Assembly: GCF_052425735.1 (NCBI RefSeq)
Contig: NC_135763.1
Coordinates: 14,384,001 to 14,448,000 of the forward strand
Reading direction: 5' to 3'
Length of the DNA: 64,000 nt
DNA from: Oculina patagonica
Lineage: Eukaryota
Shown: piece by piece, positions 1 through 64,000 of the stretch
Layout of the letters: each line of letters begins with the position of its first letter
How positions within the stretch are numbered: position 1 is the first letter of the stretch
Made by a program: the position numbers and the translations under genes
The notes under the pieces: model-generated
Databases searched by the model: none
Told to the model about the DNA's origin: nothing
Seen by the model: the letters and a program-made list of their open reading frames with translations, nothing else

Positions 1-213
1 ACTCCACTTTTCATTAACTTTTTACTGAGTAGTAACAGAGACATAATTTATTCAGTGTTACCGAAGAAGGCCCACAGAGCTATATCATGGAAATTAACAA
101 CCACTATAGTCTTCTTGAATTCTTCTGTAAATCCTTTAATTTACTGTTGGCGTCTTCGAGAAATGCGGGTGGCCGTTAAAAAGGCTTTGAAGGAGATTTT
201 CTGTGGGAAGTGA
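1..213 (+). CDS. 3' end (TM7/helix 8) of a class A GPCR, truncated by the window start
   Basis: Frame 1 reads TPLFINFLLSSNRDIIYSVLPKKAHRAISWKLTTTIVFLNSSVNPLIYCWRLREMRVAVKKALKEIFCGK*; NPxxY motif; close paralog of 5296..6270. Confidence 0.9.
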   Translation, partial: TPLFINFLLSSNRDIIYSVLPKKAHRAISWKLTTTIVFLNSSVNPLIYCWRLREMRVAVKKALKEIFCGK

Positions 214-519
214 CATCGTTCCCTCAGGAAAAAGGATTTTCTACGCCGAATTTCAGGTTTTGACATTTTTGGGCTTTTCAAGCTTTCTTTGCAAGATTTA
301 AATTAAAGAAAAAGCTTGCCTATGTTTTCTTAAGAATGACCTTTTAAACATTAACATTATTTGTAATTTATCTTAGTCAAAGTCACCATTTACGAGGTGG
401 TTACGATCAGAATTGGTAAAATGATCATGACCACTTTTTAAAAAAACTGTTCCAAGTTCTCAGAAAACAAGAACTTCTAATGGTGGTAATGAATTTTACC
501 ACTACTTTGGGTAACTGCT

Positions 520-668
520 CTTAAAGTGCCTCTTTTCACCCAGGTGTATAAATGGAAACAGGCTTATTTAAGTTTGCGGGGGTAACCCTACGTTGGACTA
601 GCATCCCATCCTGTAGGGAGTATCTCCAGCAGTATTGGCCAGTTGGCCCGACGCAGACTTTGCCTTGC
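520..668 (+). mobile_element. SINE fragment
   Basis: cccaggtgtataaatgg...ggtaaccc...ggactagcatcccatcc core shared with copies at ~7360, 21752, 36160 and 42944. Confidence 0.7.
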
Positions 669-2203
669 CGCTGCTGATATGAGCAACCTTGTTTACGACT
701 TGGCGACTGTTCACAATAGTTTCAATGTGCAGTAACCCGGCAAAGCTGTCTGAATGCGCGATTGGGAGTGATAGAGACGTACATTTGTTAAGTATCTGAG
801 AACTTTAATAGAGTAATAGAGTCCTTGTTCGTGAGCTTAAGCATTTTGGCTTGAGATCTAAGGCGAGGGCGGGGTATTGTACAACACATGTAGTCTAAAG
901 CACGAACAATTTTCGCTTATTGTTGAAGATAAACTTATATAGACAGTGATAGTTCCAGCTACACGAAGTTTACTCTTTAGTATTTTTCTTGCAATTTATA
1001 GAATTATCTCGCAAAATAGAAAACAACGAGGGGTGAACGGAATTCAAAGTGGGTGAAAGAAACGTCGGATAGATCACAAAAAAGGAACAAATATCAGTGC
1101 TCTTACACCCAAACACATGATCTTGAAGGCGCTAAAAGAAACACTATTTTTGAGATAAAATAAAATAAGAAAAGAAAAGATTGTTGTGCGTTATACCTTA
1201 ATCTTTATTGCGTGTTCTTTGCAATGGTTTTTGTAAATTTGTTAATAATAATCGTCCAAACATTTTAGCAATGTTAGTCATCATTTTGTAGAGTACCTTT
1301 CCGTCTTGCATCGTGTATTTTGAAATTTCAGCTGAAAAGAACGTCACGTTTTGAATGCAAAACTAACAGTGAAGTCAGCGAATGTGCATGACTTCAATCT
1401 TGTGGTCTCTCTCGTTTTTAAATGGATTATGTTATACCGTAACGACAGCCGGTCTCAAATCTATTTTAGCCCGCGAAATGAGGCACATGTGCACGCCGAA
1501 TCAATACTAATGGAGGGCGTCTTAAAAGTTCAGTTTTCGCTAAAATTAGCCGATTTTGCATGCTCTAAATACTATTCGCCGTGTAGAAAAAAGAACACTT
1601 TACGTTTAGAATTTACTTATTTGCATCAAGAAGGCAAATATTAGCAAAGCAGAGACGTCAATCTAGAAACACATTAGCAAATGGCAACTGTGCAATCTAT
1701 GGAATTGTGTCATTAAATGGTAAACACATACATGTACAAGGAGTGAACGAAAATTAATTAGGTCTTACTGAAGGTTACAATGTTTTTAACACGTTCTTTG
1801 GATAACTTTACTTCGAATAACGAAATCAACTGATCGTTTTTAAGTTTAACTTAATTTCAGACGAAACATGATGCACAATATTAAAATGGTATTCAAAATG
1901 AATGCCAGTACCAACAACCCAACAGTGTTTTTACTCAACTTTTTAAAGTCGAATATGCTTGAAGTGACAAACAGACAAGTTATGTCGGTCATTTTGTTAG
2001 TTAGGGCAATTCGACAGTTTTTGTCTTAATACTAAGTTGAAGCGTCATATTTTGGAGGCTAGAAAATGACACAATCTAACTGACAAATTCTGTCGGTCAA
2101 TTTGTCAAAGAAACAAGGAGTGTAAAGTTTAACTTTGGACTATGCCGGGAAGTAAATTTACCGGCCGTCCAAGATGCGAAAATAGGAGTTTTGAAATCAC
2201 CTT

Positions 2204-3115
2204 CAGGGGCGGATCCAGGTTTTTTATGGCGGTGGGGGTGGGGGGTATCAGGCTTTTAAACAGGATTTTGAAAGTGGGAGTCCAAATTAGTTCAAGCCTG
2301 AGACCCATATTTCATAGGGCCGTAGGCTCCTTCCCCCTAGGGGGGTCTGGGGGCATGCCCCCTCAGAAAACTTTGAGAACTTGAAGCCTCTTAGACGTGA
2401 TTTCCGCGATTTTGAGCAGCTTAATACATTTTTCAACAAAGTAATAAACCGCTGTTTTTCCTTAATAATTTAGCAAACCTCTTATTTCCTTAACGTACCT
2501 TGAATTATATTTGGGACAAAAACTCTAGTTCTTATATGAATAGTGATTGAAATTTGAAGTTGAAAAGCCACGAACTTTCACGAAGGAATGCGTTGTTTTG
2601 CTCACCCACGTGCGAGGAAAGTTTTAGCTCTTGGCAAAGTGGCATGGGGACATTTTGGTAAGTCAATGTTTTTAGAATAGCGGCTTTGCTTGAGAATCGA
2701 AATCGCTTCGATGCGAAGAAAACGGTAAGAAAACTTACTAAAAAGATTAATATGGAGAAGAAAATCATGCCAGCAAGGCTAAAGCAACTCTTGAAAGCTT
2801 AAAAGAATGTAATTTTTTTAAATTATACCACATGTTTTGTTACATCAAGCACAGAAGTTCGTAAAACAGGCTGTCGAAAATCTCCTGTTTCGGAAAAGTG
2901 GCCGTCCTTTACTTTGAACGGTCGCCTGGCTAAGGAAGGTGAATGTTAACAAATATGTCAAATTTACTTTAGCTAAAAATATTAACACCTTTTTCCCCTT
3001 ACTCAGTGTCATTGTCCTTATTTGCTATTTGAATGTGTTTATTTTCATTTTTCTGGTGGATCAAGGGGGGTGGCTAGCCACCCAATCCACCCCCCCCCCC
3101 CTGGATCCGCCCCTG
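2204..3115. mobile_element. Non-autonomous TIR DNA transposon (MITE-like)
   Basis: TIR caggggcggatccagg / cctggatccgcccctg; flanked by direct repeat ACCTT (2199-2203, 3116-3120); paralogous empty sites read caccttgccc (~3665) and taccttggct (~4583). Confidence 0.8.
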
Positions 3116-3399
3116 ACCTTGCCTGAGAAAATATCACTGCTCTTCCACCCAAACATTTTATCTTGGAGGCGCTAAAGGAAGCACAAGTTCAGCGTTTCGA
3201 CAACTTAAATGTTGGTAGTTCTATAAAACATCTGTCGCGATCGACGCAATTTTGTCAGAATCCTTTTAAACTTCGTGACATTATATTTCTTAAAGAAATT
3301 CACCCATTTGAACATGGTCTTGAAGTAGTAGAAAGGCGTAAACACGATTCAAACTATCCCACGCATATCCTGCTTATCGAAAAGCGTAATACCCAGGTA

Positions 3400-5210
3400 T
3401 AAACAAAGCCAAACCAATATAAGGCAACACGCACCCGGTGTTAATTACTGACATGCGTAATTCCATCTCACGAACAAAACAAAGCCATTATGTGACAATA
3501 CAGAAAGGTTAAAAAACTGTCAAATTCTGTCTGACAATGTTTCAGACAAACTGAAAGTGTTTCAAGCTTGTTCTAAGACTTTTTAAAAGAACACATTTAC
3601 CGGTCGGTCAAGATATGAAAATAACAGATCGGAAAGCAAAAGAAAGCATTAAATAGTTCTGAAGCACCTTGCCCGAGTCTTTAAAAAAGAAAAAAGAAAA
3701 AGGTGGCCGATATCACTGCCATTTTATTCAATTATTTCAGCTTTAAGGTGCTAAAGGAAACACTATCTGATCATTTTGGAAACTAAAATTTGGGTAGTTT
3801 TATAAAAACACTTGCCGTGCTCGAAGCTATTTTGACCTAACCCCTTTGAGCTTTGTGAATTTACATTTACCTATTTAAACTAATGGTACAGAATTGAACT
3901 CGTTGACTGGCGTAAACATGATTAAAAATAACCCACGCATCCGTTAATAACTGAACAGCATAAAACCAAATCAATATGAGGCAACATAAACGTTGAAAAA
4001 AGTTGATTTATTGGCTTTTTAGTTTAGCTCTATCTGATTTTGCTTTTTGATTACATAGCAGACAGGTGTGTGGACAATATAAGTAAACATGTATCTACAA
4101 ATTTAGAAAACAGTCTATTATTGCTTGGTGCGGGCTCAATTCGATTAAAAACGATTGGGTTTTTTGAAATCGTTTCATTTACTGGCTAACACTAACAAAC
4201 TGTGTACCCTCTTGGAAACACCAACAAATTTTCAACGCGATCTTGTTTACTTTTTATTTTGATACACAGAGCATGTATTATATGAACAAAGCGAAGCCAA
4301 TATAAGGCAACGAGAAAACGTCATCTCACCCCGTTAATTACTGACATGCGTAATTCTAATTTGTTTGAACAAAACCAGAGCAATATGTGACAACATGAAA
4401 TCGCGAAAAAAAAAAATGAAAAACTCTCACATTCTCCCAGGCAATGTCAGTTTAACAGGCAAACTGAAAGTGTTTGCGGCTTTTGTTAAATCCTTCACAA
4501 AATCTGCACATTTTATTTCACCGGTCAGTCAAAATATGAAAATAAGAGGAAAGTAAAACAAAGTGTTAAATAGTTTTGAAGTTACCTTGGCTCAGACTCT
4601 GGAAAAAAGGAAAGAAGTAACAAAAATCGCTGCCATTTCACCCAAAACATTTCATCTAAAAGGTGCTAAAGGAAACACTATCTGAACGTTCTGGCAAACC
4701 AAAATTTTTGATAGTTTTGTTAAACACTTGCCGTTTTCGAAGCTATTTTTACATAACCCTTTTGAGCTTTGTGAATTTACATTCACCTATTTGAACAAAT
4801 GGTAAAGAATTGAACTCGTCGACTGGCGTAAACATGATTAAAAATAACCCACGCATCCGTTAATAACTGAAAAGCGTAATACCAAATCAATATGAGGCAA
4901 CATACAAACGTCAACCAACGTTCTCCGCCATTAACTGACATGGGTAATTCCACCCTATGAACAAAACTATCAAGTATCAACAATGTGGAAACGTTGAAAA
5001 AAGTTGATTTATTGGCTTTTGAGTTCAGCCCCATCTGATTTTGCTTTTTGATTACATAGCAGACAGGTGTGTGGACAATATAAGTAAAAATGTATCTACA
5101 AATTTACAAAACAGTCCATTATTGCTTAATGCGGGCTCAATTTGGTTAAAACCGATTGGGAAAGGTTTTTTTGAAATCATTTCATTTTCTGGCCAACACT
5201 ACTGAACAAG
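3400..5210. repeat. Diverged tandem duplication (~0.9-1 kb period) of the GPCR upstream region
   Basis: 3843-3955 matches 4760-4872; 3989-4200 matches 4991-5205; older copies near 1040-1260 and 2080-2200/3116-3400. Confidence 0.8.
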
Positions 5211-5295
5211 CTGTGGACGTAAGCGAGTGAAATACCCTATTCGATACACCACGAAGTTTCTACGTGTTCTAGGATACTATTTATTGCAGATAAAC

Positions 5296-6270
5296 ATGTA
5301 CCTCAACTATTCTATAAACTGCCAAGAAAAGCAAGTTATTACTCAAGAAAATAATTCTTGTTATCATTTTCCCGTATTTCTGGCTGAAAATGTTCCGCAA
5401 AAACTCATCGTGTCTAACTGTGTGATTAACATCCTGCTTTTGGTAACAGCAACCGTTGGAAACATTTTGGTTTTATCTGTAGTATGGAAGACGCCTTCTC
5501 TTCGCTCTCCATCGATTGTCTTACTCTGTGGTCTTGCAACAACTGATCTTGTTGTTGGCCTTGTCGTCCAGCCATTGTTTCTTTCCATGGAACTGATGCT
5601 ACTCCTCTCAAACTCGGCAGAGTATCATTGTGATTTGGGAAAAGCGTACATCGCCCTTTCCTATACAGTATGCAGTGCATCTTTGATGACAGTAACAGTC
5701 ATAATTCTAGATAGGTTATTAGCAATTCGGTATCATCTGAGGTATACCAGTATTGTAACTGTTCCACGAGTCATCTACATTATGGCTCTTATCTGGTTGG
5801 TAAGCGGATTTTTAGCAAGTCTAGTGCTTTGGAGTGGAAGAAATGTATTTACTGTTGTGATCGCCATAGGAGTTGCCATTTGTCTTTGCTTGTCTACGTA
5901 TGCTCATTTAAAAATACATGTCGTCGTTCGCCGACATCGACAACAAATACAAGCGCAAGCGGAAGCAGTACAGACTGGGAATGGTTTTAACGTGGCACGT
6001 TTCAAACGGACCGCTGCCAACGCTTTCGTAATTCACTGCTTTCTACTATTTTGCTATACTCCACTTTTCATAAACTTTTTGCTGAGTAGCAACAAAGACA
6101 TTATGCAATCAGCATTATATAAGAAAGCCAACAGAGCTATATCCTGGAAATTAACAGCCACTATAATCTTCCTGAACTCTTCTGTGAATCCTTTTATTTA
6201 CTGTTGGCGTCTTCGAGAAATGCGAGTGGCCGTGAAAAGAGCTTTAAAGGGGATCTTCTGTAGGTTGTGA
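5296..6270 (+). CDS. Class A (rhodopsin-like) GPCR, adenosine/melanocortin-receptor-like, 324 aa
   Basis: 7 hydrophobic segments; GN (TM1), LAxxD (TM2), LDRL (DRY position), NPFIY; ATG at 5296 just after a putative acceptor ttattgcag. Confidence 0.93.
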   Translation: MYLNYSINCQEKQVITQENNSCYHFPVFLAENVPQKLIVSNCVINILLLVTATVGNILVLSVVWKTPSLRSPSIVLLCGLATTDLVVGLVVQPLFLSMELMLLLSNSAEYHCDLGKAYIALSYTVCSASLMTVTVIILDRLLAIRYHLRYTSIVTVPRVIYIMALIWLVSGFLASLVLWSGRNVFTVVIAIGVAICLCLSTYAHLKIHVVVRRHRQQIQAQAEAVQTGNGFNVARFKRTAANAFVIHCFLLFCYTPLFINFLLSSNKDIMQSALYKKANRAISWKLTATIIFLNSSVNPFIYCWRLREMRVAVKRALKGIFCRL

Positions 6271-7401
6271 TTTTGCTTTTGACTAAGAAACCTAAATTCT
6301 AAAATTTGCTAGTTTTATCTGTCTGTGCAAAGTTTTAGTCCTATTTAGTTTTAGTTTATAAAATATCGCTGAGAGCTATTTAAAATGTAACTCATTAAAA
6401 CTAGCAATATTCGTAGTGGCTACGATCAAAATAGTATAATTATGTGCACGAGGCGGAGTAAAATTAAGGATATTAATGTTGGAGTATGATTAATTGACTG
6501 ATATTGCATAACACTATTGGACTGAGATTGTATAGCCTGGCTAGAACATTATTAGGCTAGGATTGAATTAAATTTTTACTTGAGTCTGACTGACATGAAA
6601 CATGAAATGTATGGCATTGTTATAATAGGAATAAATTCCATAATAACGGAGCTCAAGCGCGCGACGCGCGCCAGCGGAGCACCAAGGAAATTTGGTAAGC
6701 CCATGAAGCCGAAATAATTTGGTTATCGAGTGAGCGCCTACAGACTCTCGAGGAGGGCGAGGGAAGTCACATGACAACCCCTTATCATATCTCAAGGAAC
6801 GTTAAGGTTAACATCGGCTTGAATCTTTGATATTGGTCATCCATGTCATAGTCAATTGACAGCTGCCAAAACAAGGTATCTCCTGCCCAGTATCGCATGA
6901 CCATTCCGTGGGCTCAGGTGTAAAACTCATTGAGGTCATGTGCTGACCAAGTTATAGTTTTCCATTGAATCGCGGGTTCAAGTTTTACTTGTTTTGGTCA
7001 GGGTAATGACAGGATTTTGTAAGCGCAATTTTTCGATTGGAGACAATTATTTCCGAATTCGGCTATCGATCTTTCTTGAGTAGTATACGTTTAACAACTT
7101 CAATAACAGTATTTTCAATGAGAGTATCTTCACAAAACTTGAGGAACCAAAAAATAAGTATGGAGCTTCGCTTTTAGGCTTGACTAAATTTATATATTTT
7201 TAATATTTATTAGACTTGGTTTGAAGAACACTAATACATTGGCAGAACTTGATACCGAGATGATGTTTGTGACAGGTGCTTGCCTGCGAGTTGTGAATTT
7301 TACAATAGCGGCCCCAATCTATATACTCCCAAAATTCCCCAAATGCATGAGGTAACAAAGGTTAGGTCTGCGTCGAGTCTAGTGGCACATCTTACCGGAG
7401 C

Positions 7402-7490
7402 TTAGCATTAAGCGACTAGCATTAAGCGACTGTAGCATTAAGCTTAGCATTAAGCGACTAGCATTAAGCGACTGTAGCATTAAGCGACTA
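7402..7490. repeat. Minisatellite (tagcattaagcgac)n within the SINE
   Basis: Six imperfect tandem copies. Confidence 0.9.
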
Positions 7491-7557
7491 GAAGTACTTT
7501 TACCCTCCTCCTCTCCGGATGGGATGCTAGTCCATCGCAGGGTTACCCCCTAACATT

Positions 7558-8655
7558 ATAGACATTTAGCAACAGGGTTTTTACTTTAACCCTTTGACAC
7601 CCAAATTTTCCCCCAAAAAAACGCTTTTTTAGCCGCTAAACTGAAATTTTGGTACTATGGTCTTGAATTTACCTCAGCTTTGCTAAAGAAGCACTTTTTT
7701 ACACTTCAGCAACATTTTGATAAAGATTCTGTGTAAAAACGTATAATATTTTACTTTGGTGCATGCGCATAAGTCAAAATTCCACTGACGTGCTTATTGA
7801 TGACGTCACAAGTGAATCAATGACTGCACCTCCAAATAGCGCCTGAATGCGCGTTTAGGAGTGAAAGGGTTAACGGAAAACCGCAAACGCATTTTAACGT
7901 TATTTTTTTGGCGTTTGAGGTATCATGAACTCTACCGGTTTGTGAGGTATCATGAACTCTACCGGTTTAGATAGACGTCTGCAACCTCGAGCAAATTCGC
8001 GTGGAAAAAAAGTTTAACTAAAAGGGAAGATGACTTGTAAAATTCTAAAAATTAAAATTACCAGTGATCCGGTCTAACACCGCTTTCTTTATCGACGGTT
8101 GTTGAAGGAGGCACGAAGAAAAGCACACAAACTGGTCGTCAAGATTCACGGCAAAAAAAAAAATATTCTTTCTTACACGATAAATACAATTCTCTCAAAA
8201 CCTGCTCTGTTTTGTTACGGTATTTGTAATAGAAGTAGCTTACCTTAACGCTCACATTCTTCTTGAAATTTGACTGGTTCGCCTCTTCTGAGAAATATAC
8301 GGTGAGATTCCGAGAATTTACTTGCAAGCTTTCTGCCGCCATATTGGATTTGCGACATATACAAGTGCTTGTTTTTCAAAAGAAGACAAAAATGCTCAAA
8401 CTGCACTCTTTAGACTTGAGTTTTTTCTCTGTGTCTAGACAAATAACTTCTTCAGATATCTTTAGCGTCAATACGTGAGATGACTAAAAATAAAAGAGAA
8501 GAATCCTCGAGGGAAATCACCAACGTAAAAATCTACCTCTTGCCGTTGAAAACGTGCGTTGAAAACTTCAAACGTGACCTCGGGGCCTGGTCACGTGATT
8601 CCTAGACGATTGCGGTTTGAAGTTTATAGCCGAAAACCTGAAGCTAAATGTCTCT
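7558..8655. mobile_element. Non-autonomous TIR element, PIF/Harbinger-related (PHIS), 3-bp TSD
   Basis: TIR atagacatttagc / gctaaatgtctct; ATT on both sides (7555-7557, 8656-8658). Confidence 0.7.
7590..7869. mobile_element. piggyBac-type MITE
   Basis: TTAA on both sides (7586-7589, 7870-7873); TIR ccctttgacacccaaa vs ccctttcactcctaaa; near-identical partial copy at 55322. Confidence 0.88.
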
Positions 8656-9499
8656 ATTAGGTCACCGGTACCCATTTATACGCCTGGGTGGAGAGAGGCA
8701 CTATAAGAGTAAAGTGTCTTTTGAACGCAACATTCCGGTCAGGGCTCGAACCGAAGGCTTACGAACTTAAAAAGATTCCACAGTTGCCACGAAATATTGC
8801 GAAGGTAAACCGATGATTTCTAAAAGCTCAACCTTTACAATGATCTCGAAAGGTTGGTTATTTGCGACAACTGTCAGATCTAGTACAGAAATATGCTCTT
8901 AGTTTTGTTGAATGTAAAGTTTTAGATTAGTCTTTTTATTAAAGTGGGTTCTTAAAAGTTGGCATGTTAAAAGATGCAAGAACAAGCAGAAAAATGTCCT
9001 CTTTTAATTTTGTTGAATGTAAGGTTTTAGATTAGACTTACTATTAACGTGCCTAACACCCTAGTGCCCATTGCCTAGTGCCAGTCTCTTAATTGCTACT
9101 TTATTGTAGTCAATAAGGTGAAAAAAGAGATTTATTGGGGATTTTTGTCGGCTGATAAAACATACTGATTTGCTTTTCCCATATTATAACCTTTTAGCGT
9201 CAATTTATACTTCAAAACTTCGAAACGACCTTAAAACACGAAGCCAACTACATAAATAGCCTTGAGAGGATTTTTGAACTCATTTTACCGGGCAACGTTT
9301 TCACTTTCAAGCTAAAAGAAATCCAAAAGATTTTTATCGGATTATTCAGAAAATTGCGACTTTTTCCCAAAATGAATGATTTAAACTTTTCAATGTTAGG
9401 AGTTCTCGATACAATTAACGAGTCAAAGACCCTGCCCCACGAGTGTGGACATAATTTGTCACCCATGATATTAAAATGTAATCAAATGGTATAAATGAG

Positions 9500-9843
9500 A
9501 GCCGAGATGAGTTTCATCCCGGGATGGAAAATTTTTTATTTTACATGAGCGTGTTCACCCCGGGATGCTGGGATGTAAGTCGTCCCGCCCTAGTTGAATT
9601 CATCTCGCTCGTGCTTACATTACATTATATTTTATCCCGGAAAGACTATTTACATGGCGTTTTTTGTCAAGTTTCATCCCGGTGCTCAGGACAGAGATGA
9701 AATCCTCCCGGGATGAGTTCATCCCTGGACAAAATCATGTATCATCATGTAGAAAGCAACAAGAAAATGACCAGACACCGAAAATGAATTCATCCCGGGA
9801 CGAAAGTCATCCCGGGACGAAAACTCTCATGTAAAGAGGCCCT
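9500..9843. mobile_element. Harbinger-like MITE, left end eroded
   Basis: Repeated catcccgggat/gac subterminal motif; right end catgtaaagaggccc-tta. Confidence 0.55.
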
Positions 9844-10556
9844 TACTTGCGTTTAGTCTAAATTCTAATAATTTCCCTCACCTGAAGGCTCCGGAAATTA
9901 AAAGAATTTTAACAAAACGCGCGTGAAATTATTACCTAAAATATTTGCAATTGTCACCATTTGCATGATTACCCAGACTTATATCATTGATTGTAATTAA
10001 AAATGAAATGCTTACACACAGCTTCTCATCATAAAGTATTGAAAAAACTAACCGTGCCTAAATCATAATTTCTTAGACACATAATATACATATATAATAC
10101 ACAGAATTAGAATGTATTTCAGTTGGTAAATGTTTAGGTCATCGCGTATTTAAAAATTTTTGGCCAAAAACGTACTTTAGGAACCGGCAGGCTTGAAGTA
10201 AGACTTCACGGCGGAACGTGCAAATTAACCGCTCGGCCAACTTGAAATATGGAAATCATGAGAGTAAAAACACAAAAAGCACCTGTCATGCCTGACACAA
10301 TTTTGACAAGTCCCGTTAAGCTTTGTGAAAGTTTACTTATCAGGTTTTTAGTTTAGTCCTTCGGGAGGTTTTGTGAACATTTCTGTGTAATCATTTCGTT
10401 TACTTGAAAAATCATTATTAAGCTGTGAACGAGAGTGAGTGTAACAGACTGGAAAACATATTCACACTATCATCCCGATCTTGGTTTACTTGTATTTCCA
10501 AGGGGAGGATCGACATGTGACATAAATGGTCTATAAACTGCCAAGAAGAGCAGGAG

Positions 10557-11498
10557 ATGAGTCAAGAAAATAATTCTTGCTACCGTTTCCCTGTATTTCT
10601 GACTGAAAATGTTGCGTATGGACTCATCGTGTTCAACTGTGTAACGAACGTTCTATTGTTGGTAACATCACTCATCGGGAACATTGTGGTTTTATCTTCA
10701 ATATGGAAGACGTCTTCTCTTCGCTCTCCTTCGATCATTTTGCTTTGTGGACTAGCGACAACAGATCTTGCTGTCTGTTTGGTCGTTCAACCGTTGTTTC
10801 TTTTGATAGAACTGATGCAACTCCCCCCAAGCTCGACAAAGTATCCCTGCGTTTTGGGAAAGGCATTCATCACTATGTCCTATTCAGTATGCGGTGCATC
10901 TTTAATGACTGTTACGGCCATAAGCCTGGATAGGGTATTGGCAATTTTGTATCACCTGAGATATGCCAGTATTGTGACTGTTCCACGAGTCATCTACGTT
11001 ATAACACTAAACTGGTCAGTGAGCGGATTTCTGGCAAGTCTGATACTGTGGAGTAGCAATAATGTGTTCCTTGTTGTCATGGCTGTAGCAGTTGCCATTT
11101 GTCTCTGCTTGTCTACCTATTCCCATGTAAAAATATATCTTGTTGTTCGTCACCATCAACAACAAATTCAAGCGCAAGCAGAGGCAGTACAGTCAGTACA
11201 AGCTGGGAATGGTTTTAACGTGGCACGTTTCAAAAGGACAGCTGTCAACACTTTCCTAGTTTACTACTTTTTACTTTTTTGCTATACTCCACTCTTTATT
11301 ACTTTGTTATTGACTGGTAAGGAAGTCATAATAAATGCGGCATCATCAAAGAAGACCCATATTGTTATAGCATGGAAATTAACGACAACAATAGTCTTCA
11401 TGAATTCTTCGGCGAATCCTTTTATCTATTGTTGGCGTATTCGAGAAATGCGAGTCGCCGTGAAAAGGACTTTGAAGGAGATTTTCTGTGCGGAGTAA
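10557..11498 (+). CDS. Class A GPCR paralog, 313 aa
   Basis: 7TM; SLDRV; NPFIY; high similarity to 5296..6270. Confidence 0.92.
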   Translation: MSQENNSCYRFPVFLTENVAYGLIVFNCVTNVLLLVTSLIGNIVVLSSIWKTSSLRSPSIILLCGLATTDLAVCLVVQPLFLLIELMQLPPSSTKYPCVLGKAFITMSYSVCGASLMTVTAISLDRVLAILYHLRYASIVTVPRVIYVITLNWSVSGFLASLILWSSNNVFLVVMAVAVAICLCLSTYSHVKIYLVVRHHQQQIQAQAEAVQSVQAGNGFNVARFKRTAVNTFLVYYFLLFCYTPLFITLLLTGKEVIINAASSKKTHIVIAWKLTTTIVFMNSSANPFIYCWRIREMRVAVKRTLKEIFCAE

Positions 11499-12024
11499 TT
11501 TCGCTCTCGAATAAGACTCAGTAAACTGAATTTTGAATTTTGAAATATTTTGGCATAACTTTGAACTGTCTCTTTAAAAATACCAGGATAAAGTAATCAG
11601 GTAAAGGACTCACAGTTCAAAAAGAAAGTTCGCCTATGTTTTCATTGCTACAGCTTTGTATAATTTTACCTATTGAAATTTAAAGTTTAGTAAAATGGTA
11701 GGACTTGCTACAAATTGTCTGCATACATTGATGTCGTTTGTTATATTCTGCAACAAAGACAACAGAGTTTAGATCAGTTAATTAATAATTTGCACGTTGA
11801 AATTGGTATATTTGTTCACTCTATAAGTTACCATGGATACGACTCAGTTGATGTCAATATCATAATTTTGCAAACAGCTGGCTGCAGTTTGTGATCATCA
11901 AACCGATGGGGGGGGGGGCAAAATGCTATATCTCTTGCTAAAAACTACTTCCAAATTGTCGTAATTCAAGGAAAAAATGATGATAAATGAAAGTAACATT
12001 TGTTGTTACAAAAGGGATCTTGTA

Positions 12025-12091
12025 GGGCCTGTCCGGGAGTCGAACCCGGGACACACCCAAAGCGAGAATCATGCCACTAGACCAACAGGCC
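12025..12091 (-). pseudogene. tRNA-Pro(TGG) pseudogene
   Basis: Minus strand GGCCTGTTGGTCTAGTGGCATGATTCTCGCTTTGGGTGT-GTCCCGGGTTCGACTCCCGGACAGGCCC; 67 nt; 3' strand of the anticodon stem (CGAGA) deleted. Confidence 0.85.
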
Positions 12092-12261
12092 TTACACAAG
12101 GATTAAGATGCAAGTAAATGTAAATATAATGGCTACCTGTTTATCTCTGGCGTGGAGTTGCCGGAACACGGCATCAAAGAGCAGCTGATTAACTAAATTA
12201 AAATTTAATTCAGGTTGACCCGTTACTATGCAGGTACTGTTCATTGCATTTTAATCCATAG

Positions 12262-13963
12262 TTGTTTTTGATTATTTGAAGCGAAGGAATAGTTCCAACG
12301 CTGTGGGATGCCATTTGTGATATTAAAACCAAAAAGTTTCGGAACTCAGTAGGTTTTAATATTTCGGCTTTTACTGTTTATGTAAGTAACGGATGAAGAC
12401 TGTAACCGACACAATGGGTGGCTATGGTGGTTTACTTAGTAGTGACCTGTTATCCCTATTTAATTGTATCGCTTAGGTAAATTACCATTGTTAGTTAAAT
12501 TGAAGAAATTATAATAGTGAGCTCACTAATAAGTTTTCCTGGATCGGAGTAGATTGTCATGAAAGCTCAGAAAGTCTGCCATTCTCGTCAGGGGCACAAT
12601 GACAGACCCCTTAGAGAGATAATTATTTCGCAAAGAGTAAGCTAGAAAAAAAAAAGGGGGGATAAGCGCGCGCGGGAAGACGTTACATTGATCTTTTATC
12701 CGTATTGTAACGTATCGATAAACTAAAAGCCAAATCAGGGTAAATCTCTCTAAACCACGTTTCAAACTGTGGTACCACAGCTGGCTCTACGTGGCTGAGC
12801 TAACTGTTATCAATCTATACCGATGAAACGTTAACAAAATGTTAAAATGTATATGGATGGTATATCGACTCTCTTTGGAGCCCAGGCTGCGCGCGCGCAA
12901 GATGCAGACGTTCAAATAAAAGCACGCGCGTACAAACAGCCCTCGCGAGCAAACAAATGAAAACACCCAAGAGAGTTTGTTCCGTACCAAGCGCTCGGTT
13001 TTTTCCGATGGTGAGTTTGTTATTTTTGTTTTTAAAGATTCAATTTACCAAATTTAATCTTAACAACAATGTTTAAAACATAGCAGCTGCGAAAGCTTAT
13101 TTAGTTTACGGCACTTATTAGTAATAAAATCTCATCATTTATTATAAACACATTCAACGAACTTTTATAACTTAGGTCATTACATTTTGCCTTATTTTAA
13201 CATTTTGTTAACGTTTCATCGGTATAGATTGATAACAGTTAGCTCAGCCACGTAGGGCCAGCTGTGGTACCACAGTTTGAAACGTGGTTTAGAGAGATTT
13301 ACCCTCATTTGGCTTTTAATTAATCGATACGTTACAATACGGATAAAAGATCAATGTAACGTCTTCCCGCGCGCGCTTTTCCCCTTTTTTCTAGCTTACT
13401 CTTCGCGAAACAATTATCTCTCTAAGGGGTCTGTCACTGTGCCCCTGACGAGAATGGCAGACTTTCTGAGCTTTCATGACAATCTACTCCGATCCAGGAA
13501 AACTTATTAGTGGGCTCACTATTATAATTTCTTCAATTTAACTAACAATGGTAATTTACCTAAGCGATACAGTTAAATAGGGATAACAGGTCACTACTAA
13601 GTAAACCACCATAGCCACCCATTGCGTCGGTTACTTACACAAACATAACTATTAGGACTTTTTCTTTACCATCTAGTCAGTTAACCCTCTAGTCAGTCAG
13701 TCTTATGGAAGGTTTTCTGCACTTTCGACCTTCGTCTGCTCAGTCTGTTTGTTCAGACCTTTCACGTGCTTATGCACATGTCAGGCTGTTCACTCGGCAG
13801 TTCATTAGGATCGTTGTTTTTGCAGTCTTCATCCGTTACTTACATAAACAGTAAATGCCGAAATATTAAAACCTACTGAGTTCCGAAACTTTTTGGTTTT
13901 AATATCACAAATGGCATCCCACAGCGTTGGAACTATTCTTTCGCTTCAAATAATCAAAAACAA
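12262..13963. repeat. Long inverted repeat (arms 12262-12848 and 13194-13963, 345-bp spacer)
   Basis: Arms are reverse complements apart from scattered substitutions and ~190 bp extra in the right arm (13635-13822); produces mirror ORFs 12526- and 13277+. Confidence 0.92.
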
Positions 13964-16900
13964 ATCGTTAATGTAATTCAACTTGTAAAGCTCCAAGGAA
14001 TACTGAGTCTTCTTCTCATACAAATCGTTAATGGAATAAATCTCTCTGCGAATTTCTCCGGTTACTCCTCGTGTTTTTGTTACACCTTTTCTCCAATTTT
14101 GAAGCATTTCAAATGGCGAAAGATCTCGAGCCATATCGAAAGCAAAACTCTGTTTCTTGCAAATTAGTGCATAACAGAAACAAATTGCTCATTTCAAATT
14201 TCAGTTGTCGGTTACAGAGCGAAAAAAAATGTCGCCATATGTCTTTCGAAATTTGATATTTGAATATACAATCCAACGGTTAAAGAGTTTATGCTAAAAA
14301 CCTTCGACTCGAAGGAAAACTAAATCATCTTACGGAAAACAACACAATGCTATTCTAAACTCAGCCAAATGCTATCGGCTTGCAGTAGTTAATTTCAAAC
14401 TTAACTAAACACAAGCCCCCAAGTTAACAGGGAACACAAATGAAATTAATATAGAAATTAATATAAAAATTCGTACTGCTCAATCGACCTTCGAATCTTT
14501 CAATTTCTGTTCCAAGCGCGAGCTATAATGGCTCTCGCAATTGGCCTCCTCGTTTAAAATTTCAAATTTTACTATGTCGTAGTCTACACGCCACGCAACT
14601 CGTCTTTGGCCAATTCATGAACGAAGGACTGCAGAAAATTGGTAAGAATCTTTTTTCTTTCATCTTTAAGATGGAACTTTTCGTTAAACATTAAGCGATA
14701 CCAAAAAGTCTAACTCACCGGTTTGTCTCAAACATGACTCTTTCAAACCAAGAAATGGCAACCGCAGATGACTTAGCATTGATAGAGGCGGCGGCTAAAG
14801 TCGAACAAGCAACGAACTACCAAAGTGGTAAAACGAAGAAAGTCAAGGTAACTCGCCGAACCTTAGTTTAACGATAGTTTTCCAAGCCATTCCTAAAGAC
14901 AAACTGCACGTAGATCCCAGCCAAATGGTACCAAATGGTTTCAAACGTGCGGGTCAATAGGTTATCTCCTTGGTAAAGTACAAATAAACTCGTGCCCATT
15001 CCCTCTCCTTCCTGACTAAATTTTAAATCAAACAAGCACTCGGAAAGTGTAAATTTCATTTGGCTTTCCCTCCCTTTCATACCTATTTACCAGGTAGTCC
15101 TTCTGGGTTCCTGATGAGAAGAGGGCTATTTTTGTTCTTTTGCAATGGTTTGGGAAATGCTAATAGTGAGCTCACTATAATTGGGTATTTAAATATTCCG
15201 CAAACACCAGCGGTAATTGGTGTTATAGAAGTAAATACCAACTATGATTAACTAATAATTTATTGCAGAAAACCAGACGTAACAAAAAGAAAGAAAAGAA
15301 AGAACAGAAAAACAAGGAAGAAAAGAAAAAAAGGATCAAATTAATTAAGAAATTTAAAAAGATAAATAAGGAAATAAAAGAAAAGAACAAAAAATTGAAC
15401 AAAGAAAAGAAAGAACGAGAACACAAAATATCGTTATTAATAAGGAAACAAATCAGAGCAAAACAAATGGCTGCGCAACTCACTAGAATGGCTGCGGAAC
15501 TAAGATCCCTTACGAAGAATATGCAGGGAGTATTCCAAAGCTTAATCTAATGGCAAAAAGTTTTATTTTTGTAACAAAAGTGATGTTGAAAAGAAGGAAA
15601 TAAGTATAAAGTGTAAACAGAAATTTCAGAAATCTGTATTTTTTAAAAACAAAAACAAAATTAAAATCAAAATTTCAAAGAAGCAAGAGAAAATATCTTT
15701 TATTTTTAAGCAACAAATATAATTTCTGTTTATTTCCTTTTGCAATAAGCAATCTCCATTATATAGTCCAGTCAATATAAGCCATTTCGTTGTCTAACCC
15801 AAAACAAATTGCAACAAAAATAAAACATGCCTTATTCGACTTTGCATATATTGAGGAATAACATACTAAAAGTCACCGTGAATCGGAGTATTGGAACGTC
15901 GTCTTTTTTGCGATATTTGAACTACAATGAAATATGAGAAATTTAATTTATGCATAACTAATGTGATTTTTACAAGTAACATTGAAGGGTCCATATCGAC
16001 AGAAATAATCAAGCTAGCAAAACCAAACAACGACAAACCAACAAATCAGTTTACAACAAATGTAGCATTTTTTACTTATCCTATTTATTGCGGGAAATAA
16101 CATTACTATTCTGCTCTTTTTGGTACTTTAGAGATCGTATTACCAGCGGCCGGATTCTGGCATAGATGCAAGTATAGTAACAGCGTTCGCTAATCGGATA
16201 TTTCATTAAAAAAGCTGAGTTTTCTTCAAAAATTAAAGATACTGAAAACTGATAAAGTATAATTATACCTTTTTGATGAAAGAATAAACGCTGGTCAAAA
16301 AAGGTAACGGCTGGTAACTAGAATTGCGGCAAACAATTATGGCGGGAGTCTTGGATAAAACCCTTAACATAATCTGTCAGAAAACGTAATGCGTGAATTT
16401 GCTCCCCCAAAACCCTTTCTGCTTATTGGAAGGTGCCTATAATTCCAAGAATCAACACTGATTGATCTTTGCAAAAGTCCCCCGAGTGACTGAGCCGTCA
16501 CAGACGCCGGGGACACAACCCCGGCGTAACTATGGGCACGCCTCCATCTCTGCACTTAATTCTTTTACAAAAGGATGAACAAATTCTTTCAGGAGTAGCA
16601 GAATGATTTTGAACAAAAGAAAAAGGGTTAACATTTGGAAAAAGTTTGGTAACAACCTGCAAATGACTTCAAATTATTTACAAACATGAATTCAAAATTG
16701 ATTTAAACCACAGTGACAAGTTTGGTATCACTCTATATCCACTCTACATTAGCATTTGTATACAGCCACGTCAAATGCTATACAGTTTTGTACGCCAATT
16801 AGTCCAGTCAAATTAGTATTGCACCCAAAACAAATTGTAACAAAAACTAAACATGCTGTTCTTGACTTCAAATTTGGTGTAGAATACGCTGCTGAAAGTC

Positions 16901-17479
16901 ACCGTAAATCTAAGCATTGGAACCTTGTATTTTTTATGACTTTCAAACCATTGGCGAAATTCCCAAATTGGCTGGTATGTAATATGGCGGAACCAAATAA
17001 AACAAAGTTCTAGCGTCTGTAATTCCACGAATAATAAAGACAGCTAAACCAAAATTGATATAACAACTGATTGATTCATTACCAATATAGTAACACAAAT
17101 GTTTTCATGTGTGACGTAATGATGGCGTCACAGATTTAATTCCAATAGCCGCCATTGATTTTTCGGGAAAATATGTTCCGATCAATTCAGATTTATAAAA
17201 AAAAAATATTTAAGAAATCAGGATATTTTTGTCTTGCAGTAACTAAAATATCAATGTAAGAAAAATTTGGCCTGTATTTTTAACTGGATTTAATATTTTC
17301 ACACTAAAATGTACTACAACAAGTCGAGTTAAATGGTCAAAGTGATCACTGACGAAAACATGTAGGATTATAGGTCCAATATTATCGAAATGTTCTGAAC
17401 AGACATAACCGCCCGCCCTAACGCTGTTGCAGTGGCTTTTACGGAAAGGATCATTTCTTAATTAACAAATACATAAGCT

Positions 17480-18200
17480 GAAATGAGCTCGAACTTTCAC
17501 GTCTCACAGATCCTCAGTGCAACTTTCTACAACAACACCTGAGCAAAGTAAGCTTATACACTGCACCCGTTTAGTACCCCAGTTGCTTTTACATTCGATT
17601 GCTTTTAACAAGTACGCTTAAAGTGACTGCGTGTTCAACTGCACAGGAACCAAGCTTTCTTTAATAACCTTCCATCGGTTTCCATCCCCAGTCCTCAGTG
17701 CACTTGTTGACTCCATTCCACTGCTGTACTTGATGATAGACCCTCAGGCTGTGCTACGAATAGGCATTATATCCCGACGTGTGGGTAGCATGCTGGGTAA
17801 AACTTTGCTGCGAAAGTGCCTCACTTGAAGGACATCCAGCTTTTCTCCAGGTTTATCATTTTAGAGACAGAACAGGGAGTCAATCTCCTGCTGTAATAAC
17901 GGCAACCCTAGTGGCTTGTTGGTAGTTAAATACTTCAAAATATTTCCTGAAAAATGCCCCAGAGTCGAGTTTCTTCAAGGAAACAGATTTTTGAATGCCA
18001 ATGCCAATATTTACTTTGTGAGTTAATTTATGTGCTGGTTCAGTCAGATCATAATTTATGTCCACTGCTCTTGAACAGAGTGAAAGGAGGAATGTATAAT
18101 CTCCAACTATTACAGTGTTGCATCTTGTGACAACTGTAGTTTGTATCAAAAGGACTTCGGCATTACCCTACGCATGTAATACGTCATTACTATGCCGTTT
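17480..18200 (-). pseudogene. Academ transposase C-terminal relic
   Basis: Frameshifted, stop-containing HSLRVYHQVQQWNG, TEDWGW and XPG-like motifs. Confidence 0.7.
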
Positions 18201-18954
18201 AAAATGCAGAGGTAGTAGCGCGACGAACCTTATCTTGTTTCACATTTTTGGAAAGGAAATCTTTCTTTATAACATACACTCTTTCCCGAGTGAATCTAAC
18301 ATCATGCATCGCTCATCCCACATCTGACCCTTTTATCGTGAGTCATATTTGGTGGCTGGTCTTCTTCGATAACCATCCAAAAATACAGTGGCAGAGCCAT
18401 ATTTTTTGAAACATATGTAAAGTAACGACTGGAAATAACGTCATACATACAGTGTCCTAGTTGCACATGGCATGAGTAAGGTATGGCTTATGTCCTGCCG
18501 AGAATGAAGCTAGAGTTTGGCCTTTTAATTGTTTACCGTCGGACATGAAAAAATTGAACTCTAGACTTCTTTTTAAACAAAAAGTTGTAGAAAATTTTTA
18601 TTTGTAATAGTCATAAGTTTTTATTTGTTTTTAACCGTTGTCTTTTTAACATTTCTTAACTTTTTTTAAGCTTTGTAAGTCATCTTTTTAAATTTTAATA
18701 TCTTACAGGACCCCTAAGATAACAGTACTCCAAAGTACTGATGGGTTAATCCTGTTAAAATATTTGTTTTATTTTTATTTCTTAAAAAGGATTTTAAAAC
18801 AGCGAGAAAAAGGCGTGTCTGTTGATGAGTTAATGCTTTCCACCGCAGTGGTTTAACAAATGTGACGATTGGCGTACAAAACTGTATAGCATTTGACGTG
18901 GCTGTATACAAATGCTAATATTGAGTGGATAGAGTGATACCATACTTGTCACTG

Positions 18955-19071
18955 GCTGCTTGCCTTTTTAAACTCTTCGGTTATTTCAGGCCACCAGACC
19001 CTTAATTATTTATTAATACCATATATATGTCTTTTCCTTTTGTATGAGGGTGAATAAAGTTGTTGTTGTTG
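18955..19071 (+). mobile_element. 3' tail of a non-LTR retroelement inserted in the right TIR
   Basis: Absent from the left arm; ends aataaa(gtt)n. Confidence 0.65.
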
Positions 19072-20769
19072 TTTGAATTCAAAGTTTGAATTCATGTTTA
19101 TCAAGTCATTTGCAGGTTGTTACCAAACTTTTTCCAAATGTTAACCCTTTTTCTTTTGTCCAAAATCATTCTGCTACTCCTGAAAGAATTTGTTCATCCT
19201 TTTGTAAAAGAATTAAGTGCAGAGATGGAGGCGTGCCCATAGTTACGCCGGGGTTGTGTCCCCGGCGTCTGTGACGGCTCAGTCACTCGGGGGACTTTTG
19301 CAAAGATCAATCAGTGTTGATTCTTGGAATTATAGGCACCTTCCAATAAGCAGAAAGGGTTTTGGGGGAGCAAATTCACGCATTACGTTTTCTGACAGAT
19401 TATGTTAAGAGTTTTATTTAAGACTCCCGCCATAATTGTTTGCCGCAATTCTAGTTACCAGCCGTTACCTTTTTTGACCAGCGTTTATTCTTTCATCAAA
19501 AAGGTATAATTATACTTTATCAGTTTTCAGTATCTTTAATTTTTGAAGAAAACTCAGCTTTTTTAATGAAATATCCGATTAGCGAACGTTGCTTCTATAC
19601 TTGCATCTATGCCAGAATCCGGCTGCTGGTAATACGTTCTCTAAAGTACCAAAAAGAGCAGAATAGTAATGTTATTTCCCGCAATAAATAGGATAAGTAA
19701 TAACTGCTACATTTGTTGTAAACTGATTTGTTGGCTTGTCGTTGTTTGGTTTTGGTAGCTTGATTATTTCTGTCGATAAGGACCCTTCAATGTTACTTGT
19801 AAAAATCACATTAGTTATGCATAAATTAAATTTCTCATATTTCATTGTAGTTCAAATATCGCAAAAAAAGACGAGGTTCCAATACTCCGATTCACGGTGA
19901 CTTTTAGTATGTTATTCCTCAATATATGCAAAGTCGAATAAGGCATGTTTTATTTTTGTTGCAATTTGTTTTGGGTGTAATACTTAGTTGACTGGACTAA
20001 TAAAGTAATGGAACACTGTGATAGTTCTCTGTTTTTATTACTCTTTCTACAGAGGCCTGTTACTCTCCATGAACTCCTCTCTGCCGCAGACTAAAAAAAA
20101 AAACAAAAATAAAGGATTATACCATCTTTATTTCGGTTTACTCTGCAATGCAAAAAGTAATACAAATTCATTCATACAAGACATATCATTCAGTAAAAAC
20201 ACTAAACCTTTGCCCAAAAAAGACCCACCTCCGCATCTACACAAATAATATACCCGTAGTATACATATATGCGGTTTGAAAACAAATTTACAAACCCACA
20301 TTGAGGAGCACCCTACAAATCTATACAGTAAGTTTCCAAGCGGTATATACCAGTCTTAATGGTCAAACCATTGTTTTTTTAGAGAATGAAACAATTTTAT
20401 AAAAAGTATTATTTTAGGAAGAAAAATTTTAACAGAAACCCCCCCCCCCCCCCCTCCCTCCTCCACCTATAAAGAAAAATACGAATTCAATCAAACCTTT
20501 AGTCTACTAGTCTCCAGGATATGTTGGGGCAGCCTGAGCGTTTGAATTTGCGGGTTGTCTCTCGGATGTCTGCACATTTCGTTGATGTGAATATTTACTG
20601 GAACTGCTGATCATTCTGACTGCGATTATGGTTGTTGTCTACATTCCGTTGCGCATTTCAAGTCAGCACTCAGGCATTGGTTGTGGTACCACAGCTGGCC
20701 CTACGTGGCTGAGCTAACTGTTCACAATGGTCAGCACCCAGGCACTAAATAGAAACATAAAACTCTTTT

Positions 20770-21720
20770 TGTAATCCTACCAATTTATCCAGCAAAGAAT
20801 CTCAAAAAATTTTTCAAATAATCAAGTAATTCTACCAATTTACAAATATCCAGCAAAGAATCTCAAAAATTAAAATAATCAAGTAAAACCTATAATCATA
20901 AAACATTTTTTCAAATCCTACCAATTTATAAATATCCAACATAGAATCTCATTAATTAATTTTAAAATAATCAAATAAAACCTATAGTCATACAGCTTTT
21001 AGGACACAGACTTCTCTCTCTGTGTTCGTTTTTTCGATTTCGAAAATCGTGCCTTTGTATAGTAAGTGCATGGTTGCTTGGGGGCCTGTCCTTCATTTTT
21101 GCTTATGGAGATTGTCTGTGTCCATTACTCAATATATAAACAAAAAAAACGAAATATTAAACTTAGCTATTTTTACACTACTGTTAAAAGACGTCCACCG
21201 AGATAAAACTAGTCCTTTACTCATAAACACCCTAGTGGAAAATGCTTAATCTGCTTCTCAACACCCAGTTACTTATAAAACATTCAAACCATATTCGTCA
21301 AAAATTTATTTACTAATAAAGAGAAGAAAATAAAAAGAAGGAAGTAATTAAAAGAAGAAATAAAATTAAAATGAAACCTACCCTAAACAAGGTTTTTTAA
21401 AAAAAGAATCTTCAAAATAATTAAAATATTCAAATAATAAACAAGTAAAACCTATAGTCATGCAACCGTTAGGATGCATACTTTTCTCTCCGTGTTCATC
21501 TGTTTGTTTTGGCTATGCGGGCTTTCGTGTATTTAGTACATGATTGCTGTGGGCCTGTCTTTCATTTGTTCATTGTGGAGGTTATCTGCATCCATTACTT
21601 ACATAAGCATAAAAACCGAAATATTAAAACTTAGCTAGTTCTTGCACTACTGGGTTTTAATATCAAAAAATGGCGCCCACCGCGATGGAATTAGTCTTTT
21701 GCATGAAAATTCAAAAACAA
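20770..21720. repeat. Degenerate tandem repeats (short aatcctaccaattt..cagcaaagaatctc units and two ~470-bp-period units)
   Basis: 20978-21245 matches 21447-21720, which also resembles 13680-13963. Confidence 0.7.
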
Positions 21721-21751
21721 TTATGTATTTTCCGCCATTTTGGAATAAGGT

Positions 21752-21871
21752 ATATGGGTACCAGCGAATTTAATACTGGGGGTAGCCCTGCGATGGACTA
21801 GCATGCCATCCAGGGGGAGTAGAAATACTCCTACTCGCTTAATACTTTGGAAAACGGGATAAACTCCGGCC
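21752..21871 (+). mobile_element. SINE fragment
   Basis: gggtaccagcgaatttaatactgggggtagccctgcgatggactagc core. Confidence 0.75.
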
Positions 21872-21889
21872 ATTCTATAAATTATAGTT

Positions 21890-23040
21890 AAAACACAATG
21901 CAGTTTCAGCTAATACAACTCTTTCTATTTATCTACCAGTCGGAACATTGTTTTGTGTGAACAATTTAGCTGAAAGAGGCTAGTTTGTGTGAATTTTTAA
22001 AAATGTACTTTAAGCCCGCTTCGCTTCTGTTGCTATACCAACGTGTCCCAAAGTCAAGTATTTTGTACAATTTATAATTAGTTTTGGAGAATCGTATTTC
22101 ATTTATTAATAGCCTGCGAACAGGCTCCCGAGTGGGGTTTCCGCGAGCGAAGCGAGTGGAAGAGCGGGGGCCTGTACTCCCCCTCAGGTCCCGCTCTTCC
22201 GCTCGCGTTCGCCGCTCGTTTCGCTCGCGTACTCCCACTCGCTTCGCTCGCGGAAACCCAACTCGGGAGCCTGTTCGCAAGCTAATTTATAAACAATTCA
22301 TGTAATGCAGTTACGGAAATGAACAACAAAAAACTGTGACGAGAATAATTATTTTAAATAGCTGTCTCAGCAAATTGTCCTTTGGACTGTAATGTAGCCT
22401 CTTGGTATTTTTTGGAATTTAATACGTGCAAAAATTGCGAGTCGCGTGCCTGTTTCAATGCTAAAACTATCACTTCCAAAATGTTAAACAATTCTCCCTA
22501 AAGAGGTAAGTTTCTTCGAATTTTTAAAAATGTATTTAAAAGCACTTTTAATCCTTCGTTTCCTATGCCAACACTTGGCCTAAAGTCTAGTATTTTGTAC
22601 AATGTATAATAAGTTATGGAGAAACGTCTCGTATAATTCAGTTCTAAATGAATAACACGACACCAAAGACGAGAATAACTGTTTTAAACGGCTGTTTGAG
22701 CAAATTTCCGTTTTAAAAGGCTGTAACTCAGCTTCTTGGTATTTGTTTGGAATTACAACAACTGTGAGTCATTTCCAAAATCGACTTGTTATCTTAAACA
22801 ATTCTCCTGAAAGAGGTTAGACTCGCTGGATTCTTTTAAAAAATGTATCTGAAAGCACTTTTCATGCTTTCGTTTCGTTCTATGCCCTAAAGTCAAGTAA
22901 TTTGTCCAATTTATTATTAGTTATGAATAATCGTATTACGTTTTAAACAATTCATGCAATTTAATTCTAAATGAACAACATAATACCAGAAAAGAGAGTG
23001 ATTCATTTAAACGGCTGTTCGAGCAAATTACCGTTTGGGC
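21890..23040. repeat. Three diverged ~300-350 bp tandem units
   Basis: aaagtcaagtattttgtacaatttataattag..tcgtatt recurs at ~22050, 22581 and 22888. Confidence 0.75.
22110..22284. mobile_element. Hairpin MITE with TAG..CTA termini (AcademH-like)
   Basis: ~50-bp TIR tagcctgcgaacaggctcccgag; 9-bp TSD atttattaa/atttataaa (1 mismatch). Confidence 0.82.
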
Positions 23041-24518
23041 AATTTGCATGAGGTGCTTACATTATTTACTTTTCTTTAGCCACGAGCAACCTCGTCCCCA
23101 GGCCAAATCCGTTCGTACGTACGTGCGATCGACAACACAAAAAGTTTCAGCCCGATGGGTTTGCCAATTTTTCAAAGCTATGGGGCTACGCACGTAGCAT
23201 TCACTCTTTTTCCAAACGTTGCGCCATTGCCGTTAAATGTAAACCTCTTGTTGCCTTTGAAAAGTCTCCTTGGAAGCCGATTTTTGGGTTCGTCACGCAA
23301 CACCTCTGGCGACAACCCAATGTGACGGCTGCCAAGGAGACTGGTTGTCTTTCGAAGCACAGGTCGGGGGAGGGGGGGGGGGGGGGAGGCGCAGGCGCAC
23401 TGACAACCTTAATGACATATAATCGGGATTTAATTATGTACTGTCCCACAAACCACCTTTTCCAAGGGATACTTCAGATGCAGGAACGACTGCGTTACTT
23501 GCTGCTACATCACTGACGGACGGACCGGTTACACGTTTTCCGCTGCAAGGTGAAGTGCCAACATAAATAATATAGTGCAACTCTTTCAGATAGAGTCCTT
23601 ATGTGCAACACAGACACTATGAGGATGTGTGTGTGTGTGTGCGTGTGTGAATGTGCGTGTGACATCATGGTGACATTTGCCACAAAAAATGAAAAATAAA
23701 CTAGGAAAATAACAAGGAAGCTATATAGTCAACCACTTTCCCCTTTGGAAGTCGAAGCGAACAGGGATCTTACAGTCCCCATCTCCTCGGAGGTGCCACG
23801 TCGTCACGTCGTCATGGTGTAGTCATGCTGGAAGACGAGGCTAAAGGTGGATTTCCACTGACGCGTATTTTTTTACGTGCGTGAAAAAATTTAGAGACAA
23901 TGTATGAACGACTTGCGTAAGCGTGTACGCTTGTGTTGATTCGCTGCACGTGGATTGTTTTATAGTTTGAAGGAAAAATCGGGTCTCGAGTGATTTGGGT
24001 TTATTTTTTGTCAGAGTCTAACTGGTTCCAAAAATTAAAAGTCTAGGTTCTCGCCTTATAGCCGAATAAATACGGTACATGCATGCTTAACTACCAGCCG
24101 AAATATTGTATTAATGTCAGTTTTCTTGAAATAGACCAAAACTTAATTTTGCAATGATATTATTATTTTTCCTAACCTTCAAAAAAAAAAAAGGAAAAGT
24201 AAAAAGAAAGAAAACAGGTTGCAACGGATGGGAACTCTATCTTTTGGCCTTTCGGCCTGCTCTCGATAAGCAGCTAGATGACAATCAAACTAAATAAAGT
24301 GAACTAAAGTGTGGAAAGTTTAACACCATTTGTTTTGGCAAATCTTTATTTGTCACTTTGTTGTTTTCGATTCTTGTTTCATAATACCCTTTTCCGAGTT
24401 TAGTGGCTTATAGCCACTTTGATTAATAATTGACTTGACTCGCTTAAAAAAGAAAGAATTGCTGTGACGAGAAAGGAAATACAACAAGGCTCTGACTGAG
24501 CTTATGAACTCAATGATG

Positions 24519-24519
<1 letters not shown>

Positions 24520-24556
<37 letters not shown>

Positions 24557-24573
24557 ACAACAACAACAACAAC
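24520..24573. repeat. Compound microsatellite (CAT)n(CAA)n
   Basis: Direct inspection. Confidence 0.95.
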
Positions 24574-24639
24574 GATTTATTTATTGTTGTTGATGGTGGT
24601 GAACAACACGAAAATTTTTCACATGGAATAAAACACCGA

Positions 24640-25468
24640 TAAACAAATGCAAATGCCAACCACACCTGCCATGACGACAGGAAATATCTCTCAACGCCAC
24701 AATATTAGACTTACTTCGAAGCCGCCTGTCAGGTAGATTACTCGTTGGGCGATGATAATATTAACATATCTAAGAAGATATTGTAATGCAAGTAACCTAT
24801 CTAAACTGATGGCTGTAATTGTCAACAAATATGCGCCACACAACGAGAATACTTGATACCGATACTTCTTATACTGCCGCAGGATTGCGTCAGTTCTATG
24901 TAAAGATACAAGGGTTGAAAACAAGAACAACAGCAATACATTCAAAGGGAATGGCAAAGGTGTCTTCCATACCACCGATATAACCAAGACATTTCCCAGA
25001 ATCGCAGTTATTGAAAACAGGATGTCAATAACGTTGTTAAAAACGATAAAGTTCCGTGGAACATTTTCAGCCTGAAATATATGAAGGCAGAAGCACAAAC
25101 TGGTGTTTTGAATTGCCTCCTGTTCTTCATGCAGTTTAAGTACCTACTTAGAGCTGACAATGAACATACATCAAAAGTAGTAGGTAAATATATACATTCA
25201 ATGTTTCAAAAAAGGAAAGAGCTTCTTAACTTACAAGCACAATGAACATTATAATTTATTTAATTTTTACATATATTGACATTATGAATTGTATAAGAAT
25301 CAATTTTTTTTTTTTTTTTTGTTATTTCTTAAATGTATTAGTAAATGTAAAAACCTTTGTTGTAAACAGACCAATACCTCCCTTTGGAGAGTAAGGCGCA
25401 ATAAAGATATACTATTACTATTACTATTACTATTACTATTACTATTATTGAACAGTTATTAGGCATGA
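24640..25468 (-). pseudogene. GPCR pseudogene
   Basis: AISLDRLLALQY and GNVLVISVVWKTP retained; deletions in TM2, frameshifts, no TM6-7; N-terminus interrupted by the 25137-25450 insert. Confidence 0.85.
25137..25450 (+). mobile_element. Retroelement 3' tail ending aataaa..(tattac)n
   Basis: Splits the pseudogene N-terminus (MPNNCS / NCMKNR..) relative to paralogs. Confidence 0.55.
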
Positions 25469-26479
25469 TGAAGTCCGATTTATCCAATTTAATCATAAAA
25501 AATGTTTTAAGCACTTTAAAAATTAATGCGTCTCAAATTTGTGAGGCATCAAAGGCTTTCCCGTCCACTTTTGTTTACTTCTAATATTTTCCACATGGTC
25601 TGGTGAAGGACATAACTTCTCACACAGAATGATCTAGAATTGCGCACATGCATGTCTAATATTTTTAAATGTTAAAAGAACGTCATGGTTATATCTGGAT
25701 GCATAAAAGCAATCTCCTGTGTAAATGCGTATGGAGACCAATTTTTGGGCTAATAGCAATTTACGCGACGTTTTCTTATTAATTCTGATCGTGTTAAAAT
25801 GCTGTAATGCGTCCTATATACAATATCACTTTGACCACTTGTCTTGCACTTTATATCATGGAAGCAGCAAGTTCAAGCTAATTAGTTAATGTTGTTTTGT
25901 TTTTGTTCAAAACGTTAACTCTTATTCTGATGGATTATGTGTAATATGGGCCTATAAATGAAGCTCCCCTACACGACTCTCGCAAATTGAGAGAGGAAGC
26001 AAATCCGACATGAACCAATAATACAGTTTTATGATACAGACCATTACAACCACTAAGTCAGTTTTCTCTTAACTTAATAAGTGAGTTCGTATGGAGATCT
26101 TGCAGAGTTGCTCTCGTACATTAGAAGAGCAACATCTCAAATTCAACTAAGAAACATCACATTAGTACTGTTTGTTACCAAGAGCCAATTCGAGCAACTT
26201 CTGAAAAATTCTAAAAACGTGCCGCAGTGATATTATTCCTAAGGTGTCCTATTATTGACCACATGCAATTACCTATACAAATAAGCTAAGTACTACTTTA
26301 TTTTCTATCAGTTTTGTTTCGCTTTGCGGGTTCCTGCCTTATGCTCATTGACACAACAAAGTCATCATCGTCAGTATCGATGCATAACCAGAACAAATAC
26401 TATTCATATCCTTTAAACTGCACTTAAATAAAGTCCTGTAACTTAATGATGTTCTCATCGAGGCAACAACAACTAAATA

Positions 26480-27463
26480 CTACCACCTATAGAAAATCTT
26501 CTTCAAAGTCCGTTTAACGGCCACTCGCATTTCTCGAAGACGCCAACAATAGATTAAAGGATTCACAGCGGAATTCATGAACACGATCGTGCTTGTCAAT
26601 TTCCAGGCTATAGCACTATCGGCGTTCTTCCATGATGCCGACTCGATCTTGTCCTCTTTGCTTGTCAACAGTAATGTTATGAACAGAGGAGTATAGCAAA
26701 GGAGGAGGAAGTAGTGGATGAGTAGAGCATTCACCGCTGTCCTTTTAAACCGTACTACGTTAAAGCCATTGCTCATATATGCTTGGACTGCCTCTCTTTG
26801 GACTTGAATTTGTTTTTGATGGCGGCGAACAACGCGATAAATGTTTACTTGGGCGGCTATTGACAAACTAAGGCAAATGCCCACTACAACAGCCATGACA
26901 ACAAGAAACACCTTATTTCCACTCCACAGCATTAGACTTGCCAGAAATCCGCTTGCCAAATAGTTAAAGGTCATAAGGTAGATGACTCGTTGAACGGTGA
27001 CGATGTCAACATATCTTAAATGAAATTGAAGCGCTAATAATCTATCTACGCTAATGGCTGTAACAGTGAACAAAGATACGCCACATACCGAATAGGACAC
27101 AATGTGAAATGCTTTGCCCAAACCACAATGATATTCGTCAAAGCTGTCGAGGAGTTGCCTCAGTTCTATGTAAAGATACAATGGTTGAACGACAAGACCA
27201 ACAGCAAGATCTGTTGTTGCGAGTCCACAGAGCAATACATTCGAAGGGGAACGCAGAGAAGGTGTTTTCCATACCACTGATATTACCAAGGCGTTTCCTA
27301 GAATCGCTGTTATTAGAAGCAGTATGTTAATAACACAGTTAAACAAGATGAGATTTTGTGGAACATTTTCAACCTGAAATATGGGAAGGCGAAAGCATGA
27401 GCTGTTGTCTTGAATTGCCTCTAGTTCCGCATGGCAGTTTGTAGAACAGTTATTATTAAGCAT
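26480..27463 (-). CDS. Class A GPCR paralog (start MLNNN by homology; upstream in-frame ATG at 27517)
   Basis: 7TM; SVDRL; NPLIY. Confidence 0.92.
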   Translation of the reverse strand: MLNNNCSTNCHAELEAIQDNSSCFRLPIFQVENVPQNLILFNCVINILLLITAILGNALVISVVWKTPSLRSPSNVLLCGLATTDLAVGLVVQPLYLYIELRQLLDSFDEYHCGLGKAFHIVSYSVCGVSLFTVTAISVDRLLALQFHLRYVDIVTVQRVIYLMTFNYLASGFLASLMLWSGNKVFLVVMAVVVGICLSLSIAAQVNIYRVVRRHQKQIQVQREAVQAYMSNGFNVVRFKRTAVNALLIHYFLLLCYTPLFITLLLTSKEDKIESASWKNADSAIAWKLTSTIVFMNSAVNPLIYCWRLREMRVAVKRTLKKIFYRW

Positions 27464-28537
27464 GATGATATCCGTAGTCCAATTTAAATCGTAAAAGCGG
27501 TAAAGTTCTTGTCGCATCAAAGGCGTCTCCTTTCGTCTCTTTCCTTAACCTCTGATTAGATTCAGTGTTTGTGAAGAATTAACCCCGTAAAACGATCTAG
27601 AATCGTGCACATGCATGTTTAAGCATTTTGAGAACGTCAAAGTTCATATTGGAGACCCAATTTTAGGTCTAATATCATTGATTCAGTTCACTCGCGCCGC
27701 CTCGATGTTTTGATGCATCCTATATACTGTAGCTATATATGGAATCATCTGGACTTGGAGACCTGGACTGCGAGACTTGTCTTGCACTTAAATTAACGCA
27801 GGCAACAAGTTCAAGTCAATGTTTTTTCGCTTTTGTGCAAACAATAGTGCGCAAAATTCAGAAAAATGTGAGCGCCAATATATAGAGCTTTCCTTTACTG
27901 GTTGAGAGAGGAAGTAAAATCCGACATGAACTAAAACAACAATTTCATTATTAAAACATAGGACATGACAATCACCAAACCCTTCCATTAAACTTAAAGA
28001 TACATAGATTGACAACATTTTTAACCTTGTTATACATTCAAAATTCTCCAAGCCATCGCCTCCAGTGAGCAAACTCATGTAAAGATCCTTAAAAAATTTC
28101 TCTCGTACAACATTTAAACTCCTTAAAGCGAAACATCACAAATTGTGTTTGAAAACATGAAACTAAGTCTAGTTGTTACCAAGTGAATACTCGAGCAATT
28201 TCTGGAAAATTTTTACAAACACGTCTGATACTATTCTCCAAGTATACTTGACTAAATGCAATTACCTATACAAATAAGCTAAGTGCTATTGTACTTTCTA
28301 TTAGATTTACTTAAGGGGTTTTTGTCTTATGCTCATCGACACAAGGAAGTCATCAACGTCTATTAATGCAAACCAAAGCGGATGAAGCATTTCATCCTCC
28401 CCCGTACAAATGCATAACCTGATACAATCCATATCCTCTTTAATTCACTCAAACAATACCCTGTAATTTTAATAATGTTTCCATGGAAGCAAAGCCTCTG
28501 CGATGGCTTTTACTATTGTCATCAATACAATCACAAC

Positions 28538-28815
28538 CTACAGAAATCTTCTGCAAAGTGAAAAACCATCGTGTATCATACGGCTTGGACGGCCTCTCGT
28601 TGGCCTTGAATTTGTTGTTGATGGCGCCCGATGGCGGCGAACAACGCGATAAATATTTACATGAACGGTGACGATATCAACATATCTTAAATGATATTGA
28701 AGCGCTAATAATATATCTACGCTAGATGATGGCTGTAACAGTAAACAAAGATTCAGCACACACCAAATAGGGCACAATGTAAATATTAACATGGGCGGTT
28801 ATTGTTAAACTAAGG
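28538..28815 (-). pseudogene. Heavily deleted GPCR pseudogene
   Basis: LLALQYHLRYVDIVTV and NIYRVVRRH fragments; flanks paralogous to those of neighbouring genes. Confidence 0.8.
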
Positions 28816-28994
28816 CATCGGTCATTGCCTAAGTTTGCCACTTTCGTTTATCTCTGATATTTTCCAGTGTTTGTGAAGAAATAACTTCGTAGAATGATCT
28901 AGAATCGTGCACATCAATAATCAATGTTCAACCATTTGAGAGTGTCATGGTCCATCTCCGGATGCATTTAAGAAATCTCTTGTGGATATGTAAA

Positions 28995-29380
28995 AGTTTG
29001 GAGACCCAATCTGTCCAATATCATCGTGTTAGGTAGTTTTATTCAGTTTACTGGCGGTCGAAATGTTGTCATGCGTCCTGATACATGGTATCATTTGGAC
29101 CACACTTGTCTTGCACTTTTTTCGTATATGTGTCAGTTTGGAGACCCAATTTTACTGGGGTGTAAAATCATCGTGTGAAGTATATTTTTGGATTCAGTTC
29201 ACTCGCGGTCGAAATGTTGTCATGCGTCCTGATACATGGTATCATTTGGACCACAATTGTCCTGCACCTTTTTCTAATATCATCGTGTGAAGTATTTTTT
29301 TTTTTATTCAGTTCACTCGCGGTCAAAATGTTGTCATGCGTCCTATATTCTGGCGTCATTAGGACCACACTTGTCTCGCT
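28995..29380. repeat. ~120-140 bp tandem repeat, 3 copies
   Basis: attcagttcactcgcggtcgaaatgttgtcatgcgtcctgatacatgg recurs at ~29041, 29192 and 29306. Confidence 0.88.
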
Positions 29381-30134
29381 CGTTTTCCTACGCAGGCAAA
29401 AAGTGCAGGTCAATGTTGGTTTGTTTTCTGTACAAACACTGATTAGTTGGCAAAACACTTTAAGCGCCCACCTCGAATAAGCACCTACTCTAAAAGGTCC
29501 AAAAATTGAATAAGCGCCCAGGGCGCTTACAGGTATGGAATAAATACGGTATGAATAATGTGAATGGCCTTTAAAAAGCGCCCCCCCCCCCCCCCCCATT
29601 TCCTCCACAGGAATGCAAAAAGTTGAAAGAGGAAGCCAAACCCGACATGAACTAAATACAACAGTTTCATAATATAGAACATTACAATCACCAACATCTT
29701 CCCTTAGCCTGATGTTATACATTCGAAACAATCATAGGTAAACGATCATATCCAATAAGAATTCCTTTCCTACATCCATAGTCTTAGGAGCGAAACATCT
29801 CAAATTTAGGAACATGAAACAAAGACTGTTTTTTATTTAGTGCCAATTCGAGAAACTTCTGAAAAATTGTGAAACACGCGTGAAGATATCTTTTAAGTAT
29901 ATTTGACCAAACGCAACTACCTATAAAAATAAGTTTAATGCTATTTTATTTTCTATTTAGATTCACTTAGGGGTGGGGTTCCTGACTCTTCACGCTCATT
30001 GACACATCAAAGTCATCATCGTCTATTAAAGCAAGCTAAAGCAAATGCATTTACCCAAACAAAACCTTTTACATATATAATGATGTTTACATGAAAGCAA
30101 AGCATCTGCGGTGGCAATTATTGTCGTATTATCG

Positions 30135-31190
30135 TTAACAAAATCTCAACCTACAGAAAATCGCTTTCAAAGTCTTTTTCATGGCGACCCGTATTTCTCG
30201 AAGACGCCAACAATAGATAAAAGGATTCACAGCGGAATTCATGAATACTATTGTGCTTGTCAATTTCCATGCTATAGCGCTATCGGCCTTCTTCCATGAT
30301 GCCGAATCAATCTTGTCTTCATTGCTTGTCAGCAGTAAAGTAATAAACAATGGAGTGTAGCAAAGGAGAAGGAAGTAGTGAATAAGAACAACGTTGACAG
30401 CTGTCCTTTTGAAACGTGACATGTTAAAATCATCACGCACTTGAACTGCGTCTCTCTGCGCTTGAATTTGTTGTTGATGGCGGCAAACAACGCGATAAAT
30501 TTTCACGTGGATGAACACCGACAAACAAAGGCAAATGCCCACTACAACAGCCATGACAACAAGAAACACAATTCCACTCCACAAGATAAGACTTGCCAGA
30601 AATCCGCATGCCAACCAGTTTAATGTCATAAGGTACATGACTCGTTGAACGGTGCTAATATTAACATATCTTAGATGATATTGAAGCGCTAATAACCTGT
30701 CTATACTGATGGCTGTCACAGTCAACAAAGATACACCGCATACTGTATAGGACACAACAATAAATGCTTTTCCTAAAGCACAATGATACTCTGCCGAGTC
30801 TTCGCGGAACTGCGTCAGTTCTATATGAAGAAACAAAGGCTGAACGACAAGACCAACTGCAAGATCTGATGTTGCCAGTCCACAGAGCAATACATTCGAA
30901 GGAGAACGCAGAGAAGGTGTCTTCCATACTATCGATATAACCAACAGATTTCCAACAATCGCTGTTATAAGAAACAAGAAGTTAATTGCGCAGTTAAACA
31001 AGATAAGATTTTGTGGAACATTTTCAACCTGAAATACGGGAAAGCGGAAGCACGAGCTGTTGTCCTGAATTATCCCCTGTTCTTCTTGGCAGTTTATAGA
31101 ACAGTTGTTAAGCATAATGATAACCGTATTCCAATTTAAATTATCGTTAAAAGTTCTGAAATTTGCCCAAGCATTTTTATCCTCCACCAT
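30135..31190 (-). CDS. Class A GPCR paralog, up to 351 aa
   Basis: 7TM; SIDRL; NPFIY. Confidence 0.92.
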   Translation of the reverse strand: MVEDKNAWANFRTFNDNLNWNTVIIMLNNCSINCQEEQGIIQDNSSCFRFPVFQVENVPQNLILFNCAINFLFLITAIVGNLLVISIVWKTPSLRSPSNVLLCGLATSDLAVGLVVQPLFLHIELTQFREDSAEYHCALGKAFIVVSYTVCGVSLLTVTAISIDRLLALQYHLRYVNISTVQRVMYLMTLNWLACGFLASLILWSGIVFLVVMAVVVGICLCLSVFIHVKIYRVVCRHQQQIQAQRDAVQVRDDFNMSRFKRTAVNVVLIHYFLLLCYTPLFITLLLTSNEDKIDSASWKKADSAIAWKLTSTIVFMNSAVNPFIYCWRLREIRVAMKKTLKAIFCRLRFC

Positions 31191-31937
31191 TCACCTCCGA
31201 TATTTGCCAGTGTATTGAAAAGGGAACAGTTTTGTAGAATCGTGCATACGCATACTTATCCACTTGAGTTGTCATGGTTCATATCCGGATACATAAAAGT
31301 AATTTTACGTATGGCTAAGCTCGGAAACCTAATTTTAGGTCATTTCAAGTATCCTTCAAGTCTTTTTTGTTTCAGGTCATTCGCCGTGTAAATGTTGAAA
31401 TGTGTGCTATATTTGGAATTCGACCACAGTTGTCTCGAACTTTGTTTTATGCACGACATCAACTTCTGGCATCCGACGTTGGAAAAAAGTTTCCCGTTGG
31501 AAAAATGACGTTTGAAAGAAAATGCATGTGTGACATAAAATGGCCGATAAAAAATGGTGCGCGTTATCAATAATGAAAACTCGGGAGATGAGGCTAAATC
31601 AAACAAGCACAAAAAGTACAATTTTGCGAATTTTTGATTCCATGGAAAGCACCCACAAAAAATATGGAACGACAGATCTCTCTTACTACTCATGCCAACG
31701 TAGTTCTTTTATGGGATTAAAGCAATAAAGTGGAGGCTTTAACAAATCATTCATCTACGTAAAACATTTGAATAACGTGATCAACATCTACTTTCTCCGT
31801 ACAAACAGACAAGTAACAAGAATTCAGAAAATCATCAACGACGAAAATATCCTACATTCTCAGAATATACATTTAAGAAACATTTAGAACAGAACATTTA
31901 AAAAAAAACTTAAGCTAGCGCTGGGCAGAGTACATCA

Positions 31938-32088
31938 GACATCACTTGGCACAGAGTCTTTTGGTTATCAAATCAATCCTTTTATTACCATTATCTGCCA
32001 TTAATATCTGCTACTTTGGCTGCCATATTCCTTAATTATAATGTTCCAGAAGTTTGGGTTTGCCTAAGAATTACTTCCTTTACAACCT
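31938..32088 (-). pseudogene. Orphan degraded last-exon fragment of an RDH-like SDR gene
   Basis: gacatcacttggcacagagtc...aattacttcctttacaacct aligns to 35120-35275. Confidence 0.75.
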
Positions 32089-33056
32089 ACGATACCATAT
32101 AAAAATGACCTAGTCTCATTGTATTATTTTTAGTAGGCTCGTCTTATTATTTCGCATTCAATTGTTTCTCTAATGAAAGGGGGTTCTAGCTAATTTTGTA
32201 ATTTTTTGCCATAGGAACAATCAACATCAGACTCAGCACGATTCTATTCTCTCTTCGGTTCAATTCAATAGCATAGACATTGCAGCTGTCAGGTTTCAAT
32301 CTGTAGAAAAACTTGAAACAAATTAACATCCTTGTTAAAATTTGTTTTCTTACTTTCAAATTGAAATTCATTGTGATGAAGAAAAGTCCTATTTATAAAA
32401 GGGCACACTGGCAGGAATATTTCATTTTGGACACTCTAGGCTAAGCTCTAAGCTAAGTTGGTTTGAACTCCCATTGGGAAAAACACTCATAAAAAAATTG
32501 TAGCCCTTTCGGAATCACTCGTTGTTTATTTAAAAGCCGTATACTACAATAATCGGGTATTGAAACGGTGTCTGTACAAGCCCCAACAAATGTTTTTGTA
32601 CTTCTCAGAATGGTGAACTGACCTAGCTTATTTATGTCATGGCTGCCGTAAAAACGCTTTACATTCCAATCCCTCCTCCAGAATTGCTGTTTAAATAAAA
32701 CTGTTTTAAACTAAGTGGCGTGTACCTGGAGGATGAATAAAATTTATTATACCCGGGCTAATTATTTTATCACACCACTCACCTCACAGTTTCTTTGCAA
32801 CCATGAGCAATGAAATATTTAACGAATACTATTTCTCATTGCACTAGCCAACAAACACTGTCTTCACTGATTACTCTGGAACAGTTAGGCACAAGGTTCT
32901 TTTATTTCTGAATACAATTTCTGTTTGCGATCGGTTACTAACTGACCCTAACCTTCACGCGGTACTCGAATATTTTGATTACAATTTTGATGGTCATCAT
33001 TCCTCATCAACTCTTTGTGTATAAAGTATGTAACAAGTGTTACAATATTGAAATTG

Positions 33057-33998
33057 TTATGAGTTCTCTCCGTTTTCTTTACAACACAAGTTCCTTACGA
33101 TACCTCTTACACTTTCTCTAATTTCCTTTATCCTCCAACAGTAAAGCAAGGGATTCGCAAACGGAGAGGAAAACAGAACGCCCGTGCAAGCATTGAAGGC
33201 CGCTTTCGATGATTTAGTTCCGAATTCGTCCATAATGCTAATTACCAAAAAGCAGCACACGAAGGGAACATAACTCAGTAAAAATATTGAAAGAATATAC
33301 AAAATTGTGAATACAGATTTTCTGTATTTTTCGATGTCAATGGCGTTTTGATTTGTTTGCACTTGACTTTGGTGGTGACGTATAATTTGGAAAACTTTGA
33401 AATAGGCGAAGACAGTGATAAAAAAGCAAAGTGCTGCCCCTAAAATGAAGATGACAATAAATATACTGAAGGGCTCATTTGTATAATACCAGTTGTACAC
33501 GCGACCAGCGAAAAACGCAATCAGCAAAACTACAAACGTTATATAAATAACAACGACCCGACGAACTGTAAGAAGAGATCTTCGGCTCATATGCAGCCAT
33601 CTTTCGACAGCCATTATTGTCATATCGATGACCGTTAGAGAGGAAAAGTAGTATCCAACACTTTGTGTGATAACACCACCAATACAGAACATCTTATTGT
33701 TTCCAAATAGCCCCGCCAATCGGTACATAACGAAAACCGGTTGAACCATTAATCCGGTGCAAAAGTCGGTGAAGGCCAAACCAGCAAGAAGAACATAAGA
33801 TGGAGTCCTCAAGGACGGGTTTTTCCAAATTGCTGCCATAATCAAAGCGTTTCCCGCCACTGTCATCGGTGCTAGAAGTGAGGTGACGACACAGGTTGTA
33901 AGAGTCACCTGATAGTAAACTGAGGTGCTTTTACTGGCGTTTGGAAAAACTAGAAAGGAACACCAACTGTCCTGTAAGCGAGAGGAATTAAAGGCCAT
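33057..33998 (-). CDS. Class A GPCR, divergent subfamily, 313 aa
   Basis: 7TM; LAFTD; AVERW; ANPLLYCWR. Confidence 0.93.
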   Translation of the reverse strand: MAFNSSRLQDSWCSFLVFPNASKSTSVYYQVTLTTCVVTSLLAPMTVAGNALIMAAIWKNPSLRTPSYVLLAGLAFTDFCTGLMVQPVFVMYRLAGLFGNNKMFCIGGVITQSVGYYFSSLTVIDMTIMAVERWLHMSRRSLLTVRRVVVIYITFVVLLIAFFAGRVYNWYYTNEPFSIFIVIFILGAALCFFITVFAYFKVFQIIRHHQSQVQTNQNAIDIEKYRKSVFTILYILSIFLLSYVPFVCCFLVISIMDEFGTKSSKAAFNACTGVLFSSPFANPLLYCWRIKEIRESVRGIVRNLCCKENGENS

Positions 33999-35123
33999 TG
34001 CCGAGAGTTAATCTGAAACCCCGAACTGCTTCACTGAGAAGGAGGTGCACAGAGGACTTAGGCCTTTCGATTTTTATGTCCTTGCTAATTCTCTTATGCC
34101 CACTCTTTCCTTGCAATTCTGAGATTTCTGTATTGTGATATTTAATTTCTATGAAGTCTGAATACTTTAAATTCGGTGTGAGTCTGTATACCAACCCAAC
34201 TGAACTGTTTGGTGTTAAAAGTGTAACCTAGGTGAACTTAAAATCATAAAAACATCACAAATAGCCTGAAACAGCTTGCGGGTGCTTTATTTATTAAATT
34301 GCCTTTTAGTGAGCTCGTTTAATTATTTCGCATTCAATTGTTTCTCCAATGAAAGGGGTCCTTAACTCAGTAGGGGCAAATAGGTTTGTGATTTTCTTCC
34401 ATGGGAACCGGCTCTTTACAATTGCATTCATTTTTTCGATGAAAGGAAGAAGAGGCTTTCAGGTTAAGAAATGTAGAGTGACATGATATTTGTTTGCTCA
34501 CGTTCAAGCAGAAATTAATTCCGTTGAGAAAACTGATTGCTATTGGAAAAGAGCAAAATGGTAGAAAAATGACTCATTTGGGACACTAAAGGCTAAACAG
34601 TGAAATTAGTTTGGAAGCTCGTGGAAAAAACAAATATCATGAACCATTGTAACTCTTCAGGAATCACTACTTGTTTTAAATAAAATCTACATGCTATAAA
34701 AATCGATTATAATAACGGTGTCTCTGCAGGAGCCTGTATATGATAATATATATAAAATAACGTTGGACATCACTGCAAAAAGATATTTTCTTTGCAATTG
34801 GACAACAATGAATTGACAATTGGCATCTTTTTTTTTTTTTCAGTCCAAAACCGATCGAATTGCAAGAAAAACATAGTTTTGAAGTATCGAGAATTAAGAC
34901 AATGCTTCTTGTTAGCAGTTTTTCTGCTTGATTGTAAATGGAAATTGTTTCTCATAAGAAAGCTGCTATTGAAAAAGAACCGGATCTGAGAAAATCACCC
35001 CTTCTGGTCGCTCTAAAGGAAAAAAAACATCAAGAATTGTACCTTACAGGGATGACTTCTATTTTAATTAAAAGCTACATGATTAAAATTGGGGAACAAA
35101 AGTTACTCTCTGAAGATAAGACA

Positions 35124-38100
35124 TCACTCAGCACAGAATCTTTCGGTAATCAAATCAACAGACTTATTTCCATTAATATCTGCCAGTTTGGCCGCAATCT
35201 CATCAGGGCAGTATTCCTTATTTGTTTGGTACCGGAAGTTTGGGTTTTCACTCAGAATTACTTCCTTTACAACCTCTGCCACTTGCTCCGCGCTCAACAC
35301 CTTCTCTGGTTGAGCCCAGTACTGACCGGACCTTTTAACCACTCTTTCATTGATAAGAAGAGTTTTTTGGTCAGCAGTTGAGGTGTCTACTCCTTCGTCA
35401 ATTGCAGCGTTTTTCATTGGAGTTTTGACGGGACCTGCTTCGATGTTAACGCATCTACAGAACAAAACAACCTATAAGTAACAATCAACGCTTCTATTTG
35501 TTTGCCGGATCCATTTGTAACTTTTTAATGGGAGGTATTTGAGTACAAAAATATTAAAATGAACTGTGAAGTTTCAAAAATCTCCAAAAGTATAGTTACA
35601 TTTCACATGTTTCTTTAACAGTTAACCAAAAACATTTTCGAAGGGAGTTCCATTTATTGGTTTTTCGTGGGAAGAAAGAAAACTTAAAAATATATTTTCT
35701 TTGCCCTAGGAACTACAAACTTAAAATCTTGGTTGCCACGGGTTCTTAGACTGTAAGAGTAAGGAGAACAGACATCGAGAACTTGGTTTCAGTTACCTGA
35801 TGTTAAACTGGCGGAGAGTGGGCGCTAACGCTTCTGTCAAACCTTCAACGGCAAACTTTGATGAGCTGTAACTTTCAAGAAATGGTACCCCAACCACACC
35901 AGCATGGCTGCTGTTGTTTATGATTAGCCCACTTTCCTTTGCTTTCATGTGTGGAATCACAGCTTTGATTAAACGGGCTGTGCCAAAGAAATTCACTTCA
36001 AAAACCTTTTTCATCACCTCCATCGGGATACATTCAAAAACGGTGAATAGCAACATGCCGGCGTTGTTGACTAGAAAATAAAACGTTTGGTCTTTATTTT
36101 TGTGCGTATGAGTAGTAATTTCAATGTGAACGTTATGGGTGACTTGTACCAGCCTATTAGGACACTTAACTCTCACAGTGTCTCTTTTCACCCAGGTGTA
36201 TAAATGGGTACCGGCGAATTTAATGCTGGGGGTAACCCTGCGATGGACTAGCATCTCATCCAGGGGGAGTAGAAATACTCCTACTTGCTTCTTGGTACTG
36301 AAACCGGGATAAACTCCGGCCTGATGGGCCACTAGGCTCGAGCACAGACTTGACCTTTACCCTTATACCCCGGGGGGGGGGGACTCCCATAAATTTCGGA
36401 TAGGGGTGTGCCGCCAAGGTTCTTAAACCCTGACCCTATTTAAGGATAAAGAAAGCGAAAATTTAAACCCTTTTTAAGGCCCAAAACCAAAAAATGACAC
36501 CCTATTTAAGGGGAGGAGAAACGTTCCGTGACGACCCAAATAACGGCTAACCGCGCACGGCAAGACACAAATCTTTATAAAATCGCTTTTCTAATACGGT
36601 TCAATACCTGAACTGAAAATTCAGTTTTCAGATATCTTTTTCTCGTTTAGCTGGGCGTTTATTTTAGTTAATATAATTTAGGTACCCTATCTAAGGATCA
36701 CAGCGGGAACACATTGCCAAAAGGAGCAAAAATGATACCCTATTTAAGGACCGAGAACCTCAAAAATCATACCCTATCGGGCGGCACATACCTATATAGG
36801 CCACATATGGGAGTACCCCCCCCGGGCCTTATACCAGCCCATATCAAGAGACTGGACATCCTGGAAAGTGATCGGACTGTCATCAGTTTTGGATTACGTG
36901 AAAAGTCCAGGGGGGTACTTCCATATGAAAGAGACAGAGATGCTCGTCGTCTCGCGAAGGCCTGTAAATTATGGATTTTGGTCTTACTTAGCTAGGGGTT
37001 CATGACAGAACGCCAACATTTTAAGCCCTCGAGGTGTCATTCGAAGTTGCACATGGAGAAACAAAAAAAACCGCCATACCGTGTGGCGCTCTAGACCGAT
37101 CAGGTATGATTGATGATATATTTTAAGGGTCAAATCAAGTTTTAGCAAGGCCCAGTTTGGTCTACTTTAAAACTTTCAAAACTCCGTCCTTTTCATATGC
37201 GTGTTCTTCCCCCTGGGATGGACATGATTCATGTCGTTTCGACAGCCGAATTTGTCAGGTTGGTCTGAATTTTTTTTCCACTGGGTCATGTAATCAGACA
37301 CATATATTTTTGTGAATGTGAGGTCAATTTATGATGTTTAAATAATAATTTCTTTGTGGGATGTTTTGGTCAGATCCACCATCATTAACCTGCGTGGCGG
37401 GCGTAAAAAGGGAAGGGGAGGGAGGGACAAAACACGAAAGGGAGAAGTCCCTTCTTTTCATTTTTCCTCTCCCATTTTCTCTCTCCCCTTCCCCTTTTGA
37501 CGCCCGCCACGCAGGCTAACCATCATAATAATAATATTAATAATAATAATAATAATAATCAACTTTATTTATAGAGGGTGAACACATAACAGTAAAAAAA
37601 AAAAAAAACCTGTGGCCCTCTAATATAAAATACAATCAAGAACTAAAAATAATGCTAAAAATCTAACTATCTAAAATTACAAAATTTAGTTAAAAATACG
37701 CTATACCTTGTTATAGGAATTTAACGATACATGTAATTAACGCGAATTTCAAAAATTCGCGTTAATTACATGTACCTTAATTTACGTCATTGTAAATTAA
37801 AATCACACTAGTTTTCAGCATTGTTATTTTAAGACACCTTTATTTCCGGAAAAGTTATGTTTAAACGACATCTACTTCTCCGTGAAGGCTGCAGGAATAA
37901 CAGAGGCAGCGGAAAACACGAGGACGGGATGTACTCCATCCCTGGATCCATTCATTTAATATTAGTCACTATTTGGTCTGTTTAAGTATCTTTGTTGTGT
38001 ATAGTTAGTTAGTAAGTTCTCTTCGCGCCATGAGGCGCATAAGGCTGTAACTGTCTCTCGCCAACTATCAGAATTAAACCTCAAGTTCTGTTGTTGGACG

Positions 38101-39436
38101 TTGTTGTTTTGTCTTTTAAATAGCATAGTTTGCTATAAAAATTACTACGCATCAAATTCGCTGCATGTAAGCACACACCACACGAGAATTCGCGTTAATT
38201 AAATGCATGTTAACATAAATTTTCGACAATTCGCGTACATTTTGTTCGCGTTGTTAAAATGCTTCGTTATATTCCTATAATAGGGTAATATAGGTAAAAA
38301 ATACTCTAAAATGACGAAATTGATATAAAAGAATTAACTTAAAGGTAAAATGATCTAAATGTTTGTATGTATCTTTAAAAAATTCAAACGTAGCCTTCTT
38401 AAAACTTACTAAACTAGTCTTGTTCCTAATGATGCTGGGTATAGTATTCCAGAGGCGTGTAGTCGATACTGTGAAAGACCTTCCGCCTTCTGACTCCCGT
38501 TTGAATCGGGGGCAGACAAGGTTTAGTTGTCCATGTCTGCTCGATCTTTCTGAGTATCTGTCGACCTGACACTCGGCTCTCCGATATGTCGACCAGATTG
38601 TTTGAAAACCTGACCGTTGGCCAGTGTAACGCACATGTTCGCTTCTGCTGTCACAAACTCTTGTATATTTATACGGACTGCTCTTCACATGCACACATCC
38701 TAATCCCTATTTTTCTAGCAGCTACCTATCAGATATGGGGTTTTGTACATTCAACCATTACCTGGTCGTTTGTAGAAAAGGTGGGATGGAATGGAGTAAA
38801 GGCTCACAGCTCCGTGTCACTTATTAAAATGTACGAGGATGGCGTGGGTGTTCATTGCGCTACTCGTAATTGAAGTCTCATACGATTACAAATTACAATT
38901 TCAAGGACCTTCAAGGTAAAACCCGCCTTTATTGGCACTGAAAATGATTAAACGCCTGTACCCTTTAAGATACTTATATTTCAGTATCTACTGGTAGAAC
39001 GTAGATGTGTACAAGTTATGTACCCTCAAGTGTTGTTATACTAAATTTCGTTCTCTTTGTCTTCTCACGAGTGAAGGTCACAATTGCATGACACGCAATG
39101 TATATACAAAGTGTTTCTTAGTATAATTTCAAAAGATGTCTAAGGTAACACAACAAAGTTCAGTTACTTACAAACAACGTCAATTCGTCCCTCTTCATCG
39201 ATCACTTCTTTTACAGCCTTTTCCACCGACTCATCCGAACACACGTCCATTTGCTTGATTATCAATGTGTCGCCAAGGAACTTCTTGCCTTCTTCTTCTA
39301 GCTGTCCTTTTCTCGCCAAATTTCGCATTGTTGCGTAAACCTTAAAACGTCTCTCTGCATCTTTCGCGAGAAAAATAGCAGTGGCAAGTCCTATACCGCT
39401 GGAACAACCAGAAATTAACACAACTTTGGGCGCCAT
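35124..39436 (-). CDS. Retinol dehydrogenase 8 / 17beta-HSD1-like SDR; exons 39436-39172, 36070-35797, 35454-35124 (289 aa)
   Basis: SGCSSGIG Rossmann motif, NNAG, YSSSK catalytic motif; GT-AG introns with consistent phases (1, 2). Confidence 0.93.
36160..36360 (+). mobile_element. SINE in SDR intron 1
   Basis: Best-preserved copy of the SINE core; counterpart at the same intron position in the paralog. Confidence 0.8.
36369..36826. mobile_element. MITE with CCCGGG termini and 8-bp TSD
   Basis: TIR cccgg(g)n-actcccata / tatgggagta(c)n-ggg; TSD CCTTATAC at 36361-36368 and 36827-36834. Confidence 0.85.
37386..37518. mobile_element. Hairpin MITE
   Basis: TIR taacctgcgtggcgggcgt / acgcccgccacgcaggcta; TSD ACCATCAT. 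Confidence 0.85.
38270..38570 (-). mobile_element. 5'-truncated CR1/L2-type LINE 3' end
   Basis: PRFKRESEGGRSFTVSTTRLWNTIP..SFKK resembles the ORF2 C-terminus. Confidence 0.7.
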
Positions 39437-40249
39437 CTTCTGAGTCGTAGTTTTTCAGTAACACGCCGGGTGTCCTTATATATACCCTAATTAATTAAGT
39501 GGCAATCTCATCAGACCGTGGCAAAGGGACAAATGCGTGACGTGCCATTCGGGCAGAAATTGTATGCAGTACGTGAAAGGAAGAATTTAGTTTTACACTG
39601 ACGCGAGAATTTCCCAAAACATTACTGTAACGAACGGGACCATCTGACTGGGTTGATTCTCAACTTTAAAAAACGAGAACTCTGTTCCATCGCAGGCCTA
39701 CATTTAAGAATAATTTACGGTTTGACCAAAGGGTTTTATTCGTATTATATTACGTGTCAAATATTGACGCGTAAATTAACAAAAATGATTTACCCATTGC
39801 ATGAAAACACAAGTCTTTTCTAACCTTTCACTGTGTTGTCTAAAATATATCGATTATCAACTGTTATTAAAGTAACAGTAGGCAAAATTAGAGATTTCTT
39901 TCATTGAGAGTGGATAATCGGATTTTAGAATGATATGCATCGCATATCTTTGAGTGAGGGTATACCACTTAATTATTCTAAAATCTGATTATCAATAAGT
40001 CACCCGTTTTTTACTTTTAAAAAACGATATATTTCAGTCAAACTAGTAGATGGTCCAGTTATATTAATTTTTAGGAAATTTAAGTGTTAGTGTAAACCCA
40101 AATACTTCCATTCAAGTACAACGTACACTTTTTTGCCCGGATTGCGCGTCACGCATCATGAATACTTTTGCCAATTGTCTCGTAATATTAAAATTCAAGG
40201 TAAGAGACACCGTCGTGTTACGCAAGTCTGCAAAGCTCCGACTCCGTCG

Positions 40250-43200
40250 ATGGCGCCCAAAGTAGTGGTTATTTCTGGTTGTTCCAGCGGTATAGGACTT
40301 GCCACTGCTCTTTTTCTTGCTAAAGATGCAGAGAAACGTTTTAAGGTTTACGCAACAATGCGAAATTTGGCGAGAAAAGGACAGCTAGAAGAAGAAGGCA
40401 AGAAGTTTCTTGGCGACACATTGATAATTAAGCAGATGGACGTGTGTTCGGATGAGTCGGTGGAAAAGGCTGTACGAGAAGTGATCGATGAAGAGGGACG
40501 AATTGACGTTGTTTGTAAGTATATAACTGAACTTTGTTGTATTACCTTAGACGTTGCAATTCGACTCAGAAACATCATGTTATGCATTGCGTGTCAAACA
40601 TAAAGTTTGTAAAGGCCGTGAAAATGGTAGCTAACAAATAGAGTTTAAATTCTCTCACTTAAAAATAGTGCGATAGATTACTAGACTGAGGGGTTATCAT
40701 CATATACACATTTAGTTCTCCCAGCAGCTACTAAAATAAAGGTACCTTCAAAGGAACGTTACTCTGTGACGGTACTCTGGGCTTTTATCCTGATATGTTT
40801 GCGGCGAAGAAGCGGAAGCACGATCGGAGAGGAGAAGCTGCAATCGTGGTAGTTCTTTCGTGTCACGCTCTCGTGGGTTCCGCGCTACTCGCTAAAGAAA
40901 GATAGAAAGTTCTGGTGACGAGAGTAACGTTTTAATGCGTTTAATGAGTTTAATACCAGTAAAGACAGGCTTAACCTGAAATAGTAATTTTCAAACGTAT
41001 GAGGCGCAATAAAGGGTAGTGCAGATAGCAATAGGNNNNNNNNNNNNNNNNNNNNNNNNNNNNNNNNNNNNNNNNNNNNNNNNNNNNNNNNNNNNNNNNN
41101 NNNNNNNNNNNNNNNNNNNNNNNNNNNNNNNNNNNNNNNNNNNNNNNNNNNNNNNNNNNNNNNNNNNNNNNNNNNNNNNNNNNNNNNNNNNNNNNNNNNN
41201 NNNNNNNNNNNNNNNNNNNNNNNNNNNNNNNNNNNNNNNNNNNNNNNNNNNNNNNNNNNNNNNNNNNNNNNNNNNNNNNNNNNNNNNNNNNNNNNNNNNN
41301 NNNNNNNNNNNNNNNNNNNNNNNNNNNNNNNNNNNNNNNNNNNNNNNNNNNNNNNNNNNNNNNNNNNNNNNNNNNNNNNNNNNNNNNNNNNNNNNNNNNN
41401 NNNNNNNNNNNNNNNNNNNNNNNNNNNNNNNGGACAGCGCAAGCCTAATTTTGTTTTTGAGTCCTGTGTCTTTTGAGTTGGTATGCCTGTGTACTGTTAT
41501 GCGGAATGAATCGAGCCGTAATGCGCGCGCAAATGTATGGACACCAGATTAGCCGCCCCGATTGATTTTTGCAGGGGCAAATCTCGGCCGGGAAACTGGT
41601 AGCCACAGATGGCCTCGATTTCATGCACAATGACGTCCCAAACGGAGCTTAGAAACATTATTCGGCTTGAAAAAAGGGTTAAAACGTGTGGCCAAAATTG
41701 TAATTTTGCCAAAAATGCATTGGAGAACGTTAGAAGGTTATCATCCAAGGTAGCAGAGTTGTCTTCAGCCACCGAACGTCATAAAAAGAGTGGAAATCGA
41801 GTAAGTCGATGCGTAGTTTCGTAGGGAGTTCGTTCGTAGGTAAACTAGCGTGTTTCTTGCAATTATATGTTGCACAAAACTACAAATTGTAGAATTAAAT
41901 GCATCGAGAATGGGTATAATACGGATCAAAACTATTTTATCACTTCTTTGAATTTGCAATATATCGTTATTCCTAGAAACACTAGACGTTTTGACGAGGA
42001 AATCGTTGTATAGTGAATGTATTATGCGGGTAGTGGATTACTGTGTGAATTATGTCTGTGGAATTTTAAATCGAAGTGAAACTATTTCCAGAAGTTTGTG
42101 GAAGTTTAAATCTCGTTTACTGCCAAACAATAACAAGTCAAATGAAATAAATAATTATTTTTGTGTACACAATTTCATTCATTCTATGTTCTTTTGGCTC
42201 GTCACACAATCTTTCTTACACTTATCCTCGTCGCGTTTAGTGAGGTATAAGCATAGTAACTAACTTTGACATAAGGCATGCTACTAGTAGGCCGACCATG
42301 TCGGTGTTTTGCCACTGCCCGTTTACCTTGGGTCTATTTTACCTATAGGCCGAACGTACTCCCCTGATCTCTGATTACTACTTTGAGTTCTAACGTTATA
42401 TACATATGATCAGAGAATGGGTGAGTTTTACAAACCCCAGGTCCAATAGGAAGCTGCTAGAAGATATGGATGTGGGTGTGTACACGTGAGAAGCATGCAA
42501 TCCCTGTGAATATACAAGAATGCGTGACAGCTGAAGTGTATATGTGCGTTACACTGGCCAACAGTCAGATGTTCAACTGAAATATTTGATTTGTTTTATA
42601 AATGGTGTCGTAAATAGTTAATTTTTTTGTAAACCTGTGCAATCAGTCTCTGAAGAAGACATGTTACATGTTAGCTATTGATCAAATACCATAACTGGCC
42701 CTAAAATTCACAATAATACTTGTTTCTGATTACATGACACAGACTGGAAAAAACTATTTCAGATCGGCCTCGGCTGTCCAACCGACACGAATTAGTCAAA
42801 CCGTACGAGGCTGTTTCCATGTAATCAAAAACAGATTACAGACCGATTGCTTTCCAGGATGCCCGGTCTCATGTGATTATGATATGTATTTAATCTTCCT
42901 GTAACGGCCAGGCTAGTATGGATCACTCATAACGATCACTTTAGCAGAGCTATTCCAATCGCCGGAGCTTGTCCCAGCTTCAGTAGCATGAAGCGACTAG
43001 CATCCCCTGGATGGGATGCTTGTCCATCGCAGGGTTATCCCCCATCGCAGGGTATAGTACCCATTTATACACCTGGGTGAAGAGAGGCTGGTATAGGTCA
43101 CCCATAATTTTCACATAGGTTTCCCATAACGTTCACATTGCAGTTACTTCTGATAGCACAAAAAAGATAAAAACTTAACGTTTTATTTTCTAGTCAACAA

Positions 43201-45199
43201 CGCCGGTATGGTCCTATTCACCGTTTTTGAGTGTATCCCGGTGGAGGTGATGAAAACAGTTTTTGAAGTGAATTTCTTTGGCACCGCCCGTTTAATCAAA
43301 GCTGTGCTTCCACACATGAAGGCAAAGGAAAGTGGGCTGATCATAAACAACAGCAGCCATGCTGGAGTGGCCGGATTTCCATATATGGAAGTTTACAGCT
43401 CATCAAAGTTTGCCGTGGAAGGTTTGACAGAATCATTAGCCCCCACTCTCCGCCAGTTTAATATCAGGTAACCAAAACCAAGTCCTAAATTTTTTAATTC
43501 TCCTTACACCTTTATTATTTGCAATTCTATTGCTGGTTCTGAGGATTCTGTGTCGTATTTAGTCAATGATTTTCATTATCTTCCATCCCTTGACCGGCTG
43601 TTTGTTAATTCAGTCACAATCTGTCAGTTCTCTGAGCAAAAAGGTTCATGTTAATCGTTCGGGTGAAGGTAGGTCTGAAAAGGGCTCTTTGTTGGTGACT
43701 AACGTTTCAACAACCTTGACTCGATGTCATCTTCAGAGTCAAGTGGAAAGTGTTTCAAAGTCCATTGTGTTTGTCAAGTCATGTAGAGCTCGTCAACAGT
43801 GATTGGTCAGTTCTAGTAATATAAGTTTTAATCTCTCGATTGTTACTCTATGTTCGATTTTGTTTGGTTGGCTCCGATGGCTCTAAGTTGGTCAGTGTAC
43901 CGCCTTTGCAGAGTCAGACGTTTAAAACAGTTTGTAATGTAGGTTAGGGATTGAGCGGATTCCCAGCCAATTCTGTGGGTGGTAAGTTGAAGATGTTTAG
44001 CAATATGAAGGTTGACATCACCATTTCTCGTTGTTCGTTCAACCTGATGGTTTAGTCAGACTGGAGGTAGGGTTGTACCAGTCTCGTCCGACGAACGGAT
44101 CTCAAACAAAATGATTTCAATTAACGGTCAAAAGAGGGAAGACGAATTACTTCTGACTACTTCTACTGACTAGTCACGAGTCGACGAATTTTACATGAGT
44201 CTTAATCCCAAAACATCACGGCAAATCTAACCAATCAGTTTCAACGGATCCGGACCAGACTCCAATAACACAATCGACTTTTCACTTGAATGTAGAGATG
44301 ACTTCCGTTTAGGTTGTCTAAGGTTCCGTAACCAACACGAGCTAGACATTTCAAATTACTGAAACTCCTGAGTTTAATCCATTTACCAGCTGAAGTTTAT
44401 GTTTACTCAACAGTGAAGAAGAAGTGGTTTATTCTAGCCAATGGAGGAACCTTTTTCTCTAATAAATATTTCCTTTCCCTCCGCCCCATTTGAGTACCGT
44501 CTAGACTCGCCACAGAATTAGCTGTTCCCAACGTCTTAGGTGGTGTTTATTTCTAAAAAATTAGTCAAATTTGTGAAAGGTCGTGAGAAAGAAGTCAAAT
44601 TTTGCTGGCCGCTTGGGCTATTTTGACATATTTCTCAAGCTGCAAAGTTAACTCAAGACATTTAAAAACTATTTACTATATCTTGCCCAAAATATGAAAC
44701 TTTTTTCTCTTGTGGCCCAAATTCATCCTTTAAAATCAATAGAACTACTGTAAGGAATTTTCAAACTTTCACTATTCATTTGCTAATTTCTAGAATCGAA
44801 TACTTTCCATTACAAAGTTATAAAACGTATCAGTAAACGAATAGAGGTTTCTTCATTTTGTTCTGTAGATGCGTCATCATCGAACCAGGTCCCGTGAACA
44901 CTCCAATGAAAGACGCTGCATCTGGCGCAGAAGTGGACACCTCAACAGCTGACCAAAAAACTCTTCTCATCAAGGAAAGAGTGTTAAATAGGTGGGGTCA
45001 GTTCTGGGCTCAGCCAGGGAAGGTGGTGAGCGCGGAGCTAGTAGCAGAAGTTGTAAAGGAAGCAATACTGAACGAAGACCCAAACTTCCGGTACCAAACA
45101 AATAAGGAATACTGCCCTGATGAGATTGCAGCCAAATTGGCAGATATTAACGGAAATAAGTCTGTTGATTTGATCACCAAACGATTCTGTGCTGAGTGA
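40250..45199 (+). CDS. Retinol dehydrogenase 8 / 17beta-HSD1-like SDR paralog; exons 40250-40514, 43194-43467, 44869-45199 (289 aa)
   Basis: Same motifs and identical exon lengths (265/274/331 nt) as the minus-strand copy. Confidence 0.93.
41036..41431. other. Assembly gap (N run)
   Basis: 396 N. Confidence 1.
42944..43090 (-). mobile_element. SINE fragment in SDR intron 1
   Basis: ggatgggatgcttgtccatcgcagggtta...cccatttatacacctgggtgaagagagg. Confidence 0.75.
43640..44340 (-). mobile_element. Penelope-like element fragment (GIY-YIG end, inverted pseudo-LTRs)
   Basis: Minus-strand relics VGxETG..RNGDVNLHIAKHLQLTTHRIGWESA; inverted related terminal copies at ~43690-43750 and ~44277-44335. 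Confidence 0.75.
43696..43741 (-). ncRNA. Minimal type I hammerhead ribozyme motif of the Penelope pLTR
   Basis: tgact-CTGAAGA-tgac..gttgtt-GAAA-cg-TT-agtca: CUGANGA and GAAA cores closed by stem I. Confidence 0.55.
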
Positions 45200-48100
45200 T
45201 GTCCCATGTTCTCTCCCTAGCTTGCGTTTTGTCAATCCTTCTATCTCTGATTTGAAATATTTTGTAAGTGTTTGTTCTGAGAATGTAGTAATAGATCAAG
45301 ACGATAATCTAGTCGCTGATGAATTTCTGTATTCTTGTTATTTGTCTGCTTGATAATATCTTGGTACTGTTGGTCACATTGTTCAAATGTTTTGATGTAG
45401 ATGAATGTTTTATTAAAGCTTCCATTTCATTAGTATAGTTTCGTTTTTGTTATGTGTGAATTGTAAGAGAAGTTTGTCGGTCCATATTTCTGTGGGTGCT
45501 TTCCATTGAACCAAACATTCGAGAAATGGTAGGCTGAAAATAAAAAATAAGACAGTCCGTTGAGTATACTAAGGAATTCCGCTGAAAACTAACGTTGCAC
45601 CTTTTACATAATTATTGAGAGATTTGCCGTCCCATTTTTGACAAACTGGTTACCATCTCATATGTCAATAACCGGCACGCATACATGCATGCATAGGCGA
45701 TGACGCTTTACAATGATCCCAGAAATTGCATTTTTCTTATTCATTTTAATTTTTATTTGCCTTGACTACAAAACGAACCTCCAATACATTACAAACCTAC
45801 AGTATGATAAGATAAATACATTAAATCATTATGAACTTCGTCATTTAGCGACAGAAAGGCCCAGGATTGATTTCCACACCTAGTCCGCGATACTGAAGAT
45901 TGTGTGACATTTCCGTATTGAAATGGTCTGAAATGTAATGAAGTCAACACCGCTTACTAGAATCACTTACATGCATTTATGCAACTTATCAAACAAAACA
46001 TTTTAGATCAGCTAAATCAGCAATAGGGTAGAAGTTCTTTCTGAACTCTGGCTTCTCGTACAAATAGGAATACGGATACCGTCACTGTGTTATTTTTAAT
46101 GGCTTGAGATAAATACCCGAATAAATATTATCAAATGAAGTAAAAGGAAGATGGCTAGTCGCGAAGGGAAAAGAAAAGAAAATTAACTTAAAGTTAAATA
46201 TTATCGACAACAATGCAAGTAAAAGCAAACAATGATTTCAGATAGCTCACCTTTGCAATCTAATCAAGATACTGCTGCCATCGGTCTCCCTTTTGGAAAG
46301 GTTTCAAAAGTTATGACACTAACCGGCCTTCACTCGTCAAATTCAACATCAGTCAACTTAGTCTGCCATCACGTATGCCGACTTCGAATACACGTACAAC
46401 GGTAAAAAAGTTCTTTAAGCGAGCTCACAATTATCCAGCACATCATTCTCCCCTGACCCCAAAACTCCGGTTAACTGTACGTTAGAAATCAAACGCGTTT
46501 TGCCGATGGATGCTCTTAAAGTTGATTCAAAGATGGCGTACCGAAACTGAGTAAACAACAAAGTGCCTAGTTCCCAGTGCTACTCGGTTGGAGTAATCTC
46601 TCACACCTCACACGGCCGTCCACCGGGCCATAACATATAGGCGTCACCGCCTAAAAAGGGAAGATTATCGAAAAAGTAGTCTAAAGGTTACAAAAATGAC
46701 TCAATATTAAGATCAAATCGAGAAAATTTCTAATGGTTATCACACTATACGAACTACACAAATAACGGTATAACCTTGAAATCAAGAAACGCACATTATT
46801 GTGGATGTCACTCAAAAGTCTACTACTAAGGACTAAAATTATGTTCGTTAAAATGATTTTTCGGTAAAACCCAGTAAAATTATATCCATATATTACTCGG
46901 CATATTTGCCAAAAAAAGAGATGTTTTTACAGGCTCAAAATCGGTTTCAATTTCTTTTTAGTAAACTTTAGGATATGAAAACTATTGGGTACCGGGAATG
47001 GCGTACTCCTTTGACAGCCTCGTCCATGAGTGAAATATTGGGTCTGGTACACAATAACGCTCTACCGCCGCCTCGACGTCACGCGCGCTGATAAGCGAAA
47101 AGTACACCAACGCACGTACTGTCGGCTCCTTTAGATCAAACATCTTTCGCGGGTCGTACATACTTCATTTAATCCCGGCATTTCCTTTAAAGTTTTCATT
47201 TACAATGCTGACATACTACATTCAGAACAAGTGATGACGATTTTTCGTATCAGTTGCAAGAACTTTTTCAATTAAATATATTTTAGCAGCTTTTGATCAT
47301 TCTCAAAGTGGTTAAACAACAGTGCCACGAGAAATTAAATATCCCTTTTGCTTGGGAACTTAGTATAAATGAAGAGTTTTAATATCGTTATCAAGCTTTT
47401 ATTTGCCTTAGAGAGACAATTGTCGAGCCGCTTTTGCTAAACTGAACCTAAACACGGAGGGTTTCTGAGCAAAACCTAATTTTGTGTTTTATTATGAAGA
47501 AAACAAAACTGAAAACGAAATCATCTATTTGCGTTGAATATCATTTTCTTTATTAAAAAGGTTGTTTGCCTTCTTCAATTTGTCTATCACAAACGTTTTA
47601 ATCTTAGAGAAAAGAATGAATGAATAATTTAAAACGTTATTTCGGTTTTCATTCTTACTGACGTAATTACAACTTCTATTACATCTTCCGTTTGTCAAAA
47701 TTTCTAAAAAAATTAATTTTAATATATTTGAGTTTAAACATTTCACGTCCTGTCGTGTGAAGTAATTTTTTGTCGTAAAAACGTATCCTTCCTTCCGTTA
47801 GAATAAAAAAAAAACATTGCAAATCTCCCTCGATTCTATTCGTGAAAACTGTTTTGAACACTGAAAAAATAAAATCTGCTAAATCAAAGCAAATTTAAAA
47901 TGAAACAATAAAAAACTTTAAGGGTTCCGCTTTCAATAACAGGATTACAGGATATTGCTTAAAATAACTTTTACGAGATAAATACCAAGTGTTCAAGCCG
48001 TGGATTTAAATATAGTAAAACGGACCAAAGGGTCTTCCGTTTAATAAATCTTGTCTACATCAATGCAATTGAGGTCTGATTGAATATCATATCATTTTGA

Positions 48101-49784
48101 CATCTTCGGAAAAACTTATGCAAACACAAGTCTGCATCAAAGAAGCCAAGTAATAAAAAGTCCGTTTTGATAAGCGTATTCTCAAGTACTTAAAGAACCC
48201 AGATTGCAATTTTCCTTGCATAAGTACCACGTAAAGATGGTGTCCATTCAACACATAACGTTAAAAAGGTTTCTTCTGCTTGTAGTGTTTAGCACAACGT
48301 TATTTAGAAGCTCTTGGTCTAATGAGGTAAGTGTTACAATTTTAGAAAAACAACTTTGTTAAAATCGGACATAAAAAGAAAATGCGTTTAATACAAAAAG
48401 AATATAAGTTTAGAATTTTACAGGCAAGCTTGTCCGAAAAGCATGTAGCCTTTTGTGGCGGAAAATTACGAACACTGAGACTATGAGAATTAAACTGAAA
48501 ACCACCCAATGTACTTTTAAAATGTAACTTCAGGGTCATTTTTTCTTCCAAAGCATTTAAAACGGCACTATTCCGTTGTACATGTAGGGAACAATACGTG
48601 TTTTTAATAATAGAGTACGTTAAAATCAGTATAAGCCAAAAGAAATCTTCGCAAATCGTCCGCAATTGAATCCCTTTTAAAGAAACACCGAAATTATTAA
48701 ACAAATTAAAACTTGTATCAATATTACTCTGATCGCATGGAATAAAAGCGAATAGAACGGGCTTGGTTATAGTCTGTTTGTTATAGGGCCGTCGGTTCTC
48801 CTTGAAATCCCCTCGTTTGAGATGCTAAGATAAGACCAGCTTTGGAGACTCAAAAATGAATAAAAAGAGTGACAAATGAAAATAAATTATTTCTTTCTTG
48901 TCTTCCAGCTTCTCTCACCCAAATGTCTCTACCAAATTTTTGTTTTTGTAGATCGTAGCTTTTTTTTTACAACACGCCTAGACAACTTCGAAGTTACATT
49001 GTTAACGGCAAAGCCTGCTGAGAACATTTAAGGGATCATTCCTAAAAGGAAGCTCTTATTTAGTTGTTTTTAGGCATTTTTGAGCGTCTCCATAGAAGTA
49101 ACATTTCAAAATTTTAAACGTAAATATATATTTATCTTCTCAAACTCTTATAATTCAAGTTACAGGAAATCAGCCGTGACGGAGTTGGATCTGATCTAAA
49201 GCATAGATTTTGACGATTTTTTTCCGTTTTCGTTGTTGGTCGAGGAGAATCAACCACGAGGTGCTCCAACACCTCGAGCGGCATCCCGCGCGCGTCGATC
49301 ACCTCTCTCGGTGTTGGAAATGTGATGAAAAACACTGTCTCGTGTTTGATATATTACTTCACAGAACCCGATGGAATAATTTAACATATTTTTTTATTCT
49401 AAAAATATGGACGAAAGGGGTTTTTTTTTTTTCCTGGATACGTTTTTTTAATTTTGTCAAGTTGCTTATGGTATGGATAAACATAACTCAATCGGCGTTT
49501 TTACACGGTCAAAAAAAGTCGCGTAAAAATCTTTACATTTGGAAAATGAATTGCTCGATACTGTACAAACAGTCTTATTTGCCAACGTATGACGTAAAGT
49601 GCCCTACGTCACTAAGAACTTACAAAACTGTGTTCAGAAACATAAAGCAACGAGGCATCTGGTAAGTGCGTTTGACCTGTTACGTTTCAGCTTTCTTTTT
49701 ATCCAATAAGAGACCAGCTTAGTGCCAATCAAGCTGCATTACAATCAAACTACATTGTGAAAACTTGACATTTTTTTTTTCAAG

Positions 49785-53934
<4,150 letters not shown>

Positions 53935-54630
53935 GGCGTCACACGATTTAAGCACGCTAATCCGATTGTTTTAGTTGTAAGTTAGATGCATAGAGTAGAA
54001 AAATGAAACCAGTTTTCCAACGTTTCCAATTATCTCTTAATGAAGGTGTGCGTAGTTAATTGGAGCTCTGCGTTCTTGTTTTAAGTGATGAATTGCTGCC
54101 AGATTCTTCACCAGTATTTTTTTCTTAGAAAATTGTTAGACACATCTAATTTTTTTTTCTTAAAGAAGACTGGGGACGGGCTAGAGCCATAGATAGATTG
54201 TGAGTATTTGTTCTGACTCTTAAAGAATGTTGGCTGCCTTTTATGTAATTGACAAATAACAAAATTAAAGCTTGCTGAAAGAACTTTGTGTTACATTTCC
54301 TTACTAAGTCATATAAAGCTTACCAGCAGCTGGTACTCAAATAGCCAACATGGCTTGGTGATCGTTACTTTAACATGCCTTGCTTCGTTTAGTAAACTTT
54401 TTACCAAAACTCTTTCTGTACTTTTTGGCAAATGAAGCACGTCGTAGAAAACTTATCCCCTTGCAAAACATTAATCCTGCTACATCGCCGATAGGCCATT
54501 GCATCAAACTTCGGCTTCAGTTATATTCTTTTGAATCCTGATTGTTGATGTGAAATTTTTTTTTGCAGATTGAAATATGTATAAACTTATTTCGTCTAAC
54601 TTTTGTCAGCTTTCCTAAATTCGATATTAT

Positions 54631-55240
54631 TGGAAGACGGAGCACGTCGTATCCAGTCATTCGAAGTACGGTGACTGAATGTTAGTTCAAGAATGTTCTC
54701 TAGTTTGTGTTTATTTGGAAACACAACATCACTTTAATCAAACTTGCGTAGGATGTTACGTCGCCTGGCCGCTTCGTGGACTTTCACACCAATCGGTTAA
54801 AGATCCTCAGCAACGTCGGTGGGTAGATAGATTAATCGGCGATCGTTAATTTACAGTGACAGTTTTTTGATCGCTATGAGTCTGAAATAAATTTAAAGGC
54901 ACTGGGGTTTTTCTTAGGAATAGCGCTAGCTAGCGCCGAGACTTAAAGATTCCTACACTCGATTTGATTGCATATTTTAACTTTGTGATGGAACTGACAA
55001 CTGTCGATATGTTTTGGAAGACGGAGCACGTCGTATCCAGTCATTCGAAGGACTGTGACTGAATTAAAATGTATACATTTGGCAACACAACATCATTTCA
55101 ATCAAACTTGCGCAGGATATTACTTTGGCTGGCCACTTCTTGGACTTTCACACCGAACCAATCGGTAAGGCCGATCCTCAGTAACGCCGGTGGGCAGATA
55201 GACGAATCGGCGATCGTTAATTTACAGTGATAGTTTTTGG
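54631..55240. repeat. Direct duplication of ~230 bp (54631-54870, 55014-55240)
   Basis: tggaagacggagcacgtcgtatccagtcattcgaag ... atcggcgatcgttaatttacagtga in both. Confidence 0.9.
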
Positions 55241-55321
55241 ATGGCTTAGTGTTAATTTGAGTCTAAAGTAGATCCAAAGGCCCTGTGGCTTTAATCAGTT
55301 TTAGTGCCGAGTCTCTATTAA

Positions 55322-55500
55322 CCCTTTGACACCCAAATTTTCCCAAAAAAACGCTTTTTTAGCCGCTAAACTGAAAGTTTGGTACTATGGTCTTGAATTT
55401 ACCTCAACTTTGCTAAAGAAGCACTTTTTTACACTTCAGCAACATTTTGATAAAGATTCTGTGTAAAAACGTACAATATTTTACTTTGGTGCATGCGCAT
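55322..55500. mobile_element. Left part of the piggyBac-type MITE, truncated next to the Polinton
   Basis: TTAA + ccctttgacacccaaa; near-identical to 7590-7770. Confidence 0.88.
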
Positions 55501-55528
55501 TTTTATTTTTTTTTTTTGCTGAACCGTT

Positions 55529-55830
55529 AGTAGTAAGGACCGCTTAAGTTCGGATCTAGCCAATCACAGAGCAGCATTTCTGCGCATGCGTAGAGGGGGA
55601 AATCACGTGACTTGGGAGGGATGACGTCATAGGAGTCGGTCCCAGGGTGGTCCGAGTCTCGGTTCTAGGCCCCAACGGCCAAAAAGCGCTCGCCCCAGTC
55701 CCCCTCGGAAATTTTTTTTAAAAAGGGGCAAAAAATGGATGAAACGGGAAAAAATCACGTGACTCGGAGGCGATGACGTCACAGCAGTCGGTCCCAGTTC
55801 CCGAACGGTTAGAATGAACTTGGTCCCAGT
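55529..55830. promoter_or_regulatory. Viral terminus (probable TIR) with duplicated E-box + CRE module
   Basis: AGTAGT; agccaatca; tgcgcatgcg; aaatcacgtgact..gatgacgtca..agtcggtcccag at ~55600-55645 and ~55751-55797. Confidence 0.65.
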
Positions 55831-55947
55831 CCTCGCGCGGAAAAAACGACAAGACAAGAAAATAGGTGTAAAAACAGGTTTTTTTTAATAACAGGTTTTT
55901 TCTGTTAAGGTACAAGACACTAAAAAACGGTAACAAGTGGTCCTAAA

Positions 55948-56019
55948 GCCCCGGTAGTGTAACGGGTATCACTCCTGCCGCTGAGGTAGGCAATCGAGGT
56001 TCGAGTCCTCGCTGGGGAT
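55948..56019 (+). tRNA. tRNA-Gln(CUG)-like Pol III gene inside the Polinton terminal region; atypical anticodon loop
   Basis: Cloverleaf: acceptor GCCCCGG/CTGGGGA, D arm GTG..CAC, anticodon stem CCTGC/GTAGG with loop CG-CTG-AG, T arm CGAGG-TTCGAGT-CCTCG; A box TAGTGTAACGG; B box GGTTCGAGTCC. Confidence 0.8.
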
Positions 56020-56020
56020 A

Positions 56021-56029
56021 TTTTTTTTT
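56021..56029 (+). terminator. Pol III oligo-dT terminator
   Basis: T9 starting 2 nt after the tRNA-like 3' end. Confidence 0.75.
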
Positions 56030-56168
56030 CCTTGTGTCAATGTTCACTAAGCCCTAGTGGCCGCGCACCCTGGGAATGAACGTGTACAAAGTTAGCAAGA
56101 CCACCATCCTATAGATATGGTTCACAAAGTGCCATACTGTCCTTGTGGTATCTGGAACTCAATACTTT

Positions 56169-56323
56169 GCACTAAACGCATGCGCAGATGAGTCTACGCG
56201 ATACACTCACGATTGATAATTAGTTACCTCTCTTGTGAAACCACAAAGGTTGTCTCAGAAAGCGCCATGCCTTCCTTATGGTATGGTTCTTCCTGGCACT
56301 AAACGCATGCGCAGATGAGTCTA
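56169..56323. repeat. Perfect 29-bp direct repeat gcactaaacgcatgcgcagatgagtctac x2
   Basis: Copies start at ~56169 and ~56295; contain NRF1-like cgcatgcgca and AP-1-like tgagtc. Confidence 0.9.
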
Positions 56324-56518
56324 CATTGCTTTTTCTAGGTCGGCGATTCTGAAAAAACGCAGGCTTGTAAAGCTATTTTTTAAAAAATCACGTGAGAGAG
56401 GGGGGAAGGGGTATCCCCCTTTCTCGGGTGTACTGGGAACGAGTACGAGAGTTTTGTTTGTTTGCTCAAGTCGGTGATCGAATGCACATACGACAACATG
56501 TAAACGTTTAACCACGTC

Positions 56519-56524
56519 TTTATT
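56519..56524 (-). terminator. Putative polyadenylation signal AATAAA for the ATPase-to-PLA2 block
   Basis: 13 nt downstream of the last ORF stop. Confidence 0.65.
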
Positions 56525-56537
56525 GTGTTCAACAACA

Positions 56538-56903
56538 TTAAAGTTTCAACTTTTTCTTGGCTTGCATGATTCGTTTGACAATGCGTTCCGTCATGGTTTT
56601 ACTTCCAGGTAATTTGTTGATGGCTTTAATCATTTTCTCGTCGGCTTTCCACTTGTCCCTTAGATTCTTGGCGTGACTGTAATCGATGTCGTGCTGTTTG
56701 GCGATCTTGTCTAATCGATTGATGCCCGGGTCCCCGCGTTTCAATCGCTTTGCCAATTTGGTTCCGGGACCCATGTACTGATAACCGGGCCAGTGAAATT
56801 CGATTCCAGTCTTGCCGAGCCACTTCTGAATGTCGATCCCACGTCCGCGTTGTCGTCGCCGTGTCGTCTTTTTTTCAGTCCTCTTCTTCTTGGTCTTCGT
56901 CAT
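56538..56903 (-). CDS. Parvovirus VP1u-type phospholipase A2 (adintovirus PLA2X-like)
   Basis: PGYQYMGPG Ca-binding loop; LDxxAxxHDIDY catalytic motif; basic leader ending QRGRG. Confidence 0.9.
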   Translation of the reverse strand: MTKTKKKRTEKKTTRRRQRGRGIDIQKWLGKTGIEFHWPGYQYMGPGTKLAKRLKRGDPGINRLDKIAKQHDIDYSHAKNLRDKWKADEKMIKAINKLPGSKTMTERIVKRIMQAKKKLKL

Positions 56904-57474
56904 ACTCCAATTTTCGTCTCAACTTTTTGCCTTTGGCCCAATCTTCCCAACCGGGTAATGGTTTCAGTTTCTCGGCTTCCGTTTTTCGCACAGCTGGCTT
57001 TTTCCTCGTCTTTAGTTTCTCTTCTAAACTCTTGAATCTCTCTGCCAATGTCGGTTTGCCCGCAGGTGCCGTTTTTGCTTTCTTTGTCGCCTTCGGGGTG
57101 ACTGTGGGAGGTGATTTCTTGGCACTCCCTTTTATGAGTTGTTTCAACATGGTCTCCACGGGTCCCGTCACCAAACCTACATTCTCCAACTCCTCCTCCT
57201 CCTCCTCCGCTTCTTCGCCCGGCCGTCTGGCTGTTACTCCTCCCATGGGAAATTGACGTATCCGTTTGGTCAAACGAGCCCGTTCGCGAGCGAGAGGTTT
57301 CACTCGTGCCACGGCGATACCGTCGGGAACGGATTTATCTTTTAACAGCAAGTGACTTTCGGCTGCTATGCGAGCCGCTTTGTTCAACAATGCATTGTCC
57401 GTGATTTCGCCTTTGTAATATTGCACCAAACGATTCAAGTCTTTAGCGGGAACCATCACGACTTCCTCGGTCAT
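56875..57474 (-). CDS. Polinton protein of unknown function, 199 aa
   Basis: Intact ORF overlapping both neighbours; helical N-terminus, acidic run, Lys/Pro/Ala-rich C-terminus. Confidence 0.75.
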   Translation of the reverse strand: MTEEVVMVPAKDLNRLVQYYKGEITDNALLNKAARIAAESHLLLKDKSVPDGIAVARVKPLARERARLTKRIRQFPMGGVTARRPGEEAEEEEEELENVGLVTGPVETMLKQLIKGSAKKSPPTVTPKATKKAKTAPAGKPTLAERFKSLEEKLKTRKKPAVRKTEAEKLKPLPGWEDWAKGKKLRRKLEYDEDQEEED

Positions 57475-57805
57475 CTTTGAAGTATTCTTCCAACAAGCTT
57501 TCGTAACACCCTTGCCAGTAACGAACTTCCTCTTCTAACTTGTCTATGCGCCTTTTCAAGTCGCTTCTCGATGTACACTTGTCGCTACACTCCTTGCACA
57601 GTACTAGGGTCTTTCCTTCCGGAGTCTCTTGCCTCTCTCGAATGCAATCTTCGCACTCTGCGTCGTATTTTAAAGCCAAATAGTCATGATTGACGCGGGC
57701 GTAGGCTTTGTGCCAATGGTCTGCTCTTTTTTCCCACTCTGCTTCTCTGTCCGCCGATTCGCGTAACATTTTCATCATTGTCTGGAGGGTGTTTTGCAGA
57801 GACAT
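57443..57805 (-). CDS. Coiled-coil protein with central CxxC-x15-CxxC
   Basis: CEDC...CKEC between predicted helices; first ATG at 57805 (MSLQ). Confidence 0.7.
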   Translation of the reverse strand: MSLQNTLQTMMKMLRESADREAEWEKRADHWHKAYARVNHDYLALKYDAECEDCIRERQETPEGKTLVLCKECSDKCTSRSDLKRRIDKLEEEVRYWQGCYESLLEEYFKDDRGSRDGSR

Positions 57806-58110
57806 GCTTGGTAGATCTGTTGCAGTCCTTTCCAAAACCCGCTACCCTTCTGTGACAGGAGACCTTCTCGCCTTCTCTTCAACGAGTTTCTGCGCTTACC
57901 CAGTTCGCGCAAGACCTTCTTATATCGTCGCAGCTTGGCGGTGATCGGTGGACTGAGCGGAATGCGGTTCTTGAGCAAATTCAAGACCATCTCACTCACG
58001 GCGTTGATCTGATCGGCGTTGGCGTGCTGTAACATCTCTTCTCGCTTGAACCGATTGGCTTCTTTCAGAATGCTCTCCAAGAATGGACGCTGTCGACGTA
58101 ATCGATTCAT
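57775..58110 (-). CDS. Basic Polinton/adintovirus virion-core-like protein
   Basis: AxxDQINAVSEMVLNLLKNRIPL...LRRYKKVLREL...QKGSGF resembles the conserved Polinton QxG(G)F family; ATGA overlap at the start. Confidence 0.8.
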   Translation of the reverse strand: MNRLRRQRPFLESILKEANRFKREEMLQHANADQINAVSEMVLNLLKNRIPLSPPITAKLRRYKKVLRELGKRRNSLKRRREGLLSQKGSGFWKGLQQIYQACLCKTPSRQ

Positions 58111-58310
58111 ACTTCCCACGGGGCTGGACGTCGGTTGTAACTACCGGTGACGCCCTTTACCCCCATCCTCTTATAGCGTTTGTCCTTTCCCAATTTATAG
58201 CCCAACTTGCCGGCAAACTTGAGTATGTCCAATAAACCCTCTCCTCTCCACACGGGTCCTCTTTTAGGTTGTTTTCGGCTTCTCCTTACTACCTTTCTTC
58301 TTCGCACCAT
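58107..58310 (-). CDS. Small basic protein with amphipathic peptide
   Basis: Arg-rich leader, WRGEG, then LLDILKFAGKLGYKLGK. Confidence 0.75.
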   Translation of the reverse strand: MVRRRKVVRRSRKQPKRGPVWRGEGLLDILKFAGKLGYKLGKDKRYKRMGVKGVTGSYNRRPAPWEV

Positions 58311-58378
58311 CTTGTCACAGAATGCAGTCTGTTGTAACTACCGGTGACGCCCAATGTCCCCATCCTCTTATAGTGTTT

Positions 58379-58585
58379 TTATCTCTTTTTCTTTCGAGTG
58401 GCTGCATCCAAGGCTTTCTTCGCACCCCAACCTGCAGCACCCGATGCAGCACCCAAAGCGATTGCTTTTCCACCCGCGATCAAAGCTGGTATCAAGGCTG
58501 CTAAGGGTAAAATACCACCCTTCTGTCCTATTCTTCTCCTGCCAGCACGTCTCCGCCTTTGCGTCACACGTTTCTTTCTCCTCAT
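58379..58585 (-). CDS. Small basic protein with hydrophobic/amphipathic peptide
   Basis: Arg-rich leader, QKGG, then ILPLAALIPALIAGGKAIALGAASGAAGWGAKKAL. Confidence 0.8.
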   Translation of the reverse strand: MRRKKRVTQRRRRAGRRRIGQKGGILPLAALIPALIAGGKAIALGAASGAAGWGAKKALDAATRKKKR

Positions 58586-58589
58586 GGTC

Positions 58590-58811
58590 CTATCGTCGTC
58601 GCGGTCTACGTCTATAATGATTTACATTATCCATTATCCCTTTAAATCCTTGACTGGCCAATTTACCACCCAACGTGAAGAATGTGGGTGAAGGACCCGA
58701 GAGAAACATGCTGGCCCCCTCGGCTATCTTGTCCACCAAACGATGTTTACGTCTCGCGAGAGCCCCACCTCGCTGCCTCTTTCTTCTGGCCTTACGTTTC
58801 GTTCTTCCCAT
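58590..58811 (-). CDS. Small basic core-like protein
   Basis: Arg-rich leader, QRGG, Arg-rich tail. Confidence 0.75.
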   Translation of the reverse strand: MGRTKRKARRKRQRGGALARRKHRLVDKIAEGASMFLSGPSPTFFTLGGKLASQGFKGIMDNVNHYRRRPRRR

Positions 58812-58829
58812 CCTACCATAACTGTCACT

Positions 58830-59324
58830 TCAGACGGGGGTACCTTCGGATTTATCGTGTTGTCGTTCGTACGCTTGCACGTACTTGTCGGCCACGGGCG
58901 GCGTGAAATCGGTGATCGTGTCATCTAGAGTTTGCATCTTGATCAAGAATCCTTCTAGTTCGTCCATCGGAAGACCGCGCGCGTACGTTCTCAATTCGAT
59001 CAACGTCTTGTCGTAGGTGGTGTAGGCAAAACGACATACGTCCACTTTGAACGAATATTTCTTGAAATCGTTCCAGCCCTTGACGACAGTCCCAGCTGAA
59101 GTTAGGCATGCCACAATAACACTATTTTCCGTAAGGGAACCCGCAATGATACCCGCTGCCACGATGAATAAAGCCAAAGCGTTCAATGAAGCATGACACC
59201 ACTTAAAATGGTAAAACATTTGACGATGACACCACCACTTTTTGTGGTAAAAGGTATACAATCCGTCCAATCTGTGTAACAGGTCTGGATCCAAGTTCGT
59301 CTTTGACCCGTTTAGTAGGGACAT
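58830..59324 (-). CDS. Two-TM membrane protein, 164 aa
   Basis: Hydrophobic hairpin LNALALFIVAAGIIAGSL / SVIVACLTSAGTVV followed by a helical domain. Confidence 0.78.
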   Translation of the reverse strand: MSLLNGSKTNLDPDLLHRLDGLYTFYHKKWWCHRQMFYHFKWCHASLNALALFIVAAGIIAGSLTENSVIVACLTSAGTVVKGWNDFKKYSFKVDVCRFAYTTYDKTLIELRTYARGLPMDELEGFLIKMQTLDDTITDFTPPVADKYVQAYERQHDKSEGTPV

Positions 59325-59326
59325 CT

Positions 59327-59737
59327 TTAATGGCTCACTCTCGTCGAGGTACGACGAACGGTCGGTCGTCCCCCGTCTTTATAGGTCGTAGTGATGGTGT
59401 TTGTCGTGGTGATGCCTGCGATGCGACGTCCAGCCGCCACTTGACGTTGATCGTTGAACAGCATTTGCAATTGACGTTGCAGGTCGTCTTGATTCAATCG
59501 GTGTGGACCACCCGTTAGCGTTCCTTGACCTGCAGGTACGTTGGACCTCGAGGAAGCAGGAGTAGTGGATCTCAAAGTCCCCGTACCCACTGCAGGAGAC
59601 GGTAATTGATCCAAGTACCGTCTAAGGACTATGGGGTCGATTCGATCCAATGTCTGTTCCAATCCCCCTCGGTTGACGTTGACGATCGGAATGGCACTAG
59701 GACTGGTTCCTACTCCTGCTGGCGAATGTCTTGACAT
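59327..59737 (-). CDS. Hypothetical S/T/G-rich viral protein, 136 aa
   Basis: ATG-initiated; tiles between neighbours. Confidence 0.7.
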   Translation of the reverse strand: MSRHSPAGVGTSPSAIPIVNVNRGGLEQTLDRIDPIVLRRYLDQLPSPAVGTGTLRSTTPASSRSNVPAGQGTLTGGPHRLNQDDLQRQLQMLFNDQRQVAAGRRIAGITTTNTITTTYKDGGRPTVRRTSTRVSH

Positions 59738-59949
59738 GTCTTTCTAGCTCTGTCTTCTAATGTCTGGATCAATTCGCTGAAGTAAGTCTTGTTATATTCT
59801 CTCACGAATTTCCACATCTGTCGCTTTTCGGCCAAATGTAACACAGTTTGCATGGCGTCGTAGTCCATGTCCTCTTCTCTCATACGCTCGAAATGACGAC
59901 CGCACAGGTCCAAGAACACGAGCCACACGTGATCGTTACGTACGAACAT
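59710..59949 (-). CDS. Hypothetical viral protein, 79 aa
   Basis: ATG-initiated; overlaps both neighbours. Confidence 0.65.
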   Translation of the reverse strand: MFVRNDHVWLVFLDLCGRHFERMREEDMDYDAMQTVLHLAEKRQMWKFVREYNKTYFSELIQTLEDRARKTCQDIRQQE

Positions 59950-60601
59950 CTCGAACGAATCTGTAACATCTCATGCATCCCTCGTCTTTTAAGAGGTGGC
60001 TAAAAATCCGTCTGTCGTCGCCACTGGCAGGGTGTAGATCCAATACCATGTAACCAAAGGGTCTTTCCGTCGTCTTGGTGTAGACGTCCATCACATCTTG
60101 CCATCGGGAGGGAAACGCTTGTAACAGTAAATTCCTCATGCCCAATTGATCGCGAGGGTTCTTGAAAGCCACGATGTAATGCGCATTTCGAGAAATGCTC
60201 TTGGCGTATTTTCCCGGCGGAAACATGTCTTGACACAAGTACAGAACGGTGATGTTCCTGTGGTGGGAAAGTTTGGTGAACAGATCCAATACTCTCTTGT
60301 CGTTTCCTCCTTCTTCCATCAGATCGTCCAATACCATCACCCCTCCACGGGGAAACCATTTGGTCAAATCTACTTCTTCGGGAATCCCTTCGTGAAATTT
60401 CACGCCTCGCTTTTTCATGTTCGCGAAACCGTCTTGCCAAGCCCCAAAACAATAATGAATGGTCTCAGGGGGTGTACTAAACAACTCTTTTGAGTGATTC
60501 AAAAGTACCGACTCGGTAAAACAAGTCTTTCCGCAGCTAGAGGGGCCCACGATCAAAATGCTAGAGGGCATCCGAAAGCTAAAGGCTTCACCGCGCTCCA
60601 T
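59936..60601 (-). CDS. DNA-packaging ATPase (FtsK-HerA / A32-like)
   Basis: Walker A GPSSCGKT; Walker B VMVLDD; SHHRNITVLYLCQ; ISRNAHY. Start chosen at MERGEAF (60601). Confidence 0.93.
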   Translation of the reverse strand: MERGEAFSFRMPSSILIVGPSSCGKTCFTESVLLNHSKELFSTPPETIHYCFGAWQDGFANMKKRGVKFHEGIPEEVDLTKWFPRGGVMVLDDLMEEGGNDKRVLDLFTKLSHHRNITVLYLCQDMFPPGKYAKSISRNAHYIVAFKNPRDQLGMRNLLLQAFPSRWQDVMDVYTKTTERPFGYMVLDLHPASGDDRRIFSHLLKDEGCMRCYRFVRDVRT

Positions 60602-60713
60602 GGCGAAATGACATTCGTCAAAAAACGAGCAATGATATAAGCATGTTGCAGAAAAAAAGTCTGCAACGAACCTCGAGCGACAGACGACACACACCTTATT
60701 CATTACAACGTTT

Positions 60714-60719
60714 TTTATT
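60714..60719 (-). terminator. Putative polyadenylation signal AATAAA for the capsid/protease block
   Basis: 7 nt downstream of the protease stop. Confidence 0.65.
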
Positions 60720-60726
60720 TGTCATC

Positions 60727-61296
60727 TCACAACAACAAGTGTCTTACACCGCAGAGAGACGGTTCACAATCCTGATGGTATTCCATCTTACAAATTTTGT
60801 GCCACGACCTTTCCTTCGAGATCAATTGCTTCAACATTTGCCCAACTTTATGATCATTGTACACGTAATCATGTTTCTTGAATCTCGCTTCGAACTGACT
60901 CATGCTACGTCCTTCGGCCCTATCGATGAGATACATCAGCGCGTAATCGCCGCAGCTCTGACTGAACAACGATTGTAGACTCTGTCCGTTGCGCTCCACG
61001 TACTTCCAATGAGCGTCCAACCAATCTTGCAACGGTTGCGCCGTCTGGTACACCTTCAGGGGTAAGGCGTAACTGTCCAACACTTCGCACACGTTTCCAT
61101 TCGTCCACAGAGCGATCCAATGCCGACCGCGCATGTAGTGAGGATCGGTGTTGACGATGTACCCGCGGGCTTCCGTCTTGAATGGTTTTCGAGGTAATCG
61201 ATCGCAGGCCACTGTCCCGTAAAAGTAAGGTTTCAACCAAGGGTGATGTCTGGCCAACTGATCCAACTGCACGTTATTCAAAGTCACTTTCTCCAT
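60727..61296 (-). CDS. Adenain-like (clan CE) maturation cysteine protease
   Basis: IVNTDP..GRHW (His), VLDSY (Asp), LQSLFSQSCG (oxyanion Gln, catalytic Cys). Confidence 0.93.
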   Translation of the reverse strand: MEKVTLNNVQLDQLARHHPWLKPYFYGTVACDRLPRKPFKTEARGYIVNTDPHYMRGRHWIALWTNGNVCEVLDSYALPLKVYQTAQPLQDWLDAHWKYVERNGQSLQSLFSQSCGDYALMYLIDRAEGRSMSQFEARFKKHDYVYNDHKVGQMLKQLISKERSWHKICKMEYHQDCEPSLCGVRHLLL

Positions 61297-61298
61297 CA

Positions 61299-62702
61299 CT
61301 AACGCTGGTACACGTCGTACAACACGGCTTTGTTCTTGTCAATCTCCAAGAGATTCTCAAACTCTCCGTACACGATGATGGTCAAGTTCACAGCTGGGTT
61401 GGCTCCAAAGTTCAGCTCTATTAGTAGATTTCCGGCTTGCTTGGGGTTCATCCTGTAACTGTCCACGCATCCGTTGGCCACGTTGTCGAACACGAACAAC
61501 GTGCAATTCTTTCCTTGTCCCAAATCTTCACCTCTCACCATGTTTCCTTGCTGCTTGCACAGGCAACCGGTGGCTTGCAAGAAACGGTGGTACCCTCTGA
61601 GATCTTTGGTGCCATCGTTGTGGACCAACTCTAGCGTCTCGTAAGGATACTCTTCTCCTCCCACGAGTTGTTTTATGCTGCTCATTCCAAACTTCTGAAA
61701 ACAGAAGGGATCGTTGACCACGTTCCCGGTGAAGGCTGTGGACAGTACCATACCCACGATCACGCGGTTGGGAATTCTTCCTTGGAACAAGTTGGTGCAT
61801 TCGTACCGTCGTTGATCTCCCTGCATGTTGAAGGTCCGAATCTCGCTTCTCACGGTCGGGTAACTCACCACTTGACTCTTGGTGGTCATCTCATCCATCA
61901 GTCTCCTGTACGTCGTGGGATTGAGACGCACTTGACACAGGTACATTCGAACTTTGACTTCCTCGGCCGTCAACTTTCCTGCCAGACCCACTCCGTTCAA
62001 GAACACGTCGGGAGAATTGAAGTACATCTGTATTCCTATCTGCACTCTGGGTACCAACAACTTGCTCAGATGAAACACTTCGATGAGGGGTTTGAAACGC
62101 AACACGTGTCGCTTGCCTTCCGTGTAATTGGCTTGTTCTGCTTTAGAGTTCTTGAGAGCCTCCTTGTGATTGGCGGTCAGGGCTACATAGTCTGCGTGTC
62201 CAGCTCCAGCGTTGGCTGCAGTGTTCGTGTTATTGTCCGTCCACGTGGCTGGGAAATCGATATGATTGTACCAGCCTTGAGGTTTCAAGATGGTTTCTCC
62301 ATCACGTCTGTCGTAATTCAGCAACGTTTCCAAGAAGGCTCTGTAATGGTACGTGTCCGTCTGGGGACTGATGAGAGTACCGTTGAGACGCACGCTGATT
62401 TGCTTGAACAGAGAATGGGCTAGATTGTTGACGGGCCACAGCTTGTCGGCAGCTGCCACGTTCTCATCGTTGTCTTTCTTCAGTTGCAATTCTACCTCGA
62501 AGAAGCTACGGCTGAGATCGATGTAATCTTCTTGGGGGTCGATCTGAAACTCCACCGGATTGATGCCTGTGGTGTAGGTCTGAACGGGGACCATCCGATA
62601 CGACGAGACGCTGACGTCTGTCGGTGGTACGGCGAATAGATCCAATCGAGGATTGGCCTCGCGTCTCGACTGCGGGTAGGCGCTCGAGATGGTTTCGGTC
62701 AT
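61299..62702 (-). CDS. Major capsid protein (double jelly-roll, hexon-like), 467 aa
   Basis: LDLFAVPPT N-terminal motif, YIDLSRS, PVNNLAHSLFKQ, YHYRAFLETLLNY, GRIPNRVIVGMV typical of Polinton MCPs; ATG at 62702. Confidence 0.93.
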   Translation of the reverse strand: MTETISSAYPQSRREANPRLDLFAVPPTDVSVSSYRMVPVQTYTTGINPVEFQIDPQEDYIDLSRSFFEVELQLKKDNDENVAAADKLWPVNNLAHSLFKQISVRLNGTLISPQTDTYHYRAFLETLLNYDRRDGETILKPQGWYNHIDFPATWTDNNTNTAANAGAGHADYVALTANHKEALKNSKAEQANYTEGKRHVLRFKPLIEVFHLSKLLVPRVQIGIQMYFNSPDVFLNGVGLAGKLTAEEVKVRMYLCQVRLNPTTYRRLMDEMTTKSQVVSYPTVRSEIRTFNMQGDQRRYECTNLFQGRIPNRVIVGMVLSTAFTGNVVNDPFCFQKFGMSSIKQLVGGEEYPYETLELVHNDGTKDLRGYHRFLQATGCLCKQQGNMVRGEDLGQGKNCTLFVFDNVANGCVDSYRMNPKQAGNLLIELNFGANPAVNLTIIVYGEFENLLEIDKNKAVLYDVYQR

Positions 62703-62935
62703 CGTATTCTCTTCCTTCTTCCACTGCGCTTCCGTAAGGTCTGTATCCAATCGTAGCCAGGAGGCTTTCTGAGCTCGGGACCTATCCACCCGCCCTTTTG
62801 TACTTTTCGTCGTCGCCTCTTTTGTCCCAACAAGGCCTGGTTCAAAAGTGCCAGTGAGAATCCTTCTCCCCGCTGTCTGACGGGGGCGCGTTTGGATCGG
62901 ACCAGTCTGGACGAGCGCGAGTAAACGGGATTCAT
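62699..62935 (-). CDS. Small Arg-rich core-like protein
   Basis: QRGEG and QKGG motifs; ATGA overlaps at both ends. Confidence 0.78.
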   Translation of the reverse strand: MNPVYSRSSRLVRSKRAPVRQRGEGFSLALLNQALLGQKRRRRKVQKGGWIGPELRKPPGYDWIQTLRKRSGRRKRIR

Positions 62936-63189
62936 TTTTCGGCAAAGATGTCGTTCAGTTTTCTCTTGACGTTTCGTTCTATGACGTTTTTCAGTTTGCG
63001 TTTCACGACTCGTTTAGGACCACTCTTGGCTCCTTGACCCGCTTTACGAATGCGGTCCGCGACGCCGCGCCCACTCTTAAATCCTCTCACGGCTCCACCC
63101 AGAGACTCTCTCACGATGTCGGCCAAAAATCCGTTCCCCTCTTGAGGTGGAGGATCCGGTGTGAAACGCGTCAGGGCACCGCCTCTCAT
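62932..63189 (-). CDS. Small basic protein with amphipathic helix
   Basis: MRGG; QEGNG-FLADIVRESLGGAVRGF; ATGA overlaps at both ends. Confidence 0.8.
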   Translation of the reverse strand: MRGGALTRFTPDPPPQEGNGFLADIVRESLGGAVRGFKSGRGVADRIRKAGQGAKSGPKRVVKRKLKNVIERNVKRKLNDIFAEK

Positions 63190-64000
63190 GTTCGCTTGAT
63201 ATGTAAGGTCACGATCGTGTTGCCTTCGCCAAAATCCACCAGTTTACCTGTAGTCTCGCTCACTTGCGTTTCAATAATGTCCACAATCTGGTTGCGGAGT
63301 GGAATATATTGTATGTGGAGAGGTTCAAAGTACTTGATACCTTTTCCTTCACGTTGAAAGTGAATTTCCCGCAACAGATCCGTGACTTGATTTCCCACAA
63401 CGGAACTACCACCCACGTCTGAGTAAACGAAAAGCGTACGCGATGCATCTCCAATCACTTTTTGGAAGGCTCTGTTGAGTTTCACAAAGCGCCAGTTACA
63501 ATAGCAACTCAAGAAAAGCTGTCCATTCTCAACAACCCAGAAATTTTTCTTGCCCTCTCCAAAATCATCCACGTCTATGGGATCGGGTATCGTAGCGTGG
63601 TGGCATTCCGGCTTCAGGTTCGGCCCGAGAAACACGTTTTCTTTCTCGTTCTTTTTTACCCATCCCATGTCAAAGGCCAAATCCTCGTTGAAAGACATGT
63701 AGTATGGGACGCCTTCAGTTTTCACTTCCGAGACGTCCAAGTTCGAGTTGTCGAGGACTAGCTCTTCACCTTCCCACTTGAAAGTATATTCCCACTCCTT
63801 TCCATTATCTGGCGACTTGGTCAAGTCTCCCACGATACGCTTGTATTCTTTGACTTGATCGAACTTGAAGACCAGGGCTTTCATGAAACTGAGGCCATCC
63901 ACGATGTTGTCGTCATATAGAATGTCCTGGAACGTCAGATCGGTGGTCACCGACTTGCTTTGCACGCGACCCTCCTTGTCTTTGCGCTTGAGCATCCACT
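63186..64000 (-). CDS. Minor capsid protein (penton-like), 5' end probably beyond the window
   Basis: C-terminal LFVYSDV..SVVGNQVTDLLR..YFEPLHIQYIPL..G..VDFGEG.TIVTLH typical of Polinton minor capsid proteins; frame open to the window edge. Confidence 0.85.
   Translation of the reverse strand, partial: WMLKRKDKEGRVQSKSVTTDLTFQDILYDDNIVDGLSFMKALVFKFDQVKEYKRIVGDLTKSPDNGKEWEYTFKWEGEELVLDNSNLDVSEVKTEGVPYYMSFNEDLAFDMGWVKKNEKENVFLGPNLKPECHHATIPDPIDVDDFGEGKKNFWVVENGQLFLSCYCNWRFVKLNRAFQKVIGDASRTLFVYSDVGGSSVVGNQVTDLLREIHFQREGKGIKYFEPLHIQYIPLRNQIVDIIETQVSETTGKLVDFGEGNTIVTLHIKRT

Follow-up and report, generated by a model that had tools for sequence, protein, structure and literature searches.

An endogenous polintovirus (adintovirus) of 20,174 bp begins in the window, a 64,000-nucleotide stretch of the Oculina patagonica genome (contig NC_135763.1); its left 8.5 kb lies inside the window and the remaining 11.7 kb past the window end (Table 1). 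From 55 kb onward the G+C fraction is 0.44-0.52, up from about 0.37 in the host DNA. The AGTAGT start of the element is exactly at 55529, where a preliminary description of this DNA had placed it, and the right inverted terminus ends CTTACTACT. The inverted termini are about 660 bp long (669 columns in the repeat alignment) and differ from each other by one substitution and one 8-nt indel. The same perfect 6-bp target-site duplication is found on both sides, and the empty site with a single 6-mer is found in 4/4 paralogous copies of the host repeat; mis-assembly at the junctions is therefore unlikely. The left terminal repeat contains what we take to be a CCAAT motif (55560), an NRF1-like motif (55581), and paired E-box and CRE motifs (55604/55622 and 55756/55774). 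The size, terminal repeats and target duplication of the element fit the description of polintons as elements of 13-25 kb with terminal repeats of 100-1500 bp and target duplications of 5-8 bp (PMC10748475).

Table 1. Features of the polintovirus element, in window coordinates unless prefixed L011 or L012.
Feature	Position	Strand	Remarks
Left target-site duplication, ACCGTT	55523..55528	+	Within high-copy host repeat
Left terminal inverted repeat	55529..56197	+	Begins AGTAGT
tRNA-like gene of left repeat, inward-pointing	55948..56019	+	ARAGORN tRNA-Gln(ctg); Rfam RF00005
PLA2 domain protein, parvovirus-type, 121 aa	56538..56903	-	PF08398 6.3e-12 and motifs; basic N-terminus
Six small ORFs (199, 120, 111, 67, 68, 73 aa)	56875..58811	-	
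SLATT-like protein, 164 aa, two-transmembrane	58830..59324	-	PF18181 E 3e-4, below cut-off
Two ORFs (136, 79 aa), no assigned function	59327..59949	-	Kept in relatives
Packaging ATPase, A32/FtsK-like	59936..60703	-	Walker A and B present
Adenain-like maturation protease, 189 aa	60727..61296	-	His/Asp/Cys motifs present
Major capsid protein, 467 aa, predicted double jelly roll	61299..62702	-	Predicted fold and Foldseek
Two small basic ORFs (78, 85 aa)	62699..63189	-	
Putative minor capsid (penton), C-terminal part	63186..64000	-	Whole: 343 aa, L011:1186-2217
rve integrase with chromodomain, 359 aa	L011:2214-3293	-	PF00665 3.6e-13, PF00385
ORFs of 103, 256 and 91 aa	Beyond integrase, outside window	-	
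GRF zinc-finger protein, 302 aa	L011:4863-5771	+	PF06839
ORF, 173 aa	L011:5837-6358	+	
2.5-kb spacer	Between 173-aa ORF and polymerase		Tandem repeats of ~209 bp
Protein-primed polymerase (pPolB), 1288 aa, open	L012:878-4744	+	PF03175 1.5e-47
Right terminal repeat	L012:5042-5702		Contains second tRNA-like gene
Second tRNA-like gene	L012:5211-5284	-	
Right target duplication	L012:5703-5708		

Between 56538 and 63189 the minus strand has 15 complete ORFs, and one more crosses the window end; neighbouring ORFs are spaced by -32 to +68 bp, and 98.4% of 56538-64000 is coding, which bears out the preliminary picture of co-oriented ORFs tiled with near-zero spacers. The protease, ATPase and PLA2 motifs, also described as intact, were indeed found, as were those of the integrase and polymerase (exonuclease and polymerase motifs), with regular expressions; of the three virion-side proteins, PLA2 has a strong Pfam match, whereas the matches are weak and below cut-off for the protease (Peptidase_C5, E 0.013) and for the ATPase (Pox_A32, E 0.07), and a PDB match of the protease to a viral cysteine protease is also weak (E 0.32). 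ATPase and protease keep their order in relatives, and the ATPase may start at its second methionine, giving 221 aa. Among the six small ORFs, which probably encode virion core proteins, the last three products are Arg/Lys-rich, and those of 199, 111, 68 and 73 aa are found again in relatives. The Atlas neighbours of the 164-aa protein are SLATT-like (0.92-0.96). The 343-aa ORF, for which Pfam and NCBIfam gave no matches, probably encodes the minor capsid protein, judging from size, position and conservation. The pPolB, integrase and inverted terminus that had been predicted downstream are all in place. A VSR-like insert in the polymerase, suggested by eye, had no Pfam match. With an archetypal PF03175 polymerase and a PLA2-bearing (Mayetiola-class) virion module, the element shows two of the features that define the genus Alphadintovirus, to which it may belong.

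Because its hallmark genes are open, its termini near-identical and its target duplication perfect, the element is almost certainly a young, recently inserted endogenous animal polintovirus of the Eupolintoviridae type, and the intact, recent adintovirus or Polinton of the preliminary description is thus upheld. It would have been inserted by its own integrase. Counting copies, as that description had proposed, showed that this genome carries a family of 28 or more bounded, near-identical copies. Of 30 bounded elements, 28 have a perfect target duplication and the other two have one with a single mismatch. There are 27 full-length capsid genes (99-100% identity, no stops) among 96 matches. These counts leave aside elements U2, F9, G2, G3 and G4, for which the stretches examined did not contain both ends, U3-U5 (a stretch without family genes), and one capsid match on contig C1263. 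The preliminary description had seen a lone insertion and had missed the family, the terminal tRNA-like gene and the swapping of polymerases described below.

The fold of the major capsid protein, raised earlier together with that of the minor one, is a double jelly roll as predicted by a model with pLDDT 84, whose Foldseek matches include PBCV-1 Vp54 (E 1e-16) and iridovirus, mavirus and Sputnik capsids; a sequence search of PDB with the capsid alignment gave no matches. Purifying selection acts between family copies: measured against the copy in the window, pN/pS lies at 0.10-0.35 for every one of the 13 genes compared. Synonymous divergence of the capsid gene between copies is only 1-4%, as might be expected if the family spread solely within the genome as a self-synthesizing transposon whose capsid genes are intact just from a recent burst; in addition, protein scans and a pattern scan of IMG/VR found no relative. 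This alternative is nevertheless considered unlikely, given pN/pS values between copies of 0.12 (major capsid gene) and 0.11 (minor capsid gene), a virion block whose gene order is kept in relatives at 52-75% capsid identity, and the transcription reported for stony-coral polintoviruses in another coral, Stylophora, including capsid and ATPase transcripts (PMC11131425). Selection on the capsid genes fits a particle stage, short of proof, and such a stage is probably part of the family's cycle. The earlier suggestion of a possibly virion-competent insertion stays at the level of an inference. Recent copies of the family would have come from a linear extrachromosomal DNA whose replication is protein-primed and proceeds by strand displacement.

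The near-clonal virion module (DNA identity among 21 copies at least 95% in the protease gene and at least 98% in the 111-aa ORF) is joined to six polymerase lineages that are 45-78% identical to each other, as grouped by a quick version of the tree. Similarity to copies with other polymerases stops in the 2.5-kb spacer. The polymerase of copy F4 is 99% identical to that of element G2, the capsid of which is only 53% identical to that of the family. For all 20 copies having a group mate (polymerase pieces shorter than 480 aa excluded), the nearest tip, nt 7-24, came from the same polymerase group. The Mantel correlation (rho) of tip with polymerase is 0.67, and that of tip with four virion-side genes -0.10 to 0.19; a correlation with polymerase type was seen for the 164-aa gene as well (rho 0.43). 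Part of the association between tip and polymerase is explained by linkage, since they are neighbours at one end, and only the matching far end needs more than this. Copy E1 has two unlike termini, common only in the outer 257 columns, within one perfect duplication. One polymerase deletion is shared by five copies, which were probably replicated in trans because each was separately inserted. Thus, modules have very probably been swapped with matched termini. Co-resident lineages would recombine in the spacer preceding the polymerase gene, and the incoming polymerase would bring the adjoining terminus along; the opposite terminus would then be copied from the incoming one, so that tip and polymerase would stay matched while the virion genes remained nearly clonal, and polymerase-less copies would be replicated in trans. 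Such conversion of terminal repeats is a mechanism of adenovirus. A literature search on terminal-repeat conversion in adenovirus found nothing.

The tRNA-like gene has A and B boxes, a cloverleaf and an oligo-T (Pol III terminator) directly 3', and Rfam returned tRNA alone for it, at 36 bits (cut-off 29). The anticodon loop of a canonical tRNA has U33; the left gene has G at 33 and CTG at 34-36, and each of the three variants in this genome has a purine at 33 (G33 in A and C, A33 in B), so that the canonical loop of a functional cytosolic tRNA is absent. The anticodon position holds CTG in two of the three variants (CTA in terminus type B), which leaves room for some decoding role. The gene is dispensable, since the 11 of 28 bounded copies without it were still inserted cleanly; 17 have it. 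All 33 DNA matches to the gene coincide with terminal-repeat matches, and all 34 genome pattern matches lie at element ends; this lack of dispersed copies elsewhere speaks against a tRNA-derived host SINE. Host tRNA-Trp is unsupported as a source, with just 36 of 74 positions matching, versus 44 of 73 for a virus-side Trp gene.

Its absence from some copies, and flanks that are also very alike (about 1% substitutions), would suit a captured tRNA or SINE head that rides along as a neutral passenger and is homogenized by terminal copying. Across 12 copies, 0/72 sites are variable in the gene and 5/72 and 4/72 in its flanks, which is modest evidence because the copies share ancestry. Variants A and B have 61 of 72 nt in common between unrelated flanks, and 4/4 changed stem pairs keep or gain pairing. 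Such an island of similarity between unrelated termini, together with the confinement of the gene to element ends and the recurrence of fixed positions across distant lineages, makes a passenger very doubtful. In a 9-member alignment, which mixes real and degenerate tRNAs and was picked from tRNA-finder matches in a way that favours pairing, 89.9% of cloverleaf cells are paired and 13 of 21 pairs have two-sided changes, far above slid controls.

Transfer RNA genes act as heterochromatin barriers in yeast and mammals. The tRNA-like gene could likewise act as DNA, a TFIIIC-binding end barrier that shields the provirus or free genome from heterochromatin: it stands at both boundaries of the element, the columns invariant across variants are mostly A-box and B-box positions, and the anticodon loop is abnormal and variable. 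A pure B-box barrier would not need acceptor and T stems that change on both sides yet stay paired, and this explanation, too, is rather unlikely, considering that in seven related metagenome loci a tRNA gene sits well within the element, 35-104 bp downstream of the protease gene, and that element F10 also has such a gene within its virion gene block. In all, 21 tRNA calls were made in 13 of 80 related loci and none in three shuffles (ARAGORN default settings, a relaxed threshold of 85 giving mostly noise), and Rfam confirmed 20 of 20 calls in the 12 loci submitted; terminal tRNA clusters occur in six loci, with the element boundary located in two of the six.

Several of these relatives have canonical-looking His, Trp, Met, Leu and Arg tRNAs (42-71 bits), and three lineages have anticodons that would read stops (CTA in terminus type B and TCA in both L080 and L081), as would be expected of working tRNAs that compensate for codon usage, stand in for host tRNA that has been cleaved, or suppress stops; the tRNAs of protist polinton-like viruses have been interpreted as codon compensation (PMC12220804). 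For the gene in this genome such a role seems quite improbable in view of the purine at position 33, the low Rfam score and a codon use in the element of CAA over CAG (141 vs 88). Stop-codon recoding, moreover, was rejected: CTA-bearing copies had no in-frame TAG among the output listed, and the stops in the 80 related loci are nonsense lesions of mixed type (TGA 90, TAA 74, TAG 53).

We tentatively prefer, by functional analogy, the possibility that the tRNA-like gene yields a short, non-decoding tRNA mimic acting on host translation control or tRNA-directed antiviral defence, much like adenovirus VA RNA or the decoy tRNAs of phages. On this view the gene is derived from tRNA genes that viruses carried and serves as an accessory Pol III unit. 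A bolder proposal, which we regard as speculative, is that coral polintoviruses repeatedly made captured tRNA genes into Pol III tRNA mimics whose anticodon loops are altered and which blunt the tRNA-cleaving or tRNA-sensing antiviral defence of the animal host, on termini exchanged along with the polymerase among actively co-replicating viruses. As context, the host genome has five matches to the Schlafen AlbA_2 domain. Taken as a whole, the observations are probably best explained by a young polintovirus family with polymerase swaps, trans-replicated deletion copies and, possibly, a tRNA-mimic RNA.

The bare finding of an intact coral polintovirus is ordinary. Coral polintoviruses are already published, as are swaps of the polymerase and the tRNAs of protist polinton-like viruses; the literature consulted yielded no account of tRNA-like genes at the ends of animal polintons. 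The family bears on whether animal polintons are real viruses and on how replication modules are exchanged: this young swarm shows the steps, with donor and recipient lineages, one copy whose two ends differ, termini that have expanded and a lineage that lacks the polymerase, and is a natural experiment on the terminal bases that a protein-primed polymerase requires. As a marker of viral Pol III activity the tRNA-like gene is short and specific, and it offers a testable lead on coral antiviral defence.

The element resembles the adintoviruses (Eupolintoviridae; Starrett et al., PMC8502044) in its PF03175 pPolB, rve integrase, adenain, FtsK-type ATPase, hexon, probable penton, PLA2 and inverted termini, and in that paper's supplement text a SLATT label stands next to the Stylophora map. 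Pfam, run on N-terminal pieces of the element's polymerase, gave no match to an OTU domain; the OTU-like polymerase N-terminus of Alphadintovirus was found via predicted structural similarity. The part of the supplement text that was searched has no match to tRNA, a search to which figure flags are invisible, and tRNA genes are flagged only in the figure of MELD viruses, which have other replicases. Stony-coral polintoviruses (PMC11131425) share with this family many endogenous copies per genome, terminal repeats and hallmark genes; the main text of that report has no occurrence of tRNA, pPolB, mosaic or target site, and no account of tRNA-like termini, polymerase swaps or polymerase-less lineages was seen in it. 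In nematode Polintons (PMC10748475) the polymerase has likewise been replaced (pPolB1/pPolB2) while other core genes are similar, with two polymerase classes and highly conserved termini, whereas the coral has six lineages in one genome, tips that follow the polymerase, and a likely donor, G2, in the same genome. Replication and morphogenesis modules also re-associate in Polisuviricotina, where recent turnover was called rare on the basis of few contigs, in a text that does not mention coral or tRNA (bioRxiv 10.64898/2026.10.13.758929). Protist polinton-like viruses and virophages, with 558 tRNA hits in 8300 genomes (PMC12220804), are alike in having tRNA genes in integrating DNA viruses of about 20 kb, and differ in having mainly protist hosts; the relevant section says nothing of tRNA genes placed in terminal repeats or of anticodon loops that are abnormal.

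TMER-like microRNA hairpins would have no room in the tRNA-like gene because the oligo-T directly follows the cloverleaf. Adenovirus VA RNA, gammaherpesvirus TMERs and phage tRNAs are virus-encoded Pol III or tRNA-shaped RNAs directed against host translation defence. To these, and to the altered-loop tRNAs of phages in particular (PMC10264068), the likeness is one of function only. If the bolder proposal is true, animal DNA viruses would have a counterpart of the anti-defence tRNAs of phages, and the coral gene would show a visible path from a tRNA to a VA-like RNA in a relative of adenoviruses.

The endogenous polintovirus (adintovirus) that opens with AGTAGT in the window (table) has an intact set of genes, and the preliminary description of its terminus and its co-oriented, nearly spacer-free ORFs holds: 15 complete minus-strand ORFs and a sixteenth that exits the window are separated by -32 to +68 bp, with a coding coverage of 98.4%, and G+C climbs from about 0.37 to 0.44-0.52 at the element. 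Among the enzymes described as having intact motifs, PLA2 has a firm Pfam match; ATPase and protease have weak Pfam matches, and a pattern search detected their catalytic motifs. The fold predicted for a 467-aa ORF (mean pLDDT 84) matches the major capsid proteins of PBCV-1, iridovirus, mavirus and Sputnik (best E 1e-16), and flanking stretches supply the remainder of a probable minor capsid protein (343 aa in all). Beyond the window there are, as anticipated, an integrase (rve, with a chromodomain), a protein-primed polymerase of 1288 aa and a second terminus, and in addition a GRF zinc-finger protein; the full element length is 20,174 bp.

Aligned over 669 columns, the two termini differ by 1 mismatch and one 8-nt gap, and a copy of ACCGTT borders the element on each side. 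The insertion point is inside a high-copy host repeat, of which 4 of 4 paralogous copies present an empty site where a single ACCGTT joins the left and right flanks; thus, the element is a clean integrase product. Elsewhere in the window, which is positions 14384001-14448000 of contig C6 (G000), there is a cluster of intronless GPCR-like ORFs, presumably of the rhodopsin type, with more of them past the right end of the element (fetched stretch L012), as well as other sequences (table). The host resembles a stony coral: the DNA occurs in runs labelled coral metagenome, and 20 of 24 listed sequencing runs (9 studies; one perhaps the source) contain 63-77% of its words, under four coded organism labels besides that one. 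Since the labels are coded, the matches do not demonstrate spread between species.

Features of the window, of other copies in the genome and of related metagenome loci
Sequence	Position	Strand	Feature
Window	55529		Start of AGTAGT terminus
Window	55535-55558		Terminus bases 7-30
Window	55947-56020		tRNA-like gene, the one ARAGORN call in the window
Window	from 56538	minus	ORF block
Window	5206-6270, 10521-11498, 26480-27544, 30135-31190, 33057-34007		GPCR-like ORFs
Window	close to 35.8 and 40.1 kb		Short-chain dehydrogenase-like exons
Window	12025-12091	minus	Degenerate tRNA-like sequence of the host (model R1, 44 bits; missed by ARAGORN)
Genome contig C1187 (G000)	335378-367635		32-kb family copy (fetched as L185, L186, L161, L162)
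Genome contig C5 (G000)	16195977-16214243		Palindromic copy (fetched as L042-L044)
Related locus L075	2127-2684		tRNA gene cluster
Related locus L114	668-1019		tRNA gene cluster
Related locus L115	127-405		tRNA gene cluster
Related locus L127	11773-11942		tRNA gene cluster
L080	16237-16310		tRNA-like gene, TCA anticodon, U33
L081	155-228		tRNA-like gene, TCA anticodon, U33
Related locus L115	2367-2413		Match to the histone 3' UTR stem-loop (RF00032, 38.7 bits), within or next to a related element

Of 96 matches in a capsid search of the genome, 27 are full-length and open, at 99-100% identity. Thirty elements are bounded by paired AGTAGT termini; 28 belong to one near-identical family, and the 6-bp target duplication is perfect in 28 of the 30, with one mismatch in 2. 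In 17 other copies, each fetched as three overlapping stretches, the genes of the major capsid (15), minor capsid (16), protease (17), ATPase (15) and integrase (16) are open. All 13 genes tested have pN/pS of 0.10-0.35 against the window copy, at synonymous distances of 0.02-0.16; therefore, selection acted on the copies as they diverged, before they inserted or from one insertion to the next. Such selection supports recent replication, in line with the recent insertion that had been proposed, and does not prove particles; a particle stage is probable. Other capsid-like genes include a further family of many distant members on many contigs, at 23-27% identity and with open frames 422-464 aa long, besides several lineages at 28-40% identity. 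The terminal-repeat type that bears the CTA variant of the tRNA-like gene (type B; L048, L052, L058, L015) contains an additional PLA2 gene of 133 aa with 82% identity, so that its copies have two or three PLA2 genes each.

The polymerase has been exchanged among these copies as a module. Family polymerases form six groups: the window type (94-98% alike), F6 (73%), F2/F3 (67%), F1/F12/F7 (66%), F4/F13 (65%) and E4/U1/F9/F5 (45%). Across 21 copies, DNA identity is at least 95% for the protease and at least 98% for a 111-aa ORF, and is lowest for PLA2 (88%) and a 164-aa gene (85%). Copy F4 and G2, a resident element of another lineage, have polymerases that are 99% identical, with 97% DNA identity across 3.4 kb; the G2 capsid is 53% identical to the family capsid. 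In copies with other polymerases, likeness to the window element ends within the repeat-rich spacer preceding the polymerase gene. Co-resident lineages would appear to recombine.

The first bases after AGTAGT (the tip) track the polymerase: in 20 of 20 copies with a group mate, the nearest tip belongs to the same group, and the Mantel rho is 0.67 for tip versus polymerase but -0.10 to 0.19 for tip versus four virion-side genes. Because the near tip adjoins the polymerase gene, its match is explained by linkage; the far tip also matches, which requires end-to-end copying, known from adenovirus panhandle replication. Free linear genomes would replicate by protein priming, one terminus being copied from the opposite one. 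Signs of such a process are the unlike termini of copy E1 (257 columns in common, within one perfect duplication) and the enlargement of several termini to 2.1-3.1 kb. Terminus bases 7-30 differ among almost all copies, the two ends within a copy agreeing, and a CCAAT box lies at a nearly constant distance in most copies.

In five copies (E7, E12, E13, E14 and E15), at separate loci and with three terminus types, the polymerase is reduced to 155-166 codons. The deletion junction is common to all five, and at least the first 760 bases from the stub start are 92-99% identical. This fits a single deletion that spread in trans, polymerase-less copies presumably being replicated by others. Two further copies are unusual, both with perfect target duplications. 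The 32-kb copy encloses another, distant polinton (45% in integrase, 35% in polymerase) with a gene for a 312-aa translation GTPase of the EF-Tu family (PF00009, 4.7e-36), and the copy also bears a polymerase stub and the third variant of the tRNA-like gene. The palindromic copy, without polymerase, integrase and minor capsid, has the same LINE reverse-transcriptase insertion in both arms (98.8-99.9% identical), as if a template with the LINE had snapped back during copying; an assembly artefact is a less favoured reading.

The termini also carry a tRNA-like gene (36 bits in Rfam, where the cut-off is 29) with A and B boxes and oligo-T immediately after, directed inward, with a second copy in the right terminus and G at position 33 of the loop. 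Two further variants occur in the genome, CTA with A33 and CTG with G33. All 34 genome matches to the three-variant pattern fall at element ends, which rules out a host SINE. Of the 28 bounded family copies, 17 have the gene and 11 lack it. In 12 copies of variant A, the window type, 0 of its 72 sites vary, whereas the two flanks have 5 and 4 variable sites per 72, a contrast weakened by common ancestry. Variants A and B are identical at 61 of their 72 positions, although the sequences around them are unrelated.

Related metagenome loci (80) yielded 21 ARAGORN genes in 13 loci and 0 in three shuffles, and Rfam upheld 20 of 20 calls from the 12 loci submitted. The gene lies directly downstream of the protease gene in seven loci and in terminal arms in six, demonstrably inside the terminus in two of these. 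Nine chosen members retain the cloverleaf; in 13 of 21 pairs both sides have changed, and the anticodons differ. The clusters of 2-4 canonical-looking genes, which comprise His, Trp, Met and Leu genes and a TGA anticodon on a Trp-like body, lie in non-coding arms, and the L080 and L081 genes inside a terminus or terminal repeat.

We consider a TFIIIC barrier unlikely and a working tRNA less likely still; no sign of stop-codon recoding was seen in the listed part of the CTA-bearing copies or in related loci, nor of UGA recoding in the genes of the L080 and L081 elements. A non-decoding tRNA mimic is tentatively preferred to these and to a passenger, which is as improbable as a working tRNA, because conservation of the structure extends past the promoter boxes, the loop is non-canonical and related genes occupy internal positions. 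Five Schlafen AlbA_2 domain matches in the host genome, and the proposal that phages deploy loop-altered tRNAs against anticodon nucleases (PMC10264068), are context for a mimic and not proof.

In the features tested, the window element agrees with Polintons, and it matches the description of the Alpha type in PMC8502044, a likeness by description rather than by tree. Coral polintoviruses have been described, with tRNA unmentioned in the main text (PMC11131425); protist polinton-like viruses and virophages are reported to carry tRNAs (PMC12220804), and a figure marks them in MELD viruses with other replicases (PMC8502044). No report of tRNA-like genes in animal polinton termini was found in searches of paper listings and main texts that cover few subscription papers, so that an earlier mention is possible in supplements (PMC11131425, PMC12220804, preprints) or figure flags (PMC8502044). 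Polymerase swaps have been described in nematode Polintons (PMC10748475) and module swaps broadly, recent cases being called rare (bioRxiv 10.64898/2026.10.13.758929). Thus, the element is a real, intact and young polintovirus, ordinary of its kind; what is distinctive, and merits follow-up, is the accessory tRNA-like gene in its termini together with the swarm of copies in this one genome, with its six polymerases and matching ends.

Follow-up and report, generated by a model that had tools for sequence, protein, structure and literature searches.

A conserved tRNA-like gene with a purine at position 33 in the terminal repeats of a coral Polinton

Introduction

Why would an integrating relative of the adenoviruses keep a tRNA-shaped gene at both of its ends? 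The question is raised by a 64,000-nt stretch of the Oculina patagonica genome (NC_135763.1, positions 14,384,001 to 14,448,000; hereafter the window, in whose numbering all coordinates are given unless a further locus, L, is named), which contains the left end of a Polinton and, within it, a 72-nt gene with the outline of a tRNA. The Pol III RNAs of animal viruses (VA RNAs, TMERs) are thought to be tRNA-derived, and to our knowledge no intermediates are known. A first-pass annotation of the window had seen in this gene a candidate VA-RNA analogue, with tRNA structure and promoter kept and decoding features lost. We describe here a virus-borne, conserved tRNA-like gene, whose fold is under selection while its anticodon apparently is not, and which sits beside canonical and degraded relatives; together these form a natural series for testing why a virus keeps a tRNA gene, be it for translation, as a decoy or for chromatin. 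The gene also adds a non-coding class that goes unmentioned in the available main text of the coral polintovirus survey, where the term "tRNA" is absent (PMC11131425).

Results

The gene lies in the terminal inverted repeats of a Polinton

The carrier element measures ~20.2 kb and ends in inverted repeats of ~670 bp that are 98.5% alike (left repeat 55529..56197, compared with the right end in L032). The left repeat begins AGTAGT and is preceded by a 6-bp target site duplication, ACCGTT (55523..55528), which is repeated past the right terminus, beyond the window; AGTAGT-starting terminal inverted repeats and a 6-bp duplication identify the element as a Polinton/adintovirus. Motif counts show the left repeat to be rich in CACGTG, TGACGTCA and GCGCATGCG. 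Just outside the window (L031/L097) the element encodes a protein-primed DNA polymerase B (PF03175, 163 bits), whose best named relatives are from Oculina patagonica (99% over residues 800–1288) and Porites lutea, and an rve integrase (PF00665, 50 bits) with a chromodomain.

Nearest to the tRNA-like gene, and convergent with it, is a PLA2X-type terminal gene (56538..56903, minus strand; PF08398, 46 bits), of a class described in the available sections of PMC8502044. Further inward on the minus strand are a likely packaging ATPase (59936–60703; Pox_A32, E 0.07) and a likely adenain-type protease (60727–61296; Peptidase_C5, E 0.013), both weak matches under the Pfam cut-off, and a likely double-jelly-roll major capsid protein (61299..62702), recognized through Atlas neighbours with the PF21738 DJR-like domain (score 0.98), Pfam and PDB sequence searches with this candidate being without match. 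The capsid gene served as the marker for finding sister elements. The first-pass annotation placed the tRNA-like gene on the strand opposite to all viral ORFs; this holds for the part of the element inside the window, where the viral ORFs are on the minus strand, but not for the right half, where plus-strand genes are present.

Host DNA to the left of the insertion contains five clustered single-exon rhodopsin-family GPCR genes (5296–6270, 10557–11498, 26480–27517, 30135–31190 and 33057–33998), long nested inverted repeats (15797–19976 and 12262–13963; up to 766 nt, 98%) that are probably DNA transposons, and a tRNA-derived remnant (12025–12091, minus strand) that is 5 bases shorter near the anticodon arm.

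A tRNA-type cloverleaf with an irregular anticodon loop

The gene (variant A, 55948..56019, plus strand) begins 419 nt inward of the AGTAGT terminus at 55529. ARAGORN calls it tRNA-Gln(CTG) and calls no other tRNA in the window. On a 1.1-kb stretch it scores 36 bits against the Rfam tRNA model RF00005 (gathering 29, E 1.2e-5), a check that the first-pass annotation had proposed; on a 10-kb stretch the search filters missed the gene. Parsing against host tRNAs delimits a Pol III type 2 A box (TAGTGTAACGG, 55955–55965) and B box (GGTTCGAGTCC, 55998–56008), and an oligo-T terminator, T9 (56021–56029), begins one base past the gene, all on the plus strand. The original description of a 72-nt gene with both boxes, an A-run ~27 nt upstream and a T9, ~420 bp inside AGTAGT, was thus accurate. 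The A-run itself (TAAAAAA, 55921–55927, plus strand, beginning 27 nt upstream of the gene) is present, but the surrounding sites vary among copies of variant A, and a second variant of the gene, variant B (below), has no counterpart. The T-run is more regular, with 7–10 T starting 0–1 base after the gene in 32/32 intact copies. A second copy of the gene lies in the right repeat, and both copies point inward, against the nearest viral gene.

Pairing is nearly complete, in that 19 of 21 stem pairs form in variant A and 20 of 21 in variant B. The D, anticodon and T stems had all been annotated as paired; the D stem of variant A has 3/4 pairs, with T13:T22 unpaired. The sequence parse confirmed all three irregularities noted at the outset, G33, G38 and the G1:A72 mismatch (C1-G72 in variant B); position 73 is T. 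The anticodon loop (55979..55985, plus strand) reads CGCTGAG, that is C32 G33 C34 T35 G36 A37 G38, against CACTAAA in variant B, and the predicted fold of variant A would permit C32 to pair with G38, giving a 6-bp anticodon stem and a 5-nt loop. Set against a canonical tRNA, the gene has a cloverleaf above the Rfam gathering score, an A box, a B box and a T-run, but lacks U33 (G33 in A, A33 in B). The folding energy of variant A is no better than that of shuffles (z −1.08), and folding z-scores are not significant for A, B or the other tRNA-like units.

Copies are confined to Polinton ends

A DNA search of the host genome returned 35 matches, comprising 25 copies of variant A, 7 of variant B, 1 decayed copy and 2 flank-only pieces. 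The A copies are identical and occupy 14 elements; the B copies, likewise identical, occupy 4 elements and carry the anticodon CTA and A33; a single element combines the two, with A and B at opposite ends. The exact D-arm pattern occurs 33 times genome-wide, each time in the end sequence of a Polinton (32 belong to elements with a capsid match, 1 to a decayed repeat fragment), with 0 matches for the reversed control. Because the D-arm matches are confined in this way, we regard the gene as part of the virus and not as a host SINE or a chance insertion.

Several host sources were considered and rejected. Dispersed copies outside the element, as a host SINE or tRNA pseudogene would leave, are absent (33/33 D-arm matches in Polinton ends), and the SINE heads sampled are unrelated to the gene; a genome-wide RF00005 search, in which 63 of 53253 candidates were scored, recovered mostly SINE heads. 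A dispersed host repeat (family X) has only 43/72 identity and is not the parent; its copies (L125–L131) are ~300 bp long, have a tRNA-like core in their interior, end sharply on the 3′ side and are sometimes tandem or inverted. ARAGORN at a lowered threshold gave noise, which was discarded. Three of the outcomes that the first-pass annotation had named as fatal to its reading (absence from sister copies, descent from a host SINE head, a one-off pseudogene) did not come about.

Among public contigs, those of runs X1 and X2 (organism labels A and B) contain variant A unchanged, and run X9 (label C) spans the gene with no internal difference among those listed; such contig matches report presence only and have no bearing on transcription. 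A 129-nt contig of run X6 (record 18), lying over window positions 55937–56061, has 12 differing letters and 1 gap and is possibly a third variant. A viral contig collection held no relative by capsid, D-arm pattern or polymerase alignment.

Likeness to host and viral tRNAs

Eight length-matched host tRNAs were compared, a partial sample of host isotypes that leaves out tRNA-Trp. The best of these is tRNA-Asp (46/72), with its likeness in the acceptor and T arm; relative to it, variant A shows three compensatory pair swaps, at 12:23, 29:41 and 51:63. The initial comparison with tRNA-Gln(CUG) stands for the D arm, loop and variable loop, but host tRNA-Gln(CTG), whose genes are numerous, reaches 41/72 and so is the more distant overall; variant A shares its T73 and CTG anticodon. 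The first 25 bases of variant A are closest to a Polinton-borne tRNA-Trp (21/25), that of L209, which has no match in the host genome (G000). The gene differs from the tested host tRNAs at 26–31 positions and retains pairs above the scatter null described below. A host tRNA pseudogene undergoing random decay was likewise discarded as a source, given identities of at most 46/72 to the 8 host tRNAs and pair counts far above that null.

The fold is conserved and the anticodon loop is not

Across the 25 A copies, 0/72 gene sites vary, against 21/150 flanking sites (100 nt before the gene and 50 nt after it; Fisher P 3e-4, a value that is optimistic because the copies are related to each other). 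This invariance among young copies could partly reflect a recent sweep of the terminal cassette. A and B are identical at 61/72 positions, an 85% island between 100-nt flanks whose alignment scores are equalled by shuffled sequence (in 75 and 28 of 200 cases), while the PLA2X genes beside them are 77% identical in DNA. At the three places inside the stems where A and B differ, 3:70, 30:40 and 51:63, pairing is retained each time.

Chance retention of these pairs was gauged by scattering an equal number of changes over host Asp, Gln or Glu tRNA, which leaves 10–13 pairs; in 20000 trials the pair count of A was reached by at most 63 and that of B by at most 3. (Pair statistics from alignments that mix host and viral tRNAs reflect only the general tRNA fold and were excluded as evidence.) The anticodon loop is the least conserved part, 3/7 of its bases differing between A and B, the anticodon included (CTG versus CTA), with A37 common to both. 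Position 33 is a purine in A and B, whereas it is T in 9/9 canonical Polinton tRNAs. Of the two features put forward for checking at the outset, stem covariation and conservation of G33, the stems keep their pairing and G33 gives way to A33 in variant B. With 19–20 of 21 stem pairs kept at an identity of 64% or less to the host tRNAs compared, we conclude that the fold is conserved, that U33 is replaced by a purine in both variants and that the anticodon has changed.

Elements of the B type (L221–L224, L027, L028) have an extra terminal cassette of ~1 kb outside a nested second terminus, made up of a terminus, the variant B gene and a second PLA2X gene. In the two B elements with genes listed the polymerase is shortened to 166 residues.

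Sister elements and related Polintons

Sister elements were defined as the 31 host-genome (G000) loci with a capsid gene at least 90% identical to that of the window. Sixteen carry A or B, which, with the gene present in both repeats, answers the earlier call for a search of sister copies and of the opposite terminus. Three others (L038, L043, L046) carry different, outward-pointing tRNA-like units in their repeats, and a diverged tRNA-Asp(GTC) lies in the interior of two more (L047 and L048, which may be haplotypes of a single locus). No tRNA-like unit was seen in the parts examined of 8 of the 29 assessable young loci (2 of the 31 were not judgeable), a count limited by sensitivity, since interiors were partly covered and the model overlooked two outward units that were found by eye. 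The gene is dispensable, being missing from some sister copies that are equally young.

The tRNA-Asp(GTC) genes of L047 (9134–9205, minus strand) and L048 (9118–9189, minus strand) lie between the protease and ATPase genes, have an anticodon stem similar to that of variant B and a B box with C56T. The outward units (L038 ~4510–4600, L043 4521–4592 and L052 ~5575–5670, all minus strand; L085 889–960, plus strand; L089, L090, L091) include one with a ~60-nt insert between the boxes. Those of L038, L043 and L085 keep tRNA spacing, the box region and the T-run with 9–14 of 21 pairs, the L038 unit having an altered B box. Unit types C (L038, L043) and D (L046, L052, L089) occur solely as repeat pairs or beside a terminus, and the related unit of L052 belongs to an element with a 53% identical capsid. 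Repeat interiors can differ wholly where capsids are 99–100% identical (termini of L033–L043), and the swappable modules abound in CACGTG, TGACGTCA, GCGCATGCG, ATTTGCAT and AAGATGGC motifs and in TCGATA-type microsatellites.

Metagenomes yielded 525 stretches with polymerase relatives, of which 79 loci were returned (34 with at least 1 kb upstream of the polymerase, 58 with at least 600 nt after it). Besides the window, 9/79 loci have tRNA genes in or at the element. Nine genes are canonical, with 51–65 bits and T33: His (three), Ala (two), initiator Met, Trp, Val and Arg, in L139, L140, L168, L207 and L209. These host-divergent genes (L139 3935–4097, L140 5605–5676, L207 246–426, L209 3340–3860, L168 10046–10118) are mostly clustered upstream of the polymerase gene, and Ala has G3:U70. 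One pair, "Val(TAC)" of L209 (3788–3860) and Ala(TGC) of L207 (246–318), is 89% alike, an anticodon shift within one viral tRNA lineage. Histone 3′ stem-loops (RF00032) above gathering score also lie inside Polintons (L209 2960–3001 and 3275–3316; L168 4311–4355).

Degraded forms accompany the canonical ones. L210 has a cut tRNA-His; L208 (1956–2016) a His-type body without anticodon arm, more deleted in L205 (8871–8919); L179 and L180 the 5′ half of the L168 Arg gene; and L161 a long-armed unit with a broken loop, its position inside the element being uncertain. The armless units of L208 and L205 sit just past the polymerase stop and belong to the viral His lineage of L139, on a distant polymerase branch. 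Matches outside elements (L162, window 12025–12091 and several in host flanks) were left out of the counts. The tRNA-carrying elements and the window occupy 6 or more positions in a quick polymerase tree (L211 dropped; the label is confounded by short contigs).

The search among related Polintons that the first-pass annotation had proposed gave homologues of A or B in 0/79 of the metagenome Polinton loci, so conservation of A/B is shown only for the present host and contigs of three organism labels.

Discussion

A proposed accessory tRNA mimic

We tentatively favour, with a confidence that stops a little short of even, an accessory Pol III tRNA mimic, a likely non-decoding decoy for host tRNA-binding or tRNA-cutting defence proteins. 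Its ancestor would lie among tRNA genes captured and exchanged by such viruses, the acceptor and T arm being Asp-like and the 5′ part nearest the Polinton tRNA-Trp. The RNA produced by host TFIIIC and Pol III would be ~75 nt long and would be matured by RNase P, RNase Z and the CCA enzyme; these enzymes require the acceptor and T arms, and as both arms are kept the RNA is probably matured like a tRNA. While the virus is active, selection would act on the shape of the tRNA rather than on its reading of codons, and the RNA would work in trans, so that copies without the gene could still spread. A gene selected for shape but not for its anticodon, and the spread of gene-less copies, fit such an accessory trans-acting RNA. 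At a guess, the target may be a Schlafen-type nuclease, a sensor of uncharged tRNA or of RNA, or La. Human Schlafens reportedly cleave tRNA, and the host genome has 5 matches to the Schlafen AlbA_2 domain, putative tRNA cutters. A tRNA-like body can matter by itself in a virus: in the available account, the tRNA-like part of the MHV68 TMERs suffices to restore pathogenesis (PMC8223928).

Against a decoy stand the occurrence of G33 and A33 in natural mistranslating tRNAs that do decode, the CTG and T73 that variant A has in common with host tRNA-Gln, and the canonical tRNAs of close relatives, which point to ordinary translation as the usual role. The same facts lend themselves to an alternative that we consider rather unlikely, in which both variants are attenuated working tRNAs: A, likely charged with Gln, would read CAG, B would be a weak amber suppressor, and position 33, as a purine, would weaken decoding or protect the loop against host anticodon nucleases, so that viral translation continues when host tRNA is cut. 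The full cloverleaf, A37 in both variants and, in B, the paired 1:72 are in keeping with it; as far as the accessible text of PMC11415595 goes, G33 curbs decoding without abolishing it, and phage tRNAs are proposed, in the portion available of PMC10264068, to evade anticodon nucleases through loop changes. Against this, two variants that are conserved elsewhere have different anticodons, variant A shows G1:A72 and the possible C32-G38 pair, and the body is nearer Asp than Gln. Nor was a viral need found. The 20 stops in the window's element are TGA 12, TAA 5 and TAG 3; CAG is the rarer Gln codon there (82 CAG, 137 CAA), although its share is higher than in a small sample of five host receptor genes (12 against 47); and CAG compensation and amber read-through were looked for in element genes and not found, with no gene of amber read-through type in the two B elements with genes listed. 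A TAG-TGA pair after the capsid gene was rejected as a read-through site, as it overlaps the next start codon.

The units with 9–14 of 21 pairs speak against a decoy from another side, since they fit a role at the level of DNA, or decay. On such a reading TFIIIC and TFIIIB would be drawn to both ends by the A and B boxes, one of several swappable host-factor modules that keep the termini open or block silencing of the provirus, the RNA being a by-product. Placement at both ends suits a boundary, types C and D keep the box region and T-run near termini only while losing the stems, and the sister repeats are motif-rich mosaics. We nevertheless hold this to be unlikely: the boxes could do without the acceptor and anticodon stems, yet both are conserved far beyond chance expectation, the L038 unit has an altered B box, and young sisters lacking a unit in the parts examined would be forbidden if the element were required in cis, though other modules might substitute. 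A pure TFIIIC chromatin barrier, as first suggested, thus leaves the conserved stems unexplained. Decay without function, of an old captured tRNA gene caught in a recombining terminal cassette, would account for the many broken or cut Polinton tRNA genes (L205, L208, L179, L180, L026) and for the dispensability of the unit, and a recent sweep could erase variation; we think it very improbable. Invariant gene sites beside variable flanks, an 85% island amid unalignable ones, and compensatory changes with pairs kept after 26–31 differences from tested host tRNAs all oppose it, and the stem statistics largely refute a neutral passenger.

The initial contention that structure and promoter were kept while decoding was lost therefore survives in its first half, stems and boxes being kept, and in part of its second, U33 being lost in two variants whose anticodons differ; G33 is no proof of lost decoding, because natural mistranslating tRNAs carry G33 or A33 (PMC11415595, in the sections available). 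A wider conjecture, which we put forward with considerable doubt, would be that animal Polintons use captured tRNA genes as counter-defence, the coral series running from canonical genes through purine-33 mimics and armless forms to box-only units. The purine-33 pair (CUG, amber CUA) would then be one of two things: an attenuated decoder that resists nucleases, in which case B is an amber suppressor carried by a virus in an animal, or a decoy that shows the transition from tRNA to VA RNA in an adenovirus relative.

Comparison with known systems

The preferred reading, a tRNA mimic, invites comparison with viral Pol III RNAs. Like the coral gene, the adenovirus VA RNAs have an A box, a B box and a U-run terminator and belong to a virus of the same broad group, and their genes are hypothesised to descend from tRNA genes (PMC7589676, here and below from the parts available). 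A VA RNA is, however, ~160 nt long, with a terminal stem, a central domain and an apical stem, where the coral gene specifies ~75 nt and a tRNA-type cloverleaf; and the GGGU-ACCC tetranucleotide pair of VA RNA is missing, there being no ACCC in A or B (PMC7589676). VA RNAs are further marked by inhibition of PKR and by cleavage by Dicer. The MHV68 TMERs likewise are virus-borne type 2 Pol III genes with a tRNA-like fold whose tRNA-like part matters alone (PMC8223928, available sections), and the coral gene, too, has a tRNA-like domain under a type 2 promoter; A and B boxes are confirmed in MHV68 genes, and chlorella virus tRNAs are listed as charged, in the accessible part of PMC4810235. TMERs differ in having pre-miRNA hairpins before the terminator, where in the coral gene the T-run follows within 0–1 base and folding of the next 130 nt does not stand out from shuffled sequence (z −0.75), and in being clustered, in an unrelated virus, against one gene per repeat in the coral Polinton. 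With length, fold, GGGU-ACCC and hairpins all at variance, the gene belongs to neither group by its defining features, and any likeness to TMERs or VA RNAs extends at most to the type of promoter and a possible role.

Yeast tRNA-Ser(CAG) and bacterial tRNA-ProX likewise have a purine at 33, on a body at odds with the anticodon; they differ in being cellular and in having been shown, in the available text, to be charged and to decode (PMC11415595). Phage tRNAs also are viral and changed in the loop relative to the host, with a bacterial host and a proposed part as replacement tRNAs (PMC10264068, as available).

Closest in setting are the Polinton-like viruses and virophages. The first-pass annotation took tRNA genes to lie outside the standard Polinton gene set; in the available part of PMC12220804, a set of about 8300 Polinton-like virus and virophage genomes gives 558 tRNA hits, likewise within ~20-kb Polinton-type genomes, and the legend to Fig. 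6 of PMC8502044 marks MELD viruses with other replicases as having predicted tRNA genes. With the protist Polinton-like viruses and the canonical tRNAs of related coral Polintons side by side, the gene class is less singular than had been assumed; His and Arg isotypes and histone stem-loops are common to both (PMC12220804, available part). In the literature we searched, which left most subscription journals outside its coverage, no animal Polinton was reported to have a tRNA-like gene in its terminal repeats, nor, in the portions available, was the form with a purine at 33 in both repeats. Where the tRNAs of the protist viruses are read as codon compensation in the sections available (PMC12220804), the coral gene belongs to an animal Polinton, stands in both of its repeats, and combines a purine at position 33 with a changed anticodon.
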